Sequence record: PZ445426.1
From: a phage
Length of the DNA stretch: 58,342 bases
Direction: 5' to 3' (one strand)
Shown here: positions 1-58,342 of the stretch, piece by piece
Layout: every line of letters starts with the position of its first letter
How positions within the stretch are numbered: position 1 is the stretch's first letter
The notes under the pieces: model-generated
Told to the model about the DNA's origin: nothing
Database searches by the model: none
The model's input: the letters and a program-made list of their open reading frames with translations, nothing else
Made by a program: the position numbers and the translations under genes

Positions 1-1560
1 ATGGAGCTAAACCGACAACCTGATAACATGCCGCGAGTAGTCTGGAAGCCACATCCAGGTTCACAGACGCTCGCTTTATCCTGCCCTGCTGATATCATTT
101 TATACCACGGTACTCGCGGTCCTGGAAAGACGGACTGCCAGCTTATGCGTTTCCGTAAGAATGTTGGCGTAGGGTATGGTAAGTTCTGGAAGGGTATTAT
201 ATTCGACCGTGAATATAAAAACCTTGATGACCTTGTAACCAAATCACAGCGTTGGTTCCCCGAATTTAAAGATGGTGCTAAATTCCTTAGCTCCAAGTCT
301 GATTATAAATGGGTTTGGCCCACTGGGGAAGAATTGCTGTTCCGTGTTGCTTGCAAAGAAAAGGATTATTGGTCTTATCATGGTCACGAATACCCGTTTA
401 TCGGATGGAACGAATTAACAAAGTATCCGGACGGGCGTTTGTTTGAAGCAATGATGTCCTGTAACCGTTCATCGTTCCTACCAGAAGATAATCCAATTAT
501 CAATCCGGATGGTACTGTCACATATTTACCAGATATTCCTCTGGAAGTGTTCGCTACCAGTAACCCGTTTGGTGCGGGGCATAACTGGGTTAAGAAACGC
601 TTCATTGACGCTGCGCCGATGGGTAAAATACTCAGGAAAACTACGCGAGTGTTCAACCCGCGGACGCAGAAAGAGGAAGATGTGGTTACGACGCAATGCC
701 ATATCTTCGGATCTTATCGTGAGAACAAAAACCTAAGCCCAAAATATATTGCAGAGCTTATGTCTATCACAGACCCGAACAAACGCGCTGCATGGTTGGG
801 TGGTAGCTGGGATATTACTTCAGGTGGTATGTTCGATGACCTGTGGCGTAGCACGGTTCATAAAATACGCCCTTTCCCGATTCCAGCGAGTTGGAAGATC
901 ACACGTTCTTTCGACTGGGGTTCTTCAAAACCTTTCTCTGTTGGTTGGTGGGCTATTAGTGATGGTTCGGACGTTGTGCGTGAAGATGGTACTACATTCT
1001 CCACGGTCCGCGGTGACCTGTTTAGGATTAACGAATGGTACGGGACCAACGGTAAAACAAACGAAGGTCTACATTTGCTGGACTCAGAGATTGCAAGCGG
1101 TATACTGGAGCGGGAATTGGCCTGGGGTATACACGATCGTGTAGTTCCTGGACCTGCGGATAACTCTATTTGGGATCTGGAGAACAATAACTCTACCGCT
1201 GCAACAATGGCGAAGAAAATTCGTCTTAACGGGAAGTTATACGACGGTATACATTGGAAGCGTAGTGATAAGTCTGCTGGGTCACGTAAACGCGGATGGC
1301 AGAAAATGCGTGAGTTTCTTAAAGCTGCATTGCGGGAAGATGCAAACGGTAAGCCTTTGCCGGGACCACGTGAAAATCCAGCAATGTATGTTTTCGATAA
1401 CTGCAATTATTTCTTTGAACTTGTTCCAAGTCTTCCGCGCGATGAAGTAGATCAGGACGACGTTGATACGGAATGTGAAGACCATATGGGCGATGAAGTT
1501 CGTTATATGGTTCTGGATCAAGCTGTTTATACAGGTGTTGGCAAAACTATCGGTATTTAA
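1..1560 (+). CDS. terL: terminase large subunit
   Basis: 519-aa ORF; Walker A-like GTRGPGKT near N-terminus; first gene of the packaging/head block; terS-like ORF at window end. Start could be ATG at 28. Confidence 0.75.
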   Translation: MELNRQPDNMPRVVWKPHPGSQTLALSCPADIILYHGTRGPGKTDCQLMRFRKNVGVGYGKFWKGIIFDREYKNLDDLVTKSQRWFPEFKDGAKFLSSKSDYKWVWPTGEELLFRVACKEKDYWSYHGHEYPFIGWNELTKYPDGRLFEAMMSCNRSSFLPEDNPIINPDGTVTYLPDIPLEVFATSNPFGAGHNWVKKRFIDAAPMGKILRKTTRVFNPRTQKEEDVVTTQCHIFGSYRENKNLSPKYIAELMSITDPNKRAAWLGGSWDITSGGMFDDLWRSTVHKIRPFPIPASWKITRSFDWGSSKPFSVGWWAISDGSDVVREDGTTFSTVRGDLFRINEWYGTNGKTNEGLHLLDSEIASGILERELAWGIHDRVVPGPADNSIWDLENNNSTAATMAKKIRLNGKLYDGIHWKRSDKSAGSRKRGWQKMREFLKAALREDANGKPLPGPRENPAMYVFDNCNYFFELVPSLPRDEVDQDDVDTECEDHMGDEVRYMVLDQAVYTGVGKTIGI

Positions 1561-1571
1561 CTGGAGGGTAT

Positions 1572-3068
1572 ATGGGTATTGATGCAACTCACCCGCTATA
1601 TGACAAGTGGAAGGACGCATGGGTTAAGTGCAACGACTGCTATGAGGGTGAAGATAAAATTAAGGAAGAAGGTGTTAAATATCTACCACCTTTAGCTTCC
1701 ATGCTTATTGATGGGATGAATAATCCTAATGATCTGGGCTTTCAACGTTGGCTCGCTTATCGTCTGCGTGCTAACTTCCCTGACGATTATTCAAGTGCTG
1801 TTACAAACAATTTAGGTCTGCTGCACCAGAAGCCGCCTACAATCCAGCTTCCTCCTGAAATGGAGTACATGCGGGAGCTGTGTACTGCGGACGGTGAAGA
1901 CATTATTGCTCTGCTACGTCGCATCAACGAAATGCAGTTAAAAAATGGACGTTTGGGCCTGCTGCTGGACTTGCCAAAAGGTGAGGATGTAAATAACAGA
2001 CCGTATATTAGCGTTTATGATGCTTTATCCATTATCAACTGGGATGATGGTAAAGATGAACTAGGTAATATCAACTTGAACATGGTTGTACTGGATGAAA
2101 GCGGTCCTGTACGTGTTAATCAGTTTGACTGGAAAGAAGAGAAGCGTTATCGGGTTCTGCAATTAGGTCCGATGGACACAGATGAAGTTGCAGGTGGTGC
2201 GGTTTACTCCCAGCATCTATTTATCAACAATACCAATTATGATGAAGGGCAAATGATTGCTCCTTATTATAAAGGTAATACGCTGGACGAAATACCTTTC
2301 CAGTTTGTTAATACAACAGATATTACACCAGCACCGGAAGCGCCTCCATTGTTGGGGCTAGCTAACATCTGCTTAAGCATGTACCGAAGTGACGCTGATT
2401 ACCGTCAAAGTCTGCATATGCAGGGTCAGGACACGTTAGTTGTTGTTGGTGGCTCGGGTGAGAATGGAGATAAAGCCCCTCAGCGCATCGGTCCTGGAGC
2501 GGTCATTAACGTTGCTCTTGGGGGTGACGCTAAATATGTAGGCGTTAGCGGCGATGGTTTGTCCGAGCAACGCCTTGCATTGGCAGCGGATAAGCAGGAA
2601 GCTCAGATTAAAGCTGGGCAGATGGTAAACAACACCAAGAGCACGCAGGAATCAGGCGAAGCTATGAAAACGCGTATTGCTGCGCGTACCGCTAGCCTGA
2701 TTCGAATTGCGTATACTGGTGCGGCAGGTTTGGAAAACTTGCTGAAGGTCTGCGCTAAATGGATGGGTGCTGATCCAGAGAAAGTTGTGGTTAAGCCTAA
2801 TCTTGAATTTACCAAGAGCATGTTTAACGGTCAGGACTTTGTTCAAATTATTACTGCACGCAACCTTAAGGCTCCGATCAGCTTGCAGTCTATTCATGGC
2901 TGGCTTGTTGATCAGGGCTTAACCACACTAAGCTTTGAAGAAGAAATGGCAATTCTTGAAGAGGAGCTTAAGAAGTGGCCTCTGCCTGATGATGCTAAAG
3001 CTGATTTAAACGCAGAGCAGCAAGTAAACAAAGATCCTAAGGAAGACGACGCTTCCGATAAAGAATAG
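1572..3068 (+). CDS. putative portal protein
   Basis: 498-aa ORF directly after terL; GGAGGG RBS; call by size and position. Confidence 0.55.
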   Translation: MGIDATHPLYDKWKDAWVKCNDCYEGEDKIKEEGVKYLPPLASMLIDGMNNPNDLGFQRWLAYRLRANFPDDYSSAVTNNLGLLHQKPPTIQLPPEMEYMRELCTADGEDIIALLRRINEMQLKNGRLGLLLDLPKGEDVNNRPYISVYDALSIINWDDGKDELGNINLNMVVLDESGPVRVNQFDWKEEKRYRVLQLGPMDTDEVAGGAVYSQHLFINNTNYDEGQMIAPYYKGNTLDEIPFQFVNTTDITPAPEAPPLLGLANICLSMYRSDADYRQSLHMQGQDTLVVVGGSGENGDKAPQRIGPGAVINVALGGDAKYVGVSGDGLSEQRLALAADKQEAQIKAGQMVNNTKSTQESGEAMKTRIAARTASLIRIAYTGAAGLENLLKVCAKWMGADPEKVVVKPNLEFTKSMFNGQDFVQIITARNLKAPISLQSIHGWLVDQGLTTLSFEEEMAILEEELKKWPLPDDAKADLNAEQQVNKDPKEDDASDKE

Positions 3069-3098
3069 TTGCAACTTGCAAGTTGATCGGTTTATATT
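3069..3098 (+). promoter_or_regulatory. candidate sigma70-like promoter (TTGCAA-18-TATATT) overlapping a perfect 14-bp palindrome CAACTTGCAAGTTG (3072..3085)
   Basis: hexamers and palindrome read directly; lies between portal stop and next gene. Confidence 0.3.
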
Positions 3099-3163
3099 AA
3101 CGAACACGGGGCTGGGACGGCTCAGCTCCAAAAACGTCACACGGGTGACAACGGAGATAAGAA

Positions 3164-4036
3164 ATGAAAAAGAGTTCTGTAGCTATCAGTATTGGTCTTG
3201 CTCTAATTAATCCACGCGCTCGCGGTGAAGGTGATGTGGAATTGCAATACGAGTATGCATCTGCGGAAGAAATCCCGGCAGAATTTGCAACTCTTTACGC
3301 AGAGCAGGGCGGTAAATACGTTCTTGCAAAAGTCAAAGGTGTAGCACCTGCTGATAGCGTTCGTCGTCTGGAAAGTGCGTTAGCAAAAGAGCGTAACGAT
3401 CATCGTCAGGTGAAACAACAAATTAGCGCACTGGGACGTCCAGTTGAAGAAGTCCTGGCGGATTTGGATCGTATCCCTGAGCTGGAAGCTGCTGCTAACG
3501 GTAAAGGTAATCCGGAAGACATTGAGAAGATGGTCAAAGCCCGTCTTGCTCCGCTTGAGCGCCAATTGCAAACTGTTATCACCGAGCGTGACACGGTTAA
3601 GCAGGAAATTGAAGGCTACCGCACTCGCGAAACTAAAGCGAAGATTAAAGATGCAGTTATTGCCGCTGCATCCGGTGCTAAGCTGCGTCCGTCTGCTATT
3701 GAAGATGCGGTGACTTATGCACAGTTGCAAATGACAGTCGACGAGAACGGCAATGTGGTTACGAAAGATGGGGCTGGTGTAACTCCTTACCTGACTCCGG
3801 CGGATTGGCTGAACGAAATCCTTCCGAAACGTCCGCACTGGGTTGAAGGTTCTGCTGGTGGCGGTGCATCTGGTCCTGGCGCTGGCGGTCATCACGGTGA
3901 AGACCCGTACAGTCACGACGGTTGGAACATCTCTAAGCAGATGAATCTCTGGAAAACTAATCAATCTTTAGCTAAACGCTTAGCTGAAAAGAATGGCGTA
4001 GACCCGCTGAAGCCTGTACGTCCTGCTAAGAAATAA
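3164..4036 (+). CDS. putative scaffolding protein
   Basis: 290 aa; charged, coiled-coil-like middle and Gly-rich C-terminus; between portal and capsid genes; GGAG RBS. Confidence 0.4.
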   Translation: MKKSSVAISIGLALINPRARGEGDVELQYEYASAEEIPAEFATLYAEQGGKYVLAKVKGVAPADSVRRLESALAKERNDHRQVKQQISALGRPVEEVLADLDRIPELEAAANGKGNPEDIEKMVKARLAPLERQLQTVITERDTVKQEIEGYRTRETKAKIKDAVIAAASGAKLRPSAIEDAVTYAQLQMTVDENGNVVTKDGAGVTPYLTPADWLNEILPKRPHWVEGSAGGGASGPGAGGHHGEDPYSHDGWNISKQMNLWKTNQSLAKRLAEKNGVDPLKPVRPAKK

Positions 4037-4037
4037 G

Positions 4038-4083
4038 TTGACATCCCGACGTCCCTGATGTTAAGTTTCAACACATCAGGGAC
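4038..4083 (+). promoter_or_regulatory. TTGACA hexamer (4038..4043) followed by perfect 11-bp inverted repeat GTCCCTGATGT/ACATCAGGGAC (4051..4083) upstream of capsid gene
   Basis: read directly; no U-tract after the stem so not a classic terminator. Confidence 0.3.
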
Positions 4084-4158
4084 ACGGGTTCCTAAACAGC
4101 CTTCCACGGGGAAAGGCTACCAACAGTAAACAAATCAATCCTTTTCCTGGAGACAAGT

Positions 4159-5220
4159 ATGTCTAAATCTAAAATTATTCTACCATTTGGTCGTGGTGAA
4201 ACTGACCTGACTCGTTTGAAGGATGTCATTGTCCCTGAGATCTTCACTGGTTATGTGCAGACGCAGACTGCTGAACTTTCTGCTCTGATTCAATCCGGTG
4301 CGGTTGTAATGGACGAGCGTTTATCTGCTAACCTTGCTGGTGCAGGTCTGACTTTTAACGAGCCGTTCTATAACGACCTGAAAGATGAAGACGAAGATAT
4401 CGCGGTTGATAAAGGCAATCCGTCCAAACCGTCAAACATCACTACCGGATCTGAAGTTCAGGTTCGTATGAGCCGTTCGAAATCCTGGGGTTCTGCGGAT
4501 CTGGTATCAGCTTTGATTGGTAACGACCCAATGACCGCTATCGGTAACCGCGTGTCTGCGTGGTGGGTTCGCCGTCTGCAAGCTGCATACATCGCAACCT
4601 GGAAAGGCGTATTTGCTAATGCGAAGAAATCCCATAAGGATGATCTGACGTTCGATATTTCCGGTTCTTCATTTGTAAACAACCAGACCAACTTTACCGC
4701 GTCTAACTTCATCAACGCAACTGCAACGATGGGTGATGCTGCTCGTGGTCTGACCATGATTATGGTTCACTCTACCGTTCGTAACCGTATGCGTCAGCTA
4801 AACCTGATCGACTTCATTCCGGATGCTCGCGGCGAAACTCAGTTTGAGTATTATCAGGGTCTGCGTATTATTGAAGACGACTCCATGCCGCACGAACCGT
4901 CTACTGGTGTGTTTGAAAGCTGGCTGTTCGGCCCGGGCGCGACTGCAATGGGTGCTGGATCACCGAAAGTTCCGACCGCTGTGGTGCGTGACGAAGCCGC
5001 TAACCAAGGCGCTGGTGAAGAAGTTCTTCACAACCGTGTTGAATGGATTCTGCATCCGGTTGGCCATGCTTGGGCTGCTACTCAAACTGCTAAAGGTGGT
5101 CCGTCTAACGCTGCAACTACTAACAACCTGGCCCATGAAGATTCCTGGCGTCGTGCGTTCCCTGAGCGCAAGCAGCTTAAAGTTGCGCGCCTGATCACTC
5201 GTGAGTATCAGGGTTCCTAA
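4159..5220 (+). CDS. major capsid protein
   Basis: 353-aa ORF with GGAGA RBS after the scaffold-like gene and before an intrinsic terminator; call by position. Confidence 0.55.
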   Translation: MSKSKIILPFGRGETDLTRLKDVIVPEIFTGYVQTQTAELSALIQSGAVVMDERLSANLAGAGLTFNEPFYNDLKDEDEDIAVDKGNPSKPSNITTGSEVQVRMSRSKSWGSADLVSALIGNDPMTAIGNRVSAWWVRRLQAAYIATWKGVFANAKKSHKDDLTFDISGSSFVNNQTNFTASNFINATATMGDAARGLTMIMVHSTVRNRMRQLNLIDFIPDARGETQFEYYQGLRIIEDDSMPHEPSTGVFESWLFGPGATAMGAGSPKVPTAVVRDEAANQGAGEEVLHNRVEWILHPVGHAWAATQTAKGGPSNAATTNNLAHEDSWRRAFPERKQLKVARLITREYQGS

Positions 5221-5251
5221 GGCTTCACTCAACGCCGCGCTGTAGTATTTT

Positions 5252-5277
5252 GGGGACATTTATGTCCCCTCTTTTTT
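5252..5277 (+). terminator. rho-independent terminator (GGGGACA-ttta-TGTCCCC + T-tract)
   Basis: stem-loop and T-run read directly downstream of the capsid gene. Confidence 0.6.
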
Positions 5278-5289
5278 AGGAGAACAACC

Positions 5290-5613
5290 ATGCGTTATCA
5301 ACGTTATGAACGACATGACTTGATGGAAAAATCGTTGCAGGTGGAGCCAATTTCGATTACTCTCGATCCTGCTACGATTGACACCACAACTTCAGAAGTA
5401 AAAACGGTTACTGTTAAAATAAACTTTGTCCCAGGCGGAACTACAAACAAAGCGTATAGTGCGTCAGTTGACGGTTCCTCTGCTACAATTAAAGACAACG
5501 GGGACGGTACAATTACTGTGACCACAACCGCAAGCAGTGGTACTTCAAACTTGACAGTAACGTCCAAGGCAAAGGATAGTGTTACTGGTACATGTGTTAT
5601 TAATGTGACCTAA
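5290..5613 (+). CDS. Ig-like (Big_2-like) domain protein, possible capsid decoration protein
   Basis: 107 aa; Thr/Ser/Val-rich beta-strand pattern (GDGTITVTTTASSGTSNLTVTSKA) typical of bacterial Ig-like domains; AGGAGA RBS. Confidence 0.45.
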   Translation: MRYQRYERHDLMEKSLQVEPISITLDPATIDTTTSEVKTVTVKINFVPGGTTNKAYSASVDGSSATIKDNGDGTITVTTTASSGTSNLTVTSKAKDSVTGTCVINVT

Positions 5614-5630
5614 AAAATAAGGATTAAACA

Positions 5631-6284
5631 ATGAAGACATTAATTGAAGCATTGTTAGAACTTGATCCGGAGAACCCGAATCATTGGACCAGCGATGGCT
5701 TACCTAAAGTTGATGCTCTGCGTTTCGCTACCGCTAACCCGTCTTTAACCCGCGACGATATTACAACTGCTGCTCCGCTGTTTACCCGCGATAACCGCGT
5801 GCTGGAAGAGCCCGAGCCAGTGGAACCTGTTAAATCTGCTGATCCAGTTTTACATGAATCTGTCAAACAGGAGAAAGCTCATGAAGAACAAAAGAAAGTC
5901 GCGGTTGCAACGATGCAAATCGAAGTTAAGATTAGCGAAGCATTGCGTGCTCTTCTGGAGCCGGAAAAAATCGGTGACACTTCCAGCCTAAGCGATGAAG
6001 AGCTGAAAGCGAAGCGTGAAAAGCTTAGCAATGTGGTTAAAGAGATTGCCCACACTAAGCACGCGCTGGAGCTTGCTATTGCCGACGTTCAAGCGGATCT
6101 GGATAAGATTATCGTTGAGCAGGAAAGTCGTCGTCCTAAGTCCGGTCTTACTGCAACTCAAATGTATCTTGAAGCGCAGAAAAAACGTAAACCTGAAGAC
6201 ATGCTTTCTGACCATCGCTTCCAGAACCCTATTGACGATCCGGTCGCCCGTATGGTTGCACGTAATATGATGCGTCGAGGTTAA
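5631..6284 (+). CDS. hypothetical protein (head module)
   Basis: 217-aa ORF with AAGGA RBS; acidic/coiled-coil-like; no recognisable motif. Confidence 0.45.
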   Translation: MKTLIEALLELDPENPNHWTSDGLPKVDALRFATANPSLTRDDITTAAPLFTRDNRVLEEPEPVEPVKSADPVLHESVKQEKAHEEQKKVAVATMQIEVKISEALRALLEPEKIGDTSSLSDEELKAKREKLSNVVKEIAHTKHALELAIADVQADLDKIIVEQESRRPKSGLTATQMYLEAQKKRKPEDMLSDHRFQNPIDDPVARMVARNMMRRG

Positions 6285-6338
6285 CCATGGAAATGAGCCA
6301 TAGACAATATGTGTTGTGGCTCCTCCGACGTAATAGAA

Positions 6339-6368
6339 AACGGCGTCAAGAAGACGCCGTTTCTGTTC
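6339..6368 (+). terminator. possible weak intrinsic terminator (AACGGCGTC-aagaa-GACGCCGTT + tctgtt)
   Basis: 9-bp stem read directly; poor U-tract. Confidence 0.3.
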
Positions 6369-6422
6369 CTGAAGAAGAGCTCCCGCCGCTTATCCCTACA
6401 ACCATCGCAATGAGGAAGAAAG

Positions 6423-6929
6423 ATGGAGATTTCACTGATAGTTGAAGATGGTACTGGTGTACCGGATGCTAACAGTTATGTGACCATTGAACAAGTCCGC
6501 ATGTATGCCGCAATGCGAGGTATTGTACTTCCAAGTGAAGATGAAGATCTAAAGACAAAGATCTTCGACGCTATGGATTTTGTGGAAGGATACGGTCAAC
6601 GGTTTAAGGGTTACAAAATGGACCCACAGCAACCGCTAAATTGGCCACGCTACGGGGTGTTTGTGGATGGGTTCGAGCTACCCCAAAGCCCTTTACCAAA
6701 GGCGCTTATAAACGCGGTTTGCCAGCTTACAGCGGACTCAGCTACTGGCGGTCCCCTTAATGGGAAAACTACTGCATATGCAGTCAAAAGAACTAAAGTA
6801 GAAGGTCTTGAGATTGAATATGCAACTGGTAGCACAGCACAGTCAGGTCCAGCAAAAACATATGATAAAGCTATGACGTTTTTATCACCTTTGCTGGGTT
6901 ATCAAATGGGTAACAGATTAATACGGTGA
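6423..6929 (+). CDS. putative head-tail connector/adaptor protein
   Basis: 168-aa ORF; first of four short, translationally coupled genes between head and tail genes. Confidence 0.4.
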   Translation: MEISLIVEDGTGVPDANSYVTIEQVRMYAAMRGIVLPSEDEDLKTKIFDAMDFVEGYGQRFKGYKMDPQQPLNWPRYGVFVDGFELPQSPLPKALINAVCQLTADSATGGPLNGKTTAYAVKRTKVEGLEIEYATGSTAQSGPAKTYDKAMTFLSPLLGYQMGNRLIR

Positions 6930-6932
6930 TTT

Positions 6933-7313
6933 ATGAGCTTTCCTTATGAGCAGTTAGTTGAAGCTGCAAAGCAAATGATCAACGACGCTGGCGTGAACTG
7001 TACCCTTGTGGTTATGGAAAAAGGAGAAGGTCAAGATGAGTGGGACGATCCTAGTGTTGAAAAACGCTACCCATTTATCGGAGCTTTTCTTTCTCCGAAG
7101 GAAAAAATGATCGGTGGGAGCCTTGTTGCTACTGGCGAATTGAAAGTCTTAACCTATCCAATGACTCCGCCGCTGACACGTGATAAAGCAATGACTGCAC
7201 GTATTGAGCGCATGTCTCCCGACGGTGAGTTGGAAGTATGGACAATTAACGAGTTCGTTGATACAAGACCTGCTAATGTTTCTGTTCTTTATACTTTCAA
7301 GGTGACGCGATAA
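6933..7313 (+). CDS. putative head-tail joining protein
   Basis: 126-aa ORF; tightly packed with flanking genes. Confidence 0.4.
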   Translation: MSFPYEQLVEAAKQMINDAGVNCTLVVMEKGEGQDEWDDPSVEKRYPFIGAFLSPKEKMIGGSLVATGELKVLTYPMTPPLTRDKAMTARIERMSPDGELEVWTINEFVDTRPANVSVLYTFKVTR

Positions 7314-7720
7314 TGGGATTCGGGGCGGATATACGGCGTGCAAGTCAAAAGGTGCTTGTCCAGACTGGGGAGCAAGCCAAAAAGGTTGTTGTCAAGTTCA
7401 CGGAGAATGTAATTCAGGATACTCCTGTTAAAACCGGACGTACAAAAGGCGGTTGGCGTTCATCCATTGGTGCACCATATGCGACGGAAACTATCCGCCT
7501 CGATCCTACTGGGGAATTAGCTAAAGCGGAAGCTAGGGTTATCGTAAGACAGTTGCCATATGATAAAGACTGGACTTTCTACTTTAGCAACTTGACCCCG
7601 TATGCTCCGAAACTTGAATATCTTGGTTGGTCGCAGCAAGCGCCAAATGGCATGGTGCGTATTAACGTAGCGAAGCTTCCGATGTTGATACGCCAAGCTA
7701 TTGTAGAAGGAAAACTATAA
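7313..7720 (+). CDS. putative head-tail joining / tail completion protein
   Basis: 135-aa ORF; start overlaps upstream stop. Confidence 0.4.
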   Translation: MGFGADIRRASQKVLVQTGEQAKKVVVKFTENVIQDTPVKTGRTKGGWRSSIGAPYATETIRLDPTGELAKAEARVIVRQLPYDKDWTFYFSNLTPYAPKLEYLGWSQQAPNGMVRINVAKLPMLIRQAIVEGKL

Positions 7721-8169
7721 TGCTGGGATACGATTTTATCAATGACGCATTTAATAAGATGCTACGCGAAGCCGTTGGACCGGATATCGGTATAGCTTGG
7801 AAGAACAAGAAGTTTACACCCAAAGCGAATCAGATGTGGTTAAAGGCAATCAATGCACCTGCATCCACATACGCGGCAACGTTAGGTGACAACGGTCTGA
7901 ATGAAATTCCGGGATTCTATCAAGTCACAGTGTACAGTCCGTTAAACACTGGAACGTCTAAACAGAATCAAATCTTGGATTCCATTCGGAAAAAGTTTAA
8001 ACTGGGCTTGCGTATCCCGTGCCCGGATGACCACACGTTACGGATTGTCAGTTTAGACTTTTCGCAAGGTGGGCAAACTTCGCTGAACGATTTTACCAAA
8101 GGCGGGGTTGAAGATAACTGGGACGTTAACTTTATCACAATCTATTGGTCGGCTCGTGAGCCGAGGTAA
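7720..8169 (+). CDS. putative tail terminator / tail completion protein
   Basis: 149-aa ORF; start overlaps upstream stop; precedes major tail gene. Confidence 0.4.
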   Translation: MLGYDFINDAFNKMLREAVGPDIGIAWKNKKFTPKANQMWLKAINAPASTYAATLGDNGLNEIPGFYQVTVYSPLNTGTSKQNQILDSIRKKFKLGLRIPCPDDHTLRIVSLDFSQGGQTSLNDFTKGGVEDNWDVNFITIYWSAREPR

Positions 8170-8183
8170 GAGAGGATCTAAAT

Positions 8184-9107
8184 ATGGCTACAGGTTCACG
8201 TTATTCGTGTTATTACGTCAAAGAAGATGTGAGCAACATAACTCCAGCGAACGCAAAGTTTACCCCGTTTCGTGTAACGAGTTCCGGTCTGGATATTAAC
8301 ATCGCGACGCTGGAGTCTGAAGAGCTGCGCGATGACGCAGAAACCGCAGACTTCCGTCTTGGCGCTCGAAGCGTTGAAGGTACGGTAACAGGCGAAATGT
8401 CCTTCGGTACATTTGACGACCTCATTGCGGCAGCACTGCGCGGTGAATGGCAAGACAACGTCCTTAAAGGCGGTATTGTCCGTCAGTCATTTACTTTTGT
8501 AGACTATAACGCAGATCTGCCGTCAGGTAAATATACAATCTATCGCGGTTGTGAAGTTAATAGCATGACTTTCTCATTGTCTGCTGAAAACATGACCACA
8601 GTAGAGTTCGGTATTGTTGGTCGCTCGATGGAAATTGCGGAATCGCTCCCATCTGGTGCAACTATCAACCCGCGTACAACTACTTCTCCGATGGATGGCT
8701 TCTCTGGCTGCTTGCTGGAAGACGACAAAGAGATCAGCGTTATTACGGAAATCGGTCTTACCGTTGAAAACGATATCGCTCCGCGCTTCGTTGTTGGCTC
8801 AAAGTTCTCCATTGAACCGTCTGCTGGTCGCCGTGCTGTAACTGGTACAGCTAACGTTTACTTCCTGGATAACAAGCTGCGTATGAAGTATCTGGATGAA
8901 GTGGAAACTTCAATCAAGTTTGATCTGATTGACCCAAGCAATCCGGAACAAAAATACACTGTGGAAATTCCTCGCGTGAAATTCACTGAAGCTCCGCGTC
9001 CTATTGACGGTGAAGGGGATATCATGCTTAATATGGGCTACCGCGGATTGCTGGACCCAACAACCGCAAGTTCCATCAAAATTACCCGCGTTTTAGCGGC
9101 AGCATAA
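8184..9107 (+). CDS. putative major tail protein
   Basis: 307-aa ORF with strong RBS directly upstream of the chaperone/frameshift/tape-measure genes. Confidence 0.5.
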   Translation: MATGSRYSCYYVKEDVSNITPANAKFTPFRVTSSGLDINIATLESEELRDDAETADFRLGARSVEGTVTGEMSFGTFDDLIAAALRGEWQDNVLKGGIVRQSFTFVDYNADLPSGKYTIYRGCEVNSMTFSLSAENMTTVEFGIVGRSMEIAESLPSGATINPRTTTSPMDGFSGCLLEDDKEISVITEIGLTVENDIAPRFVVGSKFSIEPSAGRRAVTGTANVYFLDNKLRMKYLDEVETSIKFDLIDPSNPEQKYTVEIPRVKFTEAPRPIDGEGDIMLNMGYRGLLDPTTASSIKITRVLAAA

Positions 9108-9116
9108 GGATAAGAA

Positions 9117-9524
9117 ATGACCGACACCAAAAAAGGCAAAGTTGCAGTAGCTAAAAGCTTCCGTGATTTTAAAACTGTGAGCCGGGCAAACGACCCGGCA
9201 AACACTAAGCCCATGAATGTGGTTATTCCTGGTGTAGGCGACACTGGCGAAAAACTCTACATTCGTAGCCGTTATTGCACTGAGTACCGTGAAGCTGAAC
9301 TGAAAGCACAACGTCAATTGTTGGCTCTTATGCAGGGTAAAGACGGGGAAGTAACGGATGCTATGAAGGAAGACATCCTTACCCGTTCACTGTGTAACCT
9401 TGTAGCAGGTTGGACCTTTGATGAGCCGCCGACCGTTGACAACGTGTTTGAGTTCTTAACGGAGAACCCAACTGTTCGAGAAGACCTTAACGTATTTGCC
9501 GCCAAAGATAGTAATTTTTTCTAA
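9117..9524 (+). CDS. tail assembly chaperone (lambda G-like)
   Basis: 135-aa ORF before the tape measure gene; ends in slippery heptamer T_TTT_TTC just before its stop. Confidence 0.55.
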   Translation: MTDTKKGKVAVAKSFRDFKTVSRANDPANTKPMNVVIPGVGDTGEKLYIRSRYCTEYREAELKAQRQLLALMQGKDGEVTDAMKEDILTRSLCNLVAGWTFDEPPTVDNVFEFLTENPTVREDLNVFAAKDSNFF

Positions 9525-9922
9525 AAGCGCGCAGACAGTTAATTGATAAGAAGATTCTCCAATGGGAACTAAATAGTAAAGTCCCCGGCGGGGGATCTTC
9601 TTTATTATCGCAACTGCAAAAGGTTGAGGAACAGTCTGGTAAGACGCCGCCTAAGCTTAAAGAATATCGGGAAAAGGAAATACCAATCTGCTTTGAATAC
9701 TTGTCTACTTTATTTGATGACATTTACACCGGAGGAGATTTTAGTTATACAGAATTGCACAGCTATCAGGTAACGATGGGCCTACATCTTCAACCGTACG
9801 AATGCGAAATACTGCGGCAGCTATGGCTTGAAAAGCGCGTGTCTGAAGCTGAACAAAATGCTAAACTCATGGAAAGTCAAATGCAAAATCAGAATAAAGG
9901 TAGAAGGAAAAGGAGAAGGTAA
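9117..9922 (+). CDS. tail assembly chaperone frameshift product (lambda GT-like), programmed -1 shift at 9515..9521
   Basis: canonical X_XXY_YYZ heptamer TTTTTTC at 9515..9521; the -1 frame is open from 9521 to 9922 and ends where the tape measure gene starts. Confidence 0.5.
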
Positions 9923-12900
9923 TGGCCGAAACTGCTTCGCTAGTAATCAGGGTTGACGCGAAAGGGATTAGCACAGCGGACTCCATGCTGCGTAACCTTG
10001 CGCGTACAGGTGACACAGCGGAGCGTTCCGCTCAACGTGTCACATCCAGCTATAAGACATTGTCTAACACATCTAACGAACTTGCAACTGTCACAAGTCG
10101 TTTAGATGCTGCAATTGTAGGAATGATTAGCGTCGACACCATTAACCGTGTTATTTCTCTATCGGACTCCTGGACTATCCTCACCAACAAGCTTGAACTG
10201 GCTCGTACTGGTAATGAAACCGTTGCGGATGCGCAGCAACGCGTGTTTGATATTGCCCAGCGGTCACGTACAAGCTTGGAAGCAACTGCAACTCTATATT
10301 CCCGTCTCCAGCGTGCAATGAAGAATACTGGTATGACGGGTATGGAGCTTGGACGTATCACTGAAACAATTAACAAAGCGATGATTGTTTCCGGTGCAAC
10401 GTCACATGAAGCAAGTGCCGCCCTTATTCAGTTTTCGCAAGCAATGGCATCCGGTGTTTTGCGCGGGGATGAATTCCGTTCTGTTGCAGAACAAGGCCCG
10501 CGCTTAACTCAAATCATGTCCGATGCGTTAGGTGTTACCATTGGACAATTGCGTGAAATGGCGTACAGCGGCAAGTTAACCGCTGATGTGGTTATCAAAT
10601 CGTTGTCTGGTGCTGCGGATACAATTGATAAAGAATTCAGCCGCACTATGCCAACGTTCAACCAGCAATGGACAATTGCGACAAACAACCTAACTAAGTT
10701 TATGGGCGAATCCCAAAAGACTCAAGGTGCGGTTGCTGCATTGGGACAGACGTTTGTTGCATTATCCAAAAACTTAGGAACGGTTGTAACGGTTGGTTCA
10801 GCTTTAGCCACAGTGATTACTGCCCGTATTATTACGGCAATGCTTGCTAAGACTAAAGCGTCTATAGCTGCTGCAAAAGCATCACAGATGGAAGCTGCAC
10901 AAACAGCGGCAACTACTGCGGTGATGCAAAGCTCTATTGGCGTTACCGTGCAGAAAGCGGCTGCGGATCGTGCTGCTTCTCTTGCAGCGTTACAGGTTGC
11001 TCGCGGGTCATTAGCGGTTGCTAAAGGTACAGCAGCGGAAGCAGGTGCACGTCTTGCGCTTATTAACGCCACCCGTGCGCATTCTGCGGCAATTATGGCG
11101 GACGTACAAGCGCGGCAAGCGCTCAATGCTGCGCTTAATGCAACTGTACCAGCCGCAAGCCGGGCAGCTACAGCAATGAGCGTGCTGCGCGGTGCTATGG
11201 GGTTAATTGGCGGTCCTGTTGGTGTAGCAATGCTGGCAGCGGGTGCAATTTACTCCTATAAAGCATCGCTGGAAGCTGGTCGTGCGGAAAACAATCAGTT
11301 TGCGGATAGTGTTGATTCTGTACGCGAGAAACTGATGCAGATGACAGAAGCTCAGTTGGCAGCTAACGCAGTTAAAGCTCGCGCAATCCTCCCCGAACTT
11401 GAAGAGCAAATGAAGCGGGAGCAAACTGCTCTTAAATCTGCAACGGAAACGCAGAAGTTCTATGAAGCACAATTAAAACGTCGTGCTGCGTCCGGTCGTG
11501 ATACAGCTAGTGCCGAGAAAAATTTACAGATTGCTACGGATAACGTCAAGCTTGCTGCTGAACGTGCTGAAGAAGCTCAACGCCGTTACAACAATGTCTT
11601 AGAAATGACAAGCCCTGCTATCGAGAAGATAATTCCGTTAGCTCGTCAGCTTGCAGCGGATATGAAAGCAGTGCTTAATATCAAATCCGGTCCGCTTATT
11701 GACGAGAAAGTGCTTGATCGTTTTAAAGGTCAGTTAGGTGACGTTAACCGTGAGATTGATGTTAACACGGTTAAGGGTGCTGGCAATGCTCGCCAAGCTG
11801 CAATCCTTAGTGGACTGTATCAGACGCTGGGCAAGGATGCGGATACATACGGAAGTCTTATTCGCAAAGTAGCTATGGGCCAGGATGTTAGCTCTGAAGC
11901 AACAAGCGAGTCCGCAAAAGAACTTGTTAAATATGCTCAAGAGCTAGCGGAAGCTTACGGCAAGAATTATGATCTCGAGGAAGCGGAGAGGAACCGAACT
12001 AAAGCGACAAAAGACGGTATTAAAGCAGAACAACAGAACGCCAAAGTTATTGACGATTTACGCAACAAGCTTAACGAAGTAACTACAGGAGTTAAAGAAA
12101 ACGCTAAAGCTAAAGCGCAAGCTGTGGCACTTAATAAGCTCAATGCGTCTGCAACGGCTGCGGAAAAAGCGGAAGTTGTTAGTCTTGCTGCTGCAATTTA
12201 CGATGCAGAAGAAGCTCAAAAGAAACTGGACGAGCGTAAAAAGAATCGTAAGTTTGCTCAGGGTCTGTTAGATGAAGGTATGACAGACTATGAAAAAATC
12301 GCGTACGAGCAAAATACTAAGATTGCTGAGCTTACTGCTAAACAACGAGCGGATGACCTAGCTTACTATCAACTTTATGAGGATGCTAAAACTCAAGTCC
12401 TGAAGAAAGCAAGCATGGAAAGGGAAAATCTGGATAAAGTTCTTATGAACCGAATGATATCCTTTTCTCAGGAATCGTTGGGTATTATACTGTCAGGGCT
12501 GGAAGAAGGTGTTAGTAAACAGAACTTTATTTATAAGGCAATGTTTGCCGCACAGAAAGCAATGCAAATCCCGTCAATCCTTGCTAACACGGAAACGGCA
12601 GCATCCGCAGCGCTTGCATGGGGTACACAGCAAGGCGGTGCTACAATGGGCGCGGCTATGGCTGGAATTGTTAAAGCTATGGGTTATGCGTCCGCTGCTA
12701 CTGTGGGTGGCTTAGCAATCGCTGGCATGGCACACGATGGTATTGATAATGTTCCACGCGAAGGTACATGGTTATTGGATAAAGGTGAACGCGTACTTAA
12801 TGCTCCGTCTAATGACAAGTTAAACCGCTTCCTGGATAGCCAAGCTTCACAACAAGGTGGCGTGAATATGTCTGGTGGTGTTAGCATTGTCCAGTATATC

Positions 12901-13038
12901 ACGGTGCAAGGGAATGGCGATGCTGCACTCACGCAAGCCATGCAGCAAGCGGCTCGTGATGGTGCGGAGCAGGGATATAATAAAGTTCTTACAGACTTTG
13001 CATCCCGAGGAACAATTCGTAGAACTGCAATGGGGTAA
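9922..13038 (+). CDS. tail tape measure protein
   Basis: 1038-aa Ala/Gln-rich, largely helical protein after the chaperone pair; largest tail gene. Confidence 0.8.
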   Translation: MAETASLVIRVDAKGISTADSMLRNLARTGDTAERSAQRVTSSYKTLSNTSNELATVTSRLDAAIVGMISVDTINRVISLSDSWTILTNKLELARTGNETVADAQQRVFDIAQRSRTSLEATATLYSRLQRAMKNTGMTGMELGRITETINKAMIVSGATSHEASAALIQFSQAMASGVLRGDEFRSVAEQGPRLTQIMSDALGVTIGQLREMAYSGKLTADVVIKSLSGAADTIDKEFSRTMPTFNQQWTIATNNLTKFMGESQKTQGAVAALGQTFVALSKNLGTVVTVGSALATVITARIITAMLAKTKASIAAAKASQMEAAQTAATTAVMQSSIGVTVQKAAADRAASLAALQVARGSLAVAKGTAAEAGARLALINATRAHSAAIMADVQARQALNAALNATVPAASRAATAMSVLRGAMGLIGGPVGVAMLAAGAIYSYKASLEAGRAENNQFADSVDSVREKLMQMTEAQLAANAVKARAILPELEEQMKREQTALKSATETQKFYEAQLKRRAASGRDTASAEKNLQIATDNVKLAAERAEEAQRRYNNVLEMTSPAIEKIIPLARQLAADMKAVLNIKSGPLIDEKVLDRFKGQLGDVNREIDVNTVKGAGNARQAAILSGLYQTLGKDADTYGSLIRKVAMGQDVSSEATSESAKELVKYAQELAEAYGKNYDLEEAERNRTKATKDGIKAEQQNAKVIDDLRNKLNEVTTGVKENAKAKAQAVALNKLNASATAAEKAEVVSLAAAIYDAEEAQKKLDERKKNRKFAQGLLDEGMTDYEKIAYEQNTKIAELTAKQRADDLAYYQLYEDAKTQVLKKASMERENLDKVLMNRMISFSQESLGIILSGLEEGVSKQNFIYKAMFAAQKAMQIPSILANTETAASAALAWGTQQGGATMGAAMAGIVKAMGYASAATVGGLAIAGMAHDGIDNVPREGTWLLDKGERVLNAPSNDKLNRFLDSQASQQGGVNMSGGVSIVQYITVQGNGDAALTQAMQQAARDGAEQGYNKVLTDFASRGTIRRTAMG

Positions 13039-13041
13039 TAT

Positions 13042-13626
13042 ATGCTCACTTGGCCTGAAGAGCTTAGACCATCGGAAATGGAATGGTATCTAGTTTCAAA
13101 CGCTGTAGAATTTACAAGCCCCTTCAATGGGGCTTCCCAAACTGTGTCATATCCCGGATCTCGTTGGGAAGCGACACTGACATTTAGCAACTTAAATGAC
13201 TGGCAATCCAGAAAGCTTGAATCAACGTTAGCTAAACTTGATGGCAAAGCTGGTCGCATTATGCTTCAGGATTTTGGTCGCTGGGGTAGGCCTCCAATGG
13301 GATTACCTGTGGTTAATGGCGCAAATAACACTGGGACAACTTTATCAACTAAGGGTTGGACTCCTGACCGTAAGGTATTATGGGAAGGGGACTATATCGC
13401 AGTAAACAATGAATTAAAATTGATAACAGAAGATGCTTGGAGTGATTCTTCTGGTAACGTGATTTTAAATATTGCCCCAATGTTAAGAAGCATCCCTCCA
13501 AACGGTGCAAAGATTGAGACTCAGAAACCACAAGGATCTTTCCGTTTAGCCGAAAACACAAATGGAGTTAAACGTCAACCTGCATTTAATAACTCCTTTA
13601 CTTTAAAATTCTCGGAGGCGTTCTAA
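13042..13626 (+). CDS. minor tail protein (distal tail, by position)
   Basis: 194-aa ORF directly after tape measure. Confidence 0.45.
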   Translation: MLTWPEELRPSEMEWYLVSNAVEFTSPFNGASQTVSYPGSRWEATLTFSNLNDWQSRKLESTLAKLDGKAGRIMLQDFGRWGRPPMGLPVVNGANNTGTTLSTKGWTPDRKVLWEGDYIAVNNELKLITEDAWSDSSGNVILNIAPMLRSIPPNGAKIETQKPQGSFRLAENTNGVKRQPAFNNSFTLKFSEAF

Positions 13627-14210
13627 TGTTATTCAGTCCGTTTAGCGATAGCCTTCTTAGCGCAATGGAGCAACCAAACGTTGCGCTAGTGTTGGCAGCG
13701 GAAATAGACTTCCCTTCCGGTATCACTCGCGTGCATACTGGAACAGGAACTGTTATTATCAATGGTCAGACTTTTCTTGGTGTAGGTACTCTAGGGGATG
13801 TTGGATCGGTTACAGAAGAAAACAGCACAAGCTCAAGCACTATGTCCATGGCACTTAGCGGTCTGGATATGAGTCTTGTAGGGGAGACGTTAAACGAAGA
13901 AGTTATTGGCCGCAATGTTATTTGCTATCTTGCGGTTATGAACGATCAAGGCGTTGTCACTGGTGCAAACGTATTATTTGAAGGGTTTATTACAGATACA
14001 GCTTTACAAGCAGGGCAACAAAATGCTTTGAGCTATGTTATTGCCAATGTCTTTGAGCGTTGGTCACAAGGTTTACCGGATCGCTATACAGATGAAAGTC
14101 AACAACGTTTACATCCAGGTGATCGGTTCTTTAGATATGTTGCACAAATGGCTGAACGTTCAATCTTTTGGGGGAGTAAAAAAGATGCGCCAGGGTTCAC
14201 GTATGAGTAA
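13626..14210 (+). CDS. minor tail protein
   Basis: 194-aa ORF; GGAGG RBS; start overlaps upstream stop. Confidence 0.45.
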   Translation: MLFSPFSDSLLSAMEQPNVALVLAAEIDFPSGITRVHTGTGTVIINGQTFLGVGTLGDVGSVTEENSTSSSTMSMALSGLDMSLVGETLNEEVIGRNVICYLAVMNDQGVVTGANVLFEGFITDTALQAGQQNALSYVIANVFERWSQGLPDRYTDESQQRLHPGDRFFRYVAQMAERSIFWGSKKDAPGFTYE

Positions 14211-14619
14211 AATGCCAGGATGGCAAACACGTTTATTAACCACAGTAAAGGAGTTGGCATCGACTCCTTTTTCTTGGGGCGAAAACGATTGCTGTACGTT
14301 TGCCGCTAAATGTGTTGATGCACAATACAACACAAATATTTATAATCAGATAGCAGGTAAATATAGCACAGAGCTTGGAAGCAAGAGATTCTCAATTGAA
14401 AAAGTCGGGACAGCTTATCTTCCAACCTTGCTTGACGCTTACCTGAGTGAGCGTGTTGATAAGAACTTTGCACAAAGAGGAGATGTGGTTACATTTGAGG
14501 GAGCATTGGGCTTAACTGCTGGCATATTATGGACGGGATATGTATGGGCTATGGGTCCGAACGGTGTGGAAACTTTCCCGCTTAATAAGACCAAAATCAC
14601 GGATATTTGGAGGGTCTAA
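14185..14619 (+). CDS. tail assembly protein, possible NlpC/P60-like cysteine peptidase (lambda K-like)
   Basis: internal ATG at 14185 with GGGGAG RBS preferred over track start 14035; Cys-containing ENDCCTFAAKC segment; position before J-like gene. Confidence 0.35.
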   Translation: MRQGSRMSKMPGWQTRLLTTVKELASTPFSWGENDCCTFAAKCVDAQYNTNIYNQIAGKYSTELGSKRFSIEKVGTAYLPTLLDAYLSERVDKNFAQRGDVVTFEGALGLTAGILWTGYVWAMGPNGVETFPLNKTKITDIWRV

Positions 14620-17258
14620 TGCCACCAGCAATAATTGGAGCAGCAATAGCTTTAGGTGCTTCCGCTGCCGCTGCGGCGGGGTGGATTGCTACGGGTGTAG
14701 CTTTAGCTATTGGTATGGCTGCAACTGCGGCGGGTGCTCTTTTAACTAAGACACCTAATATGAACTTTAATGCTTATAAAGGTCAACAAGAGCGTAAACA
14801 GGTTTTACGAGCAGCCGCAGCGTCTCGAACAGTAGTGTATGGCACAACGGTCGCTTCCGGAGTTATGACGTTTGCTGAGGAGCAGCCTGGAGATCAGGAC
14901 GAAGACGAACTCCTGCATATGGCTCTTGTTGTAGCTTCACATCCATTGGAGGGAATTGGTGATATTTGGCTTGGGGATGACCTTGTACAGACTTTCGAAC
15001 AGTATGTTACTTGGGAATTCCATAACGACCGTCAGACTGTAGATCCATTTATGTTAAGCAATTGCCCTTCCTGGAAAGAGGATATGATCGGGAAAGGGAT
15101 TGCATGGCTTCGTATTAGCTTTAAATTTAATGCGGAAAAATTCCCGTCTGGTTTGCCAAATATTAAGCTTCTTAAAAGAGGTCGCCGTGTATATGATCCT
15201 CGTTCTGGTTATACCATATTTAGCGATAATGCAGCGTTAGTGATACTTGATTACTTCCGCACGTATTTAAAGCGCAAAGATGAAGATATTAACTGGGACC
15301 AATTCAAAGAAGCGGCTAACATCTGTGATGAATACGTCAATAACGCTGATGGTTCTACAGAGCGCCGTTATAAAATCAACGGTGAATTTGAAGTAGATGA
15401 AGCCCCATCCAAAATTCTGGATGCTATGTTGCAAGCTTGTGGTGGTGAGCTAACGTATGTAGCGGGTAAACACGGTCTTCTGGTTGGCGCATATTACGGC
15501 CCAGCAACAATGACGCTGGACGAAAGTTGTATTGCTGGGGATATTAAAATTGTTCCAGAGACTTCTTATAAGGAGCGCACCAACACCATCACAGGGACAT
15601 TTATTGATCCAAAGCAAAACTATGTTGAAGCGGACTTTCCTCCAGTTGTGGTTAAGGAATGGGTGGAAAAGGACGGCGGTGAAATAACGCAAGACATGGA
15701 TTTCCGATTTGTAACAAGTGAATATCAAGCCCAACGTTTGTCTAATATTATTCTACGTCGTAAACGTGTTGGCCGTACAATTGAAATTCCTTGTAACATG
15801 AAGGGTTATAAATTTCGTCCAGGAATGTATGTAAAAGTCACCATTACGCAGATTGGCATGAAGAATGTTGAAATGCGCGTTACTAAATGGTCTTTTAACC
15901 CTAAAGGTGGTGTTAACCTTACACTACGTCAAGATTTCCTGGAAATGTGGGACGATGCAATTGGTAAGCCTATGGACAGACCAGATCTTGTAGACTTGCC
16001 AAGTGGTGGTGTTGCCCAACCTCAAAATCTTCAATACCAGATATTGCAGATTAGTGATGTGGTACAGGGGGTATTATCCTGGACCAACATGGGGCAAGTT
16101 GCATATAACCGCGTAGCTGTGCGACAGGGAGGTGTCACTATTTGGACAGCACAAGTCCCCGGCCAAAGCGTTCGTGTCACTGGGTTGCTGCGTGGGTCGT
16201 ATACTGCGCACGTTCAAGCTGTATCGCACAGTGGCGCAATATCACCGGAAGCTTATCTGGAGTTTAATATTCAAGCCCCACCGCCGCCTTCATCTGTCGA
16301 AATACAGAACGGTTATTTTTCTTTAACTCTTATACCAAAGATTGCAGAGCTCACTAGTGTTAGCACACAATTTGATTTCTGGACGTCTGGTGAAACAAAA
16401 CTGCCGTCTGCTAATACAGATGTTGTTGAGCGCGATGCCACCCGTGAAGGTATGGGAACTATATGGCAGAAAAATAACTTACTCAATGACCACACTTATT
16501 ACTGGTATGTAAGAACTATCAATGCCTTTGGGTCGTCCTCGTTTGTGGAAGTTGAAGCTCGTGTATGGGCAGAAACTGCACAGATCATAGAAATTATGGA
16601 TAAAGAGTTTCAAGAAACTGAAACTTTCAAAAACCTCATGGAGACTGTGCAAAAGGTTGATGACGGTGTAACGGAATTGTCCAAAGTAGTTGAAGGACAA
16701 GCTACAAAAATTGAATCGGTTCAGAGTAGTGTGGGTGATGTTGTTGTTACCGTGCAAGAGCAATCGCAAGCACTAGCAGATCTTAATGGTAAACTTTCTG
16801 CTCAATGGGGACAAAAGGTTCAAATAGACAATAATGGTAACAAATATGTTGCAGGTATGCAGTTAGGTATTGAAGGTAGCGGAGGACAATTCCAGTCTTA
16901 CTTTATGGTGAGCGCGGATAACTTTGCTATTTATAATCCTGTAGCAGGAGCAGCACAGCTTGCATTCGCTATTAAAAACGGTCAAAGTTTCTTGCGAGAA
17001 GCGTTTATTGAAAACGGATCGATTACTAACGCTAAGATTGGTAATGTTATCCAGTCCAATAACTGGAATGGTAACGATCAAGGTTGGGCAATTACAAAAG
17101 ACGGTTATTGCGTATTTAATAACGTGACCGTCAGAGGGACCGTTGTTGCTAACGCTGGTCAATTTGGTTTCAATGGAAATGGAGGTATTACAATTGATAG
17201 TAACGGTATTCGTGTTCCGCTATCAGGTGGTGGTGTTGTCATAGTGGGACGATGGTAA
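14619..17258 (+). CDS. tail tip / host specificity protein (lambda J-like)
   Basis: 879 aa from ATG 14619 (GGAGGG RBS; track start 14607 is TTG); hydrophobic Ala/Gly-rich N-terminus, FN3-like segment, large size. Confidence 0.55.
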   Translation: MPPAIIGAAIALGASAAAAAGWIATGVALAIGMAATAAGALLTKTPNMNFNAYKGQQERKQVLRAAAASRTVVYGTTVASGVMTFAEEQPGDQDEDELLHMALVVASHPLEGIGDIWLGDDLVQTFEQYVTWEFHNDRQTVDPFMLSNCPSWKEDMIGKGIAWLRISFKFNAEKFPSGLPNIKLLKRGRRVYDPRSGYTIFSDNAALVILDYFRTYLKRKDEDINWDQFKEAANICDEYVNNADGSTERRYKINGEFEVDEAPSKILDAMLQACGGELTYVAGKHGLLVGAYYGPATMTLDESCIAGDIKIVPETSYKERTNTITGTFIDPKQNYVEADFPPVVVKEWVEKDGGEITQDMDFRFVTSEYQAQRLSNIILRRKRVGRTIEIPCNMKGYKFRPGMYVKVTITQIGMKNVEMRVTKWSFNPKGGVNLTLRQDFLEMWDDAIGKPMDRPDLVDLPSGGVAQPQNLQYQILQISDVVQGVLSWTNMGQVAYNRVAVRQGGVTIWTAQVPGQSVRVTGLLRGSYTAHVQAVSHSGAISPEAYLEFNIQAPPPPSSVEIQNGYFSLTLIPKIAELTSVSTQFDFWTSGETKLPSANTDVVERDATREGMGTIWQKNNLLNDHTYYWYVRTINAFGSSSFVEVEARVWAETAQIIEIMDKEFQETETFKNLMETVQKVDDGVTELSKVVEGQATKIESVQSSVGDVVVTVQEQSQALADLNGKLSAQWGQKVQIDNNGNKYVAGMQLGIEGSGGQFQSYFMVSADNFAIYNPVAGAAQLAFAIKNGQSFLREAFIENGSITNAKIGNVIQSNNWNGNDQGWAITKDGYCVFNNVTVRGTVVANAGQFGFNGNGGITIDSNGIRVPLSGGGVVIVGRW

Positions 17259-17268
17259 TGAAATATTT

Positions 17269-17290
17269 AAACGGGGCATGTGCCCCGTTT
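17269..17290. terminator. bidirectional terminator, perfect 22-bp palindrome AAACGGGGCATGTGCCCCGTTT
   Basis: read directly between convergent stops at 17258 (+) and 17292 (-). Confidence 0.6.
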
Positions 17291-17291
17291 A

Positions 17292-18293
17292 TTAATACAT
17301 ATTTGGTATAGCGATAGCTGGAGTAGGGATGATAATATTTCTTTCTGGTGGTCTTAAAGAAGGGGAATAGAAGTTACCAATCACTTTATTTCTTTCAGCT
17401 CTTACCTGATTATTATACATATAAACGCCATTATAACGAACATGGTCATACCCGCCATTATAGACGTTGCGCATACCGTAAAAAGCAAGCTGAATTAACC
17501 TGTTACCTATGTCTTGGTTACTTCCCGATAAAATTAAAGTCCTGTCGAATAAGAATGGTTTTCTCACTGTAGAAAATGTGACTTGCCCAATATTGTTTGT
17601 CATTGTAATACCGTCGCCAGGTGACGGTGGAGTATTATTAAAGATTACCAGCTCCATTGTAACGCTACCAGCAACGTCGTCTCGACCCGTATACGCAATG
17701 TTGCGGACTATAATGTTAGAACCATCAAAGCCAACAGAAACGTTTGGATCGCTCCATCTTGCAAACGGGATACCGGATACAGGTAGTTGCAGACTGCCAT
17801 TGACTGTAACCGTACCAGCGTATTGACAAGTCATTAGCTTTGCATTATTAGAGATTGCTGTAAAATCCGTAGAGTTAGATACATATAGACCTGTATTATA
17901 ATTGGCGGCAGGTAATACCTCCATAATTGAACCCGCCCATTGCGGTAGTTTTCCGGTATACCCAAAAGGATTACCACCCCTTAAGACAACTCCAGAATTA
18001 CCGTTCCTGGAAATAGAGGATATATAGAAAGGTGATGCGACAACTAAACCTTGATCGTAAACTTCAATAATTTCAACTGGCCTTGTTGGAATTACAAAAA
18101 TCTCAGACCCGTTAGTGAGAGGGGTATTAATGACTAACGTTTGATCGGATTGACAGCGCTGATCAAATTTAGCGCAAAAGGACAAGGCCCGTAAACCTGA
18201 TGTTATTTCCATTGCAGGTCTACCGTCATTGTAGTCTATATAAATACCCTCTGGCATAATTACTCCAACAATGTGGTTAAAGATGATAGACAA
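17292..18293 (-). CDS. hypothetical protein, inverted gene inside tail module
   Basis: 333-aa ORF on the opposite strand to all neighbouring tail genes; AT-rich divergent region upstream. Confidence 0.5.
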   Translation of the reverse strand: MSIIFNHIVGVIMPEGIYIDYNDGRPAMEITSGLRALSFCAKFDQRCQSDQTLVINTPLTNGSEIFVIPTRPVEIIEVYDQGLVVASPFYISSISRNGNSGVVLRGGNPFGYTGKLPQWAGSIMEVLPAANYNTGLYVSNSTDFTAISNNAKLMTCQYAGTVTVNGSLQLPVSGIPFARWSDPNVSVGFDGSNIIVRNIAYTGRDDVAGSVTMELVIFNNTPPSPGDGITMTNNIGQVTFSTVRKPFLFDRTLILSGSNQDIGNRLIQLAFYGMRNVYNGGYDHVRYNGVYMYNNQVRAERNKVIGNFYSPSLRPPERNIIIPTPAIAIPNMY

Positions 18294-18381
18294 TATTGTT
18301 TTATATTCTAATTTAATTTACCATATTTGTATGCCATAGTGCATCCATTAATTAATCAACTCTGCGAAACAAGAGGTAAAA

Positions 18382-20508
18382 ATGGCAACTCGTCTACATG
18401 GTATTCTGATGGATGGTTTAAATAAACCAATCATCAACGCTACAGTTGCTCTTATTGCTAAAGGGAACACAATTACCGTTCTTAATGGTAGTGAGGCTAT
18501 ATTTCGCACTGACGGATCCGGTGCGTATAATGTAACTGTCCAGACTGGTCATTATAAAGTAATCATCGGACCTCAAGGTATTGAGCCTTATAAAGCTGGG
18601 GAAATCGTCATTTATGGCGATAGTCCTGAAGGTTCGCTGAACGGATATTTAATTAACTGGGCACCGGAAGAATTAACTCCGGACGTTATTAAACAAGTCC
18701 AGCAACTTGTAGCTAACTCTGAGGAATACGCTCTGCAAGCTGGACGGTCTGCTGCTGCTGCAAACGCAGACGCTACAGACGCACGTAACAGCAAAGCGTC
18801 CGCTGCCTCTTCTGCAAGTGAAGCACTTACATATAAGAACGATTCTAAAGCTAACGCAGATGCAGCTAAACAAGCCCAGTCCAGTGCTGCGGGCTCTGCT
18901 AACACTGCAACCCAAGCTGTAACCACAATAACAAATCTCAAAAAGGATGTTGAAAAGTTAAAGTCGGATACACAGACTATTAAGAATAGTGCAGTAAGCG
19001 AGACGCAAGCAATTAAGGACACCGCTGTGTCCGAAACTACCGCGCTAAAAGACGCTGCTGCTGCTTCAGCTACGAAAGCAGCTAATAGCGCCACCGAAGC
19101 TGGAAAACAAGCAGGCAACGCAGGTACAAGCGCAACAAACGCTAAGAACCACGCAGACCGTGCAAAGACAGAAGCTGACCGTGCGGAAGCTGCTGCCAAC
19201 GATGCACCAGAAATCCAGCCGCTGCCTGATGTGTGGATACCATTTAACGATTCGCTGGATATGATTACGGGCTTTTCGCCATCATATAAAAAAATTGTTA
19301 TTGGTGACGATGAAATAACGATGCCTGGCGACAAGATTGTTAAGTTTAAACGTGCATCGAAAGCAACCTATATTAACAAATCTGGTGTGCTGACAGAGGC
19401 TGCCATTGACGAGCCACGATTTGAACGTGATGGTCTGCTTATTGAGGGGCAAAGAACAAACTACATGCTCAATTCGGAAAGTCCAGATTCTTGGGGTAAA
19501 TCTGCAAATATAAATGTCGCTGATGTTGGAACGGATAGTTTTGGTTTTACTTATGGAAAGTTTGTTTGTAATGATTCATTAATTGGGCAAAGTACAACCC
19601 TTAATATGGCATCAGTTTCAAACGCTGGGGCTGTCGATGTATCTGGCGATAATAAGTATGTGACAACATCGTTGAGATTCAAAACGGATGTTGAGCTCCA
19701 GTTAAGGATTAGGTTTGAAGCATTCGATGGCAGCACTACATCTAATCTTGGATATGTTATTGTTAATACACAGTCTTTATCAGTTAACATGAGCGGTGTA
19801 GCTGCCAGCAGGATTACCGCACGAGTCAACAAAGATGAAGCTACTGGTTGGATTTTTGTAGAGGCAACGATTCAAGCAATTGAAGAAATGTACATAACCT
19901 CTGCAATACAATATGTATCAAAAGCTGGTGGTGTTATTGAATCTGGTGACTATATTTATCTGGCCACTCCTCAGGTTGAGGATGGTTTGTGTGCATCATC
20001 TTTTATTATATCAGGAAAGACGGCGGCGACGCGCGCAAGCGATATGGTTACAGTTCCGATTAAGAATAATCTTTATAATCTTCCTTTTACGGTTCTTTGT
20101 GAGGTACATAAGAATTGGTACAAAACACCGAACGCAGCACCGCGAGTTTTTGATACTGGAGGTCATCAAACTGGAGCAGCAATCATTCTTGCATTTGGTT
20201 CTTCAGCAGATTACGATGGGTTTCCATATTGCGATATTGGTAGGTCTAACAGACGGATAAACGAAAATGCATCACTTGAAAAAATGGTTATGGGGATGCG
20301 TGTAAAGTCTGATCAGTCTACATGCGCAGTAAGTAACGGGCGTATATCTAGTGAAACAAAGACAACTTGGACTTATATTCAAAGCTCTGCAACCATTCGT
20401 ATTGGTGGTCAGACAACAACGGGGCAGCGTCATTTATTCGGGCATGTCAGAAATTTTCGAGTATGGCATAAAGCATTGACTGACCGTGAATTGAAGGAGT
20501 CTGTATGA
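18382..20508 (+). CDS. tail fibre protein
   Basis: 708 aa; N-terminal Ala/Ser/Thr/Asn-rich repetitive shaft-like region typical of side tail fibres; own RBS after AT-rich intergenic region. Confidence 0.6.
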   Translation: MATRLHGILMDGLNKPIINATVALIAKGNTITVLNGSEAIFRTDGSGAYNVTVQTGHYKVIIGPQGIEPYKAGEIVIYGDSPEGSLNGYLINWAPEELTPDVIKQVQQLVANSEEYALQAGRSAAAANADATDARNSKASAASSASEALTYKNDSKANADAAKQAQSSAAGSANTATQAVTTITNLKKDVEKLKSDTQTIKNSAVSETQAIKDTAVSETTALKDAAAASATKAANSATEAGKQAGNAGTSATNAKNHADRAKTEADRAEAAANDAPEIQPLPDVWIPFNDSLDMITGFSPSYKKIVIGDDEITMPGDKIVKFKRASKATYINKSGVLTEAAIDEPRFERDGLLIEGQRTNYMLNSESPDSWGKSANINVADVGTDSFGFTYGKFVCNDSLIGQSTTLNMASVSNAGAVDVSGDNKYVTTSLRFKTDVELQLRIRFEAFDGSTTSNLGYVIVNTQSLSVNMSGVAASRITARVNKDEATGWIFVEATIQAIEEMYITSAIQYVSKAGGVIESGDYIYLATPQVEDGLCASSFIISGKTAATRASDMVTVPIKNNLYNLPFTVLCEVHKNWYKTPNAAPRVFDTGGHQTGAAIILAFGSSADYDGFPYCDIGRSNRRINENASLEKMVMGMRVKSDQSTCAVSNGRISSETKTTWTYIQSSATIRIGGQTTTGQRHLFGHVRNFRVWHKALTDRELKESV

Positions 20509-20780
20509 AAGACTTAACGATGAAATTTAAGGATAAGAAAGCATTTGAAGATTTTCTTGTGGTTATTGATTGGGAAGGCAATGAAACTTTGCAAAATCAA
20601 ATAATGCTTGATGTCATAGGTTACACCTATGCCGAAGTTGAAAGTTTATCGGATGAACCAACACATATTCAAAATAAAGGATATTATGTAAACGTAAGGA
20701 TTATTGATGACTCATTTGATTTTACACAGTACAGTAACCACCGTGTCATTCTTGAGCAACCTTTAAGGGAGTGGGCATAA
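20505..20780 (+). CDS. hypothetical protein (possible tail fibre assembly factor)
   Basis: 91-aa ORF whose ATG overlaps the tail fibre stop (ATGA). Confidence 0.4.
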   Translation: MKDLTMKFKDKKAFEDFLVVIDWEGNETLQNQIMLDVIGYTYAEVESLSDEPTHIQNKGYYVNVRIIDDSFDFTQYSNHRVILEQPLREWA

Positions 20781-20782
20781 TT

Positions 20783-21937
20783 ATGGCTAAAACTATCACA
20801 AACATACCAAAAGATATCACTAACCTTAAAAACGGTAAGTTAGATAAGAGTGCAAACCTTAGCGACTTAGCAGATCGCGAAGTTGCCTGGTTAAACGTGC
20901 GTCCTATTGGACCTACTCCTCTTGCGGGGGATCCTGTGGACGACCTTGACGCAACTACAAAACGTTGGGTGCAGAATAAATTTGACAATGGTATCGCCAA
21001 TACATCATGGAGCGTAATAAACGCAGACCAAAGCGCGCCAGCAGTAGCCACCGTGGTTGTCGGCGGGAAAGTAGAGTCAAAATATACCAATCCTAGTTCA
21101 TCACAGTTTGCACGTCTGTACTCAAGTTCTTCATGGGGTTCTTCTAGTTATGCTGTTGTAGAGGCAGAGGGTTCTTCCAAGCACGCTTATAAATTCTATG
21201 AGAATGGCACAGTTGACTTCCGACAGTCAGGGAAGACCAACCCATTCCGCATGTATACAAATATTGGAACATGGAGTGACATAACGGACGCCACGGTATC
21301 CAACTTGACAACTAACGGAATGGACAGGGTGGCCATTTCGAGCGGCTCAGATACTCTGGTGCGCGGATATTCTATCAGCGCCACCAAACCTAATGGATAT
21401 CCAACAAAGGTTGGATATCACATGTATATTCCAGGCAATGATGCATTTGGTATAGCTTGCATGGTAATCGGTGGAGATAACGGAAAATTTTGCCGTTACT
21501 TTTTTGACATTGATGGTCAAATATATGGTTCGACCGATTACGGGAACTTCAGTTATACGAAAAATGGCACTTCTGACTCACGTGTAAAACACGGCATCGC
21601 CCCTGTTGGAGTTGACAAATCATACTCTAATATTAAAGGGCTGGAATTTGTAGAGTTCATTTATGATAATGACGAACAAAATCGAGTTCGGCATGGCGTG
21701 ATTGCACAGCAAGCAGAGGTTGTTGAGCCTTTATATGTCAAGACGCGCAAATATGTTGGCAATAATCCAGGAGAGATTGTTGAACAAAAGGAACTTGACA
21801 CAACACCTATGCTTTTGGACACTATGCATGTCGTGCAAGAACTTATAAAACGGATTGAATCTTTGCAAGAAGATAATAAGAAACTAAAAGAACTCATTTC
21901 TAATCTAAACAATTCACAGACTACAGATCTTCCATAA
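20783..21937 (+). CDS. tail fibre/spike protein with C-terminal S74-type intramolecular chaperone-like domain
   Basis: ATG 20783 preferred over track GTG 20771; SDSRVKHGI motif (Ser...Lys five residues later) followed by a helical C-terminus, resembling the self-cleaving chaperone domain of endosialidase/L-shaped fibre proteins. Confidence 0.55.
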   Translation: MAKTITNIPKDITNLKNGKLDKSANLSDLADREVAWLNVRPIGPTPLAGDPVDDLDATTKRWVQNKFDNGIANTSWSVINADQSAPAVATVVVGGKVESKYTNPSSSQFARLYSSSSWGSSSYAVVEAEGSSKHAYKFYENGTVDFRQSGKTNPFRMYTNIGTWSDITDATVSNLTTNGMDRVAISSGSDTLVRGYSISATKPNGYPTKVGYHMYIPGNDAFGIACMVIGGDNGKFCRYFFDIDGQIYGSTDYGNFSYTKNGTSDSRVKHGIAPVGVDKSYSNIKGLEFVEFIYDNDEQNRVRHGVIAQQAEVVEPLYVKTRKYVGNNPGEIVEQKELDTTPMLLDTMHVVQELIKRIESLQEDNKKLKELISNLNNSQTTDLP

Positions 21938-21953
21938 CCACATCTAACTTCCT

Positions 21954-21980
21954 CAGCGCGTCTTCGGGTGCGCTTTTATT
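21954..21980 (+). terminator. possible intrinsic terminator (AGCGC-gtcttcggGT-GCGCT + TTTTATT)
   Basis: short GC stem and T-tract read directly after the tail fibre gene. Confidence 0.4.
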
Positions 21981-22107
21981 GGCTGTCAATCCTAATTTAC
22001 AAAATCTTTACATTTGGATCATTGTAAAAAGCATGTTAAGGGGTATGCTTTACTTCGTAACCAGTTGGTTACATCCGCTTAACAAATCCATATATGGAGA
22101 TTTTCCT

Positions 22108-22698
22108 ATGTCTGACATGACTCTTTTACCTACTAATCTCGGTGGCGACGGTTTCGGCGGTGAAGCTGGTGCGGCCGGTATTGGTGGCGCGATCGGTGGC
22201 TTAATTGGTTCCTGGATCGGTAATGGTTGGGGTGGCAATGGTGGTTGGGGTGGTCGCGGTAACTTCGCTGGCCCGGTGGAAGTGCAAGCTTCTGTTGACA
22301 CCAACGCAATTCTGCAAGCTATCAACAACGGTACTCTTCAGACCATTCAGGGGCAGAACGGCACTAACCTGACTGTTGAGCGCTCCGCTGCTTCTACCTA
22401 TAACGGCATCACTCAGCAGAACACTCAGAACATGCTGGCTTCCGTTCAGGGCTTTGCTGGTCTGAACACACAGATCCAGGGCGGCACCAGCCAAGTGCTC
22501 GCGGCTCTGTGTAACAACGAAGCAGCTAACATTACCCGTTCCTTCCAGGCGCAGCTAGAAGCTCAGAAGTGTTGCTGCGAAACCAACCTGAACATCGAGC
22601 GTCAAGCAGAAGCTACTCGTGCGCTCCTGCGCGATCAGCACGCACAAGCGCATAATCATAGTTATTCCAACAAAAGAAATAAGTCATTGCTGCAATAA
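22108..22698 (+). CDS. glycine-rich (glycine-zipper) protein with C-terminal Cys cluster
   Basis: 196 aa from ATG 22108 (GGAG RBS); N-terminus MSDMTLLPTNLGG then long GxxxG-rich stretch; KCCCET near C-terminus. Confidence 0.5.
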   Translation: MSDMTLLPTNLGGDGFGGEAGAAGIGGAIGGLIGSWIGNGWGGNGGWGGRGNFAGPVEVQASVDTNAILQAINNGTLQTIQGQNGTNLTVERSAASTYNGITQQNTQNMLASVQGFAGLNTQIQGGTSQVLAALCNNEAANITRSFQAQLEAQKCCCETNLNIERQAEATRALLRDQHAQAHNHSYSNKRNKSLLQ

Positions 22699-22730
22699 CT
22701 GCACCAATTACAAAATACATAACCACATAT

Positions 22731-22919
22731 TCATGCATCGGTAAACTCCCAAATCAGATTATAATTATTTCCCGCTGGTACATAGCGCCCTGGACGTGGA
22801 TCGAAGCTTTTCACTGAAAACTCCAGCGTTCCAGCGCTATATAGTTGCACCTTTTGTCCGTCCCACGGTCCGCCTATCAATTTAAAAGTCTGTCGATAAC
22901 CTTTTGCAGCTCTAGCCAT
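22731..22919 (-). CDS. hypothetical protein
   Basis: ATG at 22919 with AAGGAG RBS (track start 22925 is GTG); last gene of minus-strand block. Confidence 0.45.
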   Translation of the reverse strand: MARAAKGYRQTFKLIGGPWDGQKVQLYSAGTLEFSVKSFDPRPGRYVPAGNNYNLIWEFTDA

Positions 22920-22930
22920 GCTCACTCCTT

Positions 22931-22956
22931 AAATACCCGCGCGAACGCGGGTATTT
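22931..22956. terminator. GC-rich hairpin AAATACCCGCG-cgaa-CGCGGGTATTT (terminator-like on the plus strand)
   Basis: perfect 11-bp stem read directly; T-rich tract follows on the plus strand. Confidence 0.45.
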
Positions 22957-22961
22957 CTTTG

Positions 22962-23168
22962 TTACGCTTCCGGTGTTTCCGGTGATGGTTCATCAGGAAC
23001 AACAATAACGTCGGCTAAAACTTTTAACGCTTCTTGTTGCTCCGCGGTCATATTATTCCAGTAATAGACGTGAATGTAAACTACTGGTTTGTCACCATGT
23101 TGCCACGGTTCGCGACTTACTACATCCGCAGCTAAATCGCTTGCTACGCTCTTTTCTTTACCAGCCAT
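22962..23168 (-). CDS. hypothetical protein
   Basis: 68-aa ORF in minus-strand operon. Confidence 0.4.
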   Translation of the reverse strand: MAGKEKSVASDLAADVVSREPWQHGDKPVVYIHVYYWNNMTAEQQEALKVLADVIVVPDEPSPETPEA

Positions 23169-23200
23169 GCTAATGTACCCCTTTAAGGTTTTACACGCGG

Positions 23201-23494
23201 CTAACCCCCAAAAGTACCCCTATGATCAAGGGTTCTAATGCGCTGCTCCAGCCAACGTGCGTTCTTTTCAAAATGTTTATTGGTGCGCGCTGCTTTGCAC
23301 GCATCAATAATACCTAACTCACATCCAAGCTGCGTTTGGCCCATCACGTAAGAATGGGTTAACATGCTGGATACAAGTTCTTCACATTGTAACTTAATAG
23401 GATGGTCTTGGCATAGTTTCTTTGCTGCATCCTTTAAATCCACAGCTTGGACGCCAGGCGCTATCAGCAAAGCTACGAGTAATAAACGTTTCAT
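23201..23494 (-). CDS. secreted Cys-containing protein (Sec signal peptide)
   Basis: N-terminus MKRLLLVALLIAPGVQA looks like a cleavable signal peptide; start overlaps upstream stop. Confidence 0.5.
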   Translation of the reverse strand: MKRLLLVALLIAPGVQAVDLKDAAKKLCQDHPIKLQCEELVSSMLTHSYVMGQTQLGCELGIIDACKAARTNKHFEKNARWLEQRIRTLDHRGTFGG

Positions 23495-23778
23495 TATGCT
23501 TTCCCTTTACGACATAAGGCTTGAAGTTCCAGAAGCGCATCAATGTCTTCCTGTGGAGTTACACCAACGTGAATTGGATATTTAGCGCGACATTCGTTGC
23601 CAACTTCAACAGTGTGGTTAATGTAGCCGTAAACACATCCCCCAATAACAGTGAAGATAAGCGCAACAATCATTGTAAGGTATTTACCTTGTTTGCGTTC
23701 TTCATTTTGTTTATTAAGCTGACGGTTAAGTTCCACCGCGTCGATTTTACCTTTGTTGTAATCGTCTACTAAGCTCAT
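23494..23778 (-). CDS. small single-pass membrane protein
   Basis: ATG 23778 with GAGGAG RBS; one hydrophobic helix (LTMIVALIFTVIGGCVYGYI). Confidence 0.45.
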   Translation of the reverse strand: MSLVDDYNKGKIDAVELNRQLNKQNEERKQGKYLTMIVALIFTVIGGCVYGYINHTVEVGNECRAKYPIHVGVTPQEDIDALLELQALCRKGKA

Positions 23779-23841
23779 TTTGCATCTCCTCTTGTTGTAT
23801 ACATATATTAAAACAGACCCGCGAAGGGTCTGCAAGTAGAA

Positions 23842-25827
23842 TTAGGCGTATCCCATGTCTTCGAGATACTTCTCTGCCTTAGCTATATAAGCATCATAAT
23901 CTATGTCGTCCGGTATTTTATCCGGTAGCGTCATGATTGGGACACCTCCCGCGCTACCAGCTACACGGTTGCCCGAGTTAGCATAGATTATTTCAGGGGT
24001 TTCTTCATTGGTGCTTAAATACCAGCGTACAACCTTACCCAAAAATTCGCCATTCCATACCGCGCCACCTTTCACCGCACGTAGGATAATGAATTTTCTA
24101 ATATCGTTGCAATTGCGTATAGTACGAGAAACAGGCGTACCGTGGGCCAAACATTCACATACAGCTTCCATAATAATTTCACCAGTACAGTTCTTTTGAA
24201 GTCCTGTCTTGGCAAACCAGCCCTTACGCTTAACTTCAACGTTACCTTCTGCATCAGGTTCTTTGACAGCTACATAGTTGTTAACGTTCGCGCTATATAG
24301 CTTGTCATAATAAGTGGATTCCATTTCAAAACCTGTGACGGATTCCCACCACTTGATCATGTTATCAACGAAGTCCTGCATGTGGTCGGGATACTTAACC
24401 ACAATACCATCGGTATTCGCTGAAATTACTTTAACACCGTTCAGCTCAAATGCTTCAATAAGCATTAACAGTGATAGTTGCCCTGTGATAGTTACCTGTA
24501 TCAATAATTGCGGCGCGTACAGTACGGACCACATAGACCCTAACTTACCGAACGATCCGTTGATTACGATCTTCAGCGTGTTGGCTGTGTTCTTGTCCCC
24601 TGAGTGCTTAGCTGCAATACGGCGATCTACAATACTTTTATAAACACGAAGGAACGCTGGTCCCAACTGCTCAGGGTATAATCCCTGATTAAGAATAATT
24701 GAAGGGTAATAAGACGTTACGTCAATGTCCCGCTTCTTAATACCAGGCTCTTTACCGTGACCAGCACACTCTTCGGAGCTATGCAAACCGCCAATACCCA
24801 TACGGTAGACACCGTCCGCAATCTTGATTTCAAGACCTGTTAACGCTGGGGGCAAGCTAACGCCACCGTTATCGCTAACAACAAAACGGCAGTCCCGAAC
24901 AATATCCAAAACACTATTCATCAGAGGTGTTTGAAAACGAATAAAGTCCGGTATGTTATACGCATACTTTGTTCCAGGATAAACTTGGGGACGCTGGGGA
25001 CGCACACCAGTTAATGCTTGAATTTCGTGTTTAATTACGTCTTCTGCAATCTGCGCATCAGAACGTGAACGCAGATCCACACCGTATTCTTGCGACATAA
25101 TTTCACGAAGGTGCAAAGGTTCTTGTAATGCAATAAAACATTCTTCTGTCTGTACAAGGTCGTTAATACAGTACCAGCGTACAATTAACATCTGGTCCTG
25201 CGTCAACATTGTATTTGGCTTGAACGGTAAATCCTGCATACGGCGAGTATGTACACGTCCGCCATATTGTTTCAAACCACCAGATCCAGGCAGAACTTCC
25301 ATAATATCAATGTGGTTAACGTTCTGCATACGCTTAAGGCGGTAACTCTTCAACACATCGGAAGGACGCCAATCTTCCACGATTATCTTATCGGTTGCGT
25401 GTTTAAGCTGCGCATTAGAACAGCCGTTAAGCGCAAGCGTAGCAATGGGCATATCGTACCCATTACCGTTAAAGCTTACGATAAGGAAGTTTGTCATTAC
25501 CCAGTTAAGTAACAAGCAATTTAAACTGCAACCGTGATACATTTCAAAGTAGACAACTTTCTTAGTTCGTACTCCGCGGAATGCGATCAAGAAATAGTTT
25601 GGATAACATTCGATATCATATACAAGCGGTTCGCGGTTGATCCATGCTTGAATGAGTTCGTCCTGAGTATACAGGTTATATTGGAAGTTTCGAGCTTCCT
25701 CTAGATTTGGCAAATAATCCGGGCGCTCCCAAGTGCGCTCCGGCGGTAAACGCTTAACCTTTTCTTTCTTCACTTTTGGCTCAGGCGGCAAGTCCTGCCA
25801 AAAGAAACCAATAGCATCGGTCCGCAT
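23842..25827 (-). CDS. DNA polymerase, family-B-like, with 3'-5' exonuclease domain
   Basis: Exo I-like YDIE; DVTSYYPSIIL (motif A DxxSLYPS-like); KIVINGSFGKLG (motif B-like); ATG 25827 overlaps upstream stop (TAATG). Confidence 0.7.
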   Translation of the reverse strand: MRTDAIGFFWQDLPPEPKVKKEKVKRLPPERTWERPDYLPNLEEARNFQYNLYTQDELIQAWINREPLVYDIECYPNYFLIAFRGVRTKKVVYFEMYHGCSLNCLLLNWVMTNFLIVSFNGNGYDMPIATLALNGCSNAQLKHATDKIIVEDWRPSDVLKSYRLKRMQNVNHIDIMEVLPGSGGLKQYGGRVHTRRMQDLPFKPNTMLTQDQMLIVRWYCINDLVQTEECFIALQEPLHLREIMSQEYGVDLRSRSDAQIAEDVIKHEIQALTGVRPQRPQVYPGTKYAYNIPDFIRFQTPLMNSVLDIVRDCRFVVSDNGGVSLPPALTGLEIKIADGVYRMGIGGLHSSEECAGHGKEPGIKKRDIDVTSYYPSIILNQGLYPEQLGPAFLRVYKSIVDRRIAAKHSGDKNTANTLKIVINGSFGKLGSMWSVLYAPQLLIQVTITGQLSLLMLIEAFELNGVKVISANTDGIVVKYPDHMQDFVDNMIKWWESVTGFEMESTYYDKLYSANVNNYVAVKEPDAEGNVEVKRKGWFAKTGLQKNCTGEIIMEAVCECLAHGTPVSRTIRNCNDIRKFIILRAVKGGAVWNGEFLGKVVRWYLSTNEETPEIIYANSGNRVAGSAGGVPIMTLPDKIPDDIDYDAYIAKAEKYLEDMGYA

Positions 25828-26780
25828 TAGACACGTTCTCCAATTAATACACCGCGAAGATTTTCCCCAAAGAATGCGCAAGGTTGCGGATACAAACTAA
25901 AGTCCGCGGTCTTAACCACTTTTTCAAGCAATAGCAGGATATCAATATTGTACACTCCCGTTATTGTTCGGTCCTGTAATACGAAGCTTGCACCTTCTGC
26001 ATCGTCATAATGGGTACGCGCCAGACCGTTTTCAATATATACACGAGGTCTGTCTTCAGCGAAAGGTTTGATTTTATGCAAGCCTTCAAAAAGACCTGGA
26101 TCAACAGGATGTGCATTGCATTGAACATTTAAAATACGACGTATATCGGGCCACTCCGCATCAATAAGCTGTGTCCGCAACCAGCGACCTTCCGGATAAT
26201 GAAACGTCACATTGTTCTTGCTAACCTGAATATGTGTCGGGTTAGCTTTAATGCGCAGTATTTCTTTGATAGCAACAGACGGTATTATGCAGTCAATAGG
26301 GAATTGATTACCAAACCAGTATTCCGCAATTGTGACGTTATTTGTAGCAAACAGGCTACCGTTATTGATCAGGATACCGCAAGCCCAAGGACGGGATGCG
26401 TCTGAGCCTACAAACGGGGCAACAGATTTCACACCATGTACGAAGCGAGCACCGTCTATTTCGTATAAATCGCCTTCAGGGAATACGTGAGGCGTTTCTT
26501 TATCAATACAGCGTATAGCAACACGAAACGGACCTGACTTAATATTCAGCTTACCGTTGGCCATCATTGTTAGCTGTACTGTTTCGTCGCAGTTTGAGAT
26601 AGCTTTAATCATAGGCCCAGCTTCGGGCTTACAATCAATATTCAGCTCAATAGGGCTACCCAGTGCAATAACACCGTTAAAGCCCTGTACCTGCCCGTCA
26701 CGAATAAGAAAACTGGTAAGCCCTTCTACCAGTTCCTTTTTAGCAACGGAGCCTTGAACAAATTTAAGAGCGTCTAACAT
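25827..26780 (-). CDS. hypothetical protein
   Basis: 317-aa ORF, GAGGA RBS, translationally coupled to the polymerase gene; no motif recognised. Confidence 0.5.
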   Translation of the reverse strand: MLDALKFVQGSVAKKELVEGLTSFLIRDGQVQGFNGVIALGSPIELNIDCKPEAGPMIKAISNCDETVQLTMMANGKLNIKSGPFRVAIRCIDKETPHVFPEGDLYEIDGARFVHGVKSVAPFVGSDASRPWACGILINNGSLFATNNVTIAEYWFGNQFPIDCIIPSVAIKEILRIKANPTHIQVSKNNVTFHYPEGRWLRTQLIDAEWPDIRRILNVQCNAHPVDPGLFEGLHKIKPFAEDRPRVYIENGLARTHYDDAEGASFVLQDRTITGVYNIDILLLLEKVVKTADFSLYPQPCAFFGENLRGVLIGERV

Positions 26781-27007
26781 TAGCGATCCTCGATTGCTCT
26801 AATTGTGGTTAAATCTAATTCACAAGTGGGAGGGTATCCATAAAGTCCCATTTGTTTCCCTTGTGCATTAAACCATGTACCTGACGGATCCTGCCACTGC
26901 TTAGGTGTCTTGTGGAGGAATACTACTCTGTTTTCACCGTAATAATTAATTCTTACGCCTGTGTGAGTATATTTACGTTTACCTTTTGGTCTTCTTAAGT
27001 TAGCCAT
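26780..27007 (-). CDS. hypothetical protein
   Basis: 75-aa basic ORF; overlapping start/stop with neighbours. Confidence 0.4.
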   Translation of the reverse strand: MANLRRPKGKRKYTHTGVRINYYGENRVVFLHKTPKQWQDPSGTWFNAQGKQMGLYGYPPTCELDLTTIRAIEDR

Positions 27008-27927
27008 CAGAACAACTCCATTACACGATCACGGAATGTGCCGTCATGGGTAGCGTTAATGTTTGCAGCAATTACACCATACGCCCATAAGTTGAAGGCG
27101 GCACGTGATTCATAGATTGTTGATAAACGTTCGTAAGTGAAACCGTTTTGCTCAAGGTATTTAAGGACAGCGTCTTGTTCAATTTCAGTTAATGTTGAAA
27201 CATGCTTACCAAAATGATGGCGGTCCGACGACTTATCTGATACGCGCATTGGTCCCCAGGGAGGAGTAACCACACTTCCAAACGCTGCCGCTTGAATCCA
27301 GGAAGATGAGTCACAGCTATACCACGGGTAACGTTCCATAATGGTAGTGGACGTAATACCAAATGCATGAAGCTTAATCTTAGGACGACCGCTACCATCG
27401 CAAATATATTTGTCCCACATACGGTCAAGCCATGTTTTAAGCGTGTCCGTTGAACGCCCTACCATGCCACCAATCGTGATATATTCGTAGTTCTTCATGT
27501 AATATTCAAGATAGCGGAAGTCCTCACCAAAGTGAAAGCAAGGTAACGGTTTAGCACCGCGTGCTTCCATTTCAAGCTGGTTACGGTAGGTTTGCAGTGG
27601 ATCACCGATACCATCGAGCACCGACGCCATTACTGCACCATCTTCTACGCGAAGGATGTCTTTGTTGCGCTTAATGTATTCGCAGTATTCAACAATATCA
27701 ATGTGAGCACCCAAAGAGTGCGCGGAGAATGCACCGGAGTCGAGAAACACTTTAGCCCCGTCCGCACGCATCTGATCAACATACTTCTGACGCCCAACGT
27801 AGTGGTATGATTCCAAAATATGGGGCAGATTGCGCGTGATATTTTTCTCATGCTCGGACAACTTTTCATAACGCTGCTGACCAGGCATATATCCGTTCGT
27901 GTAAACTGCTGCCATAAAAACGTTCAT
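27007..27927 (-). CDS. dpdA: DpdA-like DNA-guanine transglycosylase (TGT fold)
   Basis: 306 aa; FLDSGAFS motif resembling the TGT catalytic DSG motif; GGAGG RBS; adjacent to the folE/queD/queC/queE cluster. Confidence 0.5.
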   Translation of the reverse strand: MNVFMAAVYTNGYMPGQQRYEKLSEHEKNITRNLPHILESYHYVGRQKYVDQMRADGAKVFLDSGAFSAHSLGAHIDIVEYCEYIKRNKDILRVEDGAVMASVLDGIGDPLQTYRNQLEMEARGAKPLPCFHFGEDFRYLEYYMKNYEYITIGGMVGRSTDTLKTWLDRMWDKYICDGSGRPKIKLHAFGITSTTIMERYPWYSCDSSSWIQAAAFGSVVTPPWGPMRVSDKSSDRHHFGKHVSTLTEIEQDAVLKYLEQNGFTYERLSTIYESRAAFNLWAYGVIAANINATHDGTFRDRVMELF

Positions 27928-28130
27928 TTTTGGAACGGTCCTCCAAACTGATCAATTAGTTCTAAAGTACGCCACGCTTCATTAAATGCTTCGTCCGCGC
28001 GATGTTTAGCGTCAATAAGCTGCTGCTTTAAGACATCTGTAGGCGCATCATTCTGTATTGCAGAGCAAGCATCCGCAGTACCTGCTTTAAGCTGGTAGAA
28101 TGCTGTCTCTAAGATTAGTTGTCTTGACAT
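27924..28130 (-). CDS. hypothetical protein
   Basis: 68 aa from ATG 28130 with GGAGGAAAT RBS; stop overlaps dpdA-like start. Confidence 0.4.
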   Translation of the reverse strand: MSRQLILETAFYQLKAGTADACSAIQNDAPTDVLKQQLIDAKHRADEAFNEAWRTLELIDQFGGPFQK

Positions 28131-28150
28131 ATTTCCTCCAATGACTAAAA

Positions 28151-28182
28151 AGCCCATACCAGTATTATGACCGATATGGGCT
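28151..28182 (-). terminator. intrinsic terminator-like hairpin (AGCCCATA...TATGGGCT + U-tract) downstream of folE
   Basis: 8-bp stem read directly; plus-strand A-run gives a U-tract on the minus strand. Confidence 0.4.
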
Positions 28183-28201
28183 TGATCTGTAAAGCTATCT
28201 A

Positions 28202-28816
28202 TTATTTACAAGCTTCAAGGAACTCCCGCCGCCAATAAGCACCCATATCGGTTCCCCCAAGTCCTGCGCGTGCGGTGCAACCACGGAATGCTTTAGTAAT
28301 AGTAGAGCTGCCGCATACCTGCTTAACTCCTCGCGACTCCATGCACATATGCTTGGCGTCAATATAAACACATACAGCTTTCGGATTCAGGTGCTCCTGG
28401 ATAGCGTCAGCAATCTGGTTAGTAAGACGTTCCTGAACTTGCAGTCGACGACTAAAAGCATCCACAACGCGAGACAGCTTACTAAGCCCAACAATCTTCC
28501 CATTGGGGACATAACCCACAACAGCATGCCCGATAATAGGAGCCATGTGATGCTCGCAATGACTGTATACAGGAATATCACGGACAATGACCATTTCATC
28601 CGTACCTTCCGCACCATCTTCAAAGGTTTTAAACAATCCAGCAATATTGACATCATAACCGCCGAACCATGTAGCATAAGCTTTTGCTACACGCGCTGGA
28701 GTTTCCTCCAGCCCTGGGCGCAGAACCGCGCTAACTTCAATTTGGGATAGTAAAGTACGCACAGCGTTAGCAATACGGAATTGAACACCTTCACTATTAA
28801 TACTATATTTAGACAT
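28202..28816 (-). CDS. folE: GTP cyclohydrolase I
   Basis: HCEHHMAPIIGHAVVGYVP and GLSKLSRVVDAFSRRLQVQERLT motifs; ATG 28816 (AGGAAA RBS) preferred over 28849. Confidence 0.8.
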   Translation of the reverse strand: MSKYSINSEGVQFRIANAVRTLLSQIEVSAVLRPGLEETPARVAKAYATWFGGYDVNIAGLFKTFEDGAEGTDEMVIVRDIPVYSHCEHHMAPIIGHAVVGYVPNGKIVGLSKLSRVVDAFSRRLQVQERLTNQIADAIQEHLNPKAVCVYIDAKHMCMESRGVKQVCGSSTITKAFRGCTARAGLGGTDMGAYWRREFLEACK

Positions 28817-28850
28817 GGTTTGCAGTTTCCTTGTTGTTAATGTGGTCATA

Positions 28851-29360
28851 TTACAGGCTATAGTTTACGTGACATTTCGAAGTTTCTTCGATGGTGCATT
28901 CTACAAGTTGAACGCCATGTTCGTCAAGCAGTTGCGGCCCAATTACGTTTACCATATATGCAGCCAGATTTTCAGCTGTCGGGTTGAACGGTAAAGATAC
29001 CAGCGAGTTGTCAAAGTCCCTTACATCTTGACCCGTAGTTTCGTCACAAAGTTCACAATCAACCTGAAGAGCTTTAATCAAAGGATCTTCTTCCCAATGC
29101 AGGAATTTATGATCCCAGTTGTCTTCCAGCCATTGACAGAGTGTAGTTTTAACCACACTAAAGTCGATCACACGCCCAACTTCGTCCAGTTGCTTAAGGG
29201 ACGCAAATTCGGCTTCGTCCATGACTGTATAAGGGACTTTGGGCGCAACCTTAAAGTGAAACTTATAGTTGTGACCGTGGAGGTGGCGACATTTGCTTTC
29301 GTGACCTACAACACGATGCCCAGCGCAAATCTCATGCGAACGAATTACTGTATAGCTCAT
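28851..29360 (-). CDS. queD: 6-carboxy-5,6,7,8-tetrahydropterin synthase
   Basis: CAGHRVVGHESKCRHLHGHNYKF (Cys-His-His-Glu zinc/catalytic pattern of the PTPS/QueD family). Confidence 0.75.
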   Translation of the reverse strand: MSYTVIRSHEICAGHRVVGHESKCRHLHGHNYKFHFKVAPKVPYTVMDEAEFASLKQLDEVGRVIDFSVVKTTLCQWLEDNWDHKFLHWEEDPLIKALQVDCELCDETTGQDVRDFDNSLVSLPFNPTAENLAAYMVNVIGPQLLDEHGVQLVECTIEETSKCHVNYSL

Positions 29361-29361
29361 T

Positions 29362-29631
29362 TTAACCCTCTTCTACTCTATTCATAAATTCCAAATGACG
29401 ACGCATAGTTTCTTCTTTTGTGGAAGAATTAAAATGCGACCAACCGTTATCTAACGAATAACCCCAGTAATACTCACCATACTTCTTCCGCATAGCTGGG
29501 ATGGGGCATTTCCTTCTTTCAAGCTTAGGATTCTGCGATCTTATATACGCTTGTTTTTCTTTAAGGCTTAATGCTTCAAACCAATCAGCTTGCTCGTGTG
29601 GCTTTAAATGCTTTGGAGGTACAGGAATCAT
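29362..29631 (-). CDS. hypothetical protein
   Basis: 89-aa ORF with AAGAGG RBS inside the que cluster. Confidence 0.4.
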   Translation of the reverse strand: MIPVPPKHLKPHEQADWFEALSLKEKQAYIRSQNPKLERRKCPIPAMRKKYGEYYWGYSLDNGWSHFNSSTKEETMRRHLEFMNRVEEG

Positions 29632-30224
29632 TTTAACACCTCTTTAGACTGTTCAATTTCTAACGCACGCTGTGCGGATGCAATAATATCTTTCAAGTCT
29701 TCTACCAGACTTTTATGACCGCGTTCGCCCGGCTGCAACGCCTTTTTAATTAAATGTTGTAAAGCTGGGTTAGTTGTTTTCCAAGCTTCCAAGACATCAT
29801 ACACGTCCACGATGCATTTTACAACATTGCCGTTTTGATCTTTACCATAAATAATTTTCTGATATTTATTCATGGGAATTTTAGATGGTTCATCTTTCGT
29901 AAAAATTGCGGTTTTATCAGTTCTCCAATCGGGCAGATTTGCTTCAATAGATTGTTTGACATAATCATCCGCAACAATATATCGCCAGGCTATAATATCT
30001 TGAACTTTATAAGGGCTATTCTCATCCATAGCTGAACGCCCTTCCATAGCCCAATCCCATCCATGTAATAGATTCTTAACGTGTGTGCCGTTGCGTAAAC
30101 GAACTTCAAACTTCTCATTACGAAGAAAAATAGGCATTCCTTTACCGTCGTGTTGGTGCCAAATTTTATTCAAATTATCTTTCATTTTACGCTCTCGCTG
30201 TACGTGAATGAACTTCGTAAACAA
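29628..30224 (-). CDS. hypothetical protein
   Basis: 198-aa ORF inside the que cluster; true start may be a downstream Met. Confidence 0.4.
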   Translation of the reverse strand: MFTKFIHVQRERKMKDNLNKIWHQHDGKGMPIFLRNEKFEVRLRNGTHVKNLLHGWDWAMEGRSAMDENSPYKVQDIIAWRYIVADDYVKQSIEANLPDWRTDKTAIFTKDEPSKIPMNKYQKIIYGKDQNGNVVKCIVDVYDVLEAWKTTNPALQHLIKKALQPGERGHKSLVEDLKDIIASAQRALEIEQSKEVLK

Positions 30225-30666
30225 CCCAAAGGATGGCAGATGCTGTGAACTTACTTAAGCTCATTGCTACCATTGATCCCGGATTAACAATACCTATAAT
30301 ACTTAAGAAGACAATAGAGTCAATTGGTACAGCTACCAAAGAGCTGATAAATACGCGTTGATGAAAAGGCTTCTTCGTAATCGTGTATACCGCATAGTCC
30401 GCAAACTCGCTAAGGGCGAAGGACGCAACGGATGCAACTACAACCGCAGGATCCCCGAACACCCAGCTAAGGATGCAACCGACAATCATTGCAGGAATAA
30501 CGCCTTTACCAGCGTTACGCTGTGCGTAGTCACGCAACACAAAGATAATACCTACAAAGAAAGCCATCATGGGGACTACGCCAAGAGGCGTGTTAAGCAT
30601 CGGAAGGTAGGAAAAGCCCAGGTTTACGAATGTAATTGCAGCCAGATAAGCAACGATAAATTTCAT
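30187..30666 (-). CDS. YhhQ-like queuosine-precursor transporter
   Basis: ATG 30666 with GGAGAA RBS; about 160 aa, multiple hydrophobic helices; lies between queD and queC. Confidence 0.5.
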   Translation of the reverse strand: MKFIVAYLAAITFVNLGFSYLPMLNTPLGVVPMMAFFVGIIFVLRDYAQRNAGKGVIPAMIVGCILSWVFGDPAVVVASVASFALSEFADYAVYTITKKPFHQRVFISSLVAVPIDSIVFLSIIGIVNPGSMVAMSLSKFTASAILWVVYEVHSRTARA

Positions 30667-30786
30667 ACTTTTGTTCTCCAGTTTTAACAGCGTTATTCGC
30701 TGGTTGTTGGGTTTAAAAGCTTTAGTAGTATAGTTGGGTCCCCGCACCCTAAACAATGCGCTAGCGGTGCGGTTTTCGCGGTAAGA

Positions 30787-31494
30787 TCAAGCTTTGCTAA
30801 TAAATTCGCTGTACCCTTTAGCACGCAGTTTGCACGCAGGACATTCACCGCAACCATATCCCCAGTCATGCAGAGTGCGACGGACGCCATTATAGCAAGT
30901 ATGGGACTGTTCAATTACTGTGGTTAAGAAACCAACCTTATCCGCCAGTTCAAACGTTTCCGCTTTGTTTAAACGCATAAGGGGGGTAACAAAATGAATA
31001 TCTGTTTCATATCCAACGTTTAACGTAGCTTCAAGGAGATCAACAAACTGCTGGCGACAATCCGGATAACCGCTATAGTCTGTTTCACAAACGCCTGTAA
31101 CCACATATCGGGCTCCAACCTTCTGCGCGTAGGCGTGCGCTGTAGTCAGGAAAAGCGCATTACGGTTTGGCACAAAGCTTGCCGGAAGGTTGTTGTGCTG
31201 TTCGTGGTGTTCGTTAACATCGCCTTCGTTCCCAATTAAAGCACTATTGCCAATCTGTTTCAAAGCAGGTAATTCAAAGACAACAAACGGGACATTGTGC
31301 TCTTTACATATCTGTTCAGCGCAAGCCAATTCCACAGTGTGACGTTGACCGTATGCAAAACCAATAGCGTAAACCTTATCATAGTTATTAAGTGCAAGAC
31401 CTAAACAGGTCACGCTGTCCTGGCCGCCAGACAGGACGACAACGGCGGAGTTATGATTTTTTACAGGGAATACCAGTTTATCTAATTTATTCAT
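30787..31494 (-). CDS. queC: 7-cyano-7-deazaguanine synthase
   Basis: N-terminal PP-loop VVVLSGGQDS; C-terminal Cys cluster (CYNGxxxxxxxGYGCGECPAC); 235 aa stand-alone. Confidence 0.8.
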   Translation of the reverse strand: MNKLDKLVFPVKNHNSAVVVLSGGQDSVTCLGLALNNYDKVYAIGFAYGQRHTVELACAEQICKEHNVPFVVFELPALKQIGNSALIGNEGDVNEHHEQHNNLPASFVPNRNALFLTTAHAYAQKVGARYVVTGVCETDYSGYPDCRQQFVDLLEATLNVGYETDIHFVTPLMRLNKAETFELADKVGFLTTVIEQSHTCYNGVRRTLHDWGYGCGECPACKLRAKGYSEFISKA

Positions 31495-31495
31495 T

Positions 31496-31684
31496 TTAGA
31501 AACCTTTAAGACTAATATTAAGGTTAATGACTACTTGTTCCACCACCGCTTCAGATGTTACCTGACGCTGGTGTATCTCAAGCTCCGAATGTATTTTCTT
31601 TGATGCAGCGCGGCAAATAGCGTCATTCAACTCGTCCTGTAAACGTTGGATTTTCTGCATAAGAATTACAGTTTCTTCATTCAT
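31496..31684 (-). CDS. hypothetical protein
   Basis: 62-aa ORF between queE and queC. Confidence 0.35.
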   Translation of the reverse strand: MNEETVILMQKIQRLQDELNDAICRAASKKIHSELEIHQRQVTSEAVVEQVVINLNISLKGF

Positions 31685-31889
31685 CTTCTACACCTTTAAT
31701 ATCACAAGGATTGATTGTTACATTTGACATCACAATTGGATGATTGCGTGCCCCAATTGTGCTAACGTGATTAATATCTAATTCTACATGCACGCCCTGC
31801 ATAGTAGCATGAGCAATTGAAGAATTAAGTTTTTCTACCAGCTCAGTGATCATTTCCTGATGCTGTTTCGCTTCTTCCAAAGTGATCAT
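31677..31889 (-). CDS. hypothetical protein
   Basis: 70-aa ORF; start overlaps queE stop. Confidence 0.35.
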   Translation of the reverse strand: MITLEEAKQHQEMITELVEKLNSSIAHATMQGVHVELDINHVSTIGARNHPIVMSNVTINPCDIKGVEDE

Positions 31890-32596
31890 TATTCCACCCC
31901 GATATATTTATGAACCTGAAGCTGCAACGTGTAACCGTGTTTCATACAGCTTTGGACAACCGCTTGGATATTGCTGTGGTTAAGGTCTTCATCCTGCTCG
32001 TCCATTGGCTGTAAATATATCTTACCCTTGAACCCCTTCGGAGGTCTAGCGATAAATGGCGTAGCTTGATGATCTAATGCTTGAAGAGGTAAACCATCTT
32101 CCACGTTTACACAGCACGCTTTAAGTACATATTTAAATGCATTAGCGCGGCGCAGCACAGAAGGATGAATCTTTGAGGTCTTGGGACTACATACAATCAC
32201 AGGTAACTGGGAAAAGTTCTTAGGTAAAGGCATAGATCCATTAGTTTCAATTTGCACCAAATACCCGCGCGATAACAGTTGTTCAATAAACGGGTTAATT
32301 TGCTGACGGAACGGTTCACCCCCAGTGATAACCACAAGTGAGGTGCTATTGCCTGATTCCAGCTTACGGCTTTCGATTAAACGCATAATATCGACAATAT
32401 GATAAAGACTACGACCAACAGTATAATCTGTATCACAGCCAGGGCATTGCAGATTACACCCAGCAAGACGCACAAATACAGCAGGTTGGCCGCAGAATGG
32501 ACCTTCACCCTGAATGGTAGAGAATACCGAATGGACGTCTAAATACATATCGTTTTCTTTAGAACGGGACTCGGGAGCTTGTTGATTAATATTCAT
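31889..32596 (-). CDS. queE: 7-carboxy-7-deazaguanine synthase (radical SAM)
   Basis: VFVRLAGCNLQCPGCDTDY (QueE-type CxxxCxxC cluster); GAGGA RBS. Confidence 0.8.
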   Translation of the reverse strand: MNINQQAPESRSKENDMYLDVHSVFSTIQGEGPFCGQPAVFVRLAGCNLQCPGCDTDYTVGRSLYHIVDIMRLIESRKLESGNSTSLVVITGGEPFRQQINPFIEQLLSRGYLVQIETNGSMPLPKNFSQLPVIVCSPKTSKIHPSVLRRANAFKYVLKACCVNVEDGLPLQALDHQATPFIARPPKGFKGKIYLQPMDEQDEDLNHSNIQAVVQSCMKHGYTLQLQVHKYIGVE

Positions 32597-32618
32597 CTTA
32601 AATCCTCTAGTGAAAAAG

Positions 32619-32640
32619 AAAGCGCCTCATTGGGCGCTTT
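32619..32640 (-). terminator. intrinsic terminator hairpin (AAAGCGCC-caatga-GGCGCTTT + CUUUUUC) immediately upstream of queE
   Basis: read directly; TTGTAA-18-TATAAT promoter-like hexamers abut it at 32642..32671. Confidence 0.5.
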
Positions 32641-32665
32641 CATTATAACGTGATATGTTTTGATA

Positions 32666-33469
32666 TTACAAGCCGTTCAGGGCTTCCGGTACTGGCATAG
32701 GCACACGACCAGTTACACCATTGAACTTCTTCCAACGTGCATACTGAGTTTTAACAGTATCTTCGTTCAGACCGTGACGACCTGCCAGATTCAGAACATA
32801 AGAGATCGGAGCAGGCTGACCCAGCGTAGCGCTAATCTGATCCATCAGAGCCCAGGCACGACCGCAGGAAGTTTCCGGTTGCGGACGGCGAACACCGTTC
32901 TGTTCAGGCATACGATTAGCTTCTTTTTCTTTCTCGCGGAGCTCTTTAGCGCGTGCTTTTTCCGCTTCTTTTTCTGCCTGTTTTGCAGCACGAATCTTGT
33001 CTTTGAAGCCTTTAATAGTAGCTTCCAGACCATCCACCAGACCCTGAGCAGAAGTTACAGCACCGGACAGGTCTTCACCTTTAGACTTCTTAACGACAGC
33101 TTTCAGCTCTTTCAGAGCTTCTTTAATGGTCTTCAGGTTTGCAGATCCCTGAGTTCCTGCTTCCGTGATCTGTTCAACAGTGCTTTCGTCGGTGACGGTA
33201 GCCAAAGAGTTTTTCAGGATTTCAGCAGCGTTAGCAATCGCATTAAATTTGTTTTCCGCTTCAATGCGGATTTCAGCTTGTTTCTTTTCAGCGGCAGCTT
33301 TTTTCTCTGCTTCTTTTTTCTCTTTTGCTACGCGTGCAGCTTCAGCAGCAGCGGCTTTCTTAGCTTCTGCATCATTCACAGTAGCTTCTTTCTTTGCAGG
33401 TTTAGCAGATTTTGCAGCGGCAGCAGCGGCAGCAGCGGCAGCGGCTTTTTTATCTTCAATGTTGCTCAT
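32666..33469 (-). CDS. Lys/Ala/Glu-rich histone-H1-like protein with poly-Ala tract
   Basis: ATG 33469 with GGAG RBS (track start 33478 is GTG); N-terminal KKAAAAAAAAAAAAK and KAAAEKK repeats; globular C-terminal 90 aa. Confidence 0.45.
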   Translation of the reverse strand: MSNIEDKKAAAAAAAAAAAKSAKPAKKEATVNDAEAKKAAAAEAARVAKEKKEAEKKAAAEKKQAEIRIEAENKFNAIANAAEILKNSLATVTDESTVEQITEAGTQGSANLKTIKEALKELKAVVKKSKGEDLSGAVTSAQGLVDGLEATIKGFKDKIRAAKQAEKEAEKARAKELREKEKEANRMPEQNGVRRPQPETSCGRAWALMDQISATLGQPAPISYVLNLAGRHGLNEDTVKTQYARWKKFNGVTGRVPMPVPEALNGL

Positions 33470-33596
33470 TCTCTTCACTCCGAATTGTTATGGGTTCGTT
33501 TGTTACCAACGGGGTTAAATGTACCAAAGGATTTTGTGACACGCAACCCCTTATCTGAACATTTTTAAAAATATTTTTGATCAAGCTTAGAACTTA

Positions 33597-34091
33597 CTAG
33601 CTCTTTGCCCCTCTTCCCGGCGTCCATGCAGCTTGCAATGCGGGTTGTTCACAAACGACCCGGGCACCGGAAATAATACCACCCTCCCGTTCAGCATCGT
33701 ATTTGACACGGGCAGGTTTCCAAAGTCCTTCATCCATTGACGGTACATATTGCCCAATTTGAGGTGAGCAAAAGCCTTGGATATCGTATTCCACACAGAA
33801 TTCGGCTTGTGCGCTGATTTGGGCGTGATCCAGGATTGTTTCTGGAAGTTGAGTAAAGTAATCAAACAAAATGCGCTCAACAATTTCCCGTTCATAAGGT
33901 GCAGCTCCTAAGTTTTCTGTCAGGTTAATATAAAGCATTTGAAGATCAACATCTTCAAGATCTTTTAAATCGTTTACTGGTGTTACCAGTGTTGACTCTG
34001 GACAACAAATAATTCCAAGTTGGTGTAGTGTCAGCCAATTGGGATGCTTTGCCAAGAGTTCAAATTTATCTGTATCAATCAGGACGTACAT
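33597..34091 (-). CDS. hypothetical protein
   Basis: 164-aa ORF in minus-strand operon. Confidence 0.45.
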   Translation of the reverse strand: MYVLIDTDKFELLAKHPNWLTLHQLGIICCPESTLVTPVNDLKDLEDVDLQMLYINLTENLGAAPYEREIVERILFDYFTQLPETILDHAQISAQAEFCVEYDIQGFCSPQIGQYVPSMDEGLWKPARVKYDAEREGGIISGARVVCEQPALQAAWTPGRGAKS

Positions 34092-34150
34092 TGCGATCCC
34101 CTATAAATAAGTAATGCCCCAATAGTAGGGGCATTAGATGTTGAAGTCAA

Positions 34151-36127
34151 TTAGAAAGGAACGTAATCCGGATCATCTACTTGTACAGGGTTAACCACAT
34201 TGTTCACCGTTATACCTTGCGTATTCTGCGAAACAATATCGTCCCAGCTTACATCATCGTTATAGCTCGGACCTTCTGTTGTTCCATCCTGCCCGTATAC
34301 TTTAATCTGAATAGCTTCGTCGTCCTGTGGAGCTTCAAACTTACCGAAACAAGTACCATCATAATCATAGTTCAATATCTCAGGCCATTTCTTATTGGTA
34401 TGAACTTTGATGTATTTTGGTGTTTTAAGCATTGCAGCAACATCAAGGGCTTCTTCAATAGTTTGTGGTAAAGGTAAATGTGTCCTTTTCTTCCACCATG
34501 CCACCGCTTTACGACCCGCCCAGTCACCATGAAGTAGAGCTACCCATTCGCTGAATATTTTACTACCGCAATAATAAGTCACCTTCATTGTTGGAGGTTT
34601 GGAGCTGTCATTGCGTTTAGTGTGCTTCGCATAAGTAACATGCGTAACTTTAAAGTCTTCAACTACAGGAATGTCCTGCTTGATCAGGGCTTCCGTACTT
34701 GCAGCTTTCTTGAGTTTGGTCTGGAACTTAAACTCATGGCCGCAAAAGCCTTCTTTAACGTAATCCGTCCCGCGTAGCCTAAAACCTTTCAGATATAATT
34801 GTTGAACTTGTTCCTGTGTGACGCTGTCCATTGGGATTGGTGCGAAGCCACCGCAATAGCGAGCGGATGCATGATTATACGACCCACATACATCGCATTC
34901 TTTAACCGGAGCAGTGCCAGCACCTTTTTCGCCCGGGCGCTTGGGTTTAACAGGGTCGTTAATAGGGCCCAAACGGCGCGTATTACCGCTGAAATCCAGT
35001 ACAAGGCAGTTCTGCTTGGGGCTTGCCGCAATAGCTTGTAAGCGTCCCTCCTGCGTGGAAAGATCAAAGCCCTCCGCGTACACCGGACGCGTACCGCGAC
35101 CCAGCATCTGAACCCATAACACCGCCGACGCAGTGGGGCGAAGCATGATAATCAGATCAAGCATTGGATGGTCGAAACCTGTGGTTAAGACGTTGTTGTT
35201 CGTTAACGCACGAAATTCACCGCGCTTGAACTTTTCAATAATCTCGTCACGCTCTTTTGCATCAAGCTTTGAGTGAATACATCCGCAACTAATACCCATA
35301 TCATTCAGCATATCACACGCATCTTTAGCGTGTTCAATACCAGAACAAAATATAAGCCAGCTTTGACGGTCTTCACCACATTCAATGGCTTCCTCAAGTG
35401 CGCGGAGTGTTGCGTCGTCGCGATTTACCGCACTTTGCAGCTCACTTTGAATAAACTCACCACCGCGTTTCCCTACCCCGTTGAGGTCCAACTCCATCTT
35501 TGTACGCTTCGGCACAACCGGAAGCAAATAACCTTGCTCCAGGAACCAGTTAAAGGCTTCAGGGGTAGTTGCATCAAACGTTACTTTATCAAATAAAGCA
35601 TCATCGTCTTCGTTTTCCTTAACAATTGAGCCGTAACCCAGTCGATAAGGTGTAGCGGTAAGACCGATAATTTTTAAATACGGGTTAACTTCACGCAATG
35701 CTGCAAAGAACTTCTTATACATTGTTGCATCACGCGGACTAATAAGGTGCGCTTCATCCACAAAGATTAGATCAACCTTGCCAAACTTTTTAGGATGCTT
35801 AGCAACAGATGCAATCCCCGCAAATGTGATAAGATTATAAACTTCTTTACGCTTCAAACCTGCGCTGTAAATACCTGCTGGCGCTTCAGGCCAGACTTTC
35901 ATTAATTTATCATAGTTTTGCGCAATCAACTCTTTGACGTGAGTTAACATCATTACGCGCTGGTTTGGATACCATTTATAAAGCAGATCGAGGAACCCCG
36001 CGATAACGAGCGATTTTCCTGTCCCTGTTGGTAACAGGATCAAAGGGTTCCCCGCGTTACCCTTTTCAGCATCAAAATAGCGGAATACGCTATAAACTGC
36101 TTCCTGTTGATAATCTCTTAATTTCAT
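34151..36127 (-). CDS. SF2 DEAD/DEAH-box helicase
   Basis: motif I LLPTGTGKS, motif II DEAH, motif III TATP, motif VI QMLGRGTR; C-terminal Cys-rich extension. Confidence 0.8.
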   Translation of the reverse strand: MKLRDYQQEAVYSVFRYFDAEKGNAGNPLILLPTGTGKSLVIAGFLDLLYKWYPNQRVMMLTHVKELIAQNYDKLMKVWPEAPAGIYSAGLKRKEVYNLITFAGIASVAKHPKKFGKVDLIFVDEAHLISPRDATMYKKFFAALREVNPYLKIIGLTATPYRLGYGSIVKENEDDDALFDKVTFDATTPEAFNWFLEQGYLLPVVPKRTKMELDLNGVGKRGGEFIQSELQSAVNRDDATLRALEEAIECGEDRQSWLIFCSGIEHAKDACDMLNDMGISCGCIHSKLDAKERDEIIEKFKRGEFRALTNNNVLTTGFDHPMLDLIIMLRPTASAVLWVQMLGRGTRPVYAEGFDLSTQEGRLQAIAASPKQNCLVLDFSGNTRRLGPINDPVKPKRPGEKGAGTAPVKECDVCGSYNHASARYCGGFAPIPMDSVTQEQVQQLYLKGFRLRGTDYVKEGFCGHEFKFQTKLKKAASTEALIKQDIPVVEDFKVTHVTYAKHTKRNDSSKPPTMKVTYYCGSKIFSEWVALLHGDWAGRKAVAWWKKRTHLPLPQTIEEALDVAAMLKTPKYIKVHTNKKWPEILNYDYDGTCFGKFEAPQDDEAIQIKVYGQDGTTEGPSYNDDVSWDDIVSQNTQGITVNNVVNPVQVDDPDYVPF

Positions 36128-36636
36128 AAAGGTCTCACTGTTCTATGATTCTTGTTAAACCCGTATGTAATTTCAGCCTCTTTTCTTGTCTTTATTGCGT
36201 CTTGTAGACTTTCAAAATAACCAAGATGCAGCCGAATACCGTATACATCAATCTGAGCTTTCCATTTCTTATTTGCCTTAGCCCACGTTACTCCAGGACA
36301 ACCGCTCTTATTATTCGATGGTAGTTTTCTATTATGGTTGTTATGGTATTTATTACTTTTATTTAGATTAGTTTTCCAATTATGCGTACCGTCACCATCA
36401 TCATGATCAATATATTCTGGTTCTTCGTTATAGAGCATTTTCCAGATTATACGATGTGCGTAATAATTAAGACCGTTCATAAAAACCATAATATAGGTTT
36501 TACCATGACTAAAAGTAACTTCACTCCCTGCAATTTGACCGTTATGGTTCCAGAATAAGTTACCGCTATCTTCGCTATAGCTAAAAATCCTATTGAGTTC
36601 TTCTTGCGTCGGTAGCGGCAACCTTTTCATAATCAA
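36124..36636 (-). CDS. HNH homing endonuclease with AP2 DNA-binding domain
   Basis: HRIIW...IDHDDGDGTHN (HNH) followed by GVTWAKANKKWKAQI...LGYFES (AP2-like). Confidence 0.65.
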   Translation of the reverse strand: MIMKRLPLPTQEELNRIFSYSEDSGNLFWNHNGQIAGSEVTFSHGKTYIMVFMNGLNYYAHRIIWKMLYNEEPEYIDHDDGDGTHNWKTNLNKSNKYHNNHNRKLPSNNKSGCPGVTWAKANKKWKAQIDVYGIRLHLGYFESLQDAIKTRKEAEITYGFNKNHRTVRPL

Positions 36637-37541
36637 TCTTTCCCGTAATAATTAGCTACTTGATAGTTTTGACAACCAACTTTCTGTCCTTGCGTATCCA
36701 CTGAGGCGGAATGGAAATTGCAATACCATGTTCCATCTTCTTTTGGTTCAAGGAATTGACATGTGCGGCAGTTTACTTCCGGCATAGTTTTACGCCAGCA
36801 TAGTGAGGAGTGATCGCACCATTTACATTCGAAGAAAGTGGAATCTTTAAACGCGCGGTCCGGAATATCTGTAGCAATAGCAATCTGCACACCACGATCA
36901 ATATACATGTCCGCGGTAACAGGATCAAACGGAATAATTTCTGCGTAAACTTCATCGTCATTCTTGTTTACAGCAAGATATAACGCTGCGCCAAGACCTA
37001 GTTTTCGCATGTACACGTTCATCTGTACATAGTGCTCAGGTTTGGCTTCTTTGACACCTTTAGCTTTCAGCTTTTTAAAAGACTTATCGTTATGGGTTTT
37101 CATTTCGGTAAGCACAGGCATCCCAGGCTGCACGTCCGGACAACCTATAACCACACCATCGCAGGAACCGCCAAAGTGTCCGCCAGCTTCGCTGATACGG
37201 AACTGGTGTCCGTTTTCATCCTGCTGGTAGACCTGCATACCTGCCGCAAGAAGCATAGCAATAAAGCGCGCTTCTTCCAGATGTCCGCGGTTAAACAGTC
37301 GAAGCTGGCGTCCGTCAAACTCTTTGCGTGTAGCCCAGCGATATCCATAGAAAAGCTTTCGTGCGCATTGTTGACCAATAAGGGAAGCGCCTAAGTGACT
37401 GCGGTTACCGCTTTCAGGACGATAAGCGTCTTCAATTGTGGGAATAACTACGCCAAGATACTTACGGTAAGTCCCACCCTGATCTTTTTGCACACCATCA
37501 TTGATCGCTTGAAGTGTTTTTTCTGCAATATAAATAGCCAT
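36633..37541 (-). CDS. PD-(D/E)xK nuclease (Cas4/RecB-like exonuclease) with C-terminal Cys cluster
   Basis: D...EMK core, QMNVY motif, four C-terminal cysteines (CKWCDHSSLC...CRTC) consistent with an Fe-S cluster. Confidence 0.55.
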   Translation of the reverse strand: MAIYIAEKTLQAINDGVQKDQGGTYRKYLGVVIPTIEDAYRPESGNRSHLGASLIGQQCARKLFYGYRWATRKEFDGRQLRLFNRGHLEEARFIAMLLAAGMQVYQQDENGHQFRISEAGGHFGGSCDGVVIGCPDVQPGMPVLTEMKTHNDKSFKKLKAKGVKEAKPEHYVQMNVYMRKLGLGAALYLAVNKNDDEVYAEIIPFDPVTADMYIDRGVQIAIATDIPDRAFKDSTFFECKWCDHSSLCWRKTMPEVNCRTCQFLEPKEDGTWYCNFHSASVDTQGQKVGCQNYQVANYYGKD

Positions 37542-37606
37542 TGGAATACCTTAGAAAAATAAGCCGTCTTTCGACGGCTTATGGACACTACAGAGGGAGG
37601 GTTAAC

Positions 37607-38488
37607 TTACTGCTGCCACGGCGGGACTGCTGCTTGTGCCGGATGCGGTTCAGCTTGCTGCTGAGGCTGAGCTTGCTGCTGAGGTGCTGCTGCCTGGCCT
37701 GGCTGTGCTACCTGCTGCGCCCACGGCTGCTGAGCTGCTTCCGGTGCTACTGGCTGTTGTACCGGAGCTTGCTGCACTGGCTGCTGTGGTGCTGCATTTT
37801 GAGCAGGATTATCCCACGGCTGCGGTGCGGCGTTCTGCCACGGTTGAGCTGCTGCGCCCTGCTGCGGTGCTGGTTGCTGCACAGGCTGCTGAACTGGCTG
37901 CTGTTGCTGCACCGGAGCTTGCTGCTGTACAGGTGCTTGCTGTTGCTGAGCAAACGGGTTAGCTGCTGGTTGCCGAGGTGCTGCGCCCGGGAAAGCTGGC
38001 TGCTGTGCTGGAGCACCTGCACCAAACGGGTTAGCTACTGCTGGAGCACCCATTGATGAAGCCTCTGCTGCTTTTTCTGCATATTTAACCGGATCGTTGA
38101 TGTTAGCGTAACCGTTAGGCTCGTTGCTGTCTTCATAACCTTCCTGAGAACGAACTTTCAGACGCAGGTTCAGCGGAATGTTATGCAGCTGAGCAGGGGT
38201 ATCCCAGCGAATTACACCAACCGCATGGGACAGAGCACCCAGTTGCTCGTAAGCGATGCGTACAGTATCTTCGTTGTCGTTAATGACGTTATAACGAGCA
38301 AAGATTTTACGCCCTTTAGCAAAACCGTCAATGATGCTAAACGTTACCTGGATCGCCATACCGCCGTTTTTGGTCGGTTTAAATTCAGATGCTTCAATTA
38401 CTGCTTTATACCAACCTTTCGGCAATGCGCCGTAAGAAGGTGCTTGATAGCTGCTCGCGTCAAAGTGGAAATTAGTTGGCATAGTCAT
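37607..38488 (-). CDS. putative ssDNA-binding protein with long Gln/Pro/Ala-rich low-complexity tail
   Basis: about 140-aa globular N-terminus then about 150 aa of PVQQ/AQQ repeats; directly downstream of Sak4-like ATPase. Confidence 0.45.
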   Translation of the reverse strand: MTMPTNFHFDASSYQAPSYGALPKGWYKAVIEASEFKPTKNGGMAIQVTFSIIDGFAKGRKIFARYNVINDNEDTVRIAYEQLGALSHAVGVIRWDTPAQLHNIPLNLRLKVRSQEGYEDSNEPNGYANINDPVKYAEKAAEASSMGAPAVANPFGAGAPAQQPAFPGAAPRQPAANPFAQQQQAPVQQQAPVQQQQPVQQPVQQPAPQQGAAAQPWQNAAPQPWDNPAQNAAPQQPVQQAPVQQPVAPEAAQQPWAQQVAQPGQAAAPQQQAQPQQQAEPHPAQAAVPPWQQ

Positions 38489-39216
38489 TAGTTGATACCT
38501 TTCATTTTGTTGATAACAGAACCTAAGTGTGGGACTTCAACCGCATCTAAACGTCCCGAACGATCCTTAGCGATTGTATTAAAGTCCGGTTGAGTTTGCA
38601 AGTAACGATACGAGTTACCTTGCTGATCCTTATTTACATTCAGACGAAATACTTCGTCGAAGAAATAAGGGAGCATTTGCCCCAATTTGGACCCAGGCAT
38701 TGATGGAGCATACGCGGTAACACCGGAGACTTCATCTTTGTCTTTGCCCATTTTAGCAGACATATAAACATGTTTGCCAGGAATATCGCGAAACTTACGG
38801 ATTAGATCTTGCATCTTTTCAAGCAAAGTACCATAAGCTTGACGAGGATCTTTCGTTCCCTTTTTCGCGTTGTTTAAACATTGTTCAGCAATTTCGCTCA
38901 AGCTGTCAAGCGCAATAGAATCGAAATACTGCTGGTTAGCTGGAGTTACGCACCACTGATAAGCCGCTTCAACGTCTTCCAGACATTTCACTTCAATTAC
39001 CGGAATATCGTAAACGATGGGTAAACCCATGTTACCATAAACACGGTTAAGGTTTTCCGCTGCAATAGACAACAGACCGGATTCTGCGCTGATTAAAATT
39101 GGTTTAGGTAATGTGGCTACAAGGCTGGTTTTACCCATACCCGCTTCACCGTAAACCAGAATTTTAACACCTGTGTCCTGCACAACTTGTGAAGACATTT
39201 TAATTTCAATGGCCAT
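38488..39216 (-). CDS. Sak4-like RecA-fold ATPase
   Basis: Walker A YGEAGMGKTS near N-terminus; 242 aa; paired with SSB-like gene. Confidence 0.6.
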   Translation of the reverse strand: MAIEIKMSSQVVQDTGVKILVYGEAGMGKTSLVATLPKPILISAESGLLSIAAENLNRVYGNMGLPIVYDIPVIEVKCLEDVEAAYQWCVTPANQQYFDSIALDSLSEIAEQCLNNAKKGTKDPRQAYGTLLEKMQDLIRKFRDIPGKHVYMSAKMGKDKDEVSGVTAYAPSMPGSKLGQMLPYFFDEVFRLNVNKDQQGNSYRYLQTQPDFNTIAKDRSGRLDAVEVPHLGSVINKMKGIN

Positions 39217-39281
39217 TTAACGCCTCTCTTTTAAGTTCGCGCTCATTGTAACGTAATATACTTTGAACCCTCAATTACTTT

Positions 39282-40196
39282 TTAATCTAAAGCCTGATCA
39301 CTTTCATCGCGGAAATGCATAAAGTTTGCAAAACGCGGTTTATCTTTCACGCCATGAGGGAAGTGTTTATATGAAATAGTCCGACCTTTAATTTTGTCAG
39401 GGTTATTCCAATAATAAATCTTATCCTCTTGCGTTAGTTTACCAGGACTAACGTTGATTGTATTACCCGTCTTAACGTCTTTACAAACCAACGTCCCAAT
39501 CATACCGTTAGGAACTTTATTTTCCTGATGCGAAGATCGTGTAGTCCTGCCCAGCTCGTTAACAGTAGCTTCATTAAGGTTAGTTTCGCCCTCAATAATA
39601 TCAAGGACAATAGCGTCTTCCTGAATAAAGCGTTTAATACGAAGATATCCACCTTCACGAACTGTGCCGCGCCCATGTTTATAAGGCTTGTCAGGATCAC
39701 GGATAATAATACCTTCATAACCCATATCAAGCCAGATATTTTCCCAGTAGAGCAGCTCTTGTAAAGACTTAACCACATACATTGGCACAACTTGCAGGTC
39801 GAGCAATTCACCTTTCGCGTGCTGTGTGGTTATAAAATCTTTCATCATGTTGTAGCGGGCTTCATAGCCCAGCTCTGCAACACTCTCAGCGCACAGATCA
39901 AAGATGTGCCATTTCAGGAACGGTTCACCTTCAATTGTGTTTACCGCACTGGTTGTTTTACGACACAGGTCTGGATCTGTTTCCACCCCTGCCGCAAGCT
40001 CACCGTCATAGCCCATGTATTGAGAACCGCTGAAAATTGCGCTGGTATGGCGGTTTTTAAACAGCTTTAAGCTTCGCCCTACTATCTGCCCGTCCGGATT
40101 TAAACCGCGTACACCGTCGATTTTAGGCAGTATACAGCACGGAAACTTAATCTTTTCTTCAACCGCGTCAGTCGCTAAATGTGGTTTAAATGCCAT
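39282..40196 (-). CDS. ATP-dependent DNA ligase
   Basis: motif I KxDG (LPKIDGVRG); ATG 40196 with GAGG RBS. Confidence 0.7.
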   Translation of the reverse strand: MAFKPHLATDAVEEKIKFPCCILPKIDGVRGLNPDGQIVGRSLKLFKNRHTSAIFSGSQYMGYDGELAAGVETDPDLCRKTTSAVNTIEGEPFLKWHIFDLCAESVAELGYEARYNMMKDFITTQHAKGELLDLQVVPMYVVKSLQELLYWENIWLDMGYEGIIIRDPDKPYKHGRGTVREGGYLRIKRFIQEDAIVLDIIEGETNLNEATVNELGRTTRSSHQENKVPNGMIGTLVCKDVKTGNTINVSPGKLTQEDKIYYWNNPDKIKGRTISYKHFPHGVKDKPRFANFMHFRDESDQALD

Positions 40197-40204
40197 TGTT
40201 AACC

Positions 40205-40828
40205 TCATTCATAATAATCATGTTGATGAGAACTGCCACGTATACCGCAACGTTCTAAAAGTATTGCAGCTTTTTGAGCTTTCTCTTTCATACGGGTATT
40301 ACGGTGTAAATGTCCGCTACCCTTTTTAGGTCTATTTTCCTTTTTCTTTGCTTCGGAAATAAGCTCTTTGCATTCCTGCAAACGGATCTTGCTTCTTTCC
40401 AATCGCATAGCAGAACGCGCACGTTCATCGCAAAATCTTTGGGCTTTACTACGCTGGTCCTGATTACTTGTATGACCTTTAACGTGGCGAAACTCAATAG
40501 TAAGATTATATTTACGAAGTTGATCGTTCAACCATTTGAAAGCTACACCTTCCTGTTCACTTTTCCAGCTTGCCTCTTTATACACTTTAATAGCAGTTGA
40601 ACAATCTGTTTGCACAATTAAATGATCGCCTGGATGGATTAATTTAGCCTTCATTCCCTCCCAAATAACATTACAGATTGCCATTGTTTCAGCTGCATTA
40701 TTATCAGGAGCTCCACGTAACGGTCCACCGTTAGCGTTATTTCCACGGTTACACACTACCCATCCACCGTATCCCGCGGCTTTTGTATTTGGACAAAAAC
40801 TTGCATCGGATATAATTGTTACTCGCAT
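40205..40828 (-). CDS. ribonuclease H
   Basis: ATG 40828 with AGGAG RBS; IISDASF, AAETMAI, IVQTDCS and HVKGHTSNQD match RNase H DEDD/HxxGH pattern. Confidence 0.6.
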   Translation of the reverse strand: MRVTIISDASFCPNTKAAGYGGWVVCNRGNNANGGPLRGAPDNNAAETMAICNVIWEGMKAKLIHPGDHLIVQTDCSTAIKVYKEASWKSEQEGVAFKWLNDQLRKYNLTIEFRHVKGHTSNQDQRSKAQRFCDERARSAMRLERSKIRLQECKELISEAKKKENRPKKGSGHLHRNTRMKEKAQKAAILLERCGIRGSSHQHDYYE

Positions 40829-40871
40829 AATAACTCCTGTTAAAAAGGGGTCTACTGACCCCTTTAGTTTA

Positions 40872-41663
40872 TTACAGTTTGTCTTTGAACTCTTCGATAT
40901 ATTGCTCGATCGGATACTGCTTACGCTTGAAACGATCAAACAAGATTTTAGCTGCGGTTACGTCTTCTTTATTCTCCTTATTTGCGCCAGGAGCCATAAA
41001 ATCACGCCACGTGAAACCGTTCAAAGTATGCATGTTTGCAATGTGTTTATTGTAACGACTTTCCCAGTCCACACGCGGACCTTCTATCTTGCGCAAACCG
41101 CGTCCAAGAACTTGTACATATAAATCTTTCTGATGTTGTACAGCTTCGCTATTATAAGGTCCGGTTTTAAACTCAACAACACTACCGTTAAGATCTACAC
41201 CATCCGCAAAGTTGTGTAGCATAGTTTCAATAACGTCATTCAATGTTGGAACCATCACTTTGCCCTGGGCAATACCTGCCAAATAACCGACATTTTCTTC
41301 ACCGTACAACTCGATCAGTTCTTTCTTGGTCGCTTCTGCTTCTTTGTTTGCGGACAAAGCCAACATCTGTTGTTCGAACATATGTTCCTGTTCCAGGAAG
41401 TGAGCATAACGCTCTTTGTCTACTTTGCACACAATCCATTTATATTCGACATCCTTGCTGAAGTCCGGATACTGATCCACTTCTACTACTTCCGTAGTAA
41501 AAAACTTGCCGTTATATTGAATAACAACAGTATCGCCCGGTTGTAATTCGTCGCTTTCCAGGGCACGGTAGGTATAAAGACGACCACCTGCTTCAAACTT
41601 AACTTTGACAGTTACAACACCTTTTAACAGGGCATGATAAGCTTTCTGAAATTCTTTACGCAT
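40872..41663 (-). CDS. hypothetical protein
   Basis: 263-aa ORF in replication module. Confidence 0.45.
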   Translation of the reverse strand: MRKEFQKAYHALLKGVVTVKVKFEAGGRLYTYRALESDELQPGDTVVIQYNGKFFTTEVVEVDQYPDFSKDVEYKWIVCKVDKERYAHFLEQEHMFEQQMLALSANKEAEATKKELIELYGEENVGYLAGIAQGKVMVPTLNDVIETMLHNFADGVDLNGSVVEFKTGPYNSEAVQHQKDLYVQVLGRGLRKIEGPRVDWESRYNKHIANMHTLNGFTWRDFMAPGANKENKEDVTAAKILFDRFKRKQYPIEQYIEEFKDKL

Positions 41664-41704
41664 TTTAGTTTCCTCTTGGGCGGTTGATCCGCCCGTTAAT
41701 GTGG

Positions 41705-42115
41705 TTAAGCTTTATTTGGAACGATTTCCAGTGACGCAGATCCAACTTTAGATTCAACGCACTGGTTGAAGACTGCGGCTTGCTCCGCTGTAAGTTTACG
41801 CCAAGCCGCGACTTTCAATACAGGTTTATTTTCCACAAGCTGATCAACGTTAACACCAACTTTAATCAGATCGCCCAGGATCCCGTTAAGGCTTGGAAGA
41901 TCAATCTTACGATCAATCTTGTGGGTCATTTTCATAACCCCGCCAGTAATTTCAACTTTATTAGTCCCTTCAGATGGAGCAGGGAAATAGGACTTAATAA
42001 TCTTTTCGCGTAGTGCTCGCTCGCGAGCTTGAAGCTTTTGTAATTCTGCTTTAGTTTTATACCACTCAATTACATCTGCTTCTGTTGCTTGTACTGCTTT
42101 ATCTGCGTCGAACAT
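41705..42115 (-). CDS. hypothetical protein
   Basis: ATG 42115 with GAGGA RBS preferred over track start 42175. Confidence 0.4.
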   Translation of the reverse strand: MFDADKAVQATEADVIEWYKTKAELQKLQARERALREKIIKSYFPAPSEGTNKVEITGGVMKMTHKIDRKIDLPSLNGILGDLIKVGVNVDQLVENKPVLKVAAWRKLTAEQAAVFNQCVESKVGSASLEIVPNKA

Positions 42116-42178
42116 TTTTCTGTCCTCTGTTGTGTTTCGATATATGTATAGTAGCACATCCATGTGCTTAGGCAAGAC

Positions 42179-42772
42179 TTATTTTTTATCTAAATGACGT
42201 GAAGTCATGATCGGATGCGTAGCAGCTTCTTCCTCTGCTGTAACCACATTGGCAGACGTGCCAGTAGACCCGAAGCCGTTAGCACCGCGCTCAGTAGTTT
42301 TGAGCTCGTCTACTTCTACCAGTTGCACGCAAGGCACCTTAATAAGCATAGCTTGCGCAATACGATCACCATGACTAACGGTAAAACTACCATCATGATC
42401 AATAGTAAGCTTAACTTTAACTTCGCCAGTGTAATCGCTATCAATAACGCCCACGCAGTTTGCCAAACGCACGTCATTTTTGAATCCGTGTCCACTACGG
42501 GAATAGACCATAAGCGCATACCCTTTAGGAATATCAAACGCTAGCCCTGTGCGGAATATGTACTCGTTATAGAAATTTATTTGGTCGCAATCGTCTTCGC
42601 TTTTAAGATCCGCGTGCAGGTCAAAACAAGCTGCCCCGGCAGTAGCGAACGCTGGTAGAATTGCGGTGTCTGTTAAGAGCTTCACACCGACCGGAATTGT
42701 GCTTAATGATGCAGCAAGTTTTTCAACATCAATTGCAAAAGAACTTTCTGTGTTATTTAATACGTCAGTCAT
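42179..42772 (-). CDS. dut: dUTP diphosphatase
   Basis: dUTPase motifs: AGAACFDL, YSRSGHG, GVIDSDYTGEV. Confidence 0.8.
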   Translation of the reverse strand: MTDVLNNTESSFAIDVEKLAASLSTIPVGVKLLTDTAILPAFATAGAACFDLHADLKSEDDCDQINFYNEYIFRTGLAFDIPKGYALMVYSRSGHGFKNDVRLANCVGVIDSDYTGEVKVKLTIDHDGSFTVSHGDRIAQAMLIKVPCVQLVEVDELKTTERGANGFGSTGTSANVVTAEEEAATHPIMTSRHLDKK

Positions 42773-42784
42773 AATTTCACCTTA

Positions 42785-43249
42785 TTAAGAATATGTGCCT
42801 GTTTGCACAATGTGATTAATAGCATGTGCTCTGAAGATTTCTCTAAAATCTTCAAGTTCTATTGTGGCACGAATTGGTTCCTTTTTAATATAATGATTGA
42901 ACTCATTAATATCAAAGACGGAAGGGTTCATACATATAACAACTTTCCAACCCGCTCTAGGAATCTTATACATTAAGACCGGGATTTTATTACATTCCTG
43001 TGCAGACTTAACAGTTTGCTTCCACCATGTGTTAACAGCAAGAGTTGCATGGTTTTTAATCTCTACACAATATTGGCAAGTATTATCAATATCCGCACCA
43101 CCTACAGCGGATTGATTTTGTCGCCTTTGTGCAATAGGTTTAGGTGGTAACGGTTTACCAATAAGCTTATGCACTTCAGCATAAATATCGTTGAAAAAAT
43201 CGCAGGCTTCCCTTTCAGCTCTCTGACCTTTTTGACGTATGTTGACCAT
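42785..43249 (-). CDS. putative PD-(D/E)xK resolvase-like nuclease
   Basis: ATG 43249; GADIDNTCQYCVEIK resembles a D...E.K nuclease core; weak call. Confidence 0.3.
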   Translation of the reverse strand: MVNIRQKGQRAEREACDFFNDIYAEVHKLIGKPLPPKPIAQRRQNQSAVGGADIDNTCQYCVEIKNHATLAVNTWWKQTVKSAQECNKIPVLMYKIPRAGWKVVICMNPSVFDINEFNHYIKKEPIRATIELEDFREIFRAHAINHIVQTGTYS

Positions 43250-43727
43250 GATTTGCAAATTCCTTATGTAATTCCAATCTTTTAGCTCTAACCCAAGCTT
43301 TAGCAGCTTGTAAACCTTCAGGTGTAAATTCAAAATATTTTGATACCAGAACACCTCTTACATGTAAGTTTGCATAGTAAACTTGAATACCGTTATGTTT
43401 TGTAATGGTTACACACTTGACACCAGTTTTTGAGTCTTTACGAATAACCATATTATAATTGTTCTGTGAACGATCAGCCAGTCTAAGATTTTCTATTCTG
43501 TTATCGTCTCGAACTCCATTAATATGATCAATTATCATGCCTTCGGGGATATCACCATTGAAGTATTGCCATATTAATCTGTGAGCAAAATAAAATTTCT
43601 TATCAATCTTACCTTGGATATAACCATCCTGACGTCTTGTACCAAATGGTCTTTTATTATATCCGTTTTTATTTCTTTGAAATAATTTGCCATCTATATA
43701 AATAAAACGATCGTTTACATTGATCAT
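43215..43727 (-). CDS. HNH homing endonuclease
   Basis: ATG 43727 with AGGAGG RBS; HRLIWQYFNG...IDHINGVRDDNRIENLRL; preceded by a terminator. Confidence 0.65.
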   Translation of the reverse strand: MINVNDRFIYIDGKLFQRNKNGYNKRPFGTRRQDGYIQGKIDKKFYFAHRLIWQYFNGDIPEGMIIDHINGVRDDNRIENLRLADRSQNNYNMVIRKDSKTGVKCVTITKHNGIQVYYANLHVRGVLVSKYFEFTPEGLQAAKAWVRAKRLELHKEFANHGQHTSKRSES

Positions 43728-43774
43728 ATTTACCTCCTTTATACATATTTTAATATGAAGTAAAATCAATCTCA

Positions 43775-43806
43775 ATAAAAAAGCGCAACGTTTTCACGCT
43801 GCGCTT
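43775..43806 (-). terminator. intrinsic terminator (AAGCGCA-loop-TGCGCTT + UUUUUUAUU)
   Basis: read directly in the intergenic region upstream of the HNH gene. Confidence 0.55.
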
Positions 43807-43907
43807 AGTTTAAATAAGGTACTTGACTATTCAGCTTCCCTTATTTCCGGTAAATTGTACAGCCTCGCCAAAGGCTGGTGACGGTTTGGTACATCTGGCG
43901 CCGTCGC

Positions 43908-44072
43908 GTTAAACATCGTTCACATCGTTCAGTAAGTTGCGGGTTTACCCTGTCCGCTCCAGGAAGCCCAGCGAAAGTAGTTGCTGTAAGGAGGTACAGC
44001 TACCGCTTTCAAGGGCTTGAGTTAAACATCGTTCACTAAGTTAATGTTGTTAAATTGTTAAACCTCGTTAAC
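43908..44072. repeat. three copies of GTTAAAC(A/C)TCGTT(C/A)AC (43908..43923, 44021..44036, degenerate 44057..44072) flanking a nested stem-loop region
   Basis: read directly in a 384-bp non-coding gap. Confidence 0.5.
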
Positions 44073-44111
44073 TGTGGTTATCTTAAAGGATGCAGTCTTG
44101 AATGGCAAGCT

Positions 44112-44426
44112 TCAATTTTGCGCGGTTCCCTTTGCCGCTTTTGGTGCTAAAGTACCATCGTTTAACATCAACTCAAAACCTGTTACTTGATCGGTTGGAA
44201 CAATAGGGTAATTCATAATAGCCATGTGGATACGATGCCCTCCGTCACATTCATCGATGTATTCATTGCCCCAATAGTATAAATGCCCATCTCTTCGGAT
44301 ATCCATTGCCGTCGGGAAATCTACAAGAATTCTTTTGATTTCTTTTCGTCCTTCTTTATGCAGATTAGTTTCAATACGGATAAGCTCCGCATAAATTGCT
44401 TCACAGATAGTATTTACAATTCCCAT
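44112..44426 (-). CDS. hypothetical protein
   Basis: 104-aa ORF; ATG 44426. Confidence 0.4.
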   Translation of the reverse strand: MGIVNTICEAIYAELIRIETNLHKEGRKEIKRILVDFPTAMDIRRDGHLYYWGNEYIDECDGGHRIHMAIMNYPIVPTDQVTGFELMLNDGTLAPKAAKGTAQN

Positions 44427-44478
44427 CACCAGTCCGCCTTTTCTGTTTCGTTAATACATTGTATAAGTTGATCAATAC

Positions 44479-44733
44479 TTACAGCTTAAACTTGACTACT
44501 GTTCTATATCTAGAAAGCTGTGCAATACATTTATTCAATTCACTTATACGGTGTTTAATCCTGAGCGTTTTGCGCAATTGCCCAATATTATTAATTTTCA
44601 GTTTTTCTAACTCTTTTGTTAAATGGTTGAGAAGACTTAATTGGTACTCTAAGATGAACCCTATTCTGAAATATGTGCTAGTAGACTTAGACGGCATCAC
44701 TCTAGGCAACACAGGAAAATCTTTAATGTTCAT
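44479..44733 (-). CDS. hypothetical protein
   Basis: 84-aa ORF with GAGGTG RBS; preferred over overlapping plus-strand ORF 44459..44746. Confidence 0.35.
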   Translation of the reverse strand: MNIKDFPVLPRVMPSKSTSTYFRIGFILEYQLSLLNHLTKELEKLKINNIGQLRKTLRIKHRISELNKCIAQLSRYRTVVKFKL

Positions 44734-44973
44734 TCACACCTCATAATATATACATAAACCAGAAATAACCAGCTACGAAAATAGCACCCGCAAATAATTT
44801 TAAAAGCTCGAACATTGTTCCCTCCGTTAACTTTATGATGTAAGTATAGCAAGACTTACGATGTATGCAACAACTTTAGACTTGAAATACATCTATGAAA
44901 TAGCACGATTTGCCTTTACCTCTGATCCGTCTAGCTGTACTATTAACCCATAAACAGAGCGGAGGATTACAAA

Positions 44974-45198
44974 ATGGTCATGCTGAATAAAGTATATAGC
45001 ACAATGGGCGCGGATTATAAAGTTGTACGTCACCCGCGTACTGGCAAATTTGAAGCATATATCCGTCCAATGGGTGAAGGTTGGATGTATTACGGCACTT
45101 ATGACGACGCTGAGCAAGCTTATGAAGAAGCGGAAAGTGCGGCGGAAGCATCCGAAATTATGGCAAGGTACGACGTCGATGATTACTATCTCAACTAA
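44974..45198 (+). CDS. hypothetical acidic protein (lone plus-strand gene inside minus-strand block)
   Basis: 74 aa; GGAGGA RBS; followed by a bidirectional terminator. Confidence 0.5.
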   Translation: MVMLNKVYSTMGADYKVVRHPRTGKFEAYIRPMGEGWMYYGTYDDAEQAYEEAESAAEASEIMARYDVDDYYLN

Positions 45199-45202
45199 CA
45201 AT

Positions 45203-45230
45203 AAAGGGCCGAAAGGCCCTTTATTTATTT
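45203..45230. terminator. bidirectional terminator (AAAGGGCC-gaaa-GGCCCTTT + T-rich)
   Basis: read directly between convergent genes 44974..45198 (+) and 45225..47561 (-). Confidence 0.6.
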
Positions 45231-47561
45231 GCTTAAGTCTTTGAAAACACTCTCAATTGACTCGTCTATATACCATCCCAACCCCCTGAAATTACGCTTC
45301 AATGCATCCTCACGCGTAACCGGAACAAGCGCGCCCATATCTACAAGTTGTTTGATAGTGAGGTCTGTTGCAGTACCTGCTCCCATCCTGTGATTCTTGA
45401 ATGCTGCTAGCCCGTAGGTTCTGCGTGTGATAGTTGCCTTCGGAATAATACCGTCAACGCGCAGCTCCTTACGATCACATGCAATTTTACCGCCAAGATA
45501 GTCTTTGCAGACCTGACAGATAGCCTTCACACGCGTTTCATCATCACCGCCAATAGTACCTTTTTCCCATGCGTTGATCATGATGTCCTGCCCATGCGTG
45601 ACAAAATCTACCGCCCATTGCATGTGATTGGGTTGAACGACAGGATTGATCCAGTTTTCCCCCACTGCTAACAGGGAGGCGAGACGCAGAGCTTTAAGGT
45701 GAGCACGGTTCCACGGCTGACGAATTGCTTCGTCTTTTGTTGCGTTAATGTGTTCATCGCACAACAAGTTAAACTCCCGCTCAATCCTTGCAGCTTCCGG
45801 GCTTAACTGGACGGTAACGGTCTGAAACTTTGCCATTGTCACTAACGTGTGGTTAACAAGATGACAGACCATGTCCTTTAATTGTTGGGGCATTGTAATT
45901 TCAGGATTCTCGTTTGCAGGAACACGATCCCCTTCATATTGCACAATGTGGAAACGGGACAAGAAACCGTCTTCCATCATTTCACGTGTTAACGCTTCAA
46001 AGAAGGTGTCTGGTGTTGTTTCGCCCAGCACGCTGAACGCCACCCCTTCCATCGTTTTGGTATTATTAGCCTTATCAGAATATCCGATACCGCCAACAAC
46101 ATCCATCGCACCAGATTTTTGATACACATCTGTGATAGTTTGCTTCAGGGTATAGTTTGCAGTGCCAGGTTGAGCCGTTGCCATACCTTTAATGGTTTTA
46201 CCAAACTCACCGTTAATATTCACAAACGAAGTGTGATCCGCAAAACTTTTACGCAAGGCAGGACCGGAAGCATAGTTAGTCATGTCTACAAATTCATGCA
46301 CTTGCGGTAATTGCTCCCCTACTTGCTTACAGATATAGCTGGGCCCAGCGTGAAGCATTTCTTTGCCCACACCTGATCGGGCAATGAGCACAAAGTAACC
46401 GTTCAACCCTGTGTTGGTGATAGTATTCCATACCTTACCGCACACACCAGACAGAAATGCTAACGATGCGGTGATTGCAATTTCTTTAACCGGACGTTGC
46501 GATGCTTTGTAGATGTACTTCGCAAGCTCCCCAGCAAGCCCCGGCGGCCACTCAATAGCGGTTGCATCAATAGACGTACTTTCTGCGACCACTATTTCAC
46601 CAGAAGGGCTAACTGTGGTTACAGGCATCTCTGTTACTTGCTGCATTGTGCTGTGTGCTGCTTGCATACGGGCAGCGTAATCCCGCGCCAGCGCCGCTAC
46701 GTTTTCCTGGGCAATGCGCTCACGCTCCATGCGACCTCGACACATACGCAAGCAACGGTCAATATGAACATTGTTCTTATTAGCCTTCTCACGTTTGCCC
46801 AGTGCACTGTAACGAAATAAACGGCGACATTGCTCATTACTTTCCGTGTAGAATGCATACATAGAAATAAGGGCAAGGTCTGCTTCAGACTGGGAGGGGA
46901 ATCCCATTTCAACCCATTCACCATTAAATAACCGCGCATACTTATCGCCGTTATCTGCTTCAAGTGCACGCTGGTGAATAGTTGCATCATCTTCTACCGG
47001 ATCTTTTTCTACCAGTTCAATTTCATATGTCTTGCGCTGAAGATCAATTTCATTCACAAGCATAGTAAGGTAATGATCACGTTCTGCAACTGGTTTGTTG
47101 TAGACGGGATTACCCGTGCAGATAATAAAACGCTCCTGACTATAAACCTCGACACCATCACGTCGACGACCTTTACCGATGTTACCTCTTAACCACAGGT
47201 GAACACCCAAGCCTGAGCGACTCACTTCGGTGTAAGTATCGAACGCAGTCATGATCTGTTCGAAGCGGCGCAACTGCTCCGGCGTCGTGTGCTTCTTGGG
47301 ATCAGGTTCATTGGTTGCATTCTTCACATCCAGGTCGATGCAGGTGAACGGGTCTTGTGCAGTAAGCACGAAGCCAATATAAGGTTTATTGAAATGAGCG
47401 GCGCAACCTTTGGCAGCTTCAAACGTCATAAGGATATCCGGATCGGTAACGTCCGCCGCCATCAAACGTCCGATATCGTTGTCCCATACAAGCGGCTTTT
47501 TATCCGCATCGGCCACCGCCCATTGTGGGAAAGCTTTAATTTCAGCGGGAAACAGTTCCAT
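45225..47561 (-). CDS. primase-polymerase (Prim-Pol, AEP superfamily) with C-terminal extension
   Basis: Prim-Pol motifs: CIDLDV (DxD), SRSGLGVHLWL (SGxGxH), ERFIICTGN; 778 aa. Confidence 0.65.
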   Translation of the reverse strand: MELFPAEIKAFPQWAVADADKKPLVWDNDIGRLMAADVTDPDILMTFEAAKGCAAHFNKPYIGFVLTAQDPFTCIDLDVKNATNEPDPKKHTTPEQLRRFEQIMTAFDTYTEVSRSGLGVHLWLRGNIGKGRRRDGVEVYSQERFIICTGNPVYNKPVAERDHYLTMLVNEIDLQRKTYEIELVEKDPVEDDATIHQRALEADNGDKYARLFNGEWVEMGFPSQSEADLALISMYAFYTESNEQCRRLFRYSALGKREKANKNNVHIDRCLRMCRGRMERERIAQENVAALARDYAARMQAAHSTMQQVTEMPVTTVSPSGEIVVAESTSIDATAIEWPPGLAGELAKYIYKASQRPVKEIAITASLAFLSGVCGKVWNTITNTGLNGYFVLIARSGVGKEMLHAGPSYICKQVGEQLPQVHEFVDMTNYASGPALRKSFADHTSFVNINGEFGKTIKGMATAQPGTANYTLKQTITDVYQKSGAMDVVGGIGYSDKANNTKTMEGVAFSVLGETTPDTFFEALTREMMEDGFLSRFHIVQYEGDRVPANENPEITMPQQLKDMVCHLVNHTLVTMAKFQTVTVQLSPEAARIEREFNLLCDEHINATKDEAIRQPWNRAHLKALRLASLLAVGENWINPVVQPNHMQWAVDFVTHGQDIMINAWEKGTIGGDDETRVKAICQVCKDYLGGKIACDRKELRVDGIIPKATITRRTYGLAAFKNHRMGAGTATDLTIKQLVDMGALVPVTREDALKRNFRGLGWYIDESIESVFKDLSK

Positions 47562-47842
47562 TATTTACCTTCGTTAGCAATCACTTTTAACAGGGATGTA
47601 ATCACATCCTTAACTTTATCAACAGTGCTGAAAGCTGTATCTAACGTGGCATAGGTGCCAATGTACTGATATTCATCCATGACTCTGATAAATGCGCGGT
47701 ATTGTGTATTTCCACCTTTTAATTCTGCCTCCTGATCCACAGGTTCAAAATAAGCGCATACATCCTCAAATTGTCCTTCTCCCAGCCATGGAGCAGGGAA
47801 TCGAATCATCTCTTTACCTATAAATGGAATTTTTCTAGCCAT
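47561..47842 (-). CDS. hypothetical protein
   Basis: ATG 47842 with GGAGG RBS; stop overlaps primase start. Confidence 0.4.
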   Translation of the reverse strand: MARKIPFIGKEMIRFPAPWLGEGQFEDVCAYFEPVDQEAELKGGNTQYRAFIRVMDEYQYIGTYATLDTAFSTVDKVKDVITSLLKVIANEGK

Positions 47843-48134
47843 AAATCTGTTTCCTCCGCCATTCTTCATATGCTGAATTATTTGCATCGTATACTTCGCA
47901 AGCGTCTTTCATGCTGTCATACAGTCCAAGGAAAGTTCGCCTTGTTTCTCCGCCTACGTCTACCCATGTTAATCGGGCGAGCCATTTACCCGTTTTGTGA
48001 TCGAAAGTAACGCCCTCACGCCCGCTTACATTTTCCCGCGGCACTCGGGGCTTTCGGCGTGCGAGCCCACGACCTTTGAAATTACTGCCCGGGACAGTCC
48101 TGCACTTACGACCCACGACCAACCTCCGGCACAA
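47835..48134 (-). CDS. AP2-like DNA-binding domain ORF (no ATG start; possibly fused to upstream HTH ORF)
   Basis: GVTFDHKTGKWLARL...LGLYDS resembles an AP2 domain; track start is TTG and overlaps the HTH ORF in another frame. Confidence 0.3.
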   Translation of the reverse strand: MCRRLVVGRKCRTVPGSNFKGRGLARRKPRVPRENVSGREGVTFDHKTGKWLARLTWVDVGGETRRTFLGLYDSMKDACEVYDANNSAYEEWRRKQIYG

Positions 48135-48321
48135 CCCGACCAGCGTGCAACATCAAGATAGGTTCTGCAACTTCGCGCACGTAAACGTAAACGTTAGCAA
48201 TCTTAACTTCGCCCGGCAGCTTACCGCGAAGCGAACATAATTTGCGACGGCTAAGACCGAAGCGGTTTTCAATTTCTGATGTGGTTATGTATTTAAGATC
48301 AAATTCTTTTTGATGGTCCAT
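48106..48321 (-). CDS. helix-turn-helix DNA-binding protein
   Basis: 71 aa; ITTSEIENRFGLSRRKL resembles an HTH; AGGAGG RBS. Confidence 0.45.
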   Translation of the reverse strand: MDHQKEFDLKYITTSEIENRFGLSRRKLCSLRGKLPGEVKIANVYVYVREVAEPILMLHAGRVVPEVGRGS

Positions 48322-49155
48322 ATCTACCTCCTAACAGCACTATACACAATACATAGTAAGACAGCCACAATTATTCCACACGAAGTTATGATGTGAGCGG
48401 ATTGTTAATATATAACCACATGTGATGGAAAGTTTTGGGTAGGAATAGTTGGTGCTCCACAGTTTGCACAATGTGACGGAAAGTTTTGTGAGTTTTGCGA
48501 AGTTTTGCGAAGTTTTGTGGTGCCACTGTTGCTAAAAACTTTAATAAAAACAATAAGTTGGTGCAGTAAGTTTTTGCGTTTTGGGGTAAAACGCATTTTT
48601 TACCCTAACACCCAAATCCCGACTGTTAGTAAAAAACGTATATAAATCAATAGGATAGATACTAAATGAATAGTGGATGGAATGGGTAGAAATCCAAATG
48701 ATGGAAGTGGAATAATTTATTCCTACTTGATAGAATAATGGAATCGGTACTCCAGAGCGCAAAAACCTAAAACTTTCAGTCAACAGACTAAAAACGGATA
48801 GAAACTAAAAGTTAATAAGTAATACCATAAATATATATAAAATAAGGATTTATTAGTAATGTATATAGTACCTATTGGTATTATTTGAATGTTTTTGGGT
48901 CACTGTTAAAAAGTCCCAAAACTCACAAAAAGTGAAAGAATACAATTCGTGACAGGATTGTTAATGAAATATGGTGTATGGATATACAGTATTATTCCAG
49001 ATTCCGGAATAATTGGAATAATGGAATAAATTATTGAACTATTGTAATCGGAAGGTATATCAAGCTATAATGCGCTTAATCGCGGGATATTGGAGGAGGA
49101 CTTTATTGCGCGGTTAACCGGACCAGTAGGAGGGCTGGCCCGGAGAAGTTAGAAT
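48322..49155. promoter_or_regulatory. 830-bp AT-rich non-coding region with iteron-like and inverted repeats (candidate replication origin / early control region)
   Basis: no credible ORF; multiple short direct and inverted repeats read directly. Confidence 0.45.
48427..48520. repeat. array of five (G)AAGTTTTG(C/T)G direct repeats
   Basis: GGAAAGTTTTGGG, GGAAAGTTTTGTG, AGTTTTGCG, AAGTTTTGCG, AAGTTTTGTGG read directly. Confidence 0.6.
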
Positions 49156-49332
49156 TTATTTGCGGACGAATACAGAGCCGACAAATAATGTTGACTGAGT
49201 AGCAGCTTGCTCGATTAATTCGCCAACAAGCTGGGACTGCGTCAGAGGTTTAAGGCCTTCTTTGGCGCGTGCTTCATTTACACGGCGCTGAAGGTCTTTT
49301 AGGTATTGAGTTGCGAAGCTGTCTAATTGCAT
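49156..49332 (-). CDS. small hypothetical protein (58 aa, below ORF-track cutoff)
   Basis: ATG with perfect AGGAG RBS; hand translation MQLDSFATQYLKDLQRRVNEARAKEGLKPLTQSQLVGELIEQAATQSTLFVGSVFVRK. Confidence 0.4.
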   Translation of the reverse strand: MQLDSFATQYLKDLQRRVNEARAKEGLKPLTQSQLVGELIEQAATQSTLFVGSVFVRK

Positions 49333-49378
49333 TTTCGTTACTCCTAGGGCTCCCGCAGAAGCCCGTTGGTTGATGTGG

Positions 49379-49513
49379 TTATAGAACGCGCCAGTTAGTT
49401 ATTAAACCTTGTGCGAGCATAAACTTGCCAGTTTGCTCCGCGTCGTAGAGGTTATCGAAAAGTTCTTCTACTTCCCAACCGCTACCGAAATATTTTATTT
49501 CTAAAGTGAACAT
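49379..49513 (-). CDS. small hypothetical protein (44 aa, below ORF-track cutoff)
   Basis: ATG with AGGAG RBS; hand translation MFTLEIKYFGSGWEVEELFDNLYDAEQTGKFMLAQGLITNWRVL. Confidence 0.35.
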   Translation of the reverse strand: MFTLEIKYFGSGWEVEELFDNLYDAEQTGKFMLAQGLITNWRVL

Positions 49514-49566
49514 ATTAAACTCCTTTGCTGTTAATGATATAATTATAGGTCAGTTTAAAGGAAAGA

Positions 49567-50112
49567 TCAAGCATCTAAACCATTATACTTGCGCCAGGCG
49601 TAGAACTGAATGGCGACCGTTGTCCCGTTGTAAGAAGGCATTGCCGCTTTCATTTCTTTCAGCTCCGGCGTGCGGCCCAGTTCGGCTAAAAGTTTATCGC
49701 CCATTGCCCACACTTCGGCGGTTTTTCCTTTGAGAGGCTTGCGAGCGCCATTTTTGAAATCACAGCGAGCAGCTTTTGCGTGTTTCATATCTTTCTCTTC
49801 CTCCTGCTCCAGAGCTTCGAGGCAGCTTTTGACGATTTCCGGATTTACCATCGGGCGCAGTACCGAGACGCTGGCAGCTGGCGCGGCGGTCGGTGCCGGG
49901 ACTTTCTGCTCCGGCTGTTGCGCTTTTTTATAGTCGCGCAGTACCTGAAGCACTTCCTTCTCGACGATGTAAAAACCAATCTCATCCTGATGGATTAACT
50001 GCTCGTGTGCATCGCGTGCAACCTGGCCCCAGCGGGTCTTAAGGGCGCGGCGTGCATTCGTTTTCATGGTGTAACGCATTTTATCCTGTTCGCGGTGAGT
50101 TACTTTAGACAT
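49567..50112 (-). CDS. hypothetical protein
   Basis: 181-aa ORF near the start of the minus-strand early operon. Confidence 0.45.
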   Translation of the reverse strand: MSKVTHREQDKMRYTMKTNARRALKTRWGQVARDAHEQLIHQDEIGFYIVEKEVLQVLRDYKKAQQPEQKVPAPTAAPAASVSVLRPMVNPEIVKSCLEALEQEEEKDMKHAKAARCDFKNGARKPLKGKTAEVWAMGDKLLAELGRTPELKEMKAAMPSYNGTTVAIQFYAWRKYNGLDA

Positions 50113-50198
50113 GGTATATTCCTTCTGTTAGATTGTTTAGTAGTCTTGTTAAGTTGTACTTATTATTGCCCACTAAGTTGAAGTAGGCAAGATATAAA

Positions 50199-50762
50199 TC
50201 AACTATTTCTGATATTCTTTAGAGCTTGTGTACAAAAGAAAACATCCAGCAAAACAAGTTTTCCGTCTTTTACCGCCACATTGCGGGGACTGATTTCAAA
50301 CCACATTTGCGGACCAATATTAGCGCAAGCATCCAAAGCTTCCAGGAGCACATCTTTAATGTCTTGAGCCAGGTCGCTATTACTGAAAGCATCATATAGA
50401 TAGCTATAGTTGTCATATGTGTTACGCGGCATCTCTAACCCTGCGCACAAGCTGCGGAGTTGTTTATAGAGTGCGTATTGCTCAGGTTGTAAAGCGCTTT
50501 TTAAGCTGCGGACACGAGGGTAATACTCCATTTCGTAGACACCTGTGTCTATCATTGTGACATGGGGAAATAATTCATGCTCAGGAAACCATCCCCATGC
50601 CATGCATTCTTTAATAGGGTCGCAAGATTTTAGAAGTACGCAACCTGAGTCCAGAAGGTATGCCTTAGTGAAAGCGCCCTTGCCAATTAGTTTAGTAGCC
50701 ATGTTGTGCTCATTAATGTGGTTAAGCAGTATTGCTTTGTTGAAGTAATAATAGCCTTGCAT
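50199..50762 (-). CDS. hypothetical protein
   Basis: 187-aa ORF; first gene downstream of the divergent control region; start uncertain. Confidence 0.45.
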   Translation of the reverse strand: MQGYYYFNKAILLNHINEHNMATKLIGKGAFTKAYLLDSGCVLLKSCDPIKECMAWGWFPEHELFPHVTMIDTGVYEMEYYPRVRSLKSALQPEQYALYKQLRSLCAGLEMPRNTYDNYSYLYDAFSNSDLAQDIKDVLLEALDACANIGPQMWFEISPRNVAVKDGKLVLLDVFFCTQALKNIRNS

Positions 50763-51160
50763 CGTGATATTGAATAGGCCAAAAGTGCTATTTTAGATCA
50801 CTATTACATCTACAGCTTTGCAGTAACGCTACGCTAAAAATGCAAAGTCTTACGTTTGCTAAACATGTAGATTTTGTGCACATCACTCTTAGTACGTATA
50901 ACGTCTATTATGTTAAATAGCTAAGTTATTGATTTATGGTAAATCTTGTATCAATTCGGACGTTATAGGCGTCTAACATATTGATTTATAAGGATGTAGA
51001 ATTTTGCTGTTTGTAGCGCATAAAAAGGAACAAACCGGGATGTCATAAAATGACATGTGTTTTGTCAGTATAGATGGCACGTTTGGGCTAGACATAGATC
51101 AAGTCATGGCGTACTATATAGTCAAAGGAAAGATAAAGCCGAAAGGCGGAGGAAAATAAA
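50763..51160. promoter_or_regulatory. divergent intergenic control region with 17-bp palindrome ATGTCATAAAATGACAT (51040..51056)
   Basis: about 400 bp between divergently oriented gene blocks; palindrome read directly. Confidence 0.45.
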
Positions 51161-51310
51161 ATGAGAAAGTTTAAAGTCATGTACTACGGTAACTATATTG
51201 GGGACGTTAAAGCTCCGAACCGTGCAGAAGCAGAAGGTTTCGTTCGCGCAGAGATGCGACTTGGAATCGCCGATTTTGCAGCTATTATTGAACTGGTAGA
51301 GGTATTCTGA
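51161..51310 (+). CDS. small hypothetical protein (49 aa)
   Basis: ATG with GGAGG RBS; first plus-strand early gene; below ORF-track cutoff. Confidence 0.4.
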   Translation: MRKFKVMYYGNYIGDVKAPNRAEAEGFVRAEMRLGIADFAAIIELVEVF

Positions 51311-51311
51311 T

Positions 51312-51455
51312 ATGGCACGCAAATATTCGCTTACACGCGCACAGCACGCGTTATTATTGCAGGTTATGCGCATGGAGTACGAAGAGACTACATGGGCGCA
51401 AGCCATGCAAACTGGGCGCGAGTTCTACGCGCAACTAATAGCACAAAATGCCTAG
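51312..51455 (+). CDS. small hypothetical protein (47 aa)
   Basis: ATG 2 nt after the upstream stop; hand translation MARKYSLTRAQHALLLQVMRMEYEETTWAQAMQTGREFYAQLIAQNA. Confidence 0.3.
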   Translation: MARKYSLTRAQHALLLQVMRMEYEETTWAQAMQTGREFYAQLIAQNA

Positions 51456-51514
51456 ACAACATGATCGGTCTGGTGGATACTACACACATCAACAACGCAA
51501 CGGGGAAAAACAAA

Positions 51515-51700
51515 ATGTTAATCTTAATCATGATGGTCATCGCAGTAGTAAGTCCACTGGTAGCACTGATCGTTAGCGAAGTAATGGATGCGAAGTGGGA
51601 TCGTCAATACAACGAAGTAATGGAACAGCGGTATGCAGAGCGCCGCGCACGAAATGGGGAACAGCGCTATAACGCACACAGCGCCACGCTAGCGAGCTAA
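51515..51700 (+). CDS. small membrane protein
   Basis: internal ATG of ORF 51392..51700; hydrophobic helix MLILIMMVIAVVSPLVALIV. Confidence 0.35.
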   Translation: MLILIMMVIAVVSPLVALIVSEVMDAKWDRQYNEVMEQRYAERRARNGEQRYNAHSATLAS

Positions 51701-52098
51701 TGTACAAAGGTAATGGTAATGCATTAGCTCGGGCAAAACAGGCGCACAGCGTCGCGCACAGCTCGCACAGCGCACACAGACCCACGCAGGTCCAGCCGCG
51801 CGACCCGACCCATCCTTTTCCAGGTACTTGGATCGCTGGGGCGTGCCCTGTCTATCCTGATAGTAAGTCCACGCCTAAATCTCACCTGTCACATAGCCCA
51901 TCCACCTACATCCATGACCCCACCTACCTTCTTTTTGAATATATTGCGCTCATCCTTTCTAAATATATGGATTTTGGTAGTAAATTCTGAGTCGTCAACG
52001 TATAATTCGTCTTGTAGCTGCTCCATAGCTACCATCTTTAAGCGGATGCAACCAATTTCTATCAATTCACACCTGTTTTAGAGCATCAAGGAGGTATT

Positions 52099-52350
52099 AT
52101 GTGCAACTCCAGTGCAAGCGCTACACCCAGTACCTCCAGCAATGTGGTTACAGAGGTAAATGCAATGCGATTAGGTCCATATCGCGGCTATTATGGTCGT
52201 GCTGCATGGAATGACGCTACTCAACGTTTTGAAGGCTGGATTATCTGCCCGGAACGTGTTAAATTTCACTCCGTAAAAGAGAAAAATATCGTTCTTAATT
52301 TTCAAAAATGTGTCACTAAATATGTAGAGGAGCAAGAAGAATGCGTGTAA
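52099..52350 (+). CDS. hypothetical protein
   Basis: 83 aa; AAGGAGG RBS. Confidence 0.45.
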   Translation: MCNSSASATPSTSSNVVTEVNAMRLGPYRGYYGRAAWNDATQRFEGWIICPERVKFHSVKEKNIVLNFQKCVTKYVEEQEECV

Positions 52351-52583
52351 AAGACGAGCAAAAGACAGTCGAATACTTCGGAATGCAAATTGTTGTTCCG
52401 GAATGGGTTAAATGGCTTGCTGTCGATGGTAACGGCAAATTATTCGGTTATGAATGTGAGCCCGACATTTTAGTTGATGAAGATTGGGATGAATGGTACA
52501 GCGAAGAAGGCAAATGCCGCTGCATTACAGAAGTCATCCTTGAAGAAGAACATTGGTCACAAACCTTAGTGGAGCTTTTTTAA
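52341..52583 (+). CDS. hypothetical protein (paralog of 52681..52983)
   Basis: 80 aa; shares motif W-x-W-[LI]AVDG-x-GK-x-x-Y-[ED]-x-x-P with the next gene. Confidence 0.45.
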   Translation: MRVKDEQKTVEYFGMQIVVPEWVKWLAVDGNGKLFGYECEPDILVDEDWDEWYSEEGKCRCITEVILEEEHWSQTLVELF

Positions 52584-52680
52584 AATGCATATGGCACATT
52601 ATTGACCCAATTTCCTGGAAGAAGTATAATTATCAATCTATAATGGACTCTACGGAGCCCTTAATTATCTGGAGGTTGTT

Positions 52681-52983
52681 ATGCTGTATTTAGGAATGGA
52701 CGAAACTGGACACGCAATTCCTTCTGTTAACAAGGAGACGCAAGTATTTACTAACTATTACGGGTCTGCTGTCCCTGTTGAGCCCTGGGCTAACTTTATC
52801 GCTGTAGACGCAGACGGTAAAGTTCATTGTTATGACGCTAAACCTTCTTGCTATGAATCTGGTAAGCAATGGATGCTTGGAGTATACGGTTTGCATGTCC
52901 GCTACTGCGGTGAAGTTGACATTGAAGGTATGGACTGGCGCGATACGCTAAGGGAAATCAGAGAATATAGGCTTAACCCATGA
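52681..52983 (+). CDS. hypothetical protein (paralog of 52341..52583)
   Basis: 100 aa; GGAGG RBS; shared motif with the previous gene. Confidence 0.45.
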   Translation: MLYLGMDETGHAIPSVNKETQVFTNYYGSAVPVEPWANFIAVDADGKVHCYDAKPSCYESGKQWMLGVYGLHVRYCGEVDIEGMDWRDTLREIREYRLNP

Positions 52984-53201
52984 AAATATTCATAATACTA
53001 GGCGTTATACTTGCCTTTGTTGTATTTGCAATCGTAGACTCCAAAGAAATGGAGCAGCAAAACTGTCAACGTACTGGTAACAGCCGGGAATATATTGTTT
53101 GGAACAATATTTACGATGCAAAAGGTAATTTTATGTCAATGTACCCACAGTTTATTACTGAGTATGAATATAAATGTGATGACTATAACAGGTGGAGATA
53201 A
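52980..53201 (+). CDS. small membrane-anchored protein
   Basis: 73 aa; N-terminal hydrophobic helix MKIFIILGVILAFVVFAIV. Confidence 0.4.
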   Translation: MKIFIILGVILAFVVFAIVDSKEMEQQNCQRTGNSREYIVWNNIYDAKGNFMSMYPQFITEYEYKCDDYNRWR

Positions 53202-53203
53202 TA

Positions 53204-53746
53204 ATGAGCTGTCAAAAATGTAACGGAACGGGAATGGTTGATAGTGGTGGAGTTCAACCGTGGGGTGAGCCTATTCTGGTGGAGTGCGATTGTTTATATC
53301 GTGAGCGTGATGCTTGGGAGCTGGATCGAGCTGGAGGTTATTACTCCCGTCATGTTATGGCAATGACATCCGAAGGTTTGCACAGCAAAGGTGATATTGC
53401 TGCGGAACTGGGTTATCGTGATATGCGGATTGACCAGTTAGAAGCTGAATGGCGTGCTCAGGAAGAACGTGCAGAAAATGCTGAGACGGATCTTGTCGAC
53501 ATGCGTGCTGCTGAGCACGCTCTATCCGATTCTTATATTCGTTTGCGTCAAATTGTTGGTGCAATGAATCCGCCTGGTGTGAGCAGCGAAGAGGTGTGGG
53601 CGCATACCGAGAAGAAGGCTCAAGAGTTGCGTGATCGCTGCGAAGCTCTGGAAGCTATAGCAAAGGACTTCCTGCGTCGTAATAAATATGGTCCTTTGTT
53701 CTATCGTGATTTGTATAACCGTTTTAAGGAGGTTATTGGTGATTGA
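53204..53746 (+). CDS. zinc-finger (CxxCxGxG) coiled-coil protein
   Basis: ATG 53204 (track start 53192 is GTG); N-terminal CQKCNGTG...ECDC. Confidence 0.45.
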   Translation: MSCQKCNGTGMVDSGGVQPWGEPILVECDCLYRERDAWELDRAGGYYSRHVMAMTSEGLHSKGDIAAELGYRDMRIDQLEAEWRAQEERAENAETDLVDMRAAEHALSDSYIRLRQIVGAMNPPGVSSEEVWAHTEKKAQELRDRCEALEAIAKDFLRRNKYGPLFYRDLYNRFKEVIGD

Positions 53747-53809
53747 AGAAAATATCAAATATTGGAAAGGTTTTATTGATGAAATGTTGAAACCATTGGA
53801 GAAGAAATA

Positions 53810-54202
53810 ATGCTATTAGTCGTCACCGGAGGTCGAGATTTTAAGCATGTGGAGTATATTTACTCTCAATTGGATAAGCTGCATATGCAAAGAAGGATAA
53901 CCACACTTCGCCACGGTGACGCTGACGGTGTTGACCGGATTTGCGCACATTGGGCAGAGCGCAACGGTATTAAGACAGAAGCGTTCCCTGCCCCGTGGGA
54001 CAATCTTTCCTTACCAAATACCAAGATACGGTATAACGCCAAAGGTGCTTATAATGCACAAGCTGGCTCTTACCGCAATCAATTAATGCTGGATACCGAT
54101 CCTAAACCAGATCACGCTATTGTGTTTCCTGGCGGAGCTGGTACTATGGATATGTACAGACGGATTAAAGCATCCGGTATTCCTTACACTTTAGCGGAGT
54201 AA
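53810..54202 (+). CDS. LOG/SLOG-like Rossmann-fold protein
   Basis: 130 aa; VVTGGRDF and FPGGAGT match the GGxG / PGGxGT signatures of LOG/DprA-type nucleotide-binding proteins. Confidence 0.4.
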   Translation: MLLVVTGGRDFKHVEYIYSQLDKLHMQRRITTLRHGDADGVDRICAHWAERNGIKTEAFPAPWDNLSLPNTKIRYNAKGAYNAQAGSYRNQLMLDTDPKPDHAIVFPGGAGTMDMYRRIKASGIPYTLAE

Positions 54203-54235
54203 ATAATAGCTGATGTTAAAACTATTGTTGATGCA

Positions 54236-54676
54236 ATGGACGAGTCCAAAGACTGCCAGTTGAAGAAGTCGTTTGAAGTAAAACAGGTTACAGAGACTCA
54301 GTTGGTCTGTAATTTTGCGCGTTATTGTGGACTGGGGCGCGGGAAAGACTGGAACGGGCTTATTGTTATGCCTACATCACAGATCCTTGTCTATGTCCGT
54401 AATGTTGTAGAAGATCTTTTACGTCTTCAAATAGATATTGGTGACGTAGAAATTAACATGACCGCAAGTTCCACCATTGTGGTTAAATGGCAGTCGGGCG
54501 AGACACTTCGTTTGGAAGCGTGTCATTGTGCTAAGAGCTTGCACCACCTGCGCGGTTGTCACTACCAGTTTGTTGGGTTTGTGCATCCGCAAGGGTTAAG
54601 CGAGCGTACGGCGCTGGTAGCGCGTTTGCTGCTGCGTCCTTATAATAACGAGCCGGAAGTTATATACGAGGCATAA
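54236..54676 (+). CDS. hypothetical protein
   Basis: 146-aa ORF. Confidence 0.45.
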   Translation: MDESKDCQLKKSFEVKQVTETQLVCNFARYCGLGRGKDWNGLIVMPTSQILVYVRNVVEDLLRLQIDIGDVEINMTASSTIVVKWQSGETLRLEACHCAKSLHHLRGCHYQFVGFVHPQGLSERTALVARLLLRPYNNEPEVIYEA

Positions 54677-54677
54677 G

Positions 54678-54884
54678 ATGGAAACTCCATTGGCTAAACA
54701 AATGATAGAGCGTGCTGATCGGGACGGTTTGCCTGAAGACCATGCTATGCGTCGAACTGCACAAGCGTTTGACGAAATTAGCGTTAATTACGCTATGGGA
54801 AAGAGCACGCCTAAAGGCTTACTGGGCGCATGGGCTCGCGCTCGTCGCTGCTGGTGCAACTACACCGGAGAACCGCTTGTATGA
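54678..54884 (+). CDS. hypothetical protein
   Basis: 68-aa ORF; stop overlaps next start. Confidence 0.4.
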   Translation: METPLAKQMIERADRDGLPEDHAMRRTAQAFDEISVNYAMGKSTPKGLLGAWARARRCWCNYTGEPLV

Positions 54885-55303
54885 TTAAACATGTCAAGCA
54901 ACCAACGTTGAATACATGCGTTTCTGCGTGTTTGGCAATGATCCTTAATAAACCTGTTGAGAAGGTGATTGAGGAATTTCATAGTCGTTATTATAACAAC
55001 TGGGAAATCACTATCAGCGAATATTTGACTAAAAACGGCGTCCAGCATCATTGTTCAGAAGGTGGTGGGCGCGAAACTTTGCATATGGGAGGTTTGTTCC
55101 TGTGCACGGTGCCAAGTCTTAATATTCCGGGCGCATTGCACCAGATTGTGATTGATATGACAGATCACAAGTTTATTGTGCATGATCCAATTAAAGGATG
55201 GGAAGGTAAAAAGTTCTATGTTGGTCCGGATCAAGATCCTGAAGAGCCTGGAGCTTTCATCATTCATACTTGGGTCAAAGACGTTGAAATCCTGCCTTAT
55301 TAA
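54881..55303 (+). CDS. C39-like papain-fold cysteine peptidase
   Basis: ATG 54881 (ATGA overlap); KQPTLNTCVSACLAMIL matches the C39 Q-x5-C-x2-ACLAMI active-site signature; later IVHDP supplies a candidate His/Asp. Confidence 0.55.
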   Translation: MIKHVKQPTLNTCVSACLAMILNKPVEKVIEEFHSRYYNNWEITISEYLTKNGVQHHCSEGGGRETLHMGGLFLCTVPSLNIPGALHQIVIDMTDHKFIVHDPIKGWEGKKFYVGPDQDPEEPGAFIIHTWVKDVEILPY

Positions 55304-55364
55304 TTTTCTTGCTATCACATAACCCTTCATTGTATTGTGTACCCATCAAATAGAGGGGTACACA

Positions 55365-55550
55365 ATGACCAAACTATACGCCGGATTGTTTTTATTTGCG
55401 ACGTTAATGTTCGCTGGGCTTTATACCTATACAGTAGTCGAACAACCTTCCACGGTTATCCGAATCTTTGCAAGTACAGGGCTTTGTATCTGTCTTATTC
55501 TATTTGTTTTATGCATTGTTATTATCCAAGACCAAAGGAAAATTAAATGA
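55365..55550 (+). CDS. small two-helix membrane protein
   Basis: ATG 55365 with AGAGGGG RBS; two hydrophobic segments. Confidence 0.4.
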   Translation: MTKLYAGLFLFATLMFAGLYTYTVVEQPSTVIRIFASTGLCICLILFVLCIVIIQDQRKIK

Positions 55551-56008
55551 CCACAATTGCGTTTGATGGGAAAGTATTAGCTGCGGACCGTGGAGTTATG
55601 CGCGGGGAAGTTGTGACTGCTTATAAGAAAGTTCATAGCGTAAATGGACATCGTGGACGGTTTTTACTGGGCTTGTGCGGCCTTACAGCATTTACCGATC
55701 AGGTGTTGCGTTATTTTAATAGCGCGGAACCTGTTAAGTTCCCTGATATTAAGCTTTACAGCAAAGATGATTACGGGCAAACTTGCGGTCTTGCGGTTAC
55801 TCCGGAAGGTACTTGCCATTTTATTTATAATGATGGTACTTTGAGCGAACCCATGCTGGACGGATGGGGATCTGAGGGTAGCGGTTGTGTGTTTGCTGCT
55901 GGCGCGTTAGCTGCTGGTGCAAGTGCGAGCGAAGCTATTGAGTTAGCAATTAAACACACCACATGCGCATTCCTGGGAGTTGATACAATATCATTTGAGG
56001 GTTTTTAA
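55547..56008 (+). CDS. HslV-like / proteasome beta-type Ntn-hydrolase protease
   Basis: N-terminus MTTIAFDGKVLAADRG (Thr directly after Met), KKV, and GSEGSGCVFAAGALAAGASASEAIELAI resembling the HslV GSGG...AL...A.DIAE.A region. Confidence 0.55.
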   Translation: MTTIAFDGKVLAADRGVMRGEVVTAYKKVHSVNGHRGRFLLGLCGLTAFTDQVLRYFNSAEPVKFPDIKLYSKDDYGQTCGLAVTPEGTCHFIYNDGTLSEPMLDGWGSEGSGCVFAAGALAAGASASEAIELAIKHTTCAFLGVDTISFEGF

Positions 56009-56269
56009 ATGACTACATTCAGTCATCTGATCCCACCTGCTTATCATAGTAAGGTAGTTGACCACGGGACTCATGTTGTAATTGGTGGCGAAATCTTTAT
56101 CACAGATAACGAGGAAATCGCCATTGCAATTATTGACAGCACTCAGCATGACTTTATGGTTATCCTGCAACACGAACCCGATAACTTCACTTTTTACTCC
56201 AGCTACGGGGTCGATAAAGGTGGAAAAGATCTTGTTAGCTGGTACATTAGCGAGTGGTTTGACGGGTAA
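56009..56269 (+). CDS. hypothetical protein with HslV-like N-terminus
   Basis: 86 aa; starts MTT and has GTHVVIGGE like the HslV N-terminal strand; too short for a full fold. Confidence 0.35.
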   Translation: MTTFSHLIPPAYHSKVVDHGTHVVIGGEIFITDNEEIAIAIIDSTQHDFMVILQHEPDNFTFYSSYGVDKGGKDLVSWYISEWFDG

Positions 56270-56351
56270 TCTCCTTAGATCAATTCTCCTTGCGCCGTAT
56301 CAAGTTTCTCTGTTACCCTTGAGTGGTTCATGTCAAGCGGAGGAACTCGAT

Positions 56352-56789
56352 ATGGCACTTCAACCTCGTGGTATTCGTAATAACAATCCAGGCAATATTC
56401 GCTGGGGTGACAATTGGCAGGGCTTAGTTCCTGCTGATAAGCGGACCGATAAATCTTTTGCTCAATTCACGCAACCGATTTACGGCATTCGTGCACTAGC
56501 GAAAATCCTGACAAACTACACCAAACGTGAAGGCCTGCCAAATGTGGGTAAGAAAAACATCGACACTGTACGTGAAATTATCGCTCGCTGGGCACCGCCT
56601 AACGAAAACGATACGGAAGCGTATATTCGCTCTGTTGCCAAAGCAATTGGTGTTCAACCCAACGATCCAATTAATGTCTTTGACAAGGCAATTATGTCAG
56701 GATTGGTGAAAGCAATCATTCGTCATGAAAATGGCATGATGCCCTATACCGACGACGTAATTAACCGCGCTATTGCAATGGTACTTTAA
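56352..56789 (+). CDS. putative endolysin (by position only)
   Basis: ATG 56352 with GGAGG RBS inside ORF 56082..56789; GIRNNNPGNIRWGD motif; immediately upstream of holin/spanins but separated by a terminator. Confidence 0.35.
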   Translation: MALQPRGIRNNNPGNIRWGDNWQGLVPADKRTDKSFAQFTQPIYGIRALAKILTNYTKREGLPNVGKKNIDTVREIIARWAPPNENDTEAYIRSVAKAIGVQPNDPINVFDKAIMSGLVKAIIRHENGMMPYTDDVINRAIAMVL

Positions 56790-56794
56790 CTGAC

Positions 56795-56816
56795 GGGGCG
56801 TTAGCCCCTTTTATTT
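56795..56816 (+). terminator. intrinsic terminator (GGGGC-gtta-GCCCC + TTTTATTT)
   Basis: read directly between 56789 and the holin start. Confidence 0.5.
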
Positions 56817-56825
56817 GGAGGGAGC

Positions 56826-57170
56826 ATGTTCAATTCACCCAACGAACATTGGGCAGTTCTAGCGGGGTTTGCGTTTATCTCCCTTATTGGGGGAGCTCTC
56901 GGTTATGTCATGCGTACAATAGACGCTGGTAAGAAAGTAAGGGCAAGCATTGCATTTCTTGAAGGCTTATCCGCCGCTTTCTTTGGTGTTATAATGTATG
57001 CGATCTACAGGGAGTTTAACATCAGCCTTTGGTTCGCTTTTGGCCTTGCTGGCCTATTTGCTTGGGCAGGTTCACGTGCTACGCTAAAAGCCCTAACGTC
57101 GCTTATAGCTTCACGGACAGGGATCAAACTCGATTCAGGGGACTGCAAACATGAAAACGATTCTAAATAA
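56826..57170 (+). CDS. holin (three transmembrane helices)
   Basis: 114 aa; three hydrophobic helices and charged C-terminus; GGAGGGAG RBS; followed by spanin pair. Confidence 0.6.
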   Translation: MFNSPNEHWAVLAGFAFISLIGGALGYVMRTIDAGKKVRASIAFLEGLSAAFFGVIMYAIYREFNISLWFAFGLAGLFAWAGSRATLKALTSLIASRTGIKLDSGDCKHENDSK

Positions 57171-57624
57171 CTTCTTCGGTTTTATAAAAACTAAACCGCG
57201 TCTGTTTATCGAGTATTTGATGATTGGCGCGGTTGTGTTTTTATGCGGGGTGGCCGCCTACTTGTGGTCACAGAACGAGCTCAGCAAAACTAATTTAAAT
57301 CATGCTGAGCAAAGACTAACCGTTGTAGAACAGGACAATGCAAAGCTGGGCGAAGCTGTTGTATTTCTTGCTTCCCAACGGGAGAAGGATACTGAATCTT
57401 ATCGAAAATTGGCTTCAGCAATTGAAAGTGAGCAACATAACCACAGGTTGCTTCAGGACAAATTAAAAGCACTGGAGAAAAGCAATGCCGACGTCAAAGC
57501 TTATCTTAATGAGCGTGTTCCTGATGATTTGCGCAGGCTGCTCGACGGAGATACAACCACCACCACCGCAGATAGTGAAGATAAAACTTCCAGCTCATCT
57601 GTTGGTAGAATGTCGGGAAGTTGA
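57151..57624 (+). CDS. i-spanin (Rz-like)
   Basis: N-terminal TM helix then coiled-coil periplasmic region; overlaps holin stop and o-spanin start. Confidence 0.6.
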   Translation: MKTILNNFFGFIKTKPRLFIEYLMIGAVVFLCGVAAYLWSQNELSKTNLNHAEQRLTVVEQDNAKLGEAVVFLASQREKDTESYRKLASAIESEQHNHRLLQDKLKALEKSNADVKAYLNERVPDDLRRLLDGDTTTTTADSEDKTSSSSVGRMSGS

Positions 57625-57787
57625 TAAATATCCTTTGGTTTATACGAGGGATATTATCCAACGTTTGCAGGATACAGAAACAGCTCTGACTGAATGTAAA
57701 CTGAGGGTTAAGGAAATCATACGCTATGAAGCTGAAAATGTTTCGCTTGATTTTGTAGGATCAAGCAATTATATTCAGCCTAAATAG
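57485..57787 (+). CDS. o-spanin (Rz1-like outer-membrane lipoprotein)
   Basis: signal peptide with lipobox-like ICAGC, Pro-rich QPPPPQ; begins in +1 frame inside the i-spanin gene and extends beyond it. Confidence 0.6.
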   Translation: MPTSKLILMSVFLMICAGCSTEIQPPPPQIVKIKLPAHLLVECREVDKYPLVYTRDIIQRLQDTETALTECKLRVKEIIRYEAENVSLDFVGSSNYIQPK

Positions 57788-57807
57788 CAATAAGAAAGGG
57801 GGCTTCC

Positions 57808-58342
57808 ATGAACGGGGCAAGTCAAGAGCAATATGATCGTGACTGGACGAATTACATCCAGTATGCAAATAGCTTGTCCGCTGACGAGATGGCAATACGT
57901 GACAAAGTTGTTGCTGAGTATATGTTCGACTACAATTGGACTAACGCTTGCATGAGATGCGGGTTCAATGCTATGTTTGCACAGGAGCTTGGCCAACGCT
58001 TTGCCACGGACTGTTACGTTCGATGGAAGCTCAAGGAGATTGAAAGATCCCGTGTTCAACGTACTTCTGAGCAAGCTAACATTGAAGCAGACCTAGAGCG
58101 TCAGCATATCATTGAAGCATTAAAACGTGAAGCTCATTATACAGGACCGGGATCTTCTCAAGCTGCTAGAGTAGCCGCATTGGGCAAGCTTGCACAAATT
58201 TATGATTTGGATGCTCCCAAGAAGGCTAAAATTGATGTTACTAACAGAGGCGGCGTAATGATAGTCCCTGCTGTAGCAAATATTGACGAATGGGAAAAAA
58301 CTGCATCCGAGTCTCAACAACTGCTAGTTAAAGAGACTGAAG
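57808..58342 (+). CDS. putative terminase small subunit (3' end outside window)
   Basis: ORF with GGGGG RBS runs to the window end; directly upstream of terL if the genome is circularly permuted. Confidence 0.4.
   Translation, partial: MNGASQEQYDRDWTNYIQYANSLSADEMAIRDKVVAEYMFDYNWTNACMRCGFNAMFAQELGQRFATDCYVRWKLKEIERSRVQRTSEQANIEADLERQHIIEALKREAHYTGPGSSQAARVAALGKLAQIYDLDAPKKAKIDVTNRGGVMIVPAVANIDEWEKTASESQQLLVKETE

Follow-up and report, generated by a model that had tools for sequence, protein, structure and literature searches.

The lone plus-strand gene in the replication block of a Seuratvirus matches the anti-Hhe factor ORF65 and has a predicted degenerate AP2/ERF-like fold

The acidic 74-aa gene on the plus strand of this phage is, judged by residue identity and position, the orthologue of ORF65 of phage DruSM1, a gene already known as a counter-defence determinant; that assignment is correct but not new. 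Direct inhibition of HheA is ranked above the rival readings and is the most likely one. According to this reading (probability roughly 0.5-0.6), the product would be an early, stoichiometric HheA inhibitor made from a host-type promoter, with its acidic helix and tail placed on a nucleic-acid-binding surface. Analyses were performed on sequence record PZ445426.1 (58,342 nucleotides, here called the window), and all positions refer to this whole stretch unless stated otherwise. The phage is a Seuratvirus (Queuovirinae) with E. coli as host and shares approximately 93-96% identity with several GenBank phages, none of which it matches exactly. Features are listed in Table 1.

Table 1. Features of the 74-aa gene locus and its surroundings (window coordinates)
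Feature	Position	Strand	Details
HNH_3 homing-endonuclease gene	43215..43775	-	among small minus-strand genes; Pfam E 1.7e-22
24-aa hydrophobic ORF MFELLKLFAGAIFVAGYFWFMYIL	44741..44815	-	GGAGGG RBS; first gene of the divergent minus unit
Putative divergent sigma-70 promoter	44843..44871	-	extended -10 TGcTATACT 44851-44843; TTGCA -35 at ~44865-44871
30-aa ORF (DruSM1 PH_ORF69)	44861..44953	+	overlaps promoter region
Conserved 21-nt block TTTAGACTTGAAATACATCTA	44875..44895		between the two divergent promoters; nearly invariant in all relatives
Putative sigma-70 promoter	44915..44943	+	-35-like TTTACC 44915-44920, 17-nt spacer, TACTAT 44938-44943
Shine-Dalgarno GGAGG	44961..44965	+	invariant in all six aligned relatives; annotated RBS in Seurat
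74-aa gene	44974..45198	+	Seurat gp59 / DruSM1 ORF65 orthologue; PHROG 22269
Bidirectional intrinsic terminator	45200..45225		common to 74-aa gene (+) and primase operon (-)
Primase/helicase gene, 778 aa	45225..47561	-	ORF; convergent with 74-aa gene; primase in relatives' annotations
108-aa ORF	47561..47887	-	overlaps 99-aa AP2-like ORF; no family match
Free-standing AP2-like ORF, 99 aa	47835..48134	-	upstream of the primase gene; Pfam AP2 E 9.6e-5

The product of the gene, which starts with ATG, is MVMLNKVYSTMGADYKVVRHPRTGKFEAYIRPMGEGWMYYGTYDDAEQAYEEAESAAEASEIMARYDVDDYYLN (8.6 kDa, pI 4.42, net charge -7), and the acidic 74-aa protein gene described in an earlier sequence-only reading was thereby confirmed. 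Charge is unevenly split: residues 1-43 carry a net +3 and residues 44-74 a net -10. The protein matched the phrog_22269 HMM with an E-value of 5.2e-54, covering positions 1-74 of 74. For the selection estimate, a Nei-Gojobori comparison was conducted with four relatives (Seurat, SA80RD, DruSM1 and one gut-metagenome relative). The dN/dS values were 0.06-0.15. By this measure the gene is under purifying selection and more than a chance ORF, and the values argue for a protein rather than an RNA as the active product. An antisense 102-aa ORF that overlaps the gene and shares the same nucleotides stays open in four relatives; it was not favoured, since the coding signal lies in the plus frame and no record annotates it.

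The window protein and DruSM1 ORF65 are identical at 72 of 74 residues (97%), and the GenBank record of phage Dru_SM1 labels the orthologue 'ORF65 (PH_ORF70)'. The orthology itself was established here by this comparison. In the annotations of all relatives the orthologue, which defines PHROG 22269, is a hypothetical protein (Seurat gp59, CAjan, SA80RD_67, DruSM1 NGRRMQZB_69). Copies at least 95.9% identical were present in 33 phage records at the same position beside the primase gene, and Salmonella phage STP-SP5 carries one divergent copy. For wider distribution, 5.8 billion proteins were covered by a word-indexed protein search. Only 4 clusters at 90% identity were obtained, too narrow a family for deep alignments to be built; a few metagenomic variants also belong to it. 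Three divergent short homologues (P0005, P0007 and P0017; 41-56% identical) were recovered by an exhaustive profile search. Their contigs have the same layout: the plus-strand gene stands alone, ~230 bp of intergenic sequence precede it, and a primase of 778-780 aa converges on it from downstream. The primase neighbour is retained at every divergent locus, and the small minus-strand genes flanking these three loci differ from those of the window. On the evidence of these searches, the ORF65 family is very narrow and confined to one phage lineage. One further match (P0004, on the 1.2-kb metagenome contig k141_29406, L007) was considered as a natural fusion and rejected, as it looks like an assembly chimera. 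On this contig the 74-aa gene occupies contig positions 603-827, and the opposite strand at 1069-1206 holds a 45-aa chimera ending in the same C-terminal 29 residues.

The minus-strand replication block spans approximately 27 kb, and the 74-aa gene is its only plus-strand gene. The description of the gene as a lone one was upheld by the curated record of Seurat, where the orthologue gp59 is the sole plus-strand gene within gp24-gp66. The sequence-only reading had also placed it against the surrounding minus-strand operon. The strand was right, but the gene does not lie within an operon; it fills the space left between one minus-strand unit and the next. From the arrangement of signals, the gene would mark an operon boundary: the terminator that it shares closes the primase operon, and the following minus unit starts from a divergent promoter region at 44816-44973. 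HNH/AP2 genes also lie nearby. The HNH_3 homing-endonuclease gene is present in some relatives and missing from others, which fits a mobile element. The 99-aa ORF is a second free-standing AP2-like ORF and matches the C-terminal part of phage HNH-endonuclease PHROGs; no HNH-domain match was found in it. In some relatives an annotated HNH endonuclease sits at this position.

For the expression signals, the intergenic sequences were compared with those of relatives. The strong ribosome binding site claimed for the gene is present, with GGAGG located 8 nt before the ATG. A plus-strand promoter of the 74-aa gene was placed upstream from conservation, with a predicted transcription start near 44950. 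Its TACTAT element is invariant across relatives, including three with diverged flanks (L006, L008 and L010), and L008 has TAGACA at the -35 position. The putative promoter matches the consensus at 8/12 positions, one below the 9/12 threshold of the scan tool. A literature search for Seuratvirus transcriptomics returned nothing usable.

The bidirectional terminator shared with the primase gene was borne out as well. The hairpin has a perfect stem of 11 bp and a loop of 4 nt; it starts one base past the stop codon of the 74-aa gene, is abutted by the primase stop codon, and is flanked by T-runs (U-rich tracts) on both strands. The RNA folds have energies of -17.3 kcal/mol (plus) and -18.3 kcal/mol (minus), with z-scores of -4.3 and -4.7, and 0/200 shuffles were as good. 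Compensatory stem changes were found in relatives (A:U to G:C in L006, L008 and L010; C:G to U:A in L008), and the Seurat and SA80RD records each annotate the terminator on either strand. In DruSM1 (L003, positions 3100-3147 of that sequence, aligned to window ~45226), a (TTTA)n tandem expansion follows straight after the hairpin. The DruSM1 hairpin loop TTTC is the reverse complement of the window loop GAAA. The suggestion of an independently regulated gene is supported at the sequence level by an invariant TACTAT and RBS and by a covarying terminator of its own, in relatives whose proteins are only ~41-56% identical.

Further upstream, a divergent minus-strand promoter was read from the sequence as a candidate; two blocks in it, TATAGCA and TGCAAC, do not vary among the relatives. 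The 21-nt block between the two promoters is nearly invariant even in relatives with diverged flanks. It was rejected as a repeated operator because it occurs once in the window; it may serve as an UP-like element or bind a regulator. The 24-aa hydrophobic ORF is annotated in none of Seurat, SA80RD and DruSM1. Compared with the divergent relative L004, it shows 8 synonymous codon changes and 1 non-synonymous change, and it is probably a real membrane micro-protein. The 30-aa ORF spans the plus-strand promoter and also takes in the -35 element of the divergent one on the minus strand. It has no RBS and is absent from the Seurat annotation; dN was 0.03-0.11 and dS 0-0.09 (dN >= dS). In view of this substitution pattern and the missing RBS it was rejected as a real gene, and PH_ORF69 is probably the promoter of the 74-aa gene rather than a gene.

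For the phenotype, we relied on a preprint by Ojima et al. that is not peer-reviewed (bioRxiv 10.1101/2024.04.14.589459); its text does not set out the complementation result for ORF65, which is given in a figure. There, 73 single-ORF deletions were plated on the defence-system library of Gao et al. Deletion of ORF65 lowered plating on hhe cells approximately 1000-fold (EOP 1e-3) with smaller plaques and caused a weaker defect on Druantia type I; according to the same preprint, ORF65 is dispensable for growth where the defence system is absent and is one of seven listed anti-defence genes. Deletion of PH_ORF69 is reported there to lower plating on hhe likewise. Since PH_ORF69 is without coding constraint and overlaps the conserved promoter, its deletion should shut off ORF65. 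The two deletions have nothing else in common than that ORF65 is no longer expressed, and this would account for their common phenotype. 'orf65' is also catalogued as anti-Hhe in EVADES and AntiDefenseFinder. The earlier guess of an anti-restriction or regulatory protein comes close: the knockout and both catalogues point to counter-defence, but directed at the Hhe helicase-nuclease and not at restriction-modification of the classical type. The Hhe system consists of one large protein (HheA, WP_032200272.1) that combines helicase domains with a Vsr-type nuclease domain, and defence needs the nuclease site. T7 and Bas63 screens suggest that Hhe responds to consequences of phage DNA metabolism and not to one protein. 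No published mechanism of Hhe evasion was found in the literature searched; a literature search on Hhe counters brought up only unrelated biomedical papers. Bas63 gp130 was considered as a comparable Hhe counter and dismissed; gp130 is a ppl counter, and '(hhe)' in the discussion of the source paper appears to be a slip.

Structure prediction, which had been proposed as a check, gave three antiparallel strands and a long helix in two agreeing AlphaFold2 runs. The first run used a 4-sequence alignment (mean pLDDT 77.8). The second, with a 7-sequence alignment, reached a mean pLDDT of 82.5, with values > 85 over residues 1-60; strands were placed at 13-19, 26-32 and 38-43, the helix spans 46-66, and the stretch 66-74 is disordered. 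For remote homology, the family profile was searched against the PDB, where the plant AP2/ERF factor WRI1 scored best (E 3.7e-6), followed by ERF096 and AtERF1. An hhalign comparison with an independent AP2 alignment gave 96.3% probability (E 1.5e-9) over residues 17-56. All 7 long matches scanned from the exhaustive search were multi-AP2 proteins. The Pfam AP2 model (PF00847) scored 17.3 bits, below its gathering threshold of 33.3 (E 0.0059), and 2 of the 7 family members matched it at E<=1. Foldseek returned nothing significant against the PDB (best E 0.2) and, against the viral BFVD, only the protein itself followed by borderline uncharacterised small phage proteins. As modelled, a degenerate AP2/ERF-like beta-sheet is followed by an acidic helix of some length and then by an acidic-aromatic tail that is disordered.

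The family conserves a basic sheet face (K6, K/R16, R19, K/R25, R31). Family-wide features are an invariant W37, acidic helix positions 47, 52, 54, 58 and 61, and the acidic-aromatic tail. In the alignment to AtERF1, seven presumed base-contacting positions were inspected. R19 and R31 of the window protein match and thus 2/7 are kept; AtERF1 R152, W154, E160 and R170 are replaced by P, T, Y and W, and W172 by Y. Other family labels were also compared. The preprint gives transcriptional regulator SplA as the HHpred label for ORF65 (bioRxiv 10.1101/2024.04.14.589459). Pfam SplA gave no match at E<=1 in the window protein or in any of the 7 family members. Pfam models of Ocr and ArdA were likewise without match, and AcrIIA4 scored 13.8 bits against a cut-off of 27.

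In the proposed mechanism of direct HheA inhibition, the locus would be a self-contained single-gene transcription unit whose own sigma-70-type promoter is read by host RNA polymerase. Translation would proceed from the strong RBS, and the hairpin would stop the transcript and also the convergent primase operon. The AP2/ERF-type three-stranded sheet, with most canonical base contacts lost, would pack on the long, very acidic helix. Soon after infection the protein would bind HheA directly and stoichiometrically, and the acidic helix and tail would fill a nucleic-acid-binding surface of the HheA helicase/nuclease. With this surface occupied, phage DNA would be neither sensed nor cut. That binding is direct, that it happens early and that the acidic segment takes part are inferred. 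Inhibitor-like features speak for this reading, namely a mass of 8.6 kDa, a pI of 4.4, an acidic C-terminal half, acidic and aromatic positions in helix and tail that the family conserves, 2/7 presumed AtERF1 contacts kept, expression signals of its own and dispensability where the defence is absent. DNA mimicry by the protein is put forward as a hypothesis. A bolder version, which we hold tentatively and regard as rather unlikely, is that an AP2 fold was converted in Seuratviruses into a helicase-nuclease inhibitor whose helix and tail (...YDVDDYYLN) mimic ssDNA or an SSB tail and plug HheA. If true, this would be the first mechanism of escape from Hhe, and possibly also from structurally related Mokosh-type helicases; EVADES notes that HheA resembles MkoA and MkoC in structure.

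DNA binding deserves consideration, given that AP2 domains bind DNA and that a basic face is conserved on the sheet. As a free-standing AP2 domain, the protein could bind DNA by sequence or structure and act either as a regulator, at the divergent early promoters or on other genes of the phage, or as a shield on its DNA. In that case the phage would evade Hhe indirectly, with less trigger made or a DNA feature recognised by Hhe masked. The response of Hhe to consequences of phage DNA metabolism leaves room for such indirect routes, and changes in expression could matter, as T7 screens give several DNA-metabolism genes as Hhe triggers. The AP2/ERF homology and fold, the conserved basic residues on the sheet, the nearly invariant 21-nt block adjoining the gene between divergent promoters and the regulator call by HHpred in the preprint all speak for this reading. 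They are set against a net charge of -7, a Pfam AP2 score far under the cut-off, and the retention of only two of the seven presumed base-contacting positions of AtERF1. Furthermore, the 21-nt block is single in the genome, so that no regulon-like operator set exists, and the gene is described in the preprint as dispensable without the defence system. On balance, a regulator or shield is unlikely.

Still less credit is given to the reading that the protein is a domesticated remnant of the DNA-binding domain of a homing endonuclease, without a dedicated role in counter-defence, and that the DruSM1 phenotype is a polar or cis effect on neighbours, the primase operon or the shared terminator. Such an origin is in keeping with weak similarity to the AP2 portion of HNH endonucleases from phages (phrog_99, E 0.003) and with the two HNH/AP2 genes nearby. 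However, the strong purifying selection and the position fixed down to ~41% identity are unlike mobile endonuclease fragments. For a polar effect, one can point to the unannotated 24-aa ORF and the divergent promoter directly upstream, and the preprint itself cautions on polar effects and unannotated small genes. Yet deletion of the ORF alone keeps both promoters and the terminator, the two deletions of like phenotype have only the loss of ORF65 expression in common, and ORF65 is on the list of confirmed anti-defence genes in that preprint. This reading is therefore considered improbable, and direct inhibition of HheA is preferred.

For annotation, the entry 'hypothetical protein' in approximately 35 genomes of Seuratviruses can be interpreted as ORF65, the anti-Hhe factor. 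The gene itself is no discovery; its product offers a way into the question of how Hhe is triggered or evaded. Beyond the literature searched, the analysis adds a degenerate AP2/ERF fold with an acidic extension, from which specific mutants can be designed, an operon-boundary unit with promoter-like elements of its own, which accounts for the PH_ORF69 phenocopy, and the limitation of the ORF65 family to one phage lineage. An unannotated 24-aa micro-ORF beside the gene is also added here.

Among small acidic phage inhibitors of DNA-processing defence enzymes, Ocr, ArdA, AcrIIA4 and AcrIF24 have no significant sequence or fold match to the 74-aa protein. With AP2/ERF domains (PF00847: plant ERF/WRI1, apicomplexan ApiAP2 and the C-termini of phage HNH homing endonucleases) it shares a three-stranded antiparallel sheet followed by a helix and the motif Y-[KR]-V-x-R...G-[KR]-[FY]-x-A-x-[IV]-R...G-T-[YF]-[DE]-x-A-E-x-A. 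Unlike in these domains, the predicted helix is longer and strongly acidic, and the protein has in addition a conserved extension, MVMLNKVYS, at its N-terminus and an acidic/aromatic tail. The base-reading Trp and Arg residues presumed for AtERF1 are mostly replaced. The protein is also free-standing and occurs in a counter-defence context, whereas the AP2/ERF proteins are transcription factors or endonucleases. With DruSM1 ORF65 it has length, locus, strand, RBS, terminator and primase neighbour in common, and the two proteins differ by two substitutions, E51K and N74S.

Follow-up and report, generated by a model that had tools for sequence, protein, structure and literature searches.

A predicted winged-helix gene and a nuclease-free AP2-domain gene are very probably separate, overlapping genes in the replication module of a Seuratvirus coliphage

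Comparison with described systems

HNH-AP2 homing endonucleases are composed of an HNH_3 domain and an AP2 domain (PHROG 99, 4578 and 3593). The CasPRs are phage AP2 proteins with a CapR domain that are nuclease-free and function as transcriptional silencers and anti-CRISPR repressors; they need the Cys-rich CapR domain, and occur in Bacillota prophages (bioRxiv 10.64898/2026.02.23.707548). Excisionase/MerR-like winged-helix proteins (HTH_17; Xis, BldC, Rpp), and adjacent genes with overlapping start and stop codons, as in translational coupling, are the other systems against which the locus described here can be set.

The DNA that was analysed, referred to as the window, is a stretch of 58,342 nucleotides (PZ445426.1) from a Seuratvirus (Queuovirinae) coliphage. 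The locus is 91–95% identical to Skure, GottfriedDienst (Bas21), RCIP0359, OddieOddie, ECP2304, KS_W4 and SLUR25/63, with about 94% identity for Skure and GottfriedDienst. On the minus strand, genes for a small predicted winged-helix protein, an AP2 protein, a further small protein and a primase/helicase follow each other in that order. The gene model that we propose for the window (HTH gene 48321..48106, AP2 gene 48116..47835 from GTG, gene 3 47842..47561, and primase 47561..45225) comprises the following features:

48106..48321, minus strand: gene 1, 71-aa predicted winged-helix protein (excisionase/MerR-like, HTH_17-like) that matches phrog_11967; ATG at 48321, TAA at 48108..48106
48123..48127, minus strand: putative Shine-Dalgarno sequence GGAGG for the AP2 gene, inside the 3' end of gene 1 and 6 nt before the GTG
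48106..48116, minus strand: 11-nt overlap GTGGGTCGTAA, from the GTG at 48116..48114 (start of gene 2) through the TAA at 48108..48106 (stop of gene 1)
47835..48116, minus strand: gene 2, 93-aa nuclease-free AP2-domain protein; GTG at 48116, TAG at 47837..47835
48021..48116, minus strand: residues 1–32 of gene 2, basic arm, predicted to be disordered (pLDDT <50)
47838..48020, minus strand: residues 33–93 of gene 2, predicted AP2 fold (AF2 model and Foldseek)
47561..47842, minus strand: gene 3, 93-aa protein; ATG at 47842, a start homologous to that annotated in relatives
45225..47561, minus strand: gene 4, 778-aa primase/helicase (phrog_3022 and Pfam matches), the last of the four-gene block

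As for the HNH-AP2 homing endonucleases, the gene 2 protein has an AP2 domain preceded by a basic linker, and both parts are homologous to their counterparts in these enzymes. Genes of the same type are found at the position between the HTH gene and the primase gene in relatives, i.e., a 207-aa gene in yong3 and a 174-aa HNH_3+AP2 gene in ECP2304, and gene 2 shows the sporadic distribution at a fixed site that is typical of such elements. Unlike the homing endonucleases, gene 2 lacks an HNH domain, an HNH catalytic motif or any other nuclease domain, for which its 93 residues leave no room, and the protein therefore cannot cleave DNA by the HNH mechanism. In analogy to the CasPRs, gene 2 encodes a nuclease-free phage AP2 protein that may be expected to act through sequence-specific DNA binding. 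The likeness is one of analogy only, as the CapR zinc-finger-like domain with its conserved Cys cluster beside AP2 is absent from gene 2, which has two Cys residues (C5 and C73) and no second folded domain, and as it derives from a lytic coliphage.

The predicted topology of gene 1 fits the excisionase/MerR-like winged helices, and the best structural neighbours of its model are of this class, at weak Foldseek E-values. It differs from excisionase systems in having no integrase partner, and in being a core gene that adjoins the primase gene of lytic phages, which makes an excisionase role for gene 1 unlikely. The layout of an AlpA-like gene followed by a primase gene had raised the suspicion of a prophage or satellite. 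This possibility was rejected, because megablast found no match for the locus in any of 5,426 complete E. coli genomes.

The junctions of the block resemble known overlapping start/stop junctions with translational coupling, in that the start codon and Shine-Dalgarno sequence of gene 2 are placed inside the 3' end of the upstream gene, and successive genes overlap by 11, 8 and 1 nt. Nothing differs in kind; the start codon here is GTG rather than ATG, and coupling would be the corresponding interpretation.

The junction between gene 1 and gene 2

We consider it very probable, from the sequence comparisons given below, that genes 1 and 2 are each functional and independent members of a compact operon of the replication module, that gene 2 starts at a GTG codon within the end of the upstream gene, and that no frameshift is involved. 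The ORFs at 48321..48106 (minus strand, 71 aa, from ATG) and 48134..47835 (minus strand, 99 aa, from TTG) share 29 nt, and the AP2 ORF is shifted by +1 from the HTH frame. A first-pass annotation had pointed out this overlap between different frames, as well as the TTG start of the AP2 ORF and its lack of an early Met, and both observations are correct; the first in-frame ATG is codon 69 of the 99. The TTG at 48134 represents the furthest-upstream possible start under a mechanical ORF rule, and nothing more. The same annotation went on to suggest a single HTH-AP2 gene split by a frameshift (pseudogene, error or recoding), and this did not hold, since the homologs show two conserved genes with the same boundaries.

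The sequence across the junction is ...GCC GGAGG TTGGTC GTG GGT CGT AAG..., where an in-frame GTG (48116..48114) follows GGAGG (48127..48123) after a 6-nt spacer, and with this start the overlap becomes 11 nt. The GGAGG is kept in seven of the eight sequences in an alignment of the locus (alignment A1), and KS_W4 has AGGAG at the equal distance from an ATG. The HTH gene tails of Seurat, CSP1C and KurtStettler also hold GGAGG before the start of the next gene. From this arrangement, we infer that the AP2 gene starts at GTG 48116. Initiation at this codon would use the GGAGG within the region that encodes the disordered tail of gene 1, with the start codon placed 11 nt inside gene 1. The next two junctions overlap as well, by 8 nt (ATGGCTAG) between the AP2 gene and gene 3, whose ATG at 47842 lies inside the end of the AP2 gene, and by 1 nt between gene 3 and the primase gene, where the gene 3 TAA and the primase ATG are joined as TAATG. 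The four genes may thus be translationally coupled on a single transcript.

Two separate genes would also result if the AP2 gene started further upstream, at TTG 48134 or TTG 48122, which would give a protein of 99 or 95 aa. Such a start is highly improbable. In its favour, the ORF can begin no earlier than TTG 48134, and the substitution at 48129 causes no replacement in the AP2 frame, but there is no good Shine-Dalgarno sequence before TTG 48134, and TTG 48122 directly abuts the GGAGG. Moreover, KS_W4 and the diverged metagenomic contig L017 have no homologous extension and carry an ATG at or downstream of the position equivalent to the GTG, and all annotators and metagenomic gene calls place the start of the AP2 gene at the GTG. 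The substitution at 48129 is linked to a second one at 48135, also before the GTG; both are silent in the AP2 frame, and both cause conservative replacements in the HTH tail (V/I and P/S). Two sites are too few to back an upstream start, and 48135 is located outside even the TTG-started ORF.

Overlapping genes and non-ATG starts are common in genomes of this type, and the pattern at the junction is ordinary. Of the 72 pairs of neighbouring CDS on the same strand in 49 kb of annotated Skure sequence, 26 overlap, by 1, 4, 8, 10, 11, 14 or 20 nt, and 6 of 78 CDS begin with a non-ATG codon (GTG, TTG or CTG). The overlapping pair with a GTG start is not new either, as it is already annotated in this way in public relatives, and the Skure record carries the remark “alternative start codon Val: GTG”.

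Conservation of the two genes in related phages

The same two genes with the 11-nt overlap are present in nine related phage records. In seven of these (Skure, GottfriedDienst, RCIP0359, ECP2304, SLUR25, KS_W4 and OddieOddie), the same two CDS are annotated with the same boundaries, as a CDS of 201–216 nt, an 11-nt overlap, and a CDS of 282–288 nt. PLYYY01 and SLUR63 have the 11-nt overlap too, according to tblastn coordinates. Within alignment A1, the junction is free of indels in seven of the eight sequences, and GGTCGTAA is identical across all eight; columns 216–225 are invariant in 8/8, while at column 215 the G of the other seven is replaced in KS_W4 by an A, which yields an ATG. The HTH C-terminus of KS_W4 is unrelated to that of the others and 15 nt shorter, and the ATG is placed exactly at the GTG position of the other sequences. 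In L017, the AP2 protein is 76% identical in amino-acid sequence to that of the window, and is encoded in a block composed of a 69-aa HTH gene, an ATGA overlap, an 80-aa AP2 gene with an ATG start, a 74-aa gene, and the primase gene. The L017 protein has a shorter N-terminal arm, with the sequence MIRARKRKPRV....

Selection was evaluated from Nei-Gojobori counts summed across all pairs of the eight sequences. For the HTH gene, pS is 0.176 and pN 0.018, i.e., a pN/pS of 0.10 in its own frame and 1.8–2.5 in the other two frames. The AP2 gene, counted from the GTG (second codon onward), has a pS of 0.25 and a pN of 0.011, corresponding to a pN/pS of 0.044, compared with 3.6–3.8 in the other two frames. 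Both genes are under strong purifying selection, each in its own frame, and the frame under selection changes sharply from HTH to AP2 at the junction. Six of the eight variable sites from 48178 to 48139 are at third positions of the HTH frame and synonymous in that frame. From 48102 on, all but one of 19 variable sites are silent when read in the AP2 frame, and 17 of these 18 fall on third codon positions. The pattern extends through the N-terminal arm (48102..48033), with 15/16 variable sites synonymous in this frame.

These observations bear directly on the idea of one ancestral HTH-AP2 gene broken in two by a 1-nt indel, be it a pseudogene or the result of a sequencing or assembly error. 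Overlap of the ORFs in different frames, the lack of an early ATG in the second, and the nature of HTH and AP2 as DNA-binding modules are all compatible with such an origin, as is a resemblance in the longer gene 2 (147–151 aa) of the clade formed by STP-SP5 and contigs L018–L021, where the N-terminal part gives a very weak match to the HTH profile (hhalign probability 11.6%) and no match in Pfam. Practically no credence can be given to a split gene, however, when nine independent phage genomes and metagenomic contigs have the same frames and no indel, when purifying selection is strong in both frames rather than relaxed (pN/pS 0.10 and 0.044), and when the AP2 gene has ATG starts in KS_W4 and L017. 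Furthermore, searches of protein clusters, of phage records (tblastn) and of a library of 1.8 billion proteins returned no homolog in which HTH and AP2 are fused in frame, and the HTH gene stands alone throughout the subfamily. Alignment with homologs, which the first-pass annotation had put forward as a check, thus gives two separate conserved genes in nine phage records and no indel, and this is the outcome that had been named there as contradicting a split gene.

A programmed +1 ribosomal frameshift close to the 3' end of the HTH gene, which would produce an HTH-AP2 fusion, possibly beside the separate products, has some features on its side. Both frames are open across 48152..48106, GGAGG precedes the HTH stop codon, and the two substitutions within this span cause no replacement in the AP2 frame. 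A conserved stop codon (TGA or TAA) at 48155..48153 closes the AP2 frame at its upstream end, and the HTH frame past its TAA has stop codons in some relatives. The stretch has, however, no visible known +1 slippery motif, the tail of the HTH protein is disordered and variable, and the sequence before the start codon is unrelated in KS_W4 and L017. The GGAGG is located 6 nt from the GTG or ATG, which is the spacing needed for initiation, so that the downstream frame has its own GGAGG-N6-GTG/ATG signal. In addition, the offset of gene 2 from gene 1 varies, with +1 for the window, STP-SP5 and L018 and −1 for L017 and yong3; a conserved direction of frameshifting is therefore absent and no single mechanism is conserved, which argues against recoding. 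On these grounds, frameshifting is hardly credible, and we maintain that the HTH and AP2 genes are separate. There is no case for listing the apparent anomaly any longer as a pseudogene, a candidate for recoding or an assembly error.

The predicted winged-helix protein encoded by gene 1

Homologs of the HTH gene are present in 60 phage records (tblastn), always as a small stand-alone gene, and in the protein database they form five clusters of 66–74 aa, all of which are close relatives and stand-alone. Directly upstream of the primase gene, with nothing between, HTH homologs of 65–80 aa are found in Seurat, CAjan, CSP1C, Vid5, NP1 and PSTCR4. As judged by sequence, gene 1 is placed right before the primase gene across Queuovirinae and related siphophages. 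An HTH gene followed by the primase gene is therefore the common state, and the AP2 gene is an accessory insertion.

The HTH protein of the window has no match in Pfam or NCBIfam, whereas 3/9 members of the gene 1 family match HTH_17 in Pfam, with a best E-value of 3.5e-5. A search with the family profile against PDB sequences gave insignificant matches to sigma-factor and S14 fragments only. The AF2 model of gene 1, built from a shallow alignment, has a pLDDT of 83.5 and a predicted β-α-α-β-β-α winged-helix topology, and residues ~60–71, which include the overlap with gene 2, are predicted to be disordered. The C-terminal tail is also variable among relatives. The Foldseek neighbours of the model include SoxR, BldC, MtaN, the RdfS, Tn916 and GIsul2 excisionases, and Rpp, all of them weak (E≥0.15). 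Given the HTH_17 matches within the family and the predicted winged-helix topology, the “HTH-like” label that was originally attached to this ORF appears reasonable.

The AP2 protein encoded by gene 2

The label “AP2-like” for the second ORF is borne out by several comparisons. Gene 2 matches Pfam PF00847 (AP2) with an E-value of 9.6e-5 and 23.0 bits, which is under the gathering cut-off of 33.3 bits, and the L017 homolog scores 23.6 bits. A phmmer search of the PDB identifies the AP2 domains of WRI1 (E=1.8e-4). In the AF2 model, residues 1–32 have pLDDT <50, and the following domain, with a pLDDT of ~87, is predicted to adopt an AP2 fold with a three-stranded antiparallel sheet (strands 36–39, 44–52 and 58–66) and a C-terminal helix (residues 69–92). 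The top Foldseek matches are 7wq5 (WRI1) and 1gcc (AtERF1), at a probability of 1.00 and with weak E-values, and the model superimposes on 1gcc with an rmsd of 2.2 Å over 51 residues. The N-terminal arm is rich in Arg and Lys, and resembles the linker before the AP2 domain in proteins of homing-endonuclease type.

Within the group of nine phage records, the gene 2 proteins are 97–98% identical in amino-acid sequence, and protein-database homologs form two clusters of stand-alone close relatives. When 1.8 billion representatives were searched exhaustively with phmmer, one close cluster and 94 remote matches were obtained. All ten of the remote matches that were sampled carry PF00847 at E≤0.001, eight of them above the gathering score, and six also contain HNH_3, and the remote relatives of gene 2 are HNH_3+AP2 or multi-AP2 proteins. 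As regards assignment to AP2/ERF, gene 2 thus shows the fold in its model and has bona fide AP2 relatives, with a score of its own below the 33.3-bit threshold. In PHROG, matches cover just the C-terminal AP2 part of HNH-endonuclease profiles (e.g., positions 208–255 of 383), and neither Pfam nor the AF2 model reveals HNH_3 or another nuclease domain in the gene 2 protein. The model and the profile matches taken together show a genuine AP2 fold with a predicted basic, disordered arm and no nuclease domain, and a protein of this type would be expected to bind DNA sequence-specifically.

The position between the HTH and primase genes, and the origin of gene 2

Of 60 related phage records, 9 have an AP2 gene, and in each of them it lies in the interval bounded by the HTH and primase genes; its distribution is sporadic, at a fixed site. 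No gene occupies this slot in Seurat, CAjan, CSP1C, Vid5, NP1 and PSTCR4, and other cargo is present there in yong3, STP-SP5 and KurtStettler. In Hafnia phage yong3, the slot contains a 207-aa protein annotated as “HNH homing endonuclease”, which is the sole non-trivial phage match of gene 2. Residues 133–194 of this protein align with residues 18–77 of the window protein at 42% identity over 67 columns (pairwise E=5e-10), and Pfam detects no HNH_3 domain in the yong3 protein. ECP2304 has an additional 174-aa HNH_3+AP2 gene, which has its insertion point at the beginning of the primase gene and duplicates the first 16 primase codons. In STP-SP5 and the L018–L021 contigs, the 147–151-aa gene 2 has an AP2-like C-terminus that ends in ...QYEEWRRK, as in the window protein. 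Judging by the genes found there in yong3, ECP2304, STP-SP5 and L018–L021, this slot of Queuovirinae genomes is a hot spot for endonuclease-like cargo of the AP2 type.

Gene 2 probably encodes a DNA-binding module that originated in a homing endonuclease and lacks the nuclease, where descent from such an enzyme is based on one alignment at 42% identity and the shared position. Its ancestor would then be a homing endonuclease of the HNH-AP2 type that invaded the genome between the HTH and primase genes, and of which gene 2 represents the DNA-binding half. The first-pass annotation had offered an HNH-endonuclease remnant as an alternative to a split gene. As a statement of origin this agrees with the homology of gene 2 to the linker and AP2 part of such enzymes and with the yong3 protein in the same slot, but as a statement of decay it fails, as the gene is intact, conserved and under purifying selection.

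A non-functional, decaying fragment of a homing endonuclease is accordingly an exceedingly improbable description of the AP2 ORF. It would fit a linker and AP2 domain that stand alone with no HNH domain, the occupation of this slot in yong3 by a protein that resembles homing endonucleases, and the lack of an AP2 gene in many Seuratviruses. It does not fit a pN/pS of 0.044 with a pS of 0.25 among eight sequences, nor the intact frame, start codon, Shine-Dalgarno sequence and stop codon in all carriers, nor the persistence of the gene in the diverged L017 lineage. Gene 2 would rather be a functional gene, retained by purifying selection as a sequence-specific DNA-binding protein, for which the replication or regulatory DNA of the phage itself and the homing site of related endonucleases are candidate targets.

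A tentative extension of this proposal, possible rather than likely, is that gene 2 is a domesticated homing-endonuclease module that has lost its nuclease and been kept because binding to its site is useful in itself, either in control of the replication operon or the region 48322..49155, or by occupation of a homing site. If true, occupation of a homing site at the HTH/primase junction could block the endonucleases of co-infecting relatives or repress their primase. One lineage that keeps only the DNA-binding half, under strong selection, would offer a small and tractable case for nuclease-free endonuclease derivatives in lytic phages.

Other features of the block

Gene 4 is assigned as primase/helicase by matches to phrog_3022 (E=4.8e-247) and to Pfam DUF3987 and NrS-1 polymerase HBD, and gene 3 has no significant family match in Pfam, NCBIfam or PHROG searches. 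Literature on Seuratvirus and primase yielded nothing on the genes of this block. No family was found in an Rfam scan of 47500..49400, and scans for promoters and terminators gave counts not above those for shuffled sequence. In Seurat, KurtStettler, CSP1C and NP1, a gene of 210–260 aa is located at the position of the non-coding region 48322..49155, where tblastn detected no decayed copy of this gene in the window. This region of 830 bp, just upstream of the block, is unusually conserved, and gene 3 occurs as three allelic types among the relatives.

Gene 3 and the slot between the HTH gene and the primase gene

Immediately downstream of the AP2 gene lies a third small reading frame:

47561..47842, minus strand, gene 3, 93 aa, ATG at 47842

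The longest possible ORF for gene 3, opening at ATG 47887, is misleading, because the start used in the relatives is the ATG homologous to 47842. Family searches with the 93-residue protein returned no match. Among the related phages gene 3 occurs as three unrelated alleles, represented by Skure, by RCIP0359 and KS_W4, and by SLUR25, KurtStettler and the diverged metagenomic relative L017, respectively. The change from one allele to another falls exactly at the junction between the AP2 stop and the gene 3 start, and marks a recombination boundary at this point. All three alleles have the pattern Y.G.[FY].[ST]...A in common, which, judged from the sequence, is reminiscent of the AP2 strand-helix junction.

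Other occupants of the slot are found in related phages (locus coordinates):

L004 (Escherichia phage ECP2304) 2614..3138, HNH_3+AP2 homing endonuclease, 174 aa, directly before the primase gene
L011 (Hafnia phage yong3) 2105..2728, protein annotated as "HNH homing endonuclease", between the HTH gene and the primase gene
L007 (Salmonella phage STP-SP5) 1858..2313, longer gene 2
L018 (contig of the STP-SP5 clade) 2706..3149, longer gene 2

Residues 1-16 of the ECP2304 endonuclease (MELFPAEIKAFPQWAV) duplicate the N-terminus of the primase, and this looks like a footprint left when the endonuclease gene inserted at the beginning of the primase gene. An HNH_3 domain was not detectable by family search in the yong3 protein, which may itself be a nuclease-dead derivative. 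In the STP-SP5/L018 clade, gene 2 encodes 147-151 aa, shares 20 nt with the HTH gene, and combines an AP2-like C-terminus with an additional N-terminal domain. This extra part can be aligned in register to the profile of the HTH family, albeit weakly (hhalign probability 11.6%), so that gene 2 of this clade is a possible wHTH-AP2 fusion.

The region upstream of the HTH gene

Here the window contains an extended non-coding stretch:

48322..49155, ORF-poor gap, ~830 bp

Identity of the gap to its counterparts is 97-98% for Skure, RCIP0359 and KS_W4, while the flanking coding DNA is less conserved (91-94%); for the STP-SP5-like contigs the gap still reaches 84-86%. It carries short repeats in both orientations, namely GGAATAAT (five copies) and CAAAACT (six copies), as well as two copies of CAAAACTTTCC[AG]TCACAT with further copies inverted. 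An Rfam scan covering the gap gave no match. Other Queuovirinae have a gene for a 210-260-aa protein at this position, and a decayed version of it was ruled out, as tblastn found nothing. The gap may be an origin or a region with a regulatory role.

Beyond the gap lies a further reading frame:

49567..50112, minus strand, 181-aa ORF matching phrog_22313 (E=2.8e-120)

The last 70 residues of this protein also match several other PHROGs and, weakly, the Pfam "Homing endonuclease associated repeat" (E=0.036).

Follow-up and report, generated by a model that had tools for sequence, protein, structure and literature searches.

What is the role of an 834-bp stretch of DNA that splits an early phage operon and holds no recognizable gene? 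The question is raised by PZ445426.1, the complete genome of an E. coli phage of the genus Seuratvirus (Queuovirinae), whose 58,342 nt constitute the window analyzed here. Queuovirinae are 7-deazaguanine-modified siphophages, and members in the BASEL collection serve as models for phage defence. The leftward early operon is interrupted at 48322..49155 by a non-coding control region flanked by the genes for a 71-aa and a 58-aa protein of the leftward early block, and the primase/helicase gene lies 0.8 kb downstream of this gap. The G+C content of the gap is 35%, compared to ~44% for the genome. An earlier note, made from the letters alone, had described an AT-rich gap of ~830 bp without a credible ORF and had read it as a replication origin and/or a cluster of early promoters. 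The description holds. None of the five longest ORFs of the gap (80, 63, 55, 46 and 43 aa) has a match among the PHROG families, and their frames are broken relative to Salmonella phage STP-SP5 by indels, many of which are not multiples of three. No conserved protein-coding gene was detected in the gap using PHROG and tblastn, and tblastn with phrog_27223, HNH endonucleases and 9g gp26-33 as queries revealed no gene remnants. The best result of an Rfam 15 scan of the region was DUF805 RNA (18.5 bits against a gathering cut-off of 51.1 bits, E 2.4), and a tRNA scan of the region found none. For the bordering 58-aa protein, a ribbon-helix-helix appearance noticed by eye was not supported by any search run. 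The searchable literature contains no experimental replication or transcription data, mapped origin, transcript map or 8-mer for Queuovirinae.

An equivalent gap of 630-1200 bp is found in all Seuratvirus relatives, and gaps of ~1 kb occupy the equivalent position in phages 9g and PSTCR7 (the latter a Providencia phage). At its right edge some relatives carry additional genes. GottfriedDienst (Bas21), Skure, CAjan and Seurat have a 327-nt CDS there, and STP-SP5, Dru_SM1 and SLUR76 an HNH gene on the plus strand. Together with the exchange of the left part of the gap between the iteron classes described below, these genes would fit a region that is functionless debris, i.e. a hot spot of recombination or insertion with decayed genes and homing-endonuclease scars, in which the repeats arose by slippage. 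Such a scenario is very unlikely in view of the tblastn result, which gave no remnants of neighboring genes. Moreover, the gap is 96-98% identical within the close clade, which is not below the value for the region with its flanking genes included (95-96%), and in the comparison with STP-SP5 (79% overall identity) the repeats and several blocks are kept amid diverged spacers. The recurrence of the same architecture in three genera also argues against debris. A borrowed plasmid or prophage origin was rejected as well, since BLASTN of the gap gave no match in PLSDB plasmids or in 5,426 E. coli genomes.

All repeats listed in the earlier note were recovered at their places. The class-specific iteron array (48427..48520, plus strand) comprises AAGTTTTGGG at 48430-48439 and four 10-bp AAGTTTTG(Y)G units, AAGTTTTGTG, GAGTTTTGCG, AAGTTTTGCG and again AAGTTTTGTG, which follow each other head to tail at 48481-48519; Tandem Repeats Finder reports 3.8 copies with a period of 10. 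A longer unit, ATGTGAYGGAAAGTTTTG, occurs twice at a distance of 51 bp. Besides the five copies in plus orientation at 48430-48519, about seven more were counted. The inverted copy is CCCAAAACTCACAAAA at 48915-48930, 431 bp from TTTTGTGAGTTTTG at 48484, and the arms of this inverted repeat measure 23 nt and are 87% complementary. CACTGTT followed by a run of A is present at 48524 and 48901. Two further iteron-like copies, AAGTTTTTGCG and GCGTTTTGGGG (48568..48601, plus strand), form a terminator-like hairpin followed by a T6 run (48575-48595), whose function is doubtful because the hairpin is not conserved in STP-SP5. The repeat analysis that the note had proposed as a check gave 77 repeated 8-mers in the 834 bp, whereas dinucleotide-preserving shuffles gave 24.5 +/- 6.2 (maximum 45), an excess of ~8 SD; the count of 77 was reached by only 4 of 288 genome windows, two of which overlap the gap itself. 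Six of the eight exact genomic copies of AGTTTTGBG are located inside the gap.

A second repeat, GGAATAAT, accounts for the repeats that had been noticed around 48990..49030, where it is found in direct orientation at 49006, 49015 and 49023 and inverted at 48991. This cluster (48988..49033) reads ATTATTCC-AGATTCC-GGAATAAT, followed by tandem GGAATAAT and GGAATAAA, and is kept in STP-SP5 and Dru_SM1 and missing from SA126VB and CAjan. Another cluster at 48706..48745, consisting of the palindrome GGAATAATTTATTCC and GAATAATGGAAT, is near-invariant in comparison to STP-SP5; the other gap copies of GGAATAAT lie at 48709/48717 (the palindrome), 48733 and 48370. Five of the nine GGAATAAT copies in the genome are inside the gap. 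The remaining four lie within coding sequence and look fortuitous, and a genome-wide phage promoter motif was therefore rejected. A 34-nt block at 48389..48422 differs from STP-SP5 at only two positions; it holds GTGAGCGGATTGTTAAT, with a second copy at 48949-48965, and a minus-strand site of the 8-mer TGTGGTTA (48413-48420), which is discussed below.

If the array is a binding site, the most plausible binder would be the product of the adjacent gene (48106..48321, minus strand), a 71-aa protein of phrog_11967 modelled as a MerR/excisionase-like winged helix and predicted to bind the AAGTTTTGYG iterons. The evidence for this pairing is covariation. Three iteron types (AGTTTTG, ATAGGG as in CAjan, and ATAGTG as in SA126VB) were distinguished in 11 loci, and without exception each type goes with one allele class of the small protein (67-73 aa) encoded beside it; the identities of the three protein classes to the PZ445426.1 protein are 88-96%, 67% and 54%. 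The array is kept in STP-SP5 and in the IMG/VR locus L014, where the spacers have diverged; phages with the other wHTH alleles have ATAGGG or ATAGTG repeats in its place. The differences between the protein classes concentrate in residues 24-35, the predicted recognition helix. The left part of the gap behaves as a module that is exchanged between genomes. The covariation amounts to only three independent events, however, and could be explained by linkage within one recombination block.

Other candidate readers of the iterons fare worse. Phages of the AGTTTTG and ATAGTG classes have different iterons, yet their primases are 98-99% identical, and the primase was rejected as iteron reader for this reason. 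The AP2-domain ORF (47835-48134) is an unlikely reader, being only 30% identical in STP-SP5 where the iterons are unchanged; it has the appearance of an HNH-AP2 endonuclease remnant. A 260-aa protein (phrog_27223), which lies beside the iterons in the other two classes, has no Pfam, NCBIfam or PDB match, its AlphaFold model is poor (pLDDT 67, pTM 0.32), and the Foldseek matches are meaningless.

That the neighbor may be an HTH protein, as the earlier note had assumed, finds support in the modelled fold and not in sequence. The AlphaFold model of the 71-aa protein (pLDDT 83.5) shows a helix-helix-hairpin-helix topology, and its top Foldseek matches are SoxR, BldC (6amk/6ama), RacA and the RdfS and Tn916 excisionases (E 0.15-1, statistically not significant), with superpositions at TM ~0.5 and an rmsd of 2-2.6 A over ~50 residues. 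Sequence searches with this protein gave no Pfam, NCBIfam or PDB match. The family is tiny, with five homologue clusters, six HMMER matches among 1.8 billion proteins and three IMG/VR loci. BldC and lambda Xis bind direct-repeat arrays as head-to-tail multimers, with approximately one helical turn per monomer, and the 10-bp phasing of the array agrees with this binding mode. In contrast to the role considered here, BldC and Xis act in transcription or recombination and not in replication, and the likeness of the 71-aa protein to them comes without a sequence-level family match.

Tandem arrays of 10 bp also resemble centromeres of the parC type. Phage 9g has been reported to form pseudolysogenic carrier cultures (PMC4276943), which would suit a centromere-like site of the R1 parC or pSM19035 heptad type serving partition or a carrier state. 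This role, or alternatively that of a pac or cos packaging site, is extremely improbable. No ParA- or ParM-type gene is located nearby, the physical end of 9g has been mapped to the divergent promoter region, at a distance of 2-3 kb from the equivalent gap of this phage, and the terminase genes of PZ445426.1 are about 10 kb away.

Next to the array lies the least stable DNA of the phage. An AT-rich core at 48786..48888, a candidate DNA-unwinding element, is conserved across all three iteron classes (PZ445426.1, SA126VB, CAjan, Seurat, STP-SP5, Dru_SM1 and SLUR76) and is the segment in which duplex stability reaches its minimum for the 58-kb genome, whether calculated in windows of 60, 100, 150 or 300 bp. 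The segment 48797-48896 has a nearest-neighbor dG of -102.5 (genome mean -135.3, sd 7.9) and is thus 4.2 sd below the mean of 100-bp windows. The core adjoins the 10-bp-phased direct-repeat array and is flanked by inverted iteron copies. Its left border is formed by two inverted iteron-like copies, CGCAAAAACCTAAAACTT (48758..48775, minus strand), and at this position CAjan and Seurat carry ATAAACTTATAAACTT, which fits their own repeat type. To the right (48889..48933), TGTTTTTGGG in plus orientation is followed by CCCAAAACTCACAAAAAG in inverted orientation, and the equivalent segment of CAjan is replaced by GAGTTTATAG and CTCTATAAAT.

The GC-skew analysis, the other computational check named in the note, also points to the gap. 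The global minimum of the cumulative skew was found at the left gap edge (48381), survives detrending and 27 of 30 sequence rotations, and is distinct from the divergent gene junction near 50.8 kb. As the GC skew of phage genomes depends to a large extent on transcription, a shift towards the gap could be compositional and may stem from unusual base content in a few short immediate-early genes. Direct repeats above chance, an adjacent AT-rich element and a switch of the GC skew, hallmarks of an iteron-containing origin, all coincide in this region. DnaA boxes were not found in the gap (TTATCCACA with at most one mismatch), and the genome-wide excess of near-matches to the DnaA box was traced to the motif TAACCACA. 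Matches to the IHF consensus occur at chance level in the genome and none is in the gap. Sites for DnaA and IHF are typical of many theta origins and not obligatory for phage origins.

The same architecture recurs outside the genus, where skew minimum and least stable segment again fall in the equivalent gap, so that the coincidence extends to three genera (Seuratvirus, 9g and PSTCR7). In 9g the gap spans 24867-25903, with the skew minimum at 24875 and the least stable 100 bp at 25198-25297; in PSTCR7 the respective positions are 27268-28268, 27369 and 27717-27816. Taken together, the skew minimum, the stability minimum, the recurrence in three genera and the covariation of iterons and protein strengthen the origin reading of the earlier note. 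We consider that the gap may be a replication origin combined with a switch region that starts the replication-gene operon, and judging from the sequence evidence we assign this reading a probability of roughly 0.5.

The regulatory half of this reading relies on promoters and a hairpin. The clustered early promoters envisaged in the note are not supported by number, as a sigma-70 scan of 47500-50000 found 6 sites where 5.3 +/- 2.5 were expected, yet individual promoter elements are conserved. A candidate leftward extended -10 promoter (48370..48397, minus strand; CTCACA, 16 nt, TG-G-AATAAT; consensus scan) precedes the wHTH-AP2-primase/helicase operon and overlaps one GGAATAAT copy, and its hexamers and TG are kept in STP-SP5 (CTCACA-16-TGgAATArT). 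A rightward sigma-70-type promoter (49042..49071, plus strand; TTGTAA, 18 nt, TATAAT) has TTGTGA in relatives and is kept as TTGTrA-18-TATAAT in every Seuratvirus locus examined. In STP-SP5, Dru_SM1 and SLUR76 it is followed by an HNH endonuclease gene on the plus strand, while in PZ445426.1 it is antisense into the early genes. An additional minus-strand match, TTAACA-18-AATAAT (48909-48880), is aimed into the AT-rich core. Directly after the 58-aa gene a 9-bp G+C-rich hairpin, CCGGGCCAG/CTGGTCCGG, is located at 49118..49143 (minus strand). Its fold z-scores are -2.5 and -3.2, a proper U tract is missing on either strand, and the equivalent hairpin of SA126VB is annotated as a rho-independent terminator. 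The hairpin is probably the end of the immediate-early leftward transcript. Given the rightward promoter, the candidate leftward promoter and the hairpin, the region probably serves as origin and as regulatory switch at once.

The same elements can be read without any origin. The gap would then be a purely transcriptional switch, in which the immediate-early transcript ends and the delayed-early replication operon has its promoters, the repeats being operators bound by regulators of the phage. The 71-aa protein would autoregulate its own operon, a separate protein would bind GGAATAAT, and replication would start elsewhere or proceed without an origin, e.g. by recombination. This explanation is possible, though on the whole doubtful. 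It can draw on the hairpin after the 58-aa gene, on the rightward promoter kept in all relatives and on the leftward extended -10 candidate kept in STP-SP5. In each class, the class-specific repeats overlap the promoter predicted for the gene downstream (SA126VB, TTGCCA-17-TAATAT; CAjan, TTGCAA-17-TACCAT), an arrangement typical of autoregulation; small MerR/AlpA-like proteins are usually transcription factors, and recombination functions of the Sak4, Cas4 and RusA types are encoded in relatives. On the other hand, the sigma-70 matches are at chance, and 830 bp with about 12 iteron copies around the least stable DNA far exceed the needs of a promoter. A switch also leaves unexplained why the skew minimum is found at the gap, and not at the divergent promoter region, in three genera. 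Finally, regulatory and origin roles are compatible with each other.

The conserved rightward promoter could also serve one or more non-coding RNAs, for example an RNA of 60-80 nt reaching from this promoter to the hairpin at 49118-49143 and acting as antisense RNA or regulator of the early genes, with the repeats being incidental. In PZ445426.1 no plus-strand gene follows the promoter, and the downstream 104 nt fold better than shuffled sequences (z = -3.2). Several observations make this scenario quite improbable. The Rfam scan gave no match, the sequence following the promoter is replaced wholesale by the HNH endonuclease gene in STP-SP5, Dru_SM1 and SLUR76, and the remaining copies, being nearly identical, offer no covariation in its support. 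Even a genuine small RNA would explain only about 80 of the 834 bp.

For the reading as an origin combined with a switch, the presumed replication enzyme is encoded close by. The 778-aa primase/helicase (45225..47561, minus strand) combines an AEP prim-pol, an NrS-1-type HBD and a DUF3987 helicase domain, with Pfam matches to PF22763 (28.4 bits, cut-off 27.9) and PF13148, and phmmer relates it to the NrS-1 prim-pol structures 6a9w and 6k9a (E about 3e-7). Like the NrS-1 enzyme it has an HBD domain, and its AEP domain is a homologue of NrS-1 N300. Roughly 280 phages have a primase of this family. According to PMC8718748, which cites Zhu et al. 2017, NrS-1 prim-pol recognizes 5'-TTTGGTTA-3' and 5'-GTG(G/A)-3'. 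Compared with the site as given there, TGTGGTTA is one base apart from TTTGGTTA and includes GTGG. The strict 8-mer TGTGGTTA occurs in 47 evenly spaced copies in the genome, ~one per 1.2 kb, and TGTGGTYA in 46-52 copies in 9g and PSTCR7. This even spread over the genome differs from the role proposed for the NrS-1 8-mer, that of marking one specific start site.

With respect to the gap the distribution of these sites is ordered in part. A plus-strand TGTGGTTA site at 49374..49381 forms a convergent pair with the minus-strand site at 48413-48420, which brackets the whole gap, and the nearest TGTGGTTA-type sites bracket the gap convergently in 10 of 10 Seuratvirus loci as well as in 9g and PSTCR7. 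The strand bias of the TGTGGTTA-type sites in the right arms (17:10, 16:6 and 14:6) has the expected sense. The left arms are nearly unbiased (14:13, 16:14 and 14:12), and the flip at the gap that belongs to a simple bidirectional model was not seen in them. Plus-strand TGTGGTTA sites ring the genome regularly, and those on the minus strand show a tendency towards the early arm left of the gap. A tentative reading of this pattern is that the wHTH/iteron module at the gap recruits the NrS-1-type prim-pol/SF3 helicase and that the genome has been recoded for TGTGGTTA as the 8-mer recognized by the primase, mostly by way of Val-Val codons (xxT GTG GTT Axx). If this were true, the pattern would fit a theta phase that starts at the gap, runs in both directions and gives way to rolling-circle replication in one direction, and the replication program could be read from the motif map. 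If confirmed, TGTGGTTA would provide a rare example of a sequence-specific primase that has left a visible mark on a genome.

The following course of events would be consistent with the arrangement of these elements. The immediate-early leftward transcript would stop at the hairpin at 49118-49143, and a promoter in the gap (candidate 48397-48370) would drive expression of the 71-aa winged-helix protein and the primase/helicase. Monomers of the 71-aa protein might then align head to tail on the 10-bp-phased AAGTTTTG(Y)G array (48427-48520) and also occupy the inverted copies that flank the core (48758-48775 and 48889-48933). Wrapping or bending of the DNA by this protein could help to open the 100-bp core, the stretch of the genome that is easiest to melt, and the prim-pol/SF3 helicase, presumably the primase/helicase described above, would load on the opened core. 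The first primers may be made from the convergent sites at 48413-48420 (minus strand) and 49374-49381 (plus strand), and replication would then run outwards in both directions.

The candidate origin offers defined cis elements, a predicted binder and three natural specificity classes, and it bears on how NrS-1-type prim-pol/helicase enzymes are targeted. It may also be of use in engineering, e.g. for origin-bearing plasmids that are amplified upon infection.

Among known systems, the primary origin of T7 and the T4 origins oriF and ori(uvsY) share with the gap the position of (candidate) promoters directly beside an AT-rich core. These promoter-type origins lack iterons, however, and the promoter matches in the gap are at chance, with only some of them conserved. 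The likeness to the iteron origins of lambdoid phages and theta plasmids (ori-lambda with O, P1 oriR/RepA, pSC101) comprises more features. Direct repeats adjoin an easily melted AT-rich segment, the region lies beside replication genes, repeat type and (candidate) binder are swapped together as a specificity module, and the repeats overlap the downstream promoter in the layout of an autoregulated initiator. In contrast to classical plasmid iterons, which measure 17-22 bp and are spaced ~two helical turns apart, the units in the gap are 10 bp long and arranged head to tail. The gap is non-coding, unlike ori-lambda, which lies inside gene O, and in place of a Rep- or O-type initiator the protein predicted to bind the repeats is a monomeric winged-helix protein of 71 aa, encoded next to a gap without DnaA boxes. 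In SaPI/PICI elements (Pri-Rep) and in P4 (ori/crr with the alpha primase-helicase), short iterons flank an AT-rich stretch beside a primase and an SF3-type helicase, iteron specificity varies by allele, and a small AlpA/excisionase-like gene is located directly upstream of the primase. The gap resembles these origins in all of these points, the last of them judging by the modelled fold of the 71-aa protein. The difference concerns the reader, as in SaPI and P4 the helicase/primase itself reads the iterons, whereas in Seuratvirus the iteron class tracks the small upstream protein.

Our analysis points to the non-coding region at 48322-49155 (hereafter the gap) as an origin of replication that also serves as the switch turning on the replication operon, a reading to which we give a probability of about one half. 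PZ445426.1 is the complete 58,342-bp genome of a Seuratvirus (Queuovirinae), a group of virulent E. coli siphophages, and from 48100 to 49400 it shares about 96% identity with Escherichia phages GottfriedDienst (Bas21), ECP2304, RCIP0359, OddieOddie and Skure. The genome comprises a rightward block (1-22.7 kb, plus strand, terminase to tail), a leftward block (23.5-50.8 kb, minus strand) with replication, deazaguanine synthesis and early genes, and a second rightward block (plus strand) from about 51 kb. The gap lies inside the leftward block. On the right it is bordered by a few small early genes, the last encoding 58 aa (49156-49332); on the left come a 71-aa gene (48106-48321), a 99-aa ORF with an AP2 domain, an ORF of about 93-108 aa and the 778-aa primase/helicase (45225-47561). 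The AP2 domain of the 99-aa ORF (47835-48134, minus strand) was matched at a Pfam E-value of 1e-4, below the cut-off, and matches to HNH-endonuclease PHROGs are confined to the AP2 part; the ORF shares a 29-nt overlap with the end of the 71-aa gene. It has the appearance of an HNH-AP2 homing endonuclease reduced to its DNA-binding part, and Dru_SM1 carries a full 174-aa HNH-AP2 gene nearby.

The repeats described in the earlier note were all recovered. Iteron copies of the AGTTTTG type are found as AAGTTTTGGG at 48430 and as four head-to-tail 10-bp units at 48481-48519, with the inverted copy 431 bp away at 48915-48930; two CACTGTT-plus-A-run repeats are present, and GGAATAAT recurs at 48991-49030 and is also seen at 48370, 48709-48723 and 48733. 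Six of the eight exact genomic copies of AGTTTTGBG and five of the nine of GGAATAAT fall within the gap, which holds 77 repeated 8-mers where dinucleotide-preserving shuffles predict 24.5 +/- 6.2. Outside the gap, the most repeat-rich stretches of the genome are 37200-38400 and 32600-33500; the former is 54% G+C and falls within and next to a DUF669 gene (37607-38488), whose counterpart in phage 9g is labelled a single-strand DNA binding protein by its annotators. The claimed AT-richness (35% G+C) and lack of a credible ORF also hold: the longest ORFs have no PHROG match and their frames are broken by indels in the alignment with Salmonella phage STP-SP5. No remnants of neighbouring genes were detectable in the gap, no match was obtained to Rfam families or in a tRNA scan, and none to PLSDB plasmids or complete E. 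coli genomes. Functionless debris, a small RNA, or a partition or packaging site are all unlikely readings of the gap.

A gene-free gap of 630-1200 bp occupies the equivalent position in every Seuratvirus examined, and a side-by-side reading of these gaps reveals a modular build. Common to all are the right end, with a plus-strand TTGTrA-18-TATAAT promoter (49042-49071 here), and a central AT-rich core (about 48786-48888); most relatives also have the hairpin at 49118-49143. The left part, adjoining the downstream gene, is class-specific. AGTTTTG-type repeats occur in the present phage, its close clade, STP-SP5 (79% identical) and one IMG/VR contig; ATAGGG/CCCTAT repeats (11-12 copies) in CAjan, Seurat, SLUR76 and slur01; and ATAGTG/CACTAT repeats (6-9 copies) in SA126VB, Dru_SM1 and SD04, a partition without exception (n=11 loci). 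The segments flanking the core switch with the class, from CGCAAAAACCTAAAACTT and CCCAAAACTCACAAAA here to ATAAACTTATAAACTT and AAACTCTATAAAT in CAjan. Between STP-SP5 and the present phage the spacers have diverged around conserved iterons, two conserved GGAATAAT clusters and a conserved 34-nt block (48389-48422), the footprint that would be expected of protein-binding sites. The 34-nt block contains TGTGAGCGGAT (48391-48401), which is identical to 11 nt in one half of the lac operator O1, a resemblance probably due to chance. The longer unit, GTGAsmGGATTGTTAAT, recurs 556 bp away at 48949-48965 and is probably a factor-binding site. The gap's right border (about 49140-49160; 4052-4378, 4283-4759 and 3886-4215 in the relatives' loci L001, L007 and L010, respectively) is a hot spot for insertions: in relatives either a further leftward gene of 327 nt (phrog_25978) or a rightward gene for an HNH endonuclease, set behind the conserved rightward promoter, is found there, and neither is present here. 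A distant, G+C-richer relative (IMG/VR contig 3300033513_000005, L016) shows the same order of a non-coding stretch (2311-2705, with ACACCCCTA/TAGGGGT repeats), a 235-aa gene, a small winged-helix gene (39% identical) and the primase; between its 235-aa protein and CAjan's 260-aa protein no similarity could be detected.

Each of the three repeat classes goes with its own allele of the small protein whose gene lies just downstream (phrog_11967, the 71-aa product). Identity to the present protein is 88-96% within its own class, 67% in CAjan and 54% in SA126VB, with the class differences concentrated in residues 24-35. With only three independent classes behind it, this covariation could be a result of linkage. 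Beside their repeats the other two classes encode in addition a 248-260-aa protein (phrog_27223, 46% identical between them) that is absent from the present class. The primase was rejected as reader of the repeats, being 98-99% identical in this phage and in Dru_SM1 or Greed, both with ATAGTG repeats. The 71-aa product may be a helix-turn-helix protein, as the earlier note had it: its AlphaFold model (pLDDT 83.5; helix-helix-hairpin-helix) is nearest to MerR-type winged helices and excisionases (SoxR, BldC, RacA, RdfS and Tn916 Xis; TM about 0.5, rmsd 2-2.6 A), at Foldseek E-values short of significance, and sequence searches with the protein returned no family. On direct repeats, BldC and lambda Xis assemble head to tail with about one monomer per helical turn, a pattern that fits the 10-bp phasing of the array.

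Cumulative GC skew, proposed in the earlier note as a check, reaches its global minimum on the gap's left edge (48381) rather than where divergent genes meet near 50.8 kb. Skew is about zero in the minus-strand genes on the gap's right and clearly negative in those on its left; the minimum is stable under detrending and in 27 of 30 rotations. No duplex in the genome is less stable than the AT-rich core at 48797-48896, whether windows of 60, 100, 150 or 300 bp are used (nearest-neighbour dG -102.5, mean -135.3, sd 7.9). Skew minimum and least stable 100-bp segment recur in two other genera, each in a gap of about 1 kb at the corresponding position, after the first few early genes: at 24875 and 25198-25297 in 9g (Nonagvirus, primase 32% identical; gap 24867-25903, with ATCTTTATAAAT repeats), and at 27369 and 27717-27816 in Providencia phage PSTCR7 (Craquatrovirus, primase 49% identical; gap 27268-28268, with two GTTTTGCG motifs). 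The standard in-silico signatures of an origin are seen three times over, which is not proof, because phage skew is largely coupled to transcription.

The main rival reading, a purely transcriptional control region, is compatible with an origin and, taken by itself, appears possible but distinctly less probable. It draws on two conserved promoter candidates, the rightward one at 49042-49071 and a leftward extended -10 candidate (48397-48370, minus strand) ahead of the 71-aa gene; support for the clustered early promoters of the earlier note is weaker, sigma-70-like matches being at chance level. In some relatives the rightward promoter would drive the inserted HNH endonuclease gene; in the present phage, transcription from it would enter the early genes in antisense. 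The hairpin at 49118-49143 is a strong one, but a U tract is missing from both strands; its equivalent was annotated as a terminator in SA126VB. Elsewhere, the genome's second least stable AT-rich stretch (43483-43782, 72-82% A+T) extends into a 336-bp stretch (43776-44111) that separates leftward genes, and could be a further internal promoter or control region.

A strict 8-mer, TGTGGTTA (complement TAACCACA), surfaced in the search for DnaA boxes and is a more unusual observation than the gap itself. It is present in 47 copies (about 2 expected; 0-7 for each one-mismatch variant), for example at 48280-48287 (+), 48413-48420 (-) and 49374-49381 (+). Copies lie mostly within genes on both strands, 23 of the 25 on the sense strand being coded xxT GTG GTT Axx (Val-Val), and their spacing is far more even than under random placement (CV 0.44 and 0.52 on the two strands, 0.95 random; P < 0.001). 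The 8-mer is conserved in all Seuratvirus loci, and the form TGTGGTYA has 52 copies in 9g and 46 in PSTCR7. The primase carries an NrS-1-type HBD domain (PF22763) and is homologous to NrS-1 prim-pol structures. According to PMC8718748, the NrS-1 prim-pol recognises 5'-TTTGGTTA-3' and 5'-GTG(G/A)-3'; the HBD reads these sites, and primers start one base upstream of them. TGTGGTTA is one base from TTTGGTTA and contains GTGG. On these grounds we infer that the 8-mer is probably the primase recognition site of this phage. The gap is flanked by a convergent pair of nearest copies in 10 of 10 Seuratvirus loci and also in 9g and PSTCR7. Strand bias shows no simple reversal at the gap: the plus strand is favoured on the right arms (17:10, 16:6, 14:6), and the left arms are balanced. 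The searched literature yielded no description linking the 8-mer to Queuovirinae phages, nor one of a Queuovirinae origin or of this region.

If the gap is an origin and switch, the putative winged-helix protein would polymerise on the phased array as well as on the inverted copies next to the core; with the core then melting, the prim-pol/helicase would load there and prime at the bordering 8-mers. The gap would work like the iteron origins of ori-lambda and theta plasmids. Closest are the SaPI/PICI and P4 origins, whose short iterons surround an AT-rich segment next to a primase/SF3 helicase. The gap differs from these systems in that its units are of 10 bp and head to tail, that repeat specificity tracks a small putative winged-helix protein instead of the helicase or primase, and that no host DnaA or IHF sites are evident in it.

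Follow-up and report, generated by a model that had tools for sequence, protein, structure and literature searches.

Tandem micro-genes of a Seuratvirus phage: a Druad1-family homologue and a conserved hypothetical gene

Two open reading frames (ORFs) of 58 and 44 codons lie in tandem on the minus strand of the phage sequence PZ445426.1, and they raise the question of whether frames this short are genes and, if so, whether they serve against host defences. The window, by which we mean the whole 58,342-nt stretch that was analysed, holds the 58-aa ORF at 49156..49332 and the 44-aa ORF at 49379..49513, both with an ATG start in the ORF list and separated by a gap of 46 nt, with a 181-aa ORF upstream of the pair. 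A sequence-only reading had pointed to these minus-strand ORFs and to the Shine-Dalgarno (SD) motif AGGAG in front of each. This was confirmed: on the minus strand, the motif stands at 49341..49345, 8 nt 5' of the ATG (49332) of the 58-aa ORF, and at 49520..49524, 6 nt 5' of the ATG (49513) of the 44-aa ORF. Across both strands of the whole window, the arrangement AGGAG-N5-9-ATG followed by 40-60 codons was given by these two ORFs and by no other, while first-order Markov random sequence gave 0.48 +/- 0.67 AGGAG-led ORFs of 40-60 codons per genome. The AGGAG-led pair exceeds the chance expectation.

The window constitutes the genome of a coliphage in the genus Seuratvirus (Queuovirinae). Thirty-four phage records align to the region around both ORFs at 90-97% identity, and all of them are Seuratvirus or evident relatives, including Seurat, CAjan, Bas21/Bas24 (BASEL), SA126VB and Dru_SM1. 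The best coverage of the last 18 kb by any single record does not exceed 84%, so we consider the window a distinct member of Seuratvirus. Structural genes run rightward, starting at position 1, and a long leftward unit that includes the primase (45225..47561) extends from ~50.8 kb to ~23.5 kb, with both small ORFs close to its start. We infer the ‘early’ expression that the sequence-only reading had proposed only from this position and from sigma-70-type promoter matches; a literature search on Queuovirinae transcriptome data found no Seuratvirus transcriptome. The HIDEN-SEQ and Avs2 papers touch on neither ORF, and an Rfam scan of 47800..51600 at E<=1 gave 0 matches.

Regarding the 58-aa ORF, tblastn found the protein in 16 phage records with 96.6-100% amino acid identity. 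Ten of these records annotate it as hypothetical (first as CPT_Seurat64, AIW03927.1) and six leave it unannotated, and the counterpart of the 44-aa ORF is annotated in Dru_SM1. That a 60-aa cutoff had missed the two ORFs is thus true of the method behind the sequence-only reading and not of the literature. The 58-aa gene is intact yet unannotated in MZ501071, MZ501104, MH230177, MZ911962 and OR880647, with Bas21/Bas24 (BASEL) among such relatives, and in a metagenomic contig (L032) it was skipped by an automated gene caller.

We compared the window with 14 fetched loci, which gave 15 copies of the 58-aa gene, all distinct at the nucleotide level and at most ~10% divergent. The frame is intact in 15 of 15, with variable sites distributed 5/5/25 by codon position (25 of 35 at position 3; chi-square p 1e-5) and pairwise dN/dS values against the window of 0.02-0.10. 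The other two frames of the ORF contain 2-7 stops, and relatives carry TAGGAGTAACGAAA or TAAGGATAAGAA(A/G) at the SD site. The 58-aa ORF is a real conserved hypothetical gene under strong purifying selection.

With the 58-aa protein as query, an exhaustive phmmer search of 1.84 billion representatives added two members to the family (P0010 and P0011), both metagenomic and both exactly 58 aa long, with 62% and 44% identity and conservation at the protein level only; two weak matches in very long proteins were disregarded. Residues M1, L3, D4, L11, L14, Q15, V18, N19, R22, K24, L27, P29, L30, Q34, V36, E41, Q46 and S53 are invariant in the family. In a 29-kb metagenomic contig (L029), the 44%-identical homologue is preceded by a 178-aa protein whose homology to the 181-aa protein of the window spans its full length (pairwise E 3e-7). 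The exact 58-aa protein occurs in 101 contigs, a scan of IMG/VR with the family profile returned one near-identical locus, and tblastn with P0010 and P0011 led back to the same Seuratvirus records only. The protein is mildly basic (pI 9.4), and AF2, run with no alignment, models a helix at 2-24, a helix at 32-45 and a weak C-terminal beta-hairpin (mean pLDDT 79.8). Scans of the protein with Pfam, PHROG and PADLOC gave nothing significant, and the family profile found nothing below E 0.1 among PDB sequences. A Foldseek search with the AF2 model returned nothing significant from the PDB and only Seurat's own protein from BFVD. In the literature we found no mention of CPT_Seurat64.

For the 44-aa protein, tblastn against all phage records at E<=0.01 matched only Dru_SM1 (86% identity, E 5e-19), whose counterpart is annotated as NGRRMQZB_78 (WZK98979.1); the window ORF and WZK98979.1 fall in the same 90%-identity cluster. 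The ORF numbers of Ojima et al. 2024 differ from the GenBank locus tags, and we therefore located the published primers within the Dru_SM1 locus (L004). For ORF71, the deletion primer connects the ATG (L004:2503) with L004:2612 and so removes L004:2504-2611, the interior of the 44-aa CDS. The ORF71 insert of the supplementary cloning table, labelled ‘Anti-Druantia typeI’, is exactly L004:2501-2635. When compared to this cloned CDS, the window ORF is identical at 123 of 135 nucleotides and 38 of 44 amino acids.

ORF71 was named Druad1 in a systematic knockout study of DruSM1, a preprint (bioRxiv 10.1101/2024.04.14.589459). In that work, deletion of Druad1 abolished infection of Druantia type I cells and the plasmid-borne CDS restored infection by the deletion phage. 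Besides, Druad1 expression let other phages infect, and insertion of the cassette into phage KSA8 conferred infectivity (bioRxiv 10.1101/2024.04.14.589459). According to the same preprint, phage DNA carries m6A at AANGA only with Druad1 present, which is a correlative result, and a 2026 review (PMC12904381) likens the Druad1-linked methylation to lambda Ral. The functional data come from this one preprint and the DruSM1 allele, to which the window allele is linked by homology.

The preprint also states that Druad1 has no BLAST homologues, and its ‘DUF6614’ label for the protein was not reproduced by hmmscan even at E<=10 (bioRxiv 10.1101/2024.04.14.589459). Pfam, PHROGs and PADLOC scans of the 44-aa protein gave nothing significant, and PADLOC-DB profiles matched neither of the two proteins nor the neighbouring genes; PADLOC-DB, as a 2023 library of defence-system models, is not expected to include Druad1. 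With a pLDDT of 63, the AF2 model of the 44-aa protein was too poor for a structure search. No inhibitor of Druantia type I other than Druad1 emerged from our searches.

The window gene and Druad1 of DruSM1 share their length (44 aa), SD, promoter-like element and phage genus, and both occupy the slot between the homologue of DruSM1 ORF72 and the GGGCTTCTGCGGGAGCCC stem-loop. They differ by six substitutions in the window allele (G12D, E17D, L18V, D20N, L22R and A34S) and in the downstream neighbour, which is the 58-aa gene in the window and an opposite-strand gene in DruSM1. Full-length homology places the 44-aa ORF of the window in the Druad1 family, as a putative anti-Druantia type I gene. 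The sequence-only reading had placed both ORFs in the size class of host-takeover or anti-defence factors; the anti-defence part gains support for the 44-aa ORF from its 86% amino acid identity to Druad1, and for the 58-aa ORF it is neither supported nor refuted. Lambda Ral, a restriction-alleviation protein known for boosting protective methylation, and Druad1 are both small phage proteins reported to protect phage DNA via methylation and not as enzymes. Ral, however, targets another defence and has no sequence similarity to the 44-aa protein, for which tblastn against all phage records at E<=0.01 gave Dru_SM1 only.

A large protein collection contains 19 distinct variants of the 44-aa protein in two 90% clusters, all exactly 44 aa long and all on Seuratvirus-like contigs, of which there are dozens in total; the exact protein of the window is found in at least 24 contigs. 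A word-indexed search of 5.8 billion proteins, with single sequences and with a 16-member Druad1 profile, returned close relatives only. The protein is acidic (pI 4.25) and of 5.2 kDa. Seven nucleotide alleles show variable sites of 7/3/16 by codon position (p 0.006) and pN/pS values of 0.17-0.29 for the four alleles with a differing protein sequence, with the power of these selection tests limited by the near-identity of the cassette across many contigs. The alternative frames contain stops, and AAAGGAG upstream of the gene is kept in 20 of 20 loci with the gene despite diverged surroundings.

Both ORFs therefore behave as the real micro-proteins that the sequence-only reading had taken them for: they keep frame and length, third-position bias, low dN/dS and a conserved SD, and for the 44-aa family there is in addition the published complementation by the cloned CDS alone. 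Among relatives, the frame of the 58-aa gene is intact in 15 distinct versions and all 19 variants of the 44-aa protein are full length.

Most of the variation across the 19 variants falls at positions 12, 17, 18, 20, 22, 34 and 43. There are two main haplotypes in the family, and residues are invariant in blocks 1-11 and 23-33. Between the window and Druad1, we counted 5 nonsynonymous and 0 synonymous differences in codons 12-22, and 1 nonsynonymous and 6 synonymous in the remaining codons (Fisher p 0.015), a clustering that is only suggestive because the patch was chosen post hoc.

Phage morons are independent promoter-gene-terminator units inserted between conserved genes, a concept that comes from the comparative genomics of lambdoid phages. 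The 44-aa gene appears to be carried on a moron-like cassette of this kind, composed of a promoter-like element, the SD, the ORF and a stem-loop. Its candidate sigma-70-like promoter, TTGATC-N17-TATAAT (49542..49570, minus strand), agrees with the consensus at 10 of 12 positions, has a -35 element that overlaps the stop codon of the 181-aa gene and is the joint best match in a 3.8-kb scan. The form TTGAT(C/G/T)-N17-(T/G)ATAAT, with its 17-nt spacing, is kept in three allele groups with differing spacers, the other groups having TTGAT(G/T)-N17-GATAAT with a different spacer sequence. As in morons, the Druad1 cassette is polymorphic by presence and absence and has its own promoter-like element and a stem-loop at the 3' end. 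In contrast to them, it resides in a virulent siphovirus and not in a prophage, and its stem-loop is without a U tract in the window.

The stem-loop GGGCTTC-TGCG-GGAGCCC (49347..49364, minus strand) lies between the two ORFs, where it forms the right boundary of the cassette slot and adjoins the SD of the gene that follows. All relatives have it in near-invariant form, whatever cassette precedes it and whatever gene comes next, be it the 58-aa gene, a 108-aa gene, a 118-aa gene or an opposite-strand gene, and the 46-nt intergenic segment that contains it (49333..49378) folds at -13.9 kcal/mol (z -2.1). In DruSM1 (L004:2636-2700) and a metagenomic contig (L023), the stem-loop behind Druad1 leads into a T-rich tract, beyond which lies a convergent opposite-strand gene of 109 or 143 aa that has no family match; there, to judge from these features, it could be a bidirectional terminator. 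In the window it is without a U tract and is followed by the SD.

A second stem-loop, CCGGGCCAG-N8-CTGGTCCGG (49118..49143, minus strand), is found just 3' of the stop of the 58-aa gene; it is terminator-like, again without a U tract, and the 56-nt segment 49100..49155 that holds it folds at -16.8 kcal/mol (z -2.7). SA126VB and SA80RD have a rho-independent terminator annotated at this place, and a generic terminator scan did not report the stem-loop at 49118..49143. Given that neither has a U tract, the stem-loops of the window may fail to terminate transcription. Orthologues of CPT_Seurat64, for example ODDIEODDIE_69 and SA126VB_70, likewise stand behind the ORF72 homologue and the intergenic stem-loop. 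They differ in what comes next: in the window, SA126VB, SA80RD and phiG7 a stem-loop directly follows the gene, whereas Seurat and others have the 108-aa gene. Absent from about half of the related phages, the 58-aa gene is dispensable, and since DruSM1 is among those that lack it, it stood outside the DruSM1 knockout screen.

The slot itself runs from the stop of the 204-aa gene, the form of the 181-aa gene found in relatives, to the TCTATAACCAC boundary and the stem-loop, and is fixed across the junction alignment. We observed presence and absence of the cassette at this fixed junction between collinear genomes. The slot is either empty (51-55 nt) or filled by a 37-aa ORF (172 nt), a 49-aa ORF (~207 nt) or the Druad1 cassette (227-236 nt). 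The 37-aa ORF, which is hydrophobic, occurs in SA80RD and phiG7 and the 49-aa ORF in CSP1C (L009:2333-2446, L014:2332-2445 and L011:2303-2452), all of them ending at TAA-TCTATAACCAC. The piece that the preprint authors transplanted into KSA8 is the Druad1 cassette in the same slot. Downstream, the 58-aa and 108-aa genes likewise come and go independently among relatives. Searches of 48600..50200 against a plasmid collection and of 49150..49575 against complete E. coli genomes found no match, so a host or plasmid origin of the cassette is not evident.

What surrounds the pair is also informative. The 181-aa gene (49567..50112, minus strand), 86% identical to the 204-aa protein of relatives, has an in-frame 23-residue deletion in the low-complexity linker of the 204-aa versions, and we recognised it as the homologue of DruSM1 ORF72 through the published primers and the cloned CDS. 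The preprint describes DruSM1 ORF72 as anti-BREX type I, a result accompanied by complementation, and deleting it had effects on AVAST type III and qatABCD as well (bioRxiv 10.1101/2024.04.14.589459). On the other side, the protein of a 71-aa ORF (phrog_11967; 48106..48321, minus strand) shares 54% identity over 56 residues with DruSM1 ORF68, and phage deleted for ORF68 was less infective on BREX type I cells (bioRxiv 10.1101/2024.04.14.589459). With homologues of ORF72 and ORF68 nearby, both small ORFs lie in a stretch that is experimentally rich in anti-defence genes in the sister phage. A 99-aa ORF with a TTG start is also found in this part of the window (47835-48134, minus strand), with a weak AP2-domain match and PHROG matches to C-terminal parts of HNH endonucleases; the corresponding place in DruSM1 and SA80RD holds a 175-aa HNH endonuclease, and the ORF may be a homing-endonuclease remnant.

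Directly downstream of both ORFs is an AT-rich, ORF-poor stretch (48330-49100, ~830 bp, GC 25-38%), which bears five of the nine GGAATAAT copies of the window together with other short direct and inverted repeats; the tandem does sit beside a repeat-rich region, as the sequence-only reading had said. DruSM1 mutants deleted for the pseudo-ORFs PH_ORF75 and PH_ORF76 could not be recovered, and deletion of the neighbouring PH_ORF77 was viable (bioRxiv 10.1101/2024.04.14.589459). The PH_ORF76 deletion aligns with the AT-rich stretch of the window, and PH_ORF75 starts at its edge, where the phages diverge. According to these results, 48330-49100 may hold an origin or another essential cis element. 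We rejected the 58-aa protein as the cognate binder of the GGAATAAT repeats, since repeats and gene do not co-occur.

Taking these observations together, we think it probable that both ORFs are genuine genes in an anti-defence-rich accessory part of the leftward unit, the 44-aa ORF as a Druad1-family cassette and the 58-aa ORF as a conserved accessory gene. Host RNA polymerase would start at the sigma-70-type promoter (49570..49542), the strong SD would drive translation of the acidic 5.2-kDa protein, and the conserved stem-loop would close the cassette. By homology with DruSM1 Druad1, the 44-aa protein would then neutralise Druantia type I of the host. As 44 residues cannot be a methyltransferase, we infer that it acts by binding another protein, and its partner might be a component of Druantia or a methyltransferase that is re-directed as by lambda Ral. 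The 58-aa gene is probably translated from read-through or a co-transcript, because relatives without the 44-aa cassette leave no room for a separate promoter. Our best guess is that its product, a helical hairpin by prediction, would be another protein-binding accessory factor of the island, possibly working with the anti-BREX ORF72 homologue.

One could argue that one or both ORFs are chance frames in a regulatory spacer, in which the promoter and the stem-loops are the conserved features. Short frames are indeed common here, with 58 ORFs of at least 25 aa overlapping a 4-kb stretch; a random genome would be expected to have around 0.5 AGGAG-led ORFs of 40-60 codons, and the near-identity of the 44-aa cassette among contigs limits the selection tests. 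However, third-position bias, low dN/dS and invariant length hold for both ORFs, the alternative frames are full of stops, the distant 58-aa homologues are kept at the protein level only, and the bare Druad1 CDS behind a vector RBS complements the deletion. These data largely refute chance frames, and we regard them as extremely improbable. Far harder to set aside, although still the less likely case, is that the 44-aa protein belongs to the Druad1 family with another specificity (another Druantia variant or another defence) or is inactive on Druantia type I of the Gao library. The differences from the tested allele would then sit in a diversifying surface patch at codons 12-22 (5 nonsynonymous and 0 synonymous), and variation across the 19 variants is focused on few positions, with two main haplotypes. 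The patch was picked after seeing the data, though, and the numbers are small; moreover, 38 of 44 residues are identical, including the invariant blocks 1-11 and 23-33, and the gene has the same genomic slot and regulatory signals as Druad1.

Regarding the 58-aa protein, its place next to the AT-rich stretch brings up a small DNA-binding regulator (ribbon-helix-helix-like or similar) of the adjacent repeats, which might be an origin or promoter region. The gene lies directly upstream of a repeat-rich AT-rich stretch in three diverged lineages (the window and SA126VB type, and L028), and in L028 a terminator and TCGAACTATTG repeats follow it. The mildly basic protein (pI 9.4) has an RHH-like ‘G..(S/T).S..’ pattern, and its top PDB fold match is the RHH domain of RelB. 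This fold match, however, is insignificant (E 6.3, probability 0.06), AF2 makes the N terminus helical (2-24) with no strand, and Pfam RHH gave no match even at E<=1. Besides, the GGAATAAT repeats are found in Skure, which is without the gene, and not in SA126VB, which has it, and many relatives carry the 108-aa gene between the 58-aa gene and the repeat region. Since GGAATAAT and the gene do not co-occur across relatives, nearness to the repeats amounts to no demonstrated functional link, and we find a DNA-binding role quite improbable. A more speculative extension of the accessory-gene reading, which we would not expect to hold in full, is that the slot after the ORF72 homologue is a hot-spot for swapping tiny anti-defence genes. 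In it, the stem-loop and TCTATAACCAC would serve as recombination linkers, the residue 12-22 alleles would be specificity variants shaped by an arms race with differing Druantia systems, and the 37-aa, 49-aa and 58-aa proteins would be further anti-defence micro-proteins, the last possibly a partner of the ORF72 homologue.

The window thus adds a new allele to an anti-defence family that was described recently, together with an ordinary conserved hypothetical gene, and no new kind of system. Druantia type I gave the broadest protection among the systems that the preprint authors tested with 263 coliphages (bioRxiv 10.1101/2024.04.14.589459). Druad1, its inhibitor reported without homologues, is part of a small family whose 19 natural variants, all of 44 residues, have two main haplotypes and an invariant core. 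Functional micro-genes such as these are dropped by ORF length cut-offs and gene callers, as seen for the 58-aa gene in six of its 16 GenBank records. The 19 variants are a ready-made mutational map for studying how a protein of 5 kDa overcomes a helicase system of five genes, a map that is useful for choosing or engineering therapeutic Seuratvirus phages.

Follow-up and report, generated by a model that had tools for sequence, protein, structure and literature searches.

The Pe/Pc region of phage Mu carries an IHF site between divergent promoters that are used by the host sigma-70 RNA polymerase. In the OR region of phage lambda, the promoters PR and PRM are combined with three 17-bp operators, and a palindrome in the region studied here resembles lambdoid operators in its 17-bp, 6-N5-6 geometry. 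A homologous region is present between CPT_Seurat66 and CPT_Seurat67 of Escherichia phage Seurat (KM236243), for which only ribosome-binding sites are annotated and no promoter or operator. We analyzed a phage DNA of 58,342 nucleotides (record PZ445426.1, the whole of which is called the window below), in which a sequence-only reading had pointed out the palindrome and proposed divergent early promoters with a shared operator. Like Mu Pe/Pc, the window presents putative opposed host-type promoters at the boundary of two arms, with IHF-consensus sites between them; unlike those of Mu, they are separated by about 380 bp without any overlap, and neither a repressor gene nor an operator array was found. 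What the window shares with lambda OR is a divergent intergenic region with a 17-bp site built of symmetric 6-bp half-sites, but the site is single, overlaps no -35 or -10 element and has no cI- or cro-like gene next to it, and the phage belongs to a virulent group. The Seurat region is 86% identical to that of the window and has a conserved block, the first IHF-type site, the palindrome half-sites and the putative rightward promoter (P_R) in common with it, whereas its palindrome spacer reads TTAAC and its second IHF-type site is degenerate. We consider it probable that the region contains two separate host-type promoters, P_R and a leftward promoter (P_L), with an optional cassette between them which would modulate P_R.

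The window represents a Seuratvirus (Queuovirinae) genome with about 93% identity to Escherichia phage Seurat. A 2-kb stretch around the region matched Seurat over its full length with 92.9% identity and showed patchwise matches to 33 other phage records, mostly of E. coli phages; every matching record that was opened belonged to Seuratvirus (Queuovirinae). Open reading frames of at least 110 aa are located on the plus strand from position 1 to about 22.7 kb and again from 51.16 kb to the end, and on the minus strand between about 23.5 kb and 50.7 kb. Gene layout agrees with this in the annotated relatives, with genes for primase, helicase, polymerase and preQ0/DpdA functions in the leftward arm, while the rightward arm continues from small unknown genes via a lysis cassette to the terminase gene. 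From the layout of the reading frames and the annotated relatives, positions 50703-51160 are therefore the main divergence point of the two arms, and the flagged region is the main minus/plus strand switch of the genome. The cumulative GC-skew minimum is located at about 48 kb, away from this switch. The literature searched contained no transcript mapping for Seuratvirus or Nonagvirus, and 'early' timing of the divergent transcription is plausible from gene content alone.

For the comparison we used about 30 related sequences, which provided 28 full-length loci for the cassette, 20 distinct sequences for P_R and 28 for P_L. Loci carrying the conserved 85-bp block were collected by a sensitive BLAST search with the intergenic region as query, and a gapped pattern derived from the block yielded 16 further loci from viral (4) and metagenome (12) collections. 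The distant Klebsiella phage K4PH164 was added via a weak BLAST match to the block, and an exact 32-mer of the core block had no match in IMG/VR.

The gap had been given as about 400 bp between gene starts at 50762 (minus) and 51161 (plus). The plus-strand start, which has a GGAGG motif upstream, was confirmed, but the minus-strand start at 50762 is probably wrong, and the sequence comparison makes 50702 the more likely one. The ATG equivalent to 50702 was invariant in six aligned relatives and kept by most of the 28 distinct sequences, and it is preceded by a Shine-Dalgarno motif, AGGAG in Seurat and GGAGG in the SA126VB-type phages. The ATG at 50762 lacks such a motif and sits within the conserved non-coding block, and a 5-nt indel in the SA126VB-type phages puts its equivalent out of frame with the gene. 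The depositors of Seurat annotated the start at the equivalent of 50702, whereas it was called at the upstream ATG in the CAjan record; the start at 50762 is probably an artefact of a reading frame that happens to stay open. Because of this revision, the intergenic region extends over 50703-51160, or 458 bp. Its features and the adjoining genes are as follows.

50199-50702, minus strand: first leftward gene (PHROG 11084), coding for 167 aa of unknown function, start moved from 50762
50703-51160: divergent intergenic control region, 458 bp
50713-50797, no strand assigned: 85-bp block of high conservation, with 99-100% identity among about 19 Seuratvirus records
50748-50753 (read 50753-50748), minus strand: candidate -10 element TATTAT of P_L; CTATTAT invariant in 28/28 distinct sequences
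50777-50795, no strand assigned: conserved element GGCCAAAAGTGCTATTTT; its minus-strand reading CACnTTTGGCC covers about -46 to -36 of P_L and runs into an A/T-rich part
50808-50872, no strand assigned: long inverted repeat, in which ATCTACA / TGTAGAT form the outer and GCTTTGCA / TGCAAAG the inner arms, then TTTTGTG
50922-50934, minus strand: IHF-consensus site 1, AATCAATAACTTA (the first TTGATTTAT motif), a perfect match to WATCAANNNNTTR
50973-51002, plus strand: weak candidate internal promoter CTAACA-18-TAGAAT, matrix score 8.4
50974-50986, minus strand: IHF-consensus site 2, AATCAATATGTTA (the second TTGATTTAT motif), 52 bp from site 1 in the same orientation
51040-51056, no strand assigned: palindrome with half-sites ATGTCA / TGACAT, 5 bp apart, centred at about -76 from the predicted P_R start
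51062-51067, plus strand: conserved TTGTCA, which adds a third TGTCA half-site 7-8 bp beyond the palindrome
51089-51117, plus strand: putative P_R with -35 TAGACA, 17-bp spacer and -10 TACTAT, from consensus scan, matrix and conservation
51148-51152, plus strand: Shine-Dalgarno motif GGAGG of the first rightward gene
51161-51310, plus strand: first rightward gene, coding for 49 aa of unknown function

The product of the first leftward gene had no sequence match in Pfam, NCBIfam or the PDB, and these searches did not support a kinase identity, as annotated in a relative and apparently echoed by a GxGxxG-like motif. The same gene contains a perfect 7+2+7 palindrome, TAGACACCTGTGTCTA, at 50536-50551, which presents the TAGACA hexamer of the P_R -35 element on both strands.

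That promoters diverge from this region was supported by comparative footprints for one promoter in each direction, although at positions other than the features pointed out in the sequence-only reading. The rightward candidate agrees with the sigma-70 consensus in 5/6 positions of TAGACA and 4/6 of TACTAT, with a 17-bp spacer, an A at -11 and a T at -7. The two hexamers and the 17 bp between them are kept without change in 20/20 distinct sequences as to bases and distance; the spacer sequence itself is variable, and the DNA flanking the promoter upstream and downstream falls into two unrelated families. P_R was found at the expected distance upstream of the Shine-Dalgarno motif and ATG in every lineage, and no second TAGACA-N17-TACTAT with fewer than two mismatches is present in the window. 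The matrix score of P_R is 8.9, and 162 sites across the window score at least 9; the case for a promoter rests on conservation and position, not on the matrix score. From these elements we infer a start near 51124 and a 37-nt leader carrying the GGAGG motif. The spacer also contains a GATC (Dam site) at 51097-51100, which is present in 18/20 distinct relatives and shifts by 1 nt between the two flank families, meaning that its presence, not its exact position, is conserved. In two phages, WildeMaa (L004, about 1625-1868) and SLUR75 (L008, about 1640-1880), P_R is separated from the first rightward gene by a G+C-rich insertion; it comprises about 250-270 nt, contains several hairpin-forming stretches and forms a long leader.

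The leftward candidate is located in the 85-bp block, which occurs once in the window and is flanked by mosaic DNA that is non-homologous between Seuratvirus records. The invariance of CTATTAT extends to the distant K4PH164-like and STP-SP5 lineages, and TATTAT is always 32-50 nt upstream of the Shine-Dalgarno motif and ATG of the first leftward gene, whichever gene this is. In the Klebsiella phage K4PH164, the block likewise precedes a leftward gene, with no strand switch at that place. A P_L start is predicted near 50741, which would give a 39-nt leader to the ATG at 50702. The sigma-70 matrix score of P_L is only 6.4 because its -35 is poor: no recognisable -35 hexamer precedes the -10 element at a distance of 16-18 bp, where the sequence is TATTCA, TAATCA or ACACCA, depending on the lineage, and the final CA alone is conserved. 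The invariant parts among the 28 distinct sequences are, in leftward direction, CAC.TTTGGCC, then this CA, then CTATTAT; the distance from CAC.TTTGGCC to ATAATAG is fixed at 22 nt, apart from a 1-nt deletion in one sequence, and the intervening sequence is variable. P_L would thus need an UP-like element or an activator, and the invariant CACnTTTGGCC with its A/T-rich stretch probably stands in for the -35.

On the plus strand, GGCCAAAAGTGCTATTTT also offers an extended -10 element, TGcTATTTT (50786-50794), which is a possible second rightward promoter with a start near 50801. The -10 hexamer at this place reads TCTTTT in slur01, TATTTA in the K4PH164 group and CATAAT in STP-SP5, and substitution of the critical A (slur01) or of the final T (K4PH164 group) makes this element less certain. 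The change in slur01 (L015, the IMG/VR copy) consists of TGCTCTTTT in place of TGCTATTTT at the equivalent of 50790; it would take the key A from the plus-strand -10 but not affect the leftward elements. One position within the block also differs from the window in Greed and KurtStettler. GCTATTWW as a recurring promoter motif was discarded, its 18 copies genome-wide against 12.7 expected being not significant.

Between the two candidate promoters, a cassette of about 280 bp (about 50800-51080) holding the palindrome and the TTGATTTAT motifs is present in 8/28 full-length loci, namely the window, SLUR76, SHIN8, L021, Seurat, SLUR75 and WildeMaa, with SLUR26 added by identity. Seven of the 28 loci have 1-4 direct repeats containing ACCAGG at this position, in another seven the block runs almost straight into an A/T-rich stretch and P_R, and the remaining six (STP-SP5, K4PH164-like and others) carry other sequence and no match to P_R. 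The ACCAGG repeats are about 21 nt long, end in ACCAGG(G/T)G and follow each other at 27-36 bp between block and P_R, for example in CAjan (L003, 1697-1820), GottfriedDienst (L005, 1694-1818) and Dru_SM1 (L011, 1693-1821); they look like iterons or a transcription-factor array. An annotated CAjan CDS (L003, 1723-1932) which overlaps both these repeats and P_R is probably spurious. The weak candidate promoter inside the cassette is partly conserved, its -10 reading TAAAAT in most relatives and TAAAAA in Seurat.

The observation that TTGATTTAT motifs recur in the region held up, with copies at 50929-50937 and 50981-50989. Together with two minus-strand copies at 48642-48650 and 50194-50202, the window contains four exact copies against 0.93 expected, a number reached by 0/100 shuffles, and the extended 11-mer TATTGATTTAT has three copies against 0.06 expected. 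Both copies in the cassette coincide with matches to the IHF core consensus WATCAANNNNTTR, which itself occurs at chance level in the window (4 matches against 3.98 expected), with 2/4 falling within the 458-bp region. Site 1 is part of a 45-nt stretch that is nearly invariant among cassette-bearing relatives, in which WATCAA and TTA are conserved and the N4 between them varies (TAAC, TAGG, CAAC). For site 2, a perfect match is confined to the window, SLUR76, SHIN8 and L021, and Seurat, SLUR75 and WildeMaa have a degenerate version (TTGTTTT). The 5' flanks of the candidate sites, ACCATA and CTTATA, are only moderately A/T-rich.

The palindrome was confirmed in position, but its 7-bp inverted arms enclose an AAA that is not symmetric, and the 17 bp are not palindromic throughout. 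This sequence, ATGTCATAAAATGACAT (ATGTCAT-AAA-ATGACAT), is unique in the window, and no second copy was found in the genome even with two mismatches allowed. In the three cassette lineages on which the comparison is based, the half-sites are identical at 12/12 positions, whereas the spacer agrees at only 2-4/5 (TAAAA, TTAAC in Seurat, or TTTAC) and the identity of the flanks drops to about 30% when the window lineage is compared with the other two. The palindrome always starts 49-50 bp upstream of TAGACA, in a sample of 8 loci only. In the window it ends 33 bp before the P_R -35 and is about 290 bp from the P_L -10, with its centre about 300 bp from the P_L start. This pattern fits a site for a dimeric protein modulating P_R. 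With its centre near -76, the palindrome is not in phase with the positions that class I activators classically occupy at CRP-type promoters, and CRP, LexA, PhoB and FNR are presumably not its binders, because half-site sequence or spacing does not fit their consensus sequences. The palindrome arms were also considered as -35 elements of back-to-back promoters, but no usable -10 element is present at 15-19 bp on either side.

A Pfam scan of 20 neighbouring proteins detected no helix-turn-helix domain, and no phage open reading frame co-occurred with the cassette when Seurat, WildeMaa and SHIN8 (with cassette) were compared with CAjan and GottfriedDienst (without). This screen covered the window's open reading frames of at least 35 aa ending beyond position 22,000 and returned spurious ones only, including one that overlaps the right edge of the cassette and P_R. 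Because no phage open reading frame travels with the cassette in these genomes, the palindrome binder, if any, would come from the host or be a phage protein that all Seuratviruses share.

In the arrangement we favour, host RNA polymerase would most likely start rightward at P_R (near 51124) and leftward at P_L (near 50741). IHF would bend the DNA at the two candidate sites within the cassette, a dimeric DNA-binding protein of host or phage origin would occupy the palindrome, and the cassette would modulate P_R, with no shared operator serving both promoters. A different view is that the palindrome has no function, being a chance or remnant inverted repeat in an A/T-rich accessory insert, and that P_L and P_R alone matter. 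Perfect inverted repeats with loops of 0-6 and arms of 7 bp or more number 47 in the window (29 +/- 7.5 after shuffling), and because 24% of the shuffles of 50703-51160 contain at least one of them, the palindrome alone is not beyond chance. Its absence from most Seuratviruses that keep both promoters, the missing second copy and the missing co-segregating protein gene point the same way. Half-sites that stayed identical while spacer and flanks diverged argue for a function, as does the fixed distance to P_R, and we regard a functionless palindrome as unlikely, although it deserves to be kept in mind. Far less probable, and the least probable of the readings considered, is a lambda-like arrangement, in which one operator and a phage helix-turn-helix repressor control overlapping divergent early promoters. 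The geometry of the palindrome recalls lambdoid operators, and the site does lie between divergently transcribed genes; yet the supported promoters, with predicted starts near 50741 and 51124, are about 380 bp apart, and the palindrome overlaps the -35 or -10 elements of neither promoter. Nor is it one of several copies with a repressor gene nearby: it is a single site, no helix-turn-helix domain appeared among the neighbouring proteins, and no gene co-occurs with it. Seuratvirus-group phages are moreover described as virulent (PMC13577005, for CSP1). Because most Seuratviruses lack the palindrome yet retain P_L and P_R, it cannot be an essential shared operator, and this part of the sequence-only reading is not supported.

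The cassette might also be, or contain, a replication origin or a small non-coding RNA instead of serving as a platform for transcription factors. Such a reading draws on the A/T-rich character of the segment with its IHF-type sites and inverted repeats, and on the iteron-like ACCAGG repeats found at the same place in relatives lacking the cassette. In addition, the 65-nt inverted repeat at 50808-50872 is located just downstream of the possible plus-strand extended -10 (50786-50794), which points into it, and a short RNA of about 75 nt from this region is possible. RNAalifold gave an outer stem of 7 pairs with one compensatory change (C-G to U-A) and one wobble change (U-A to U-G) across three lineages. 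Against this stand folding energies no better than those of shuffles (z = -0.6 and -1.7) and the lack of any Rfam match at E-values up to 5 across 48000-52200, and we dismissed a structured leader or non-coding RNA on the folding scores and the restriction of the compensatory change to a single outer stem. An intrinsic terminator was rejected as well, the hairpin of about -6 kcal/mol being not G+C-rich and no better than shuffles; the T-rich tail after it is found in the window lineage alone, and the terminator scan made no call. The disruption of the plus-strand -10 in slur01 and the dispensability of the cassette in many relatives speak further against an origin or RNA, and both the GC-skew minimum and denser repeats are found at about 48-49 kb instead. 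We therefore judge this reading to be very improbable and retain two separate promoters with an optional P_R-modulating cassette.

A second, larger non-coding region at 48322-49155 is a candidate for a replication origin or a second control region. It contains 4-5 AGTTTTG copies phased at 10 bp (48479-48519), with inverted ones near 48770 and near 48917. GGAATAA is repeated at 49005-49035, the palindrome GGAATAATTTATTCC is located at 48709-48723, and the region also includes a terminator-like hairpin (48575-48595) and, at 49042-49071, TTGTAA-18-TATAAT, which is close to a consensus promoter. A minus-strand open reading frame of 99 aa at 47835-48134 with a sub-threshold Pfam hit to the AP2 DNA-binding domain (E = 1e-4, 23 bits against a cut-off of 33) adjoins this non-coding region at 48.3-49.2 kb and overlaps the reading frames at 47561-47887 and 48106-48321.

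In the GA and GGC motifs of phage CAjan, dPreQ0 (a 7-deazaguanine) takes the place of G (PMC7544227). Close homologues of DpdA (99.7%), FolE, QueD, QueC and QueE are encoded in the window, and the invariant G of TAGACA, the G of each TGACAT half-site and both GGCC strands in the P_L block are part of GA or GGC motifs. Recognition by RNA polymerase or regulators might accordingly differ between modified virion DNA and newly made DNA; such a link between modification and transcription is speculation, and its combination with a swappable regulatory slot appears rather improbable to us.

Seuratviruses are common E. coli phages; the BASEL collection includes them, and their 7-deazaguanine DNA has been a subject of study. 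The analysis provides coordinates for the putative promoters of both arms, a corrected gene start and an exchangeable cassette between the promoters, which can be used in annotation, phage engineering and the design of start-site mapping. The region is an ordinary divergent control region, and no general concept is changed by it. Among Seuratviruses, the space between the promoters may represent a swappable regulatory slot, into which the lineages plug an IHF-site and palindrome cassette, ACCAGG arrays or nothing, and which may tune early transcription to host factors.
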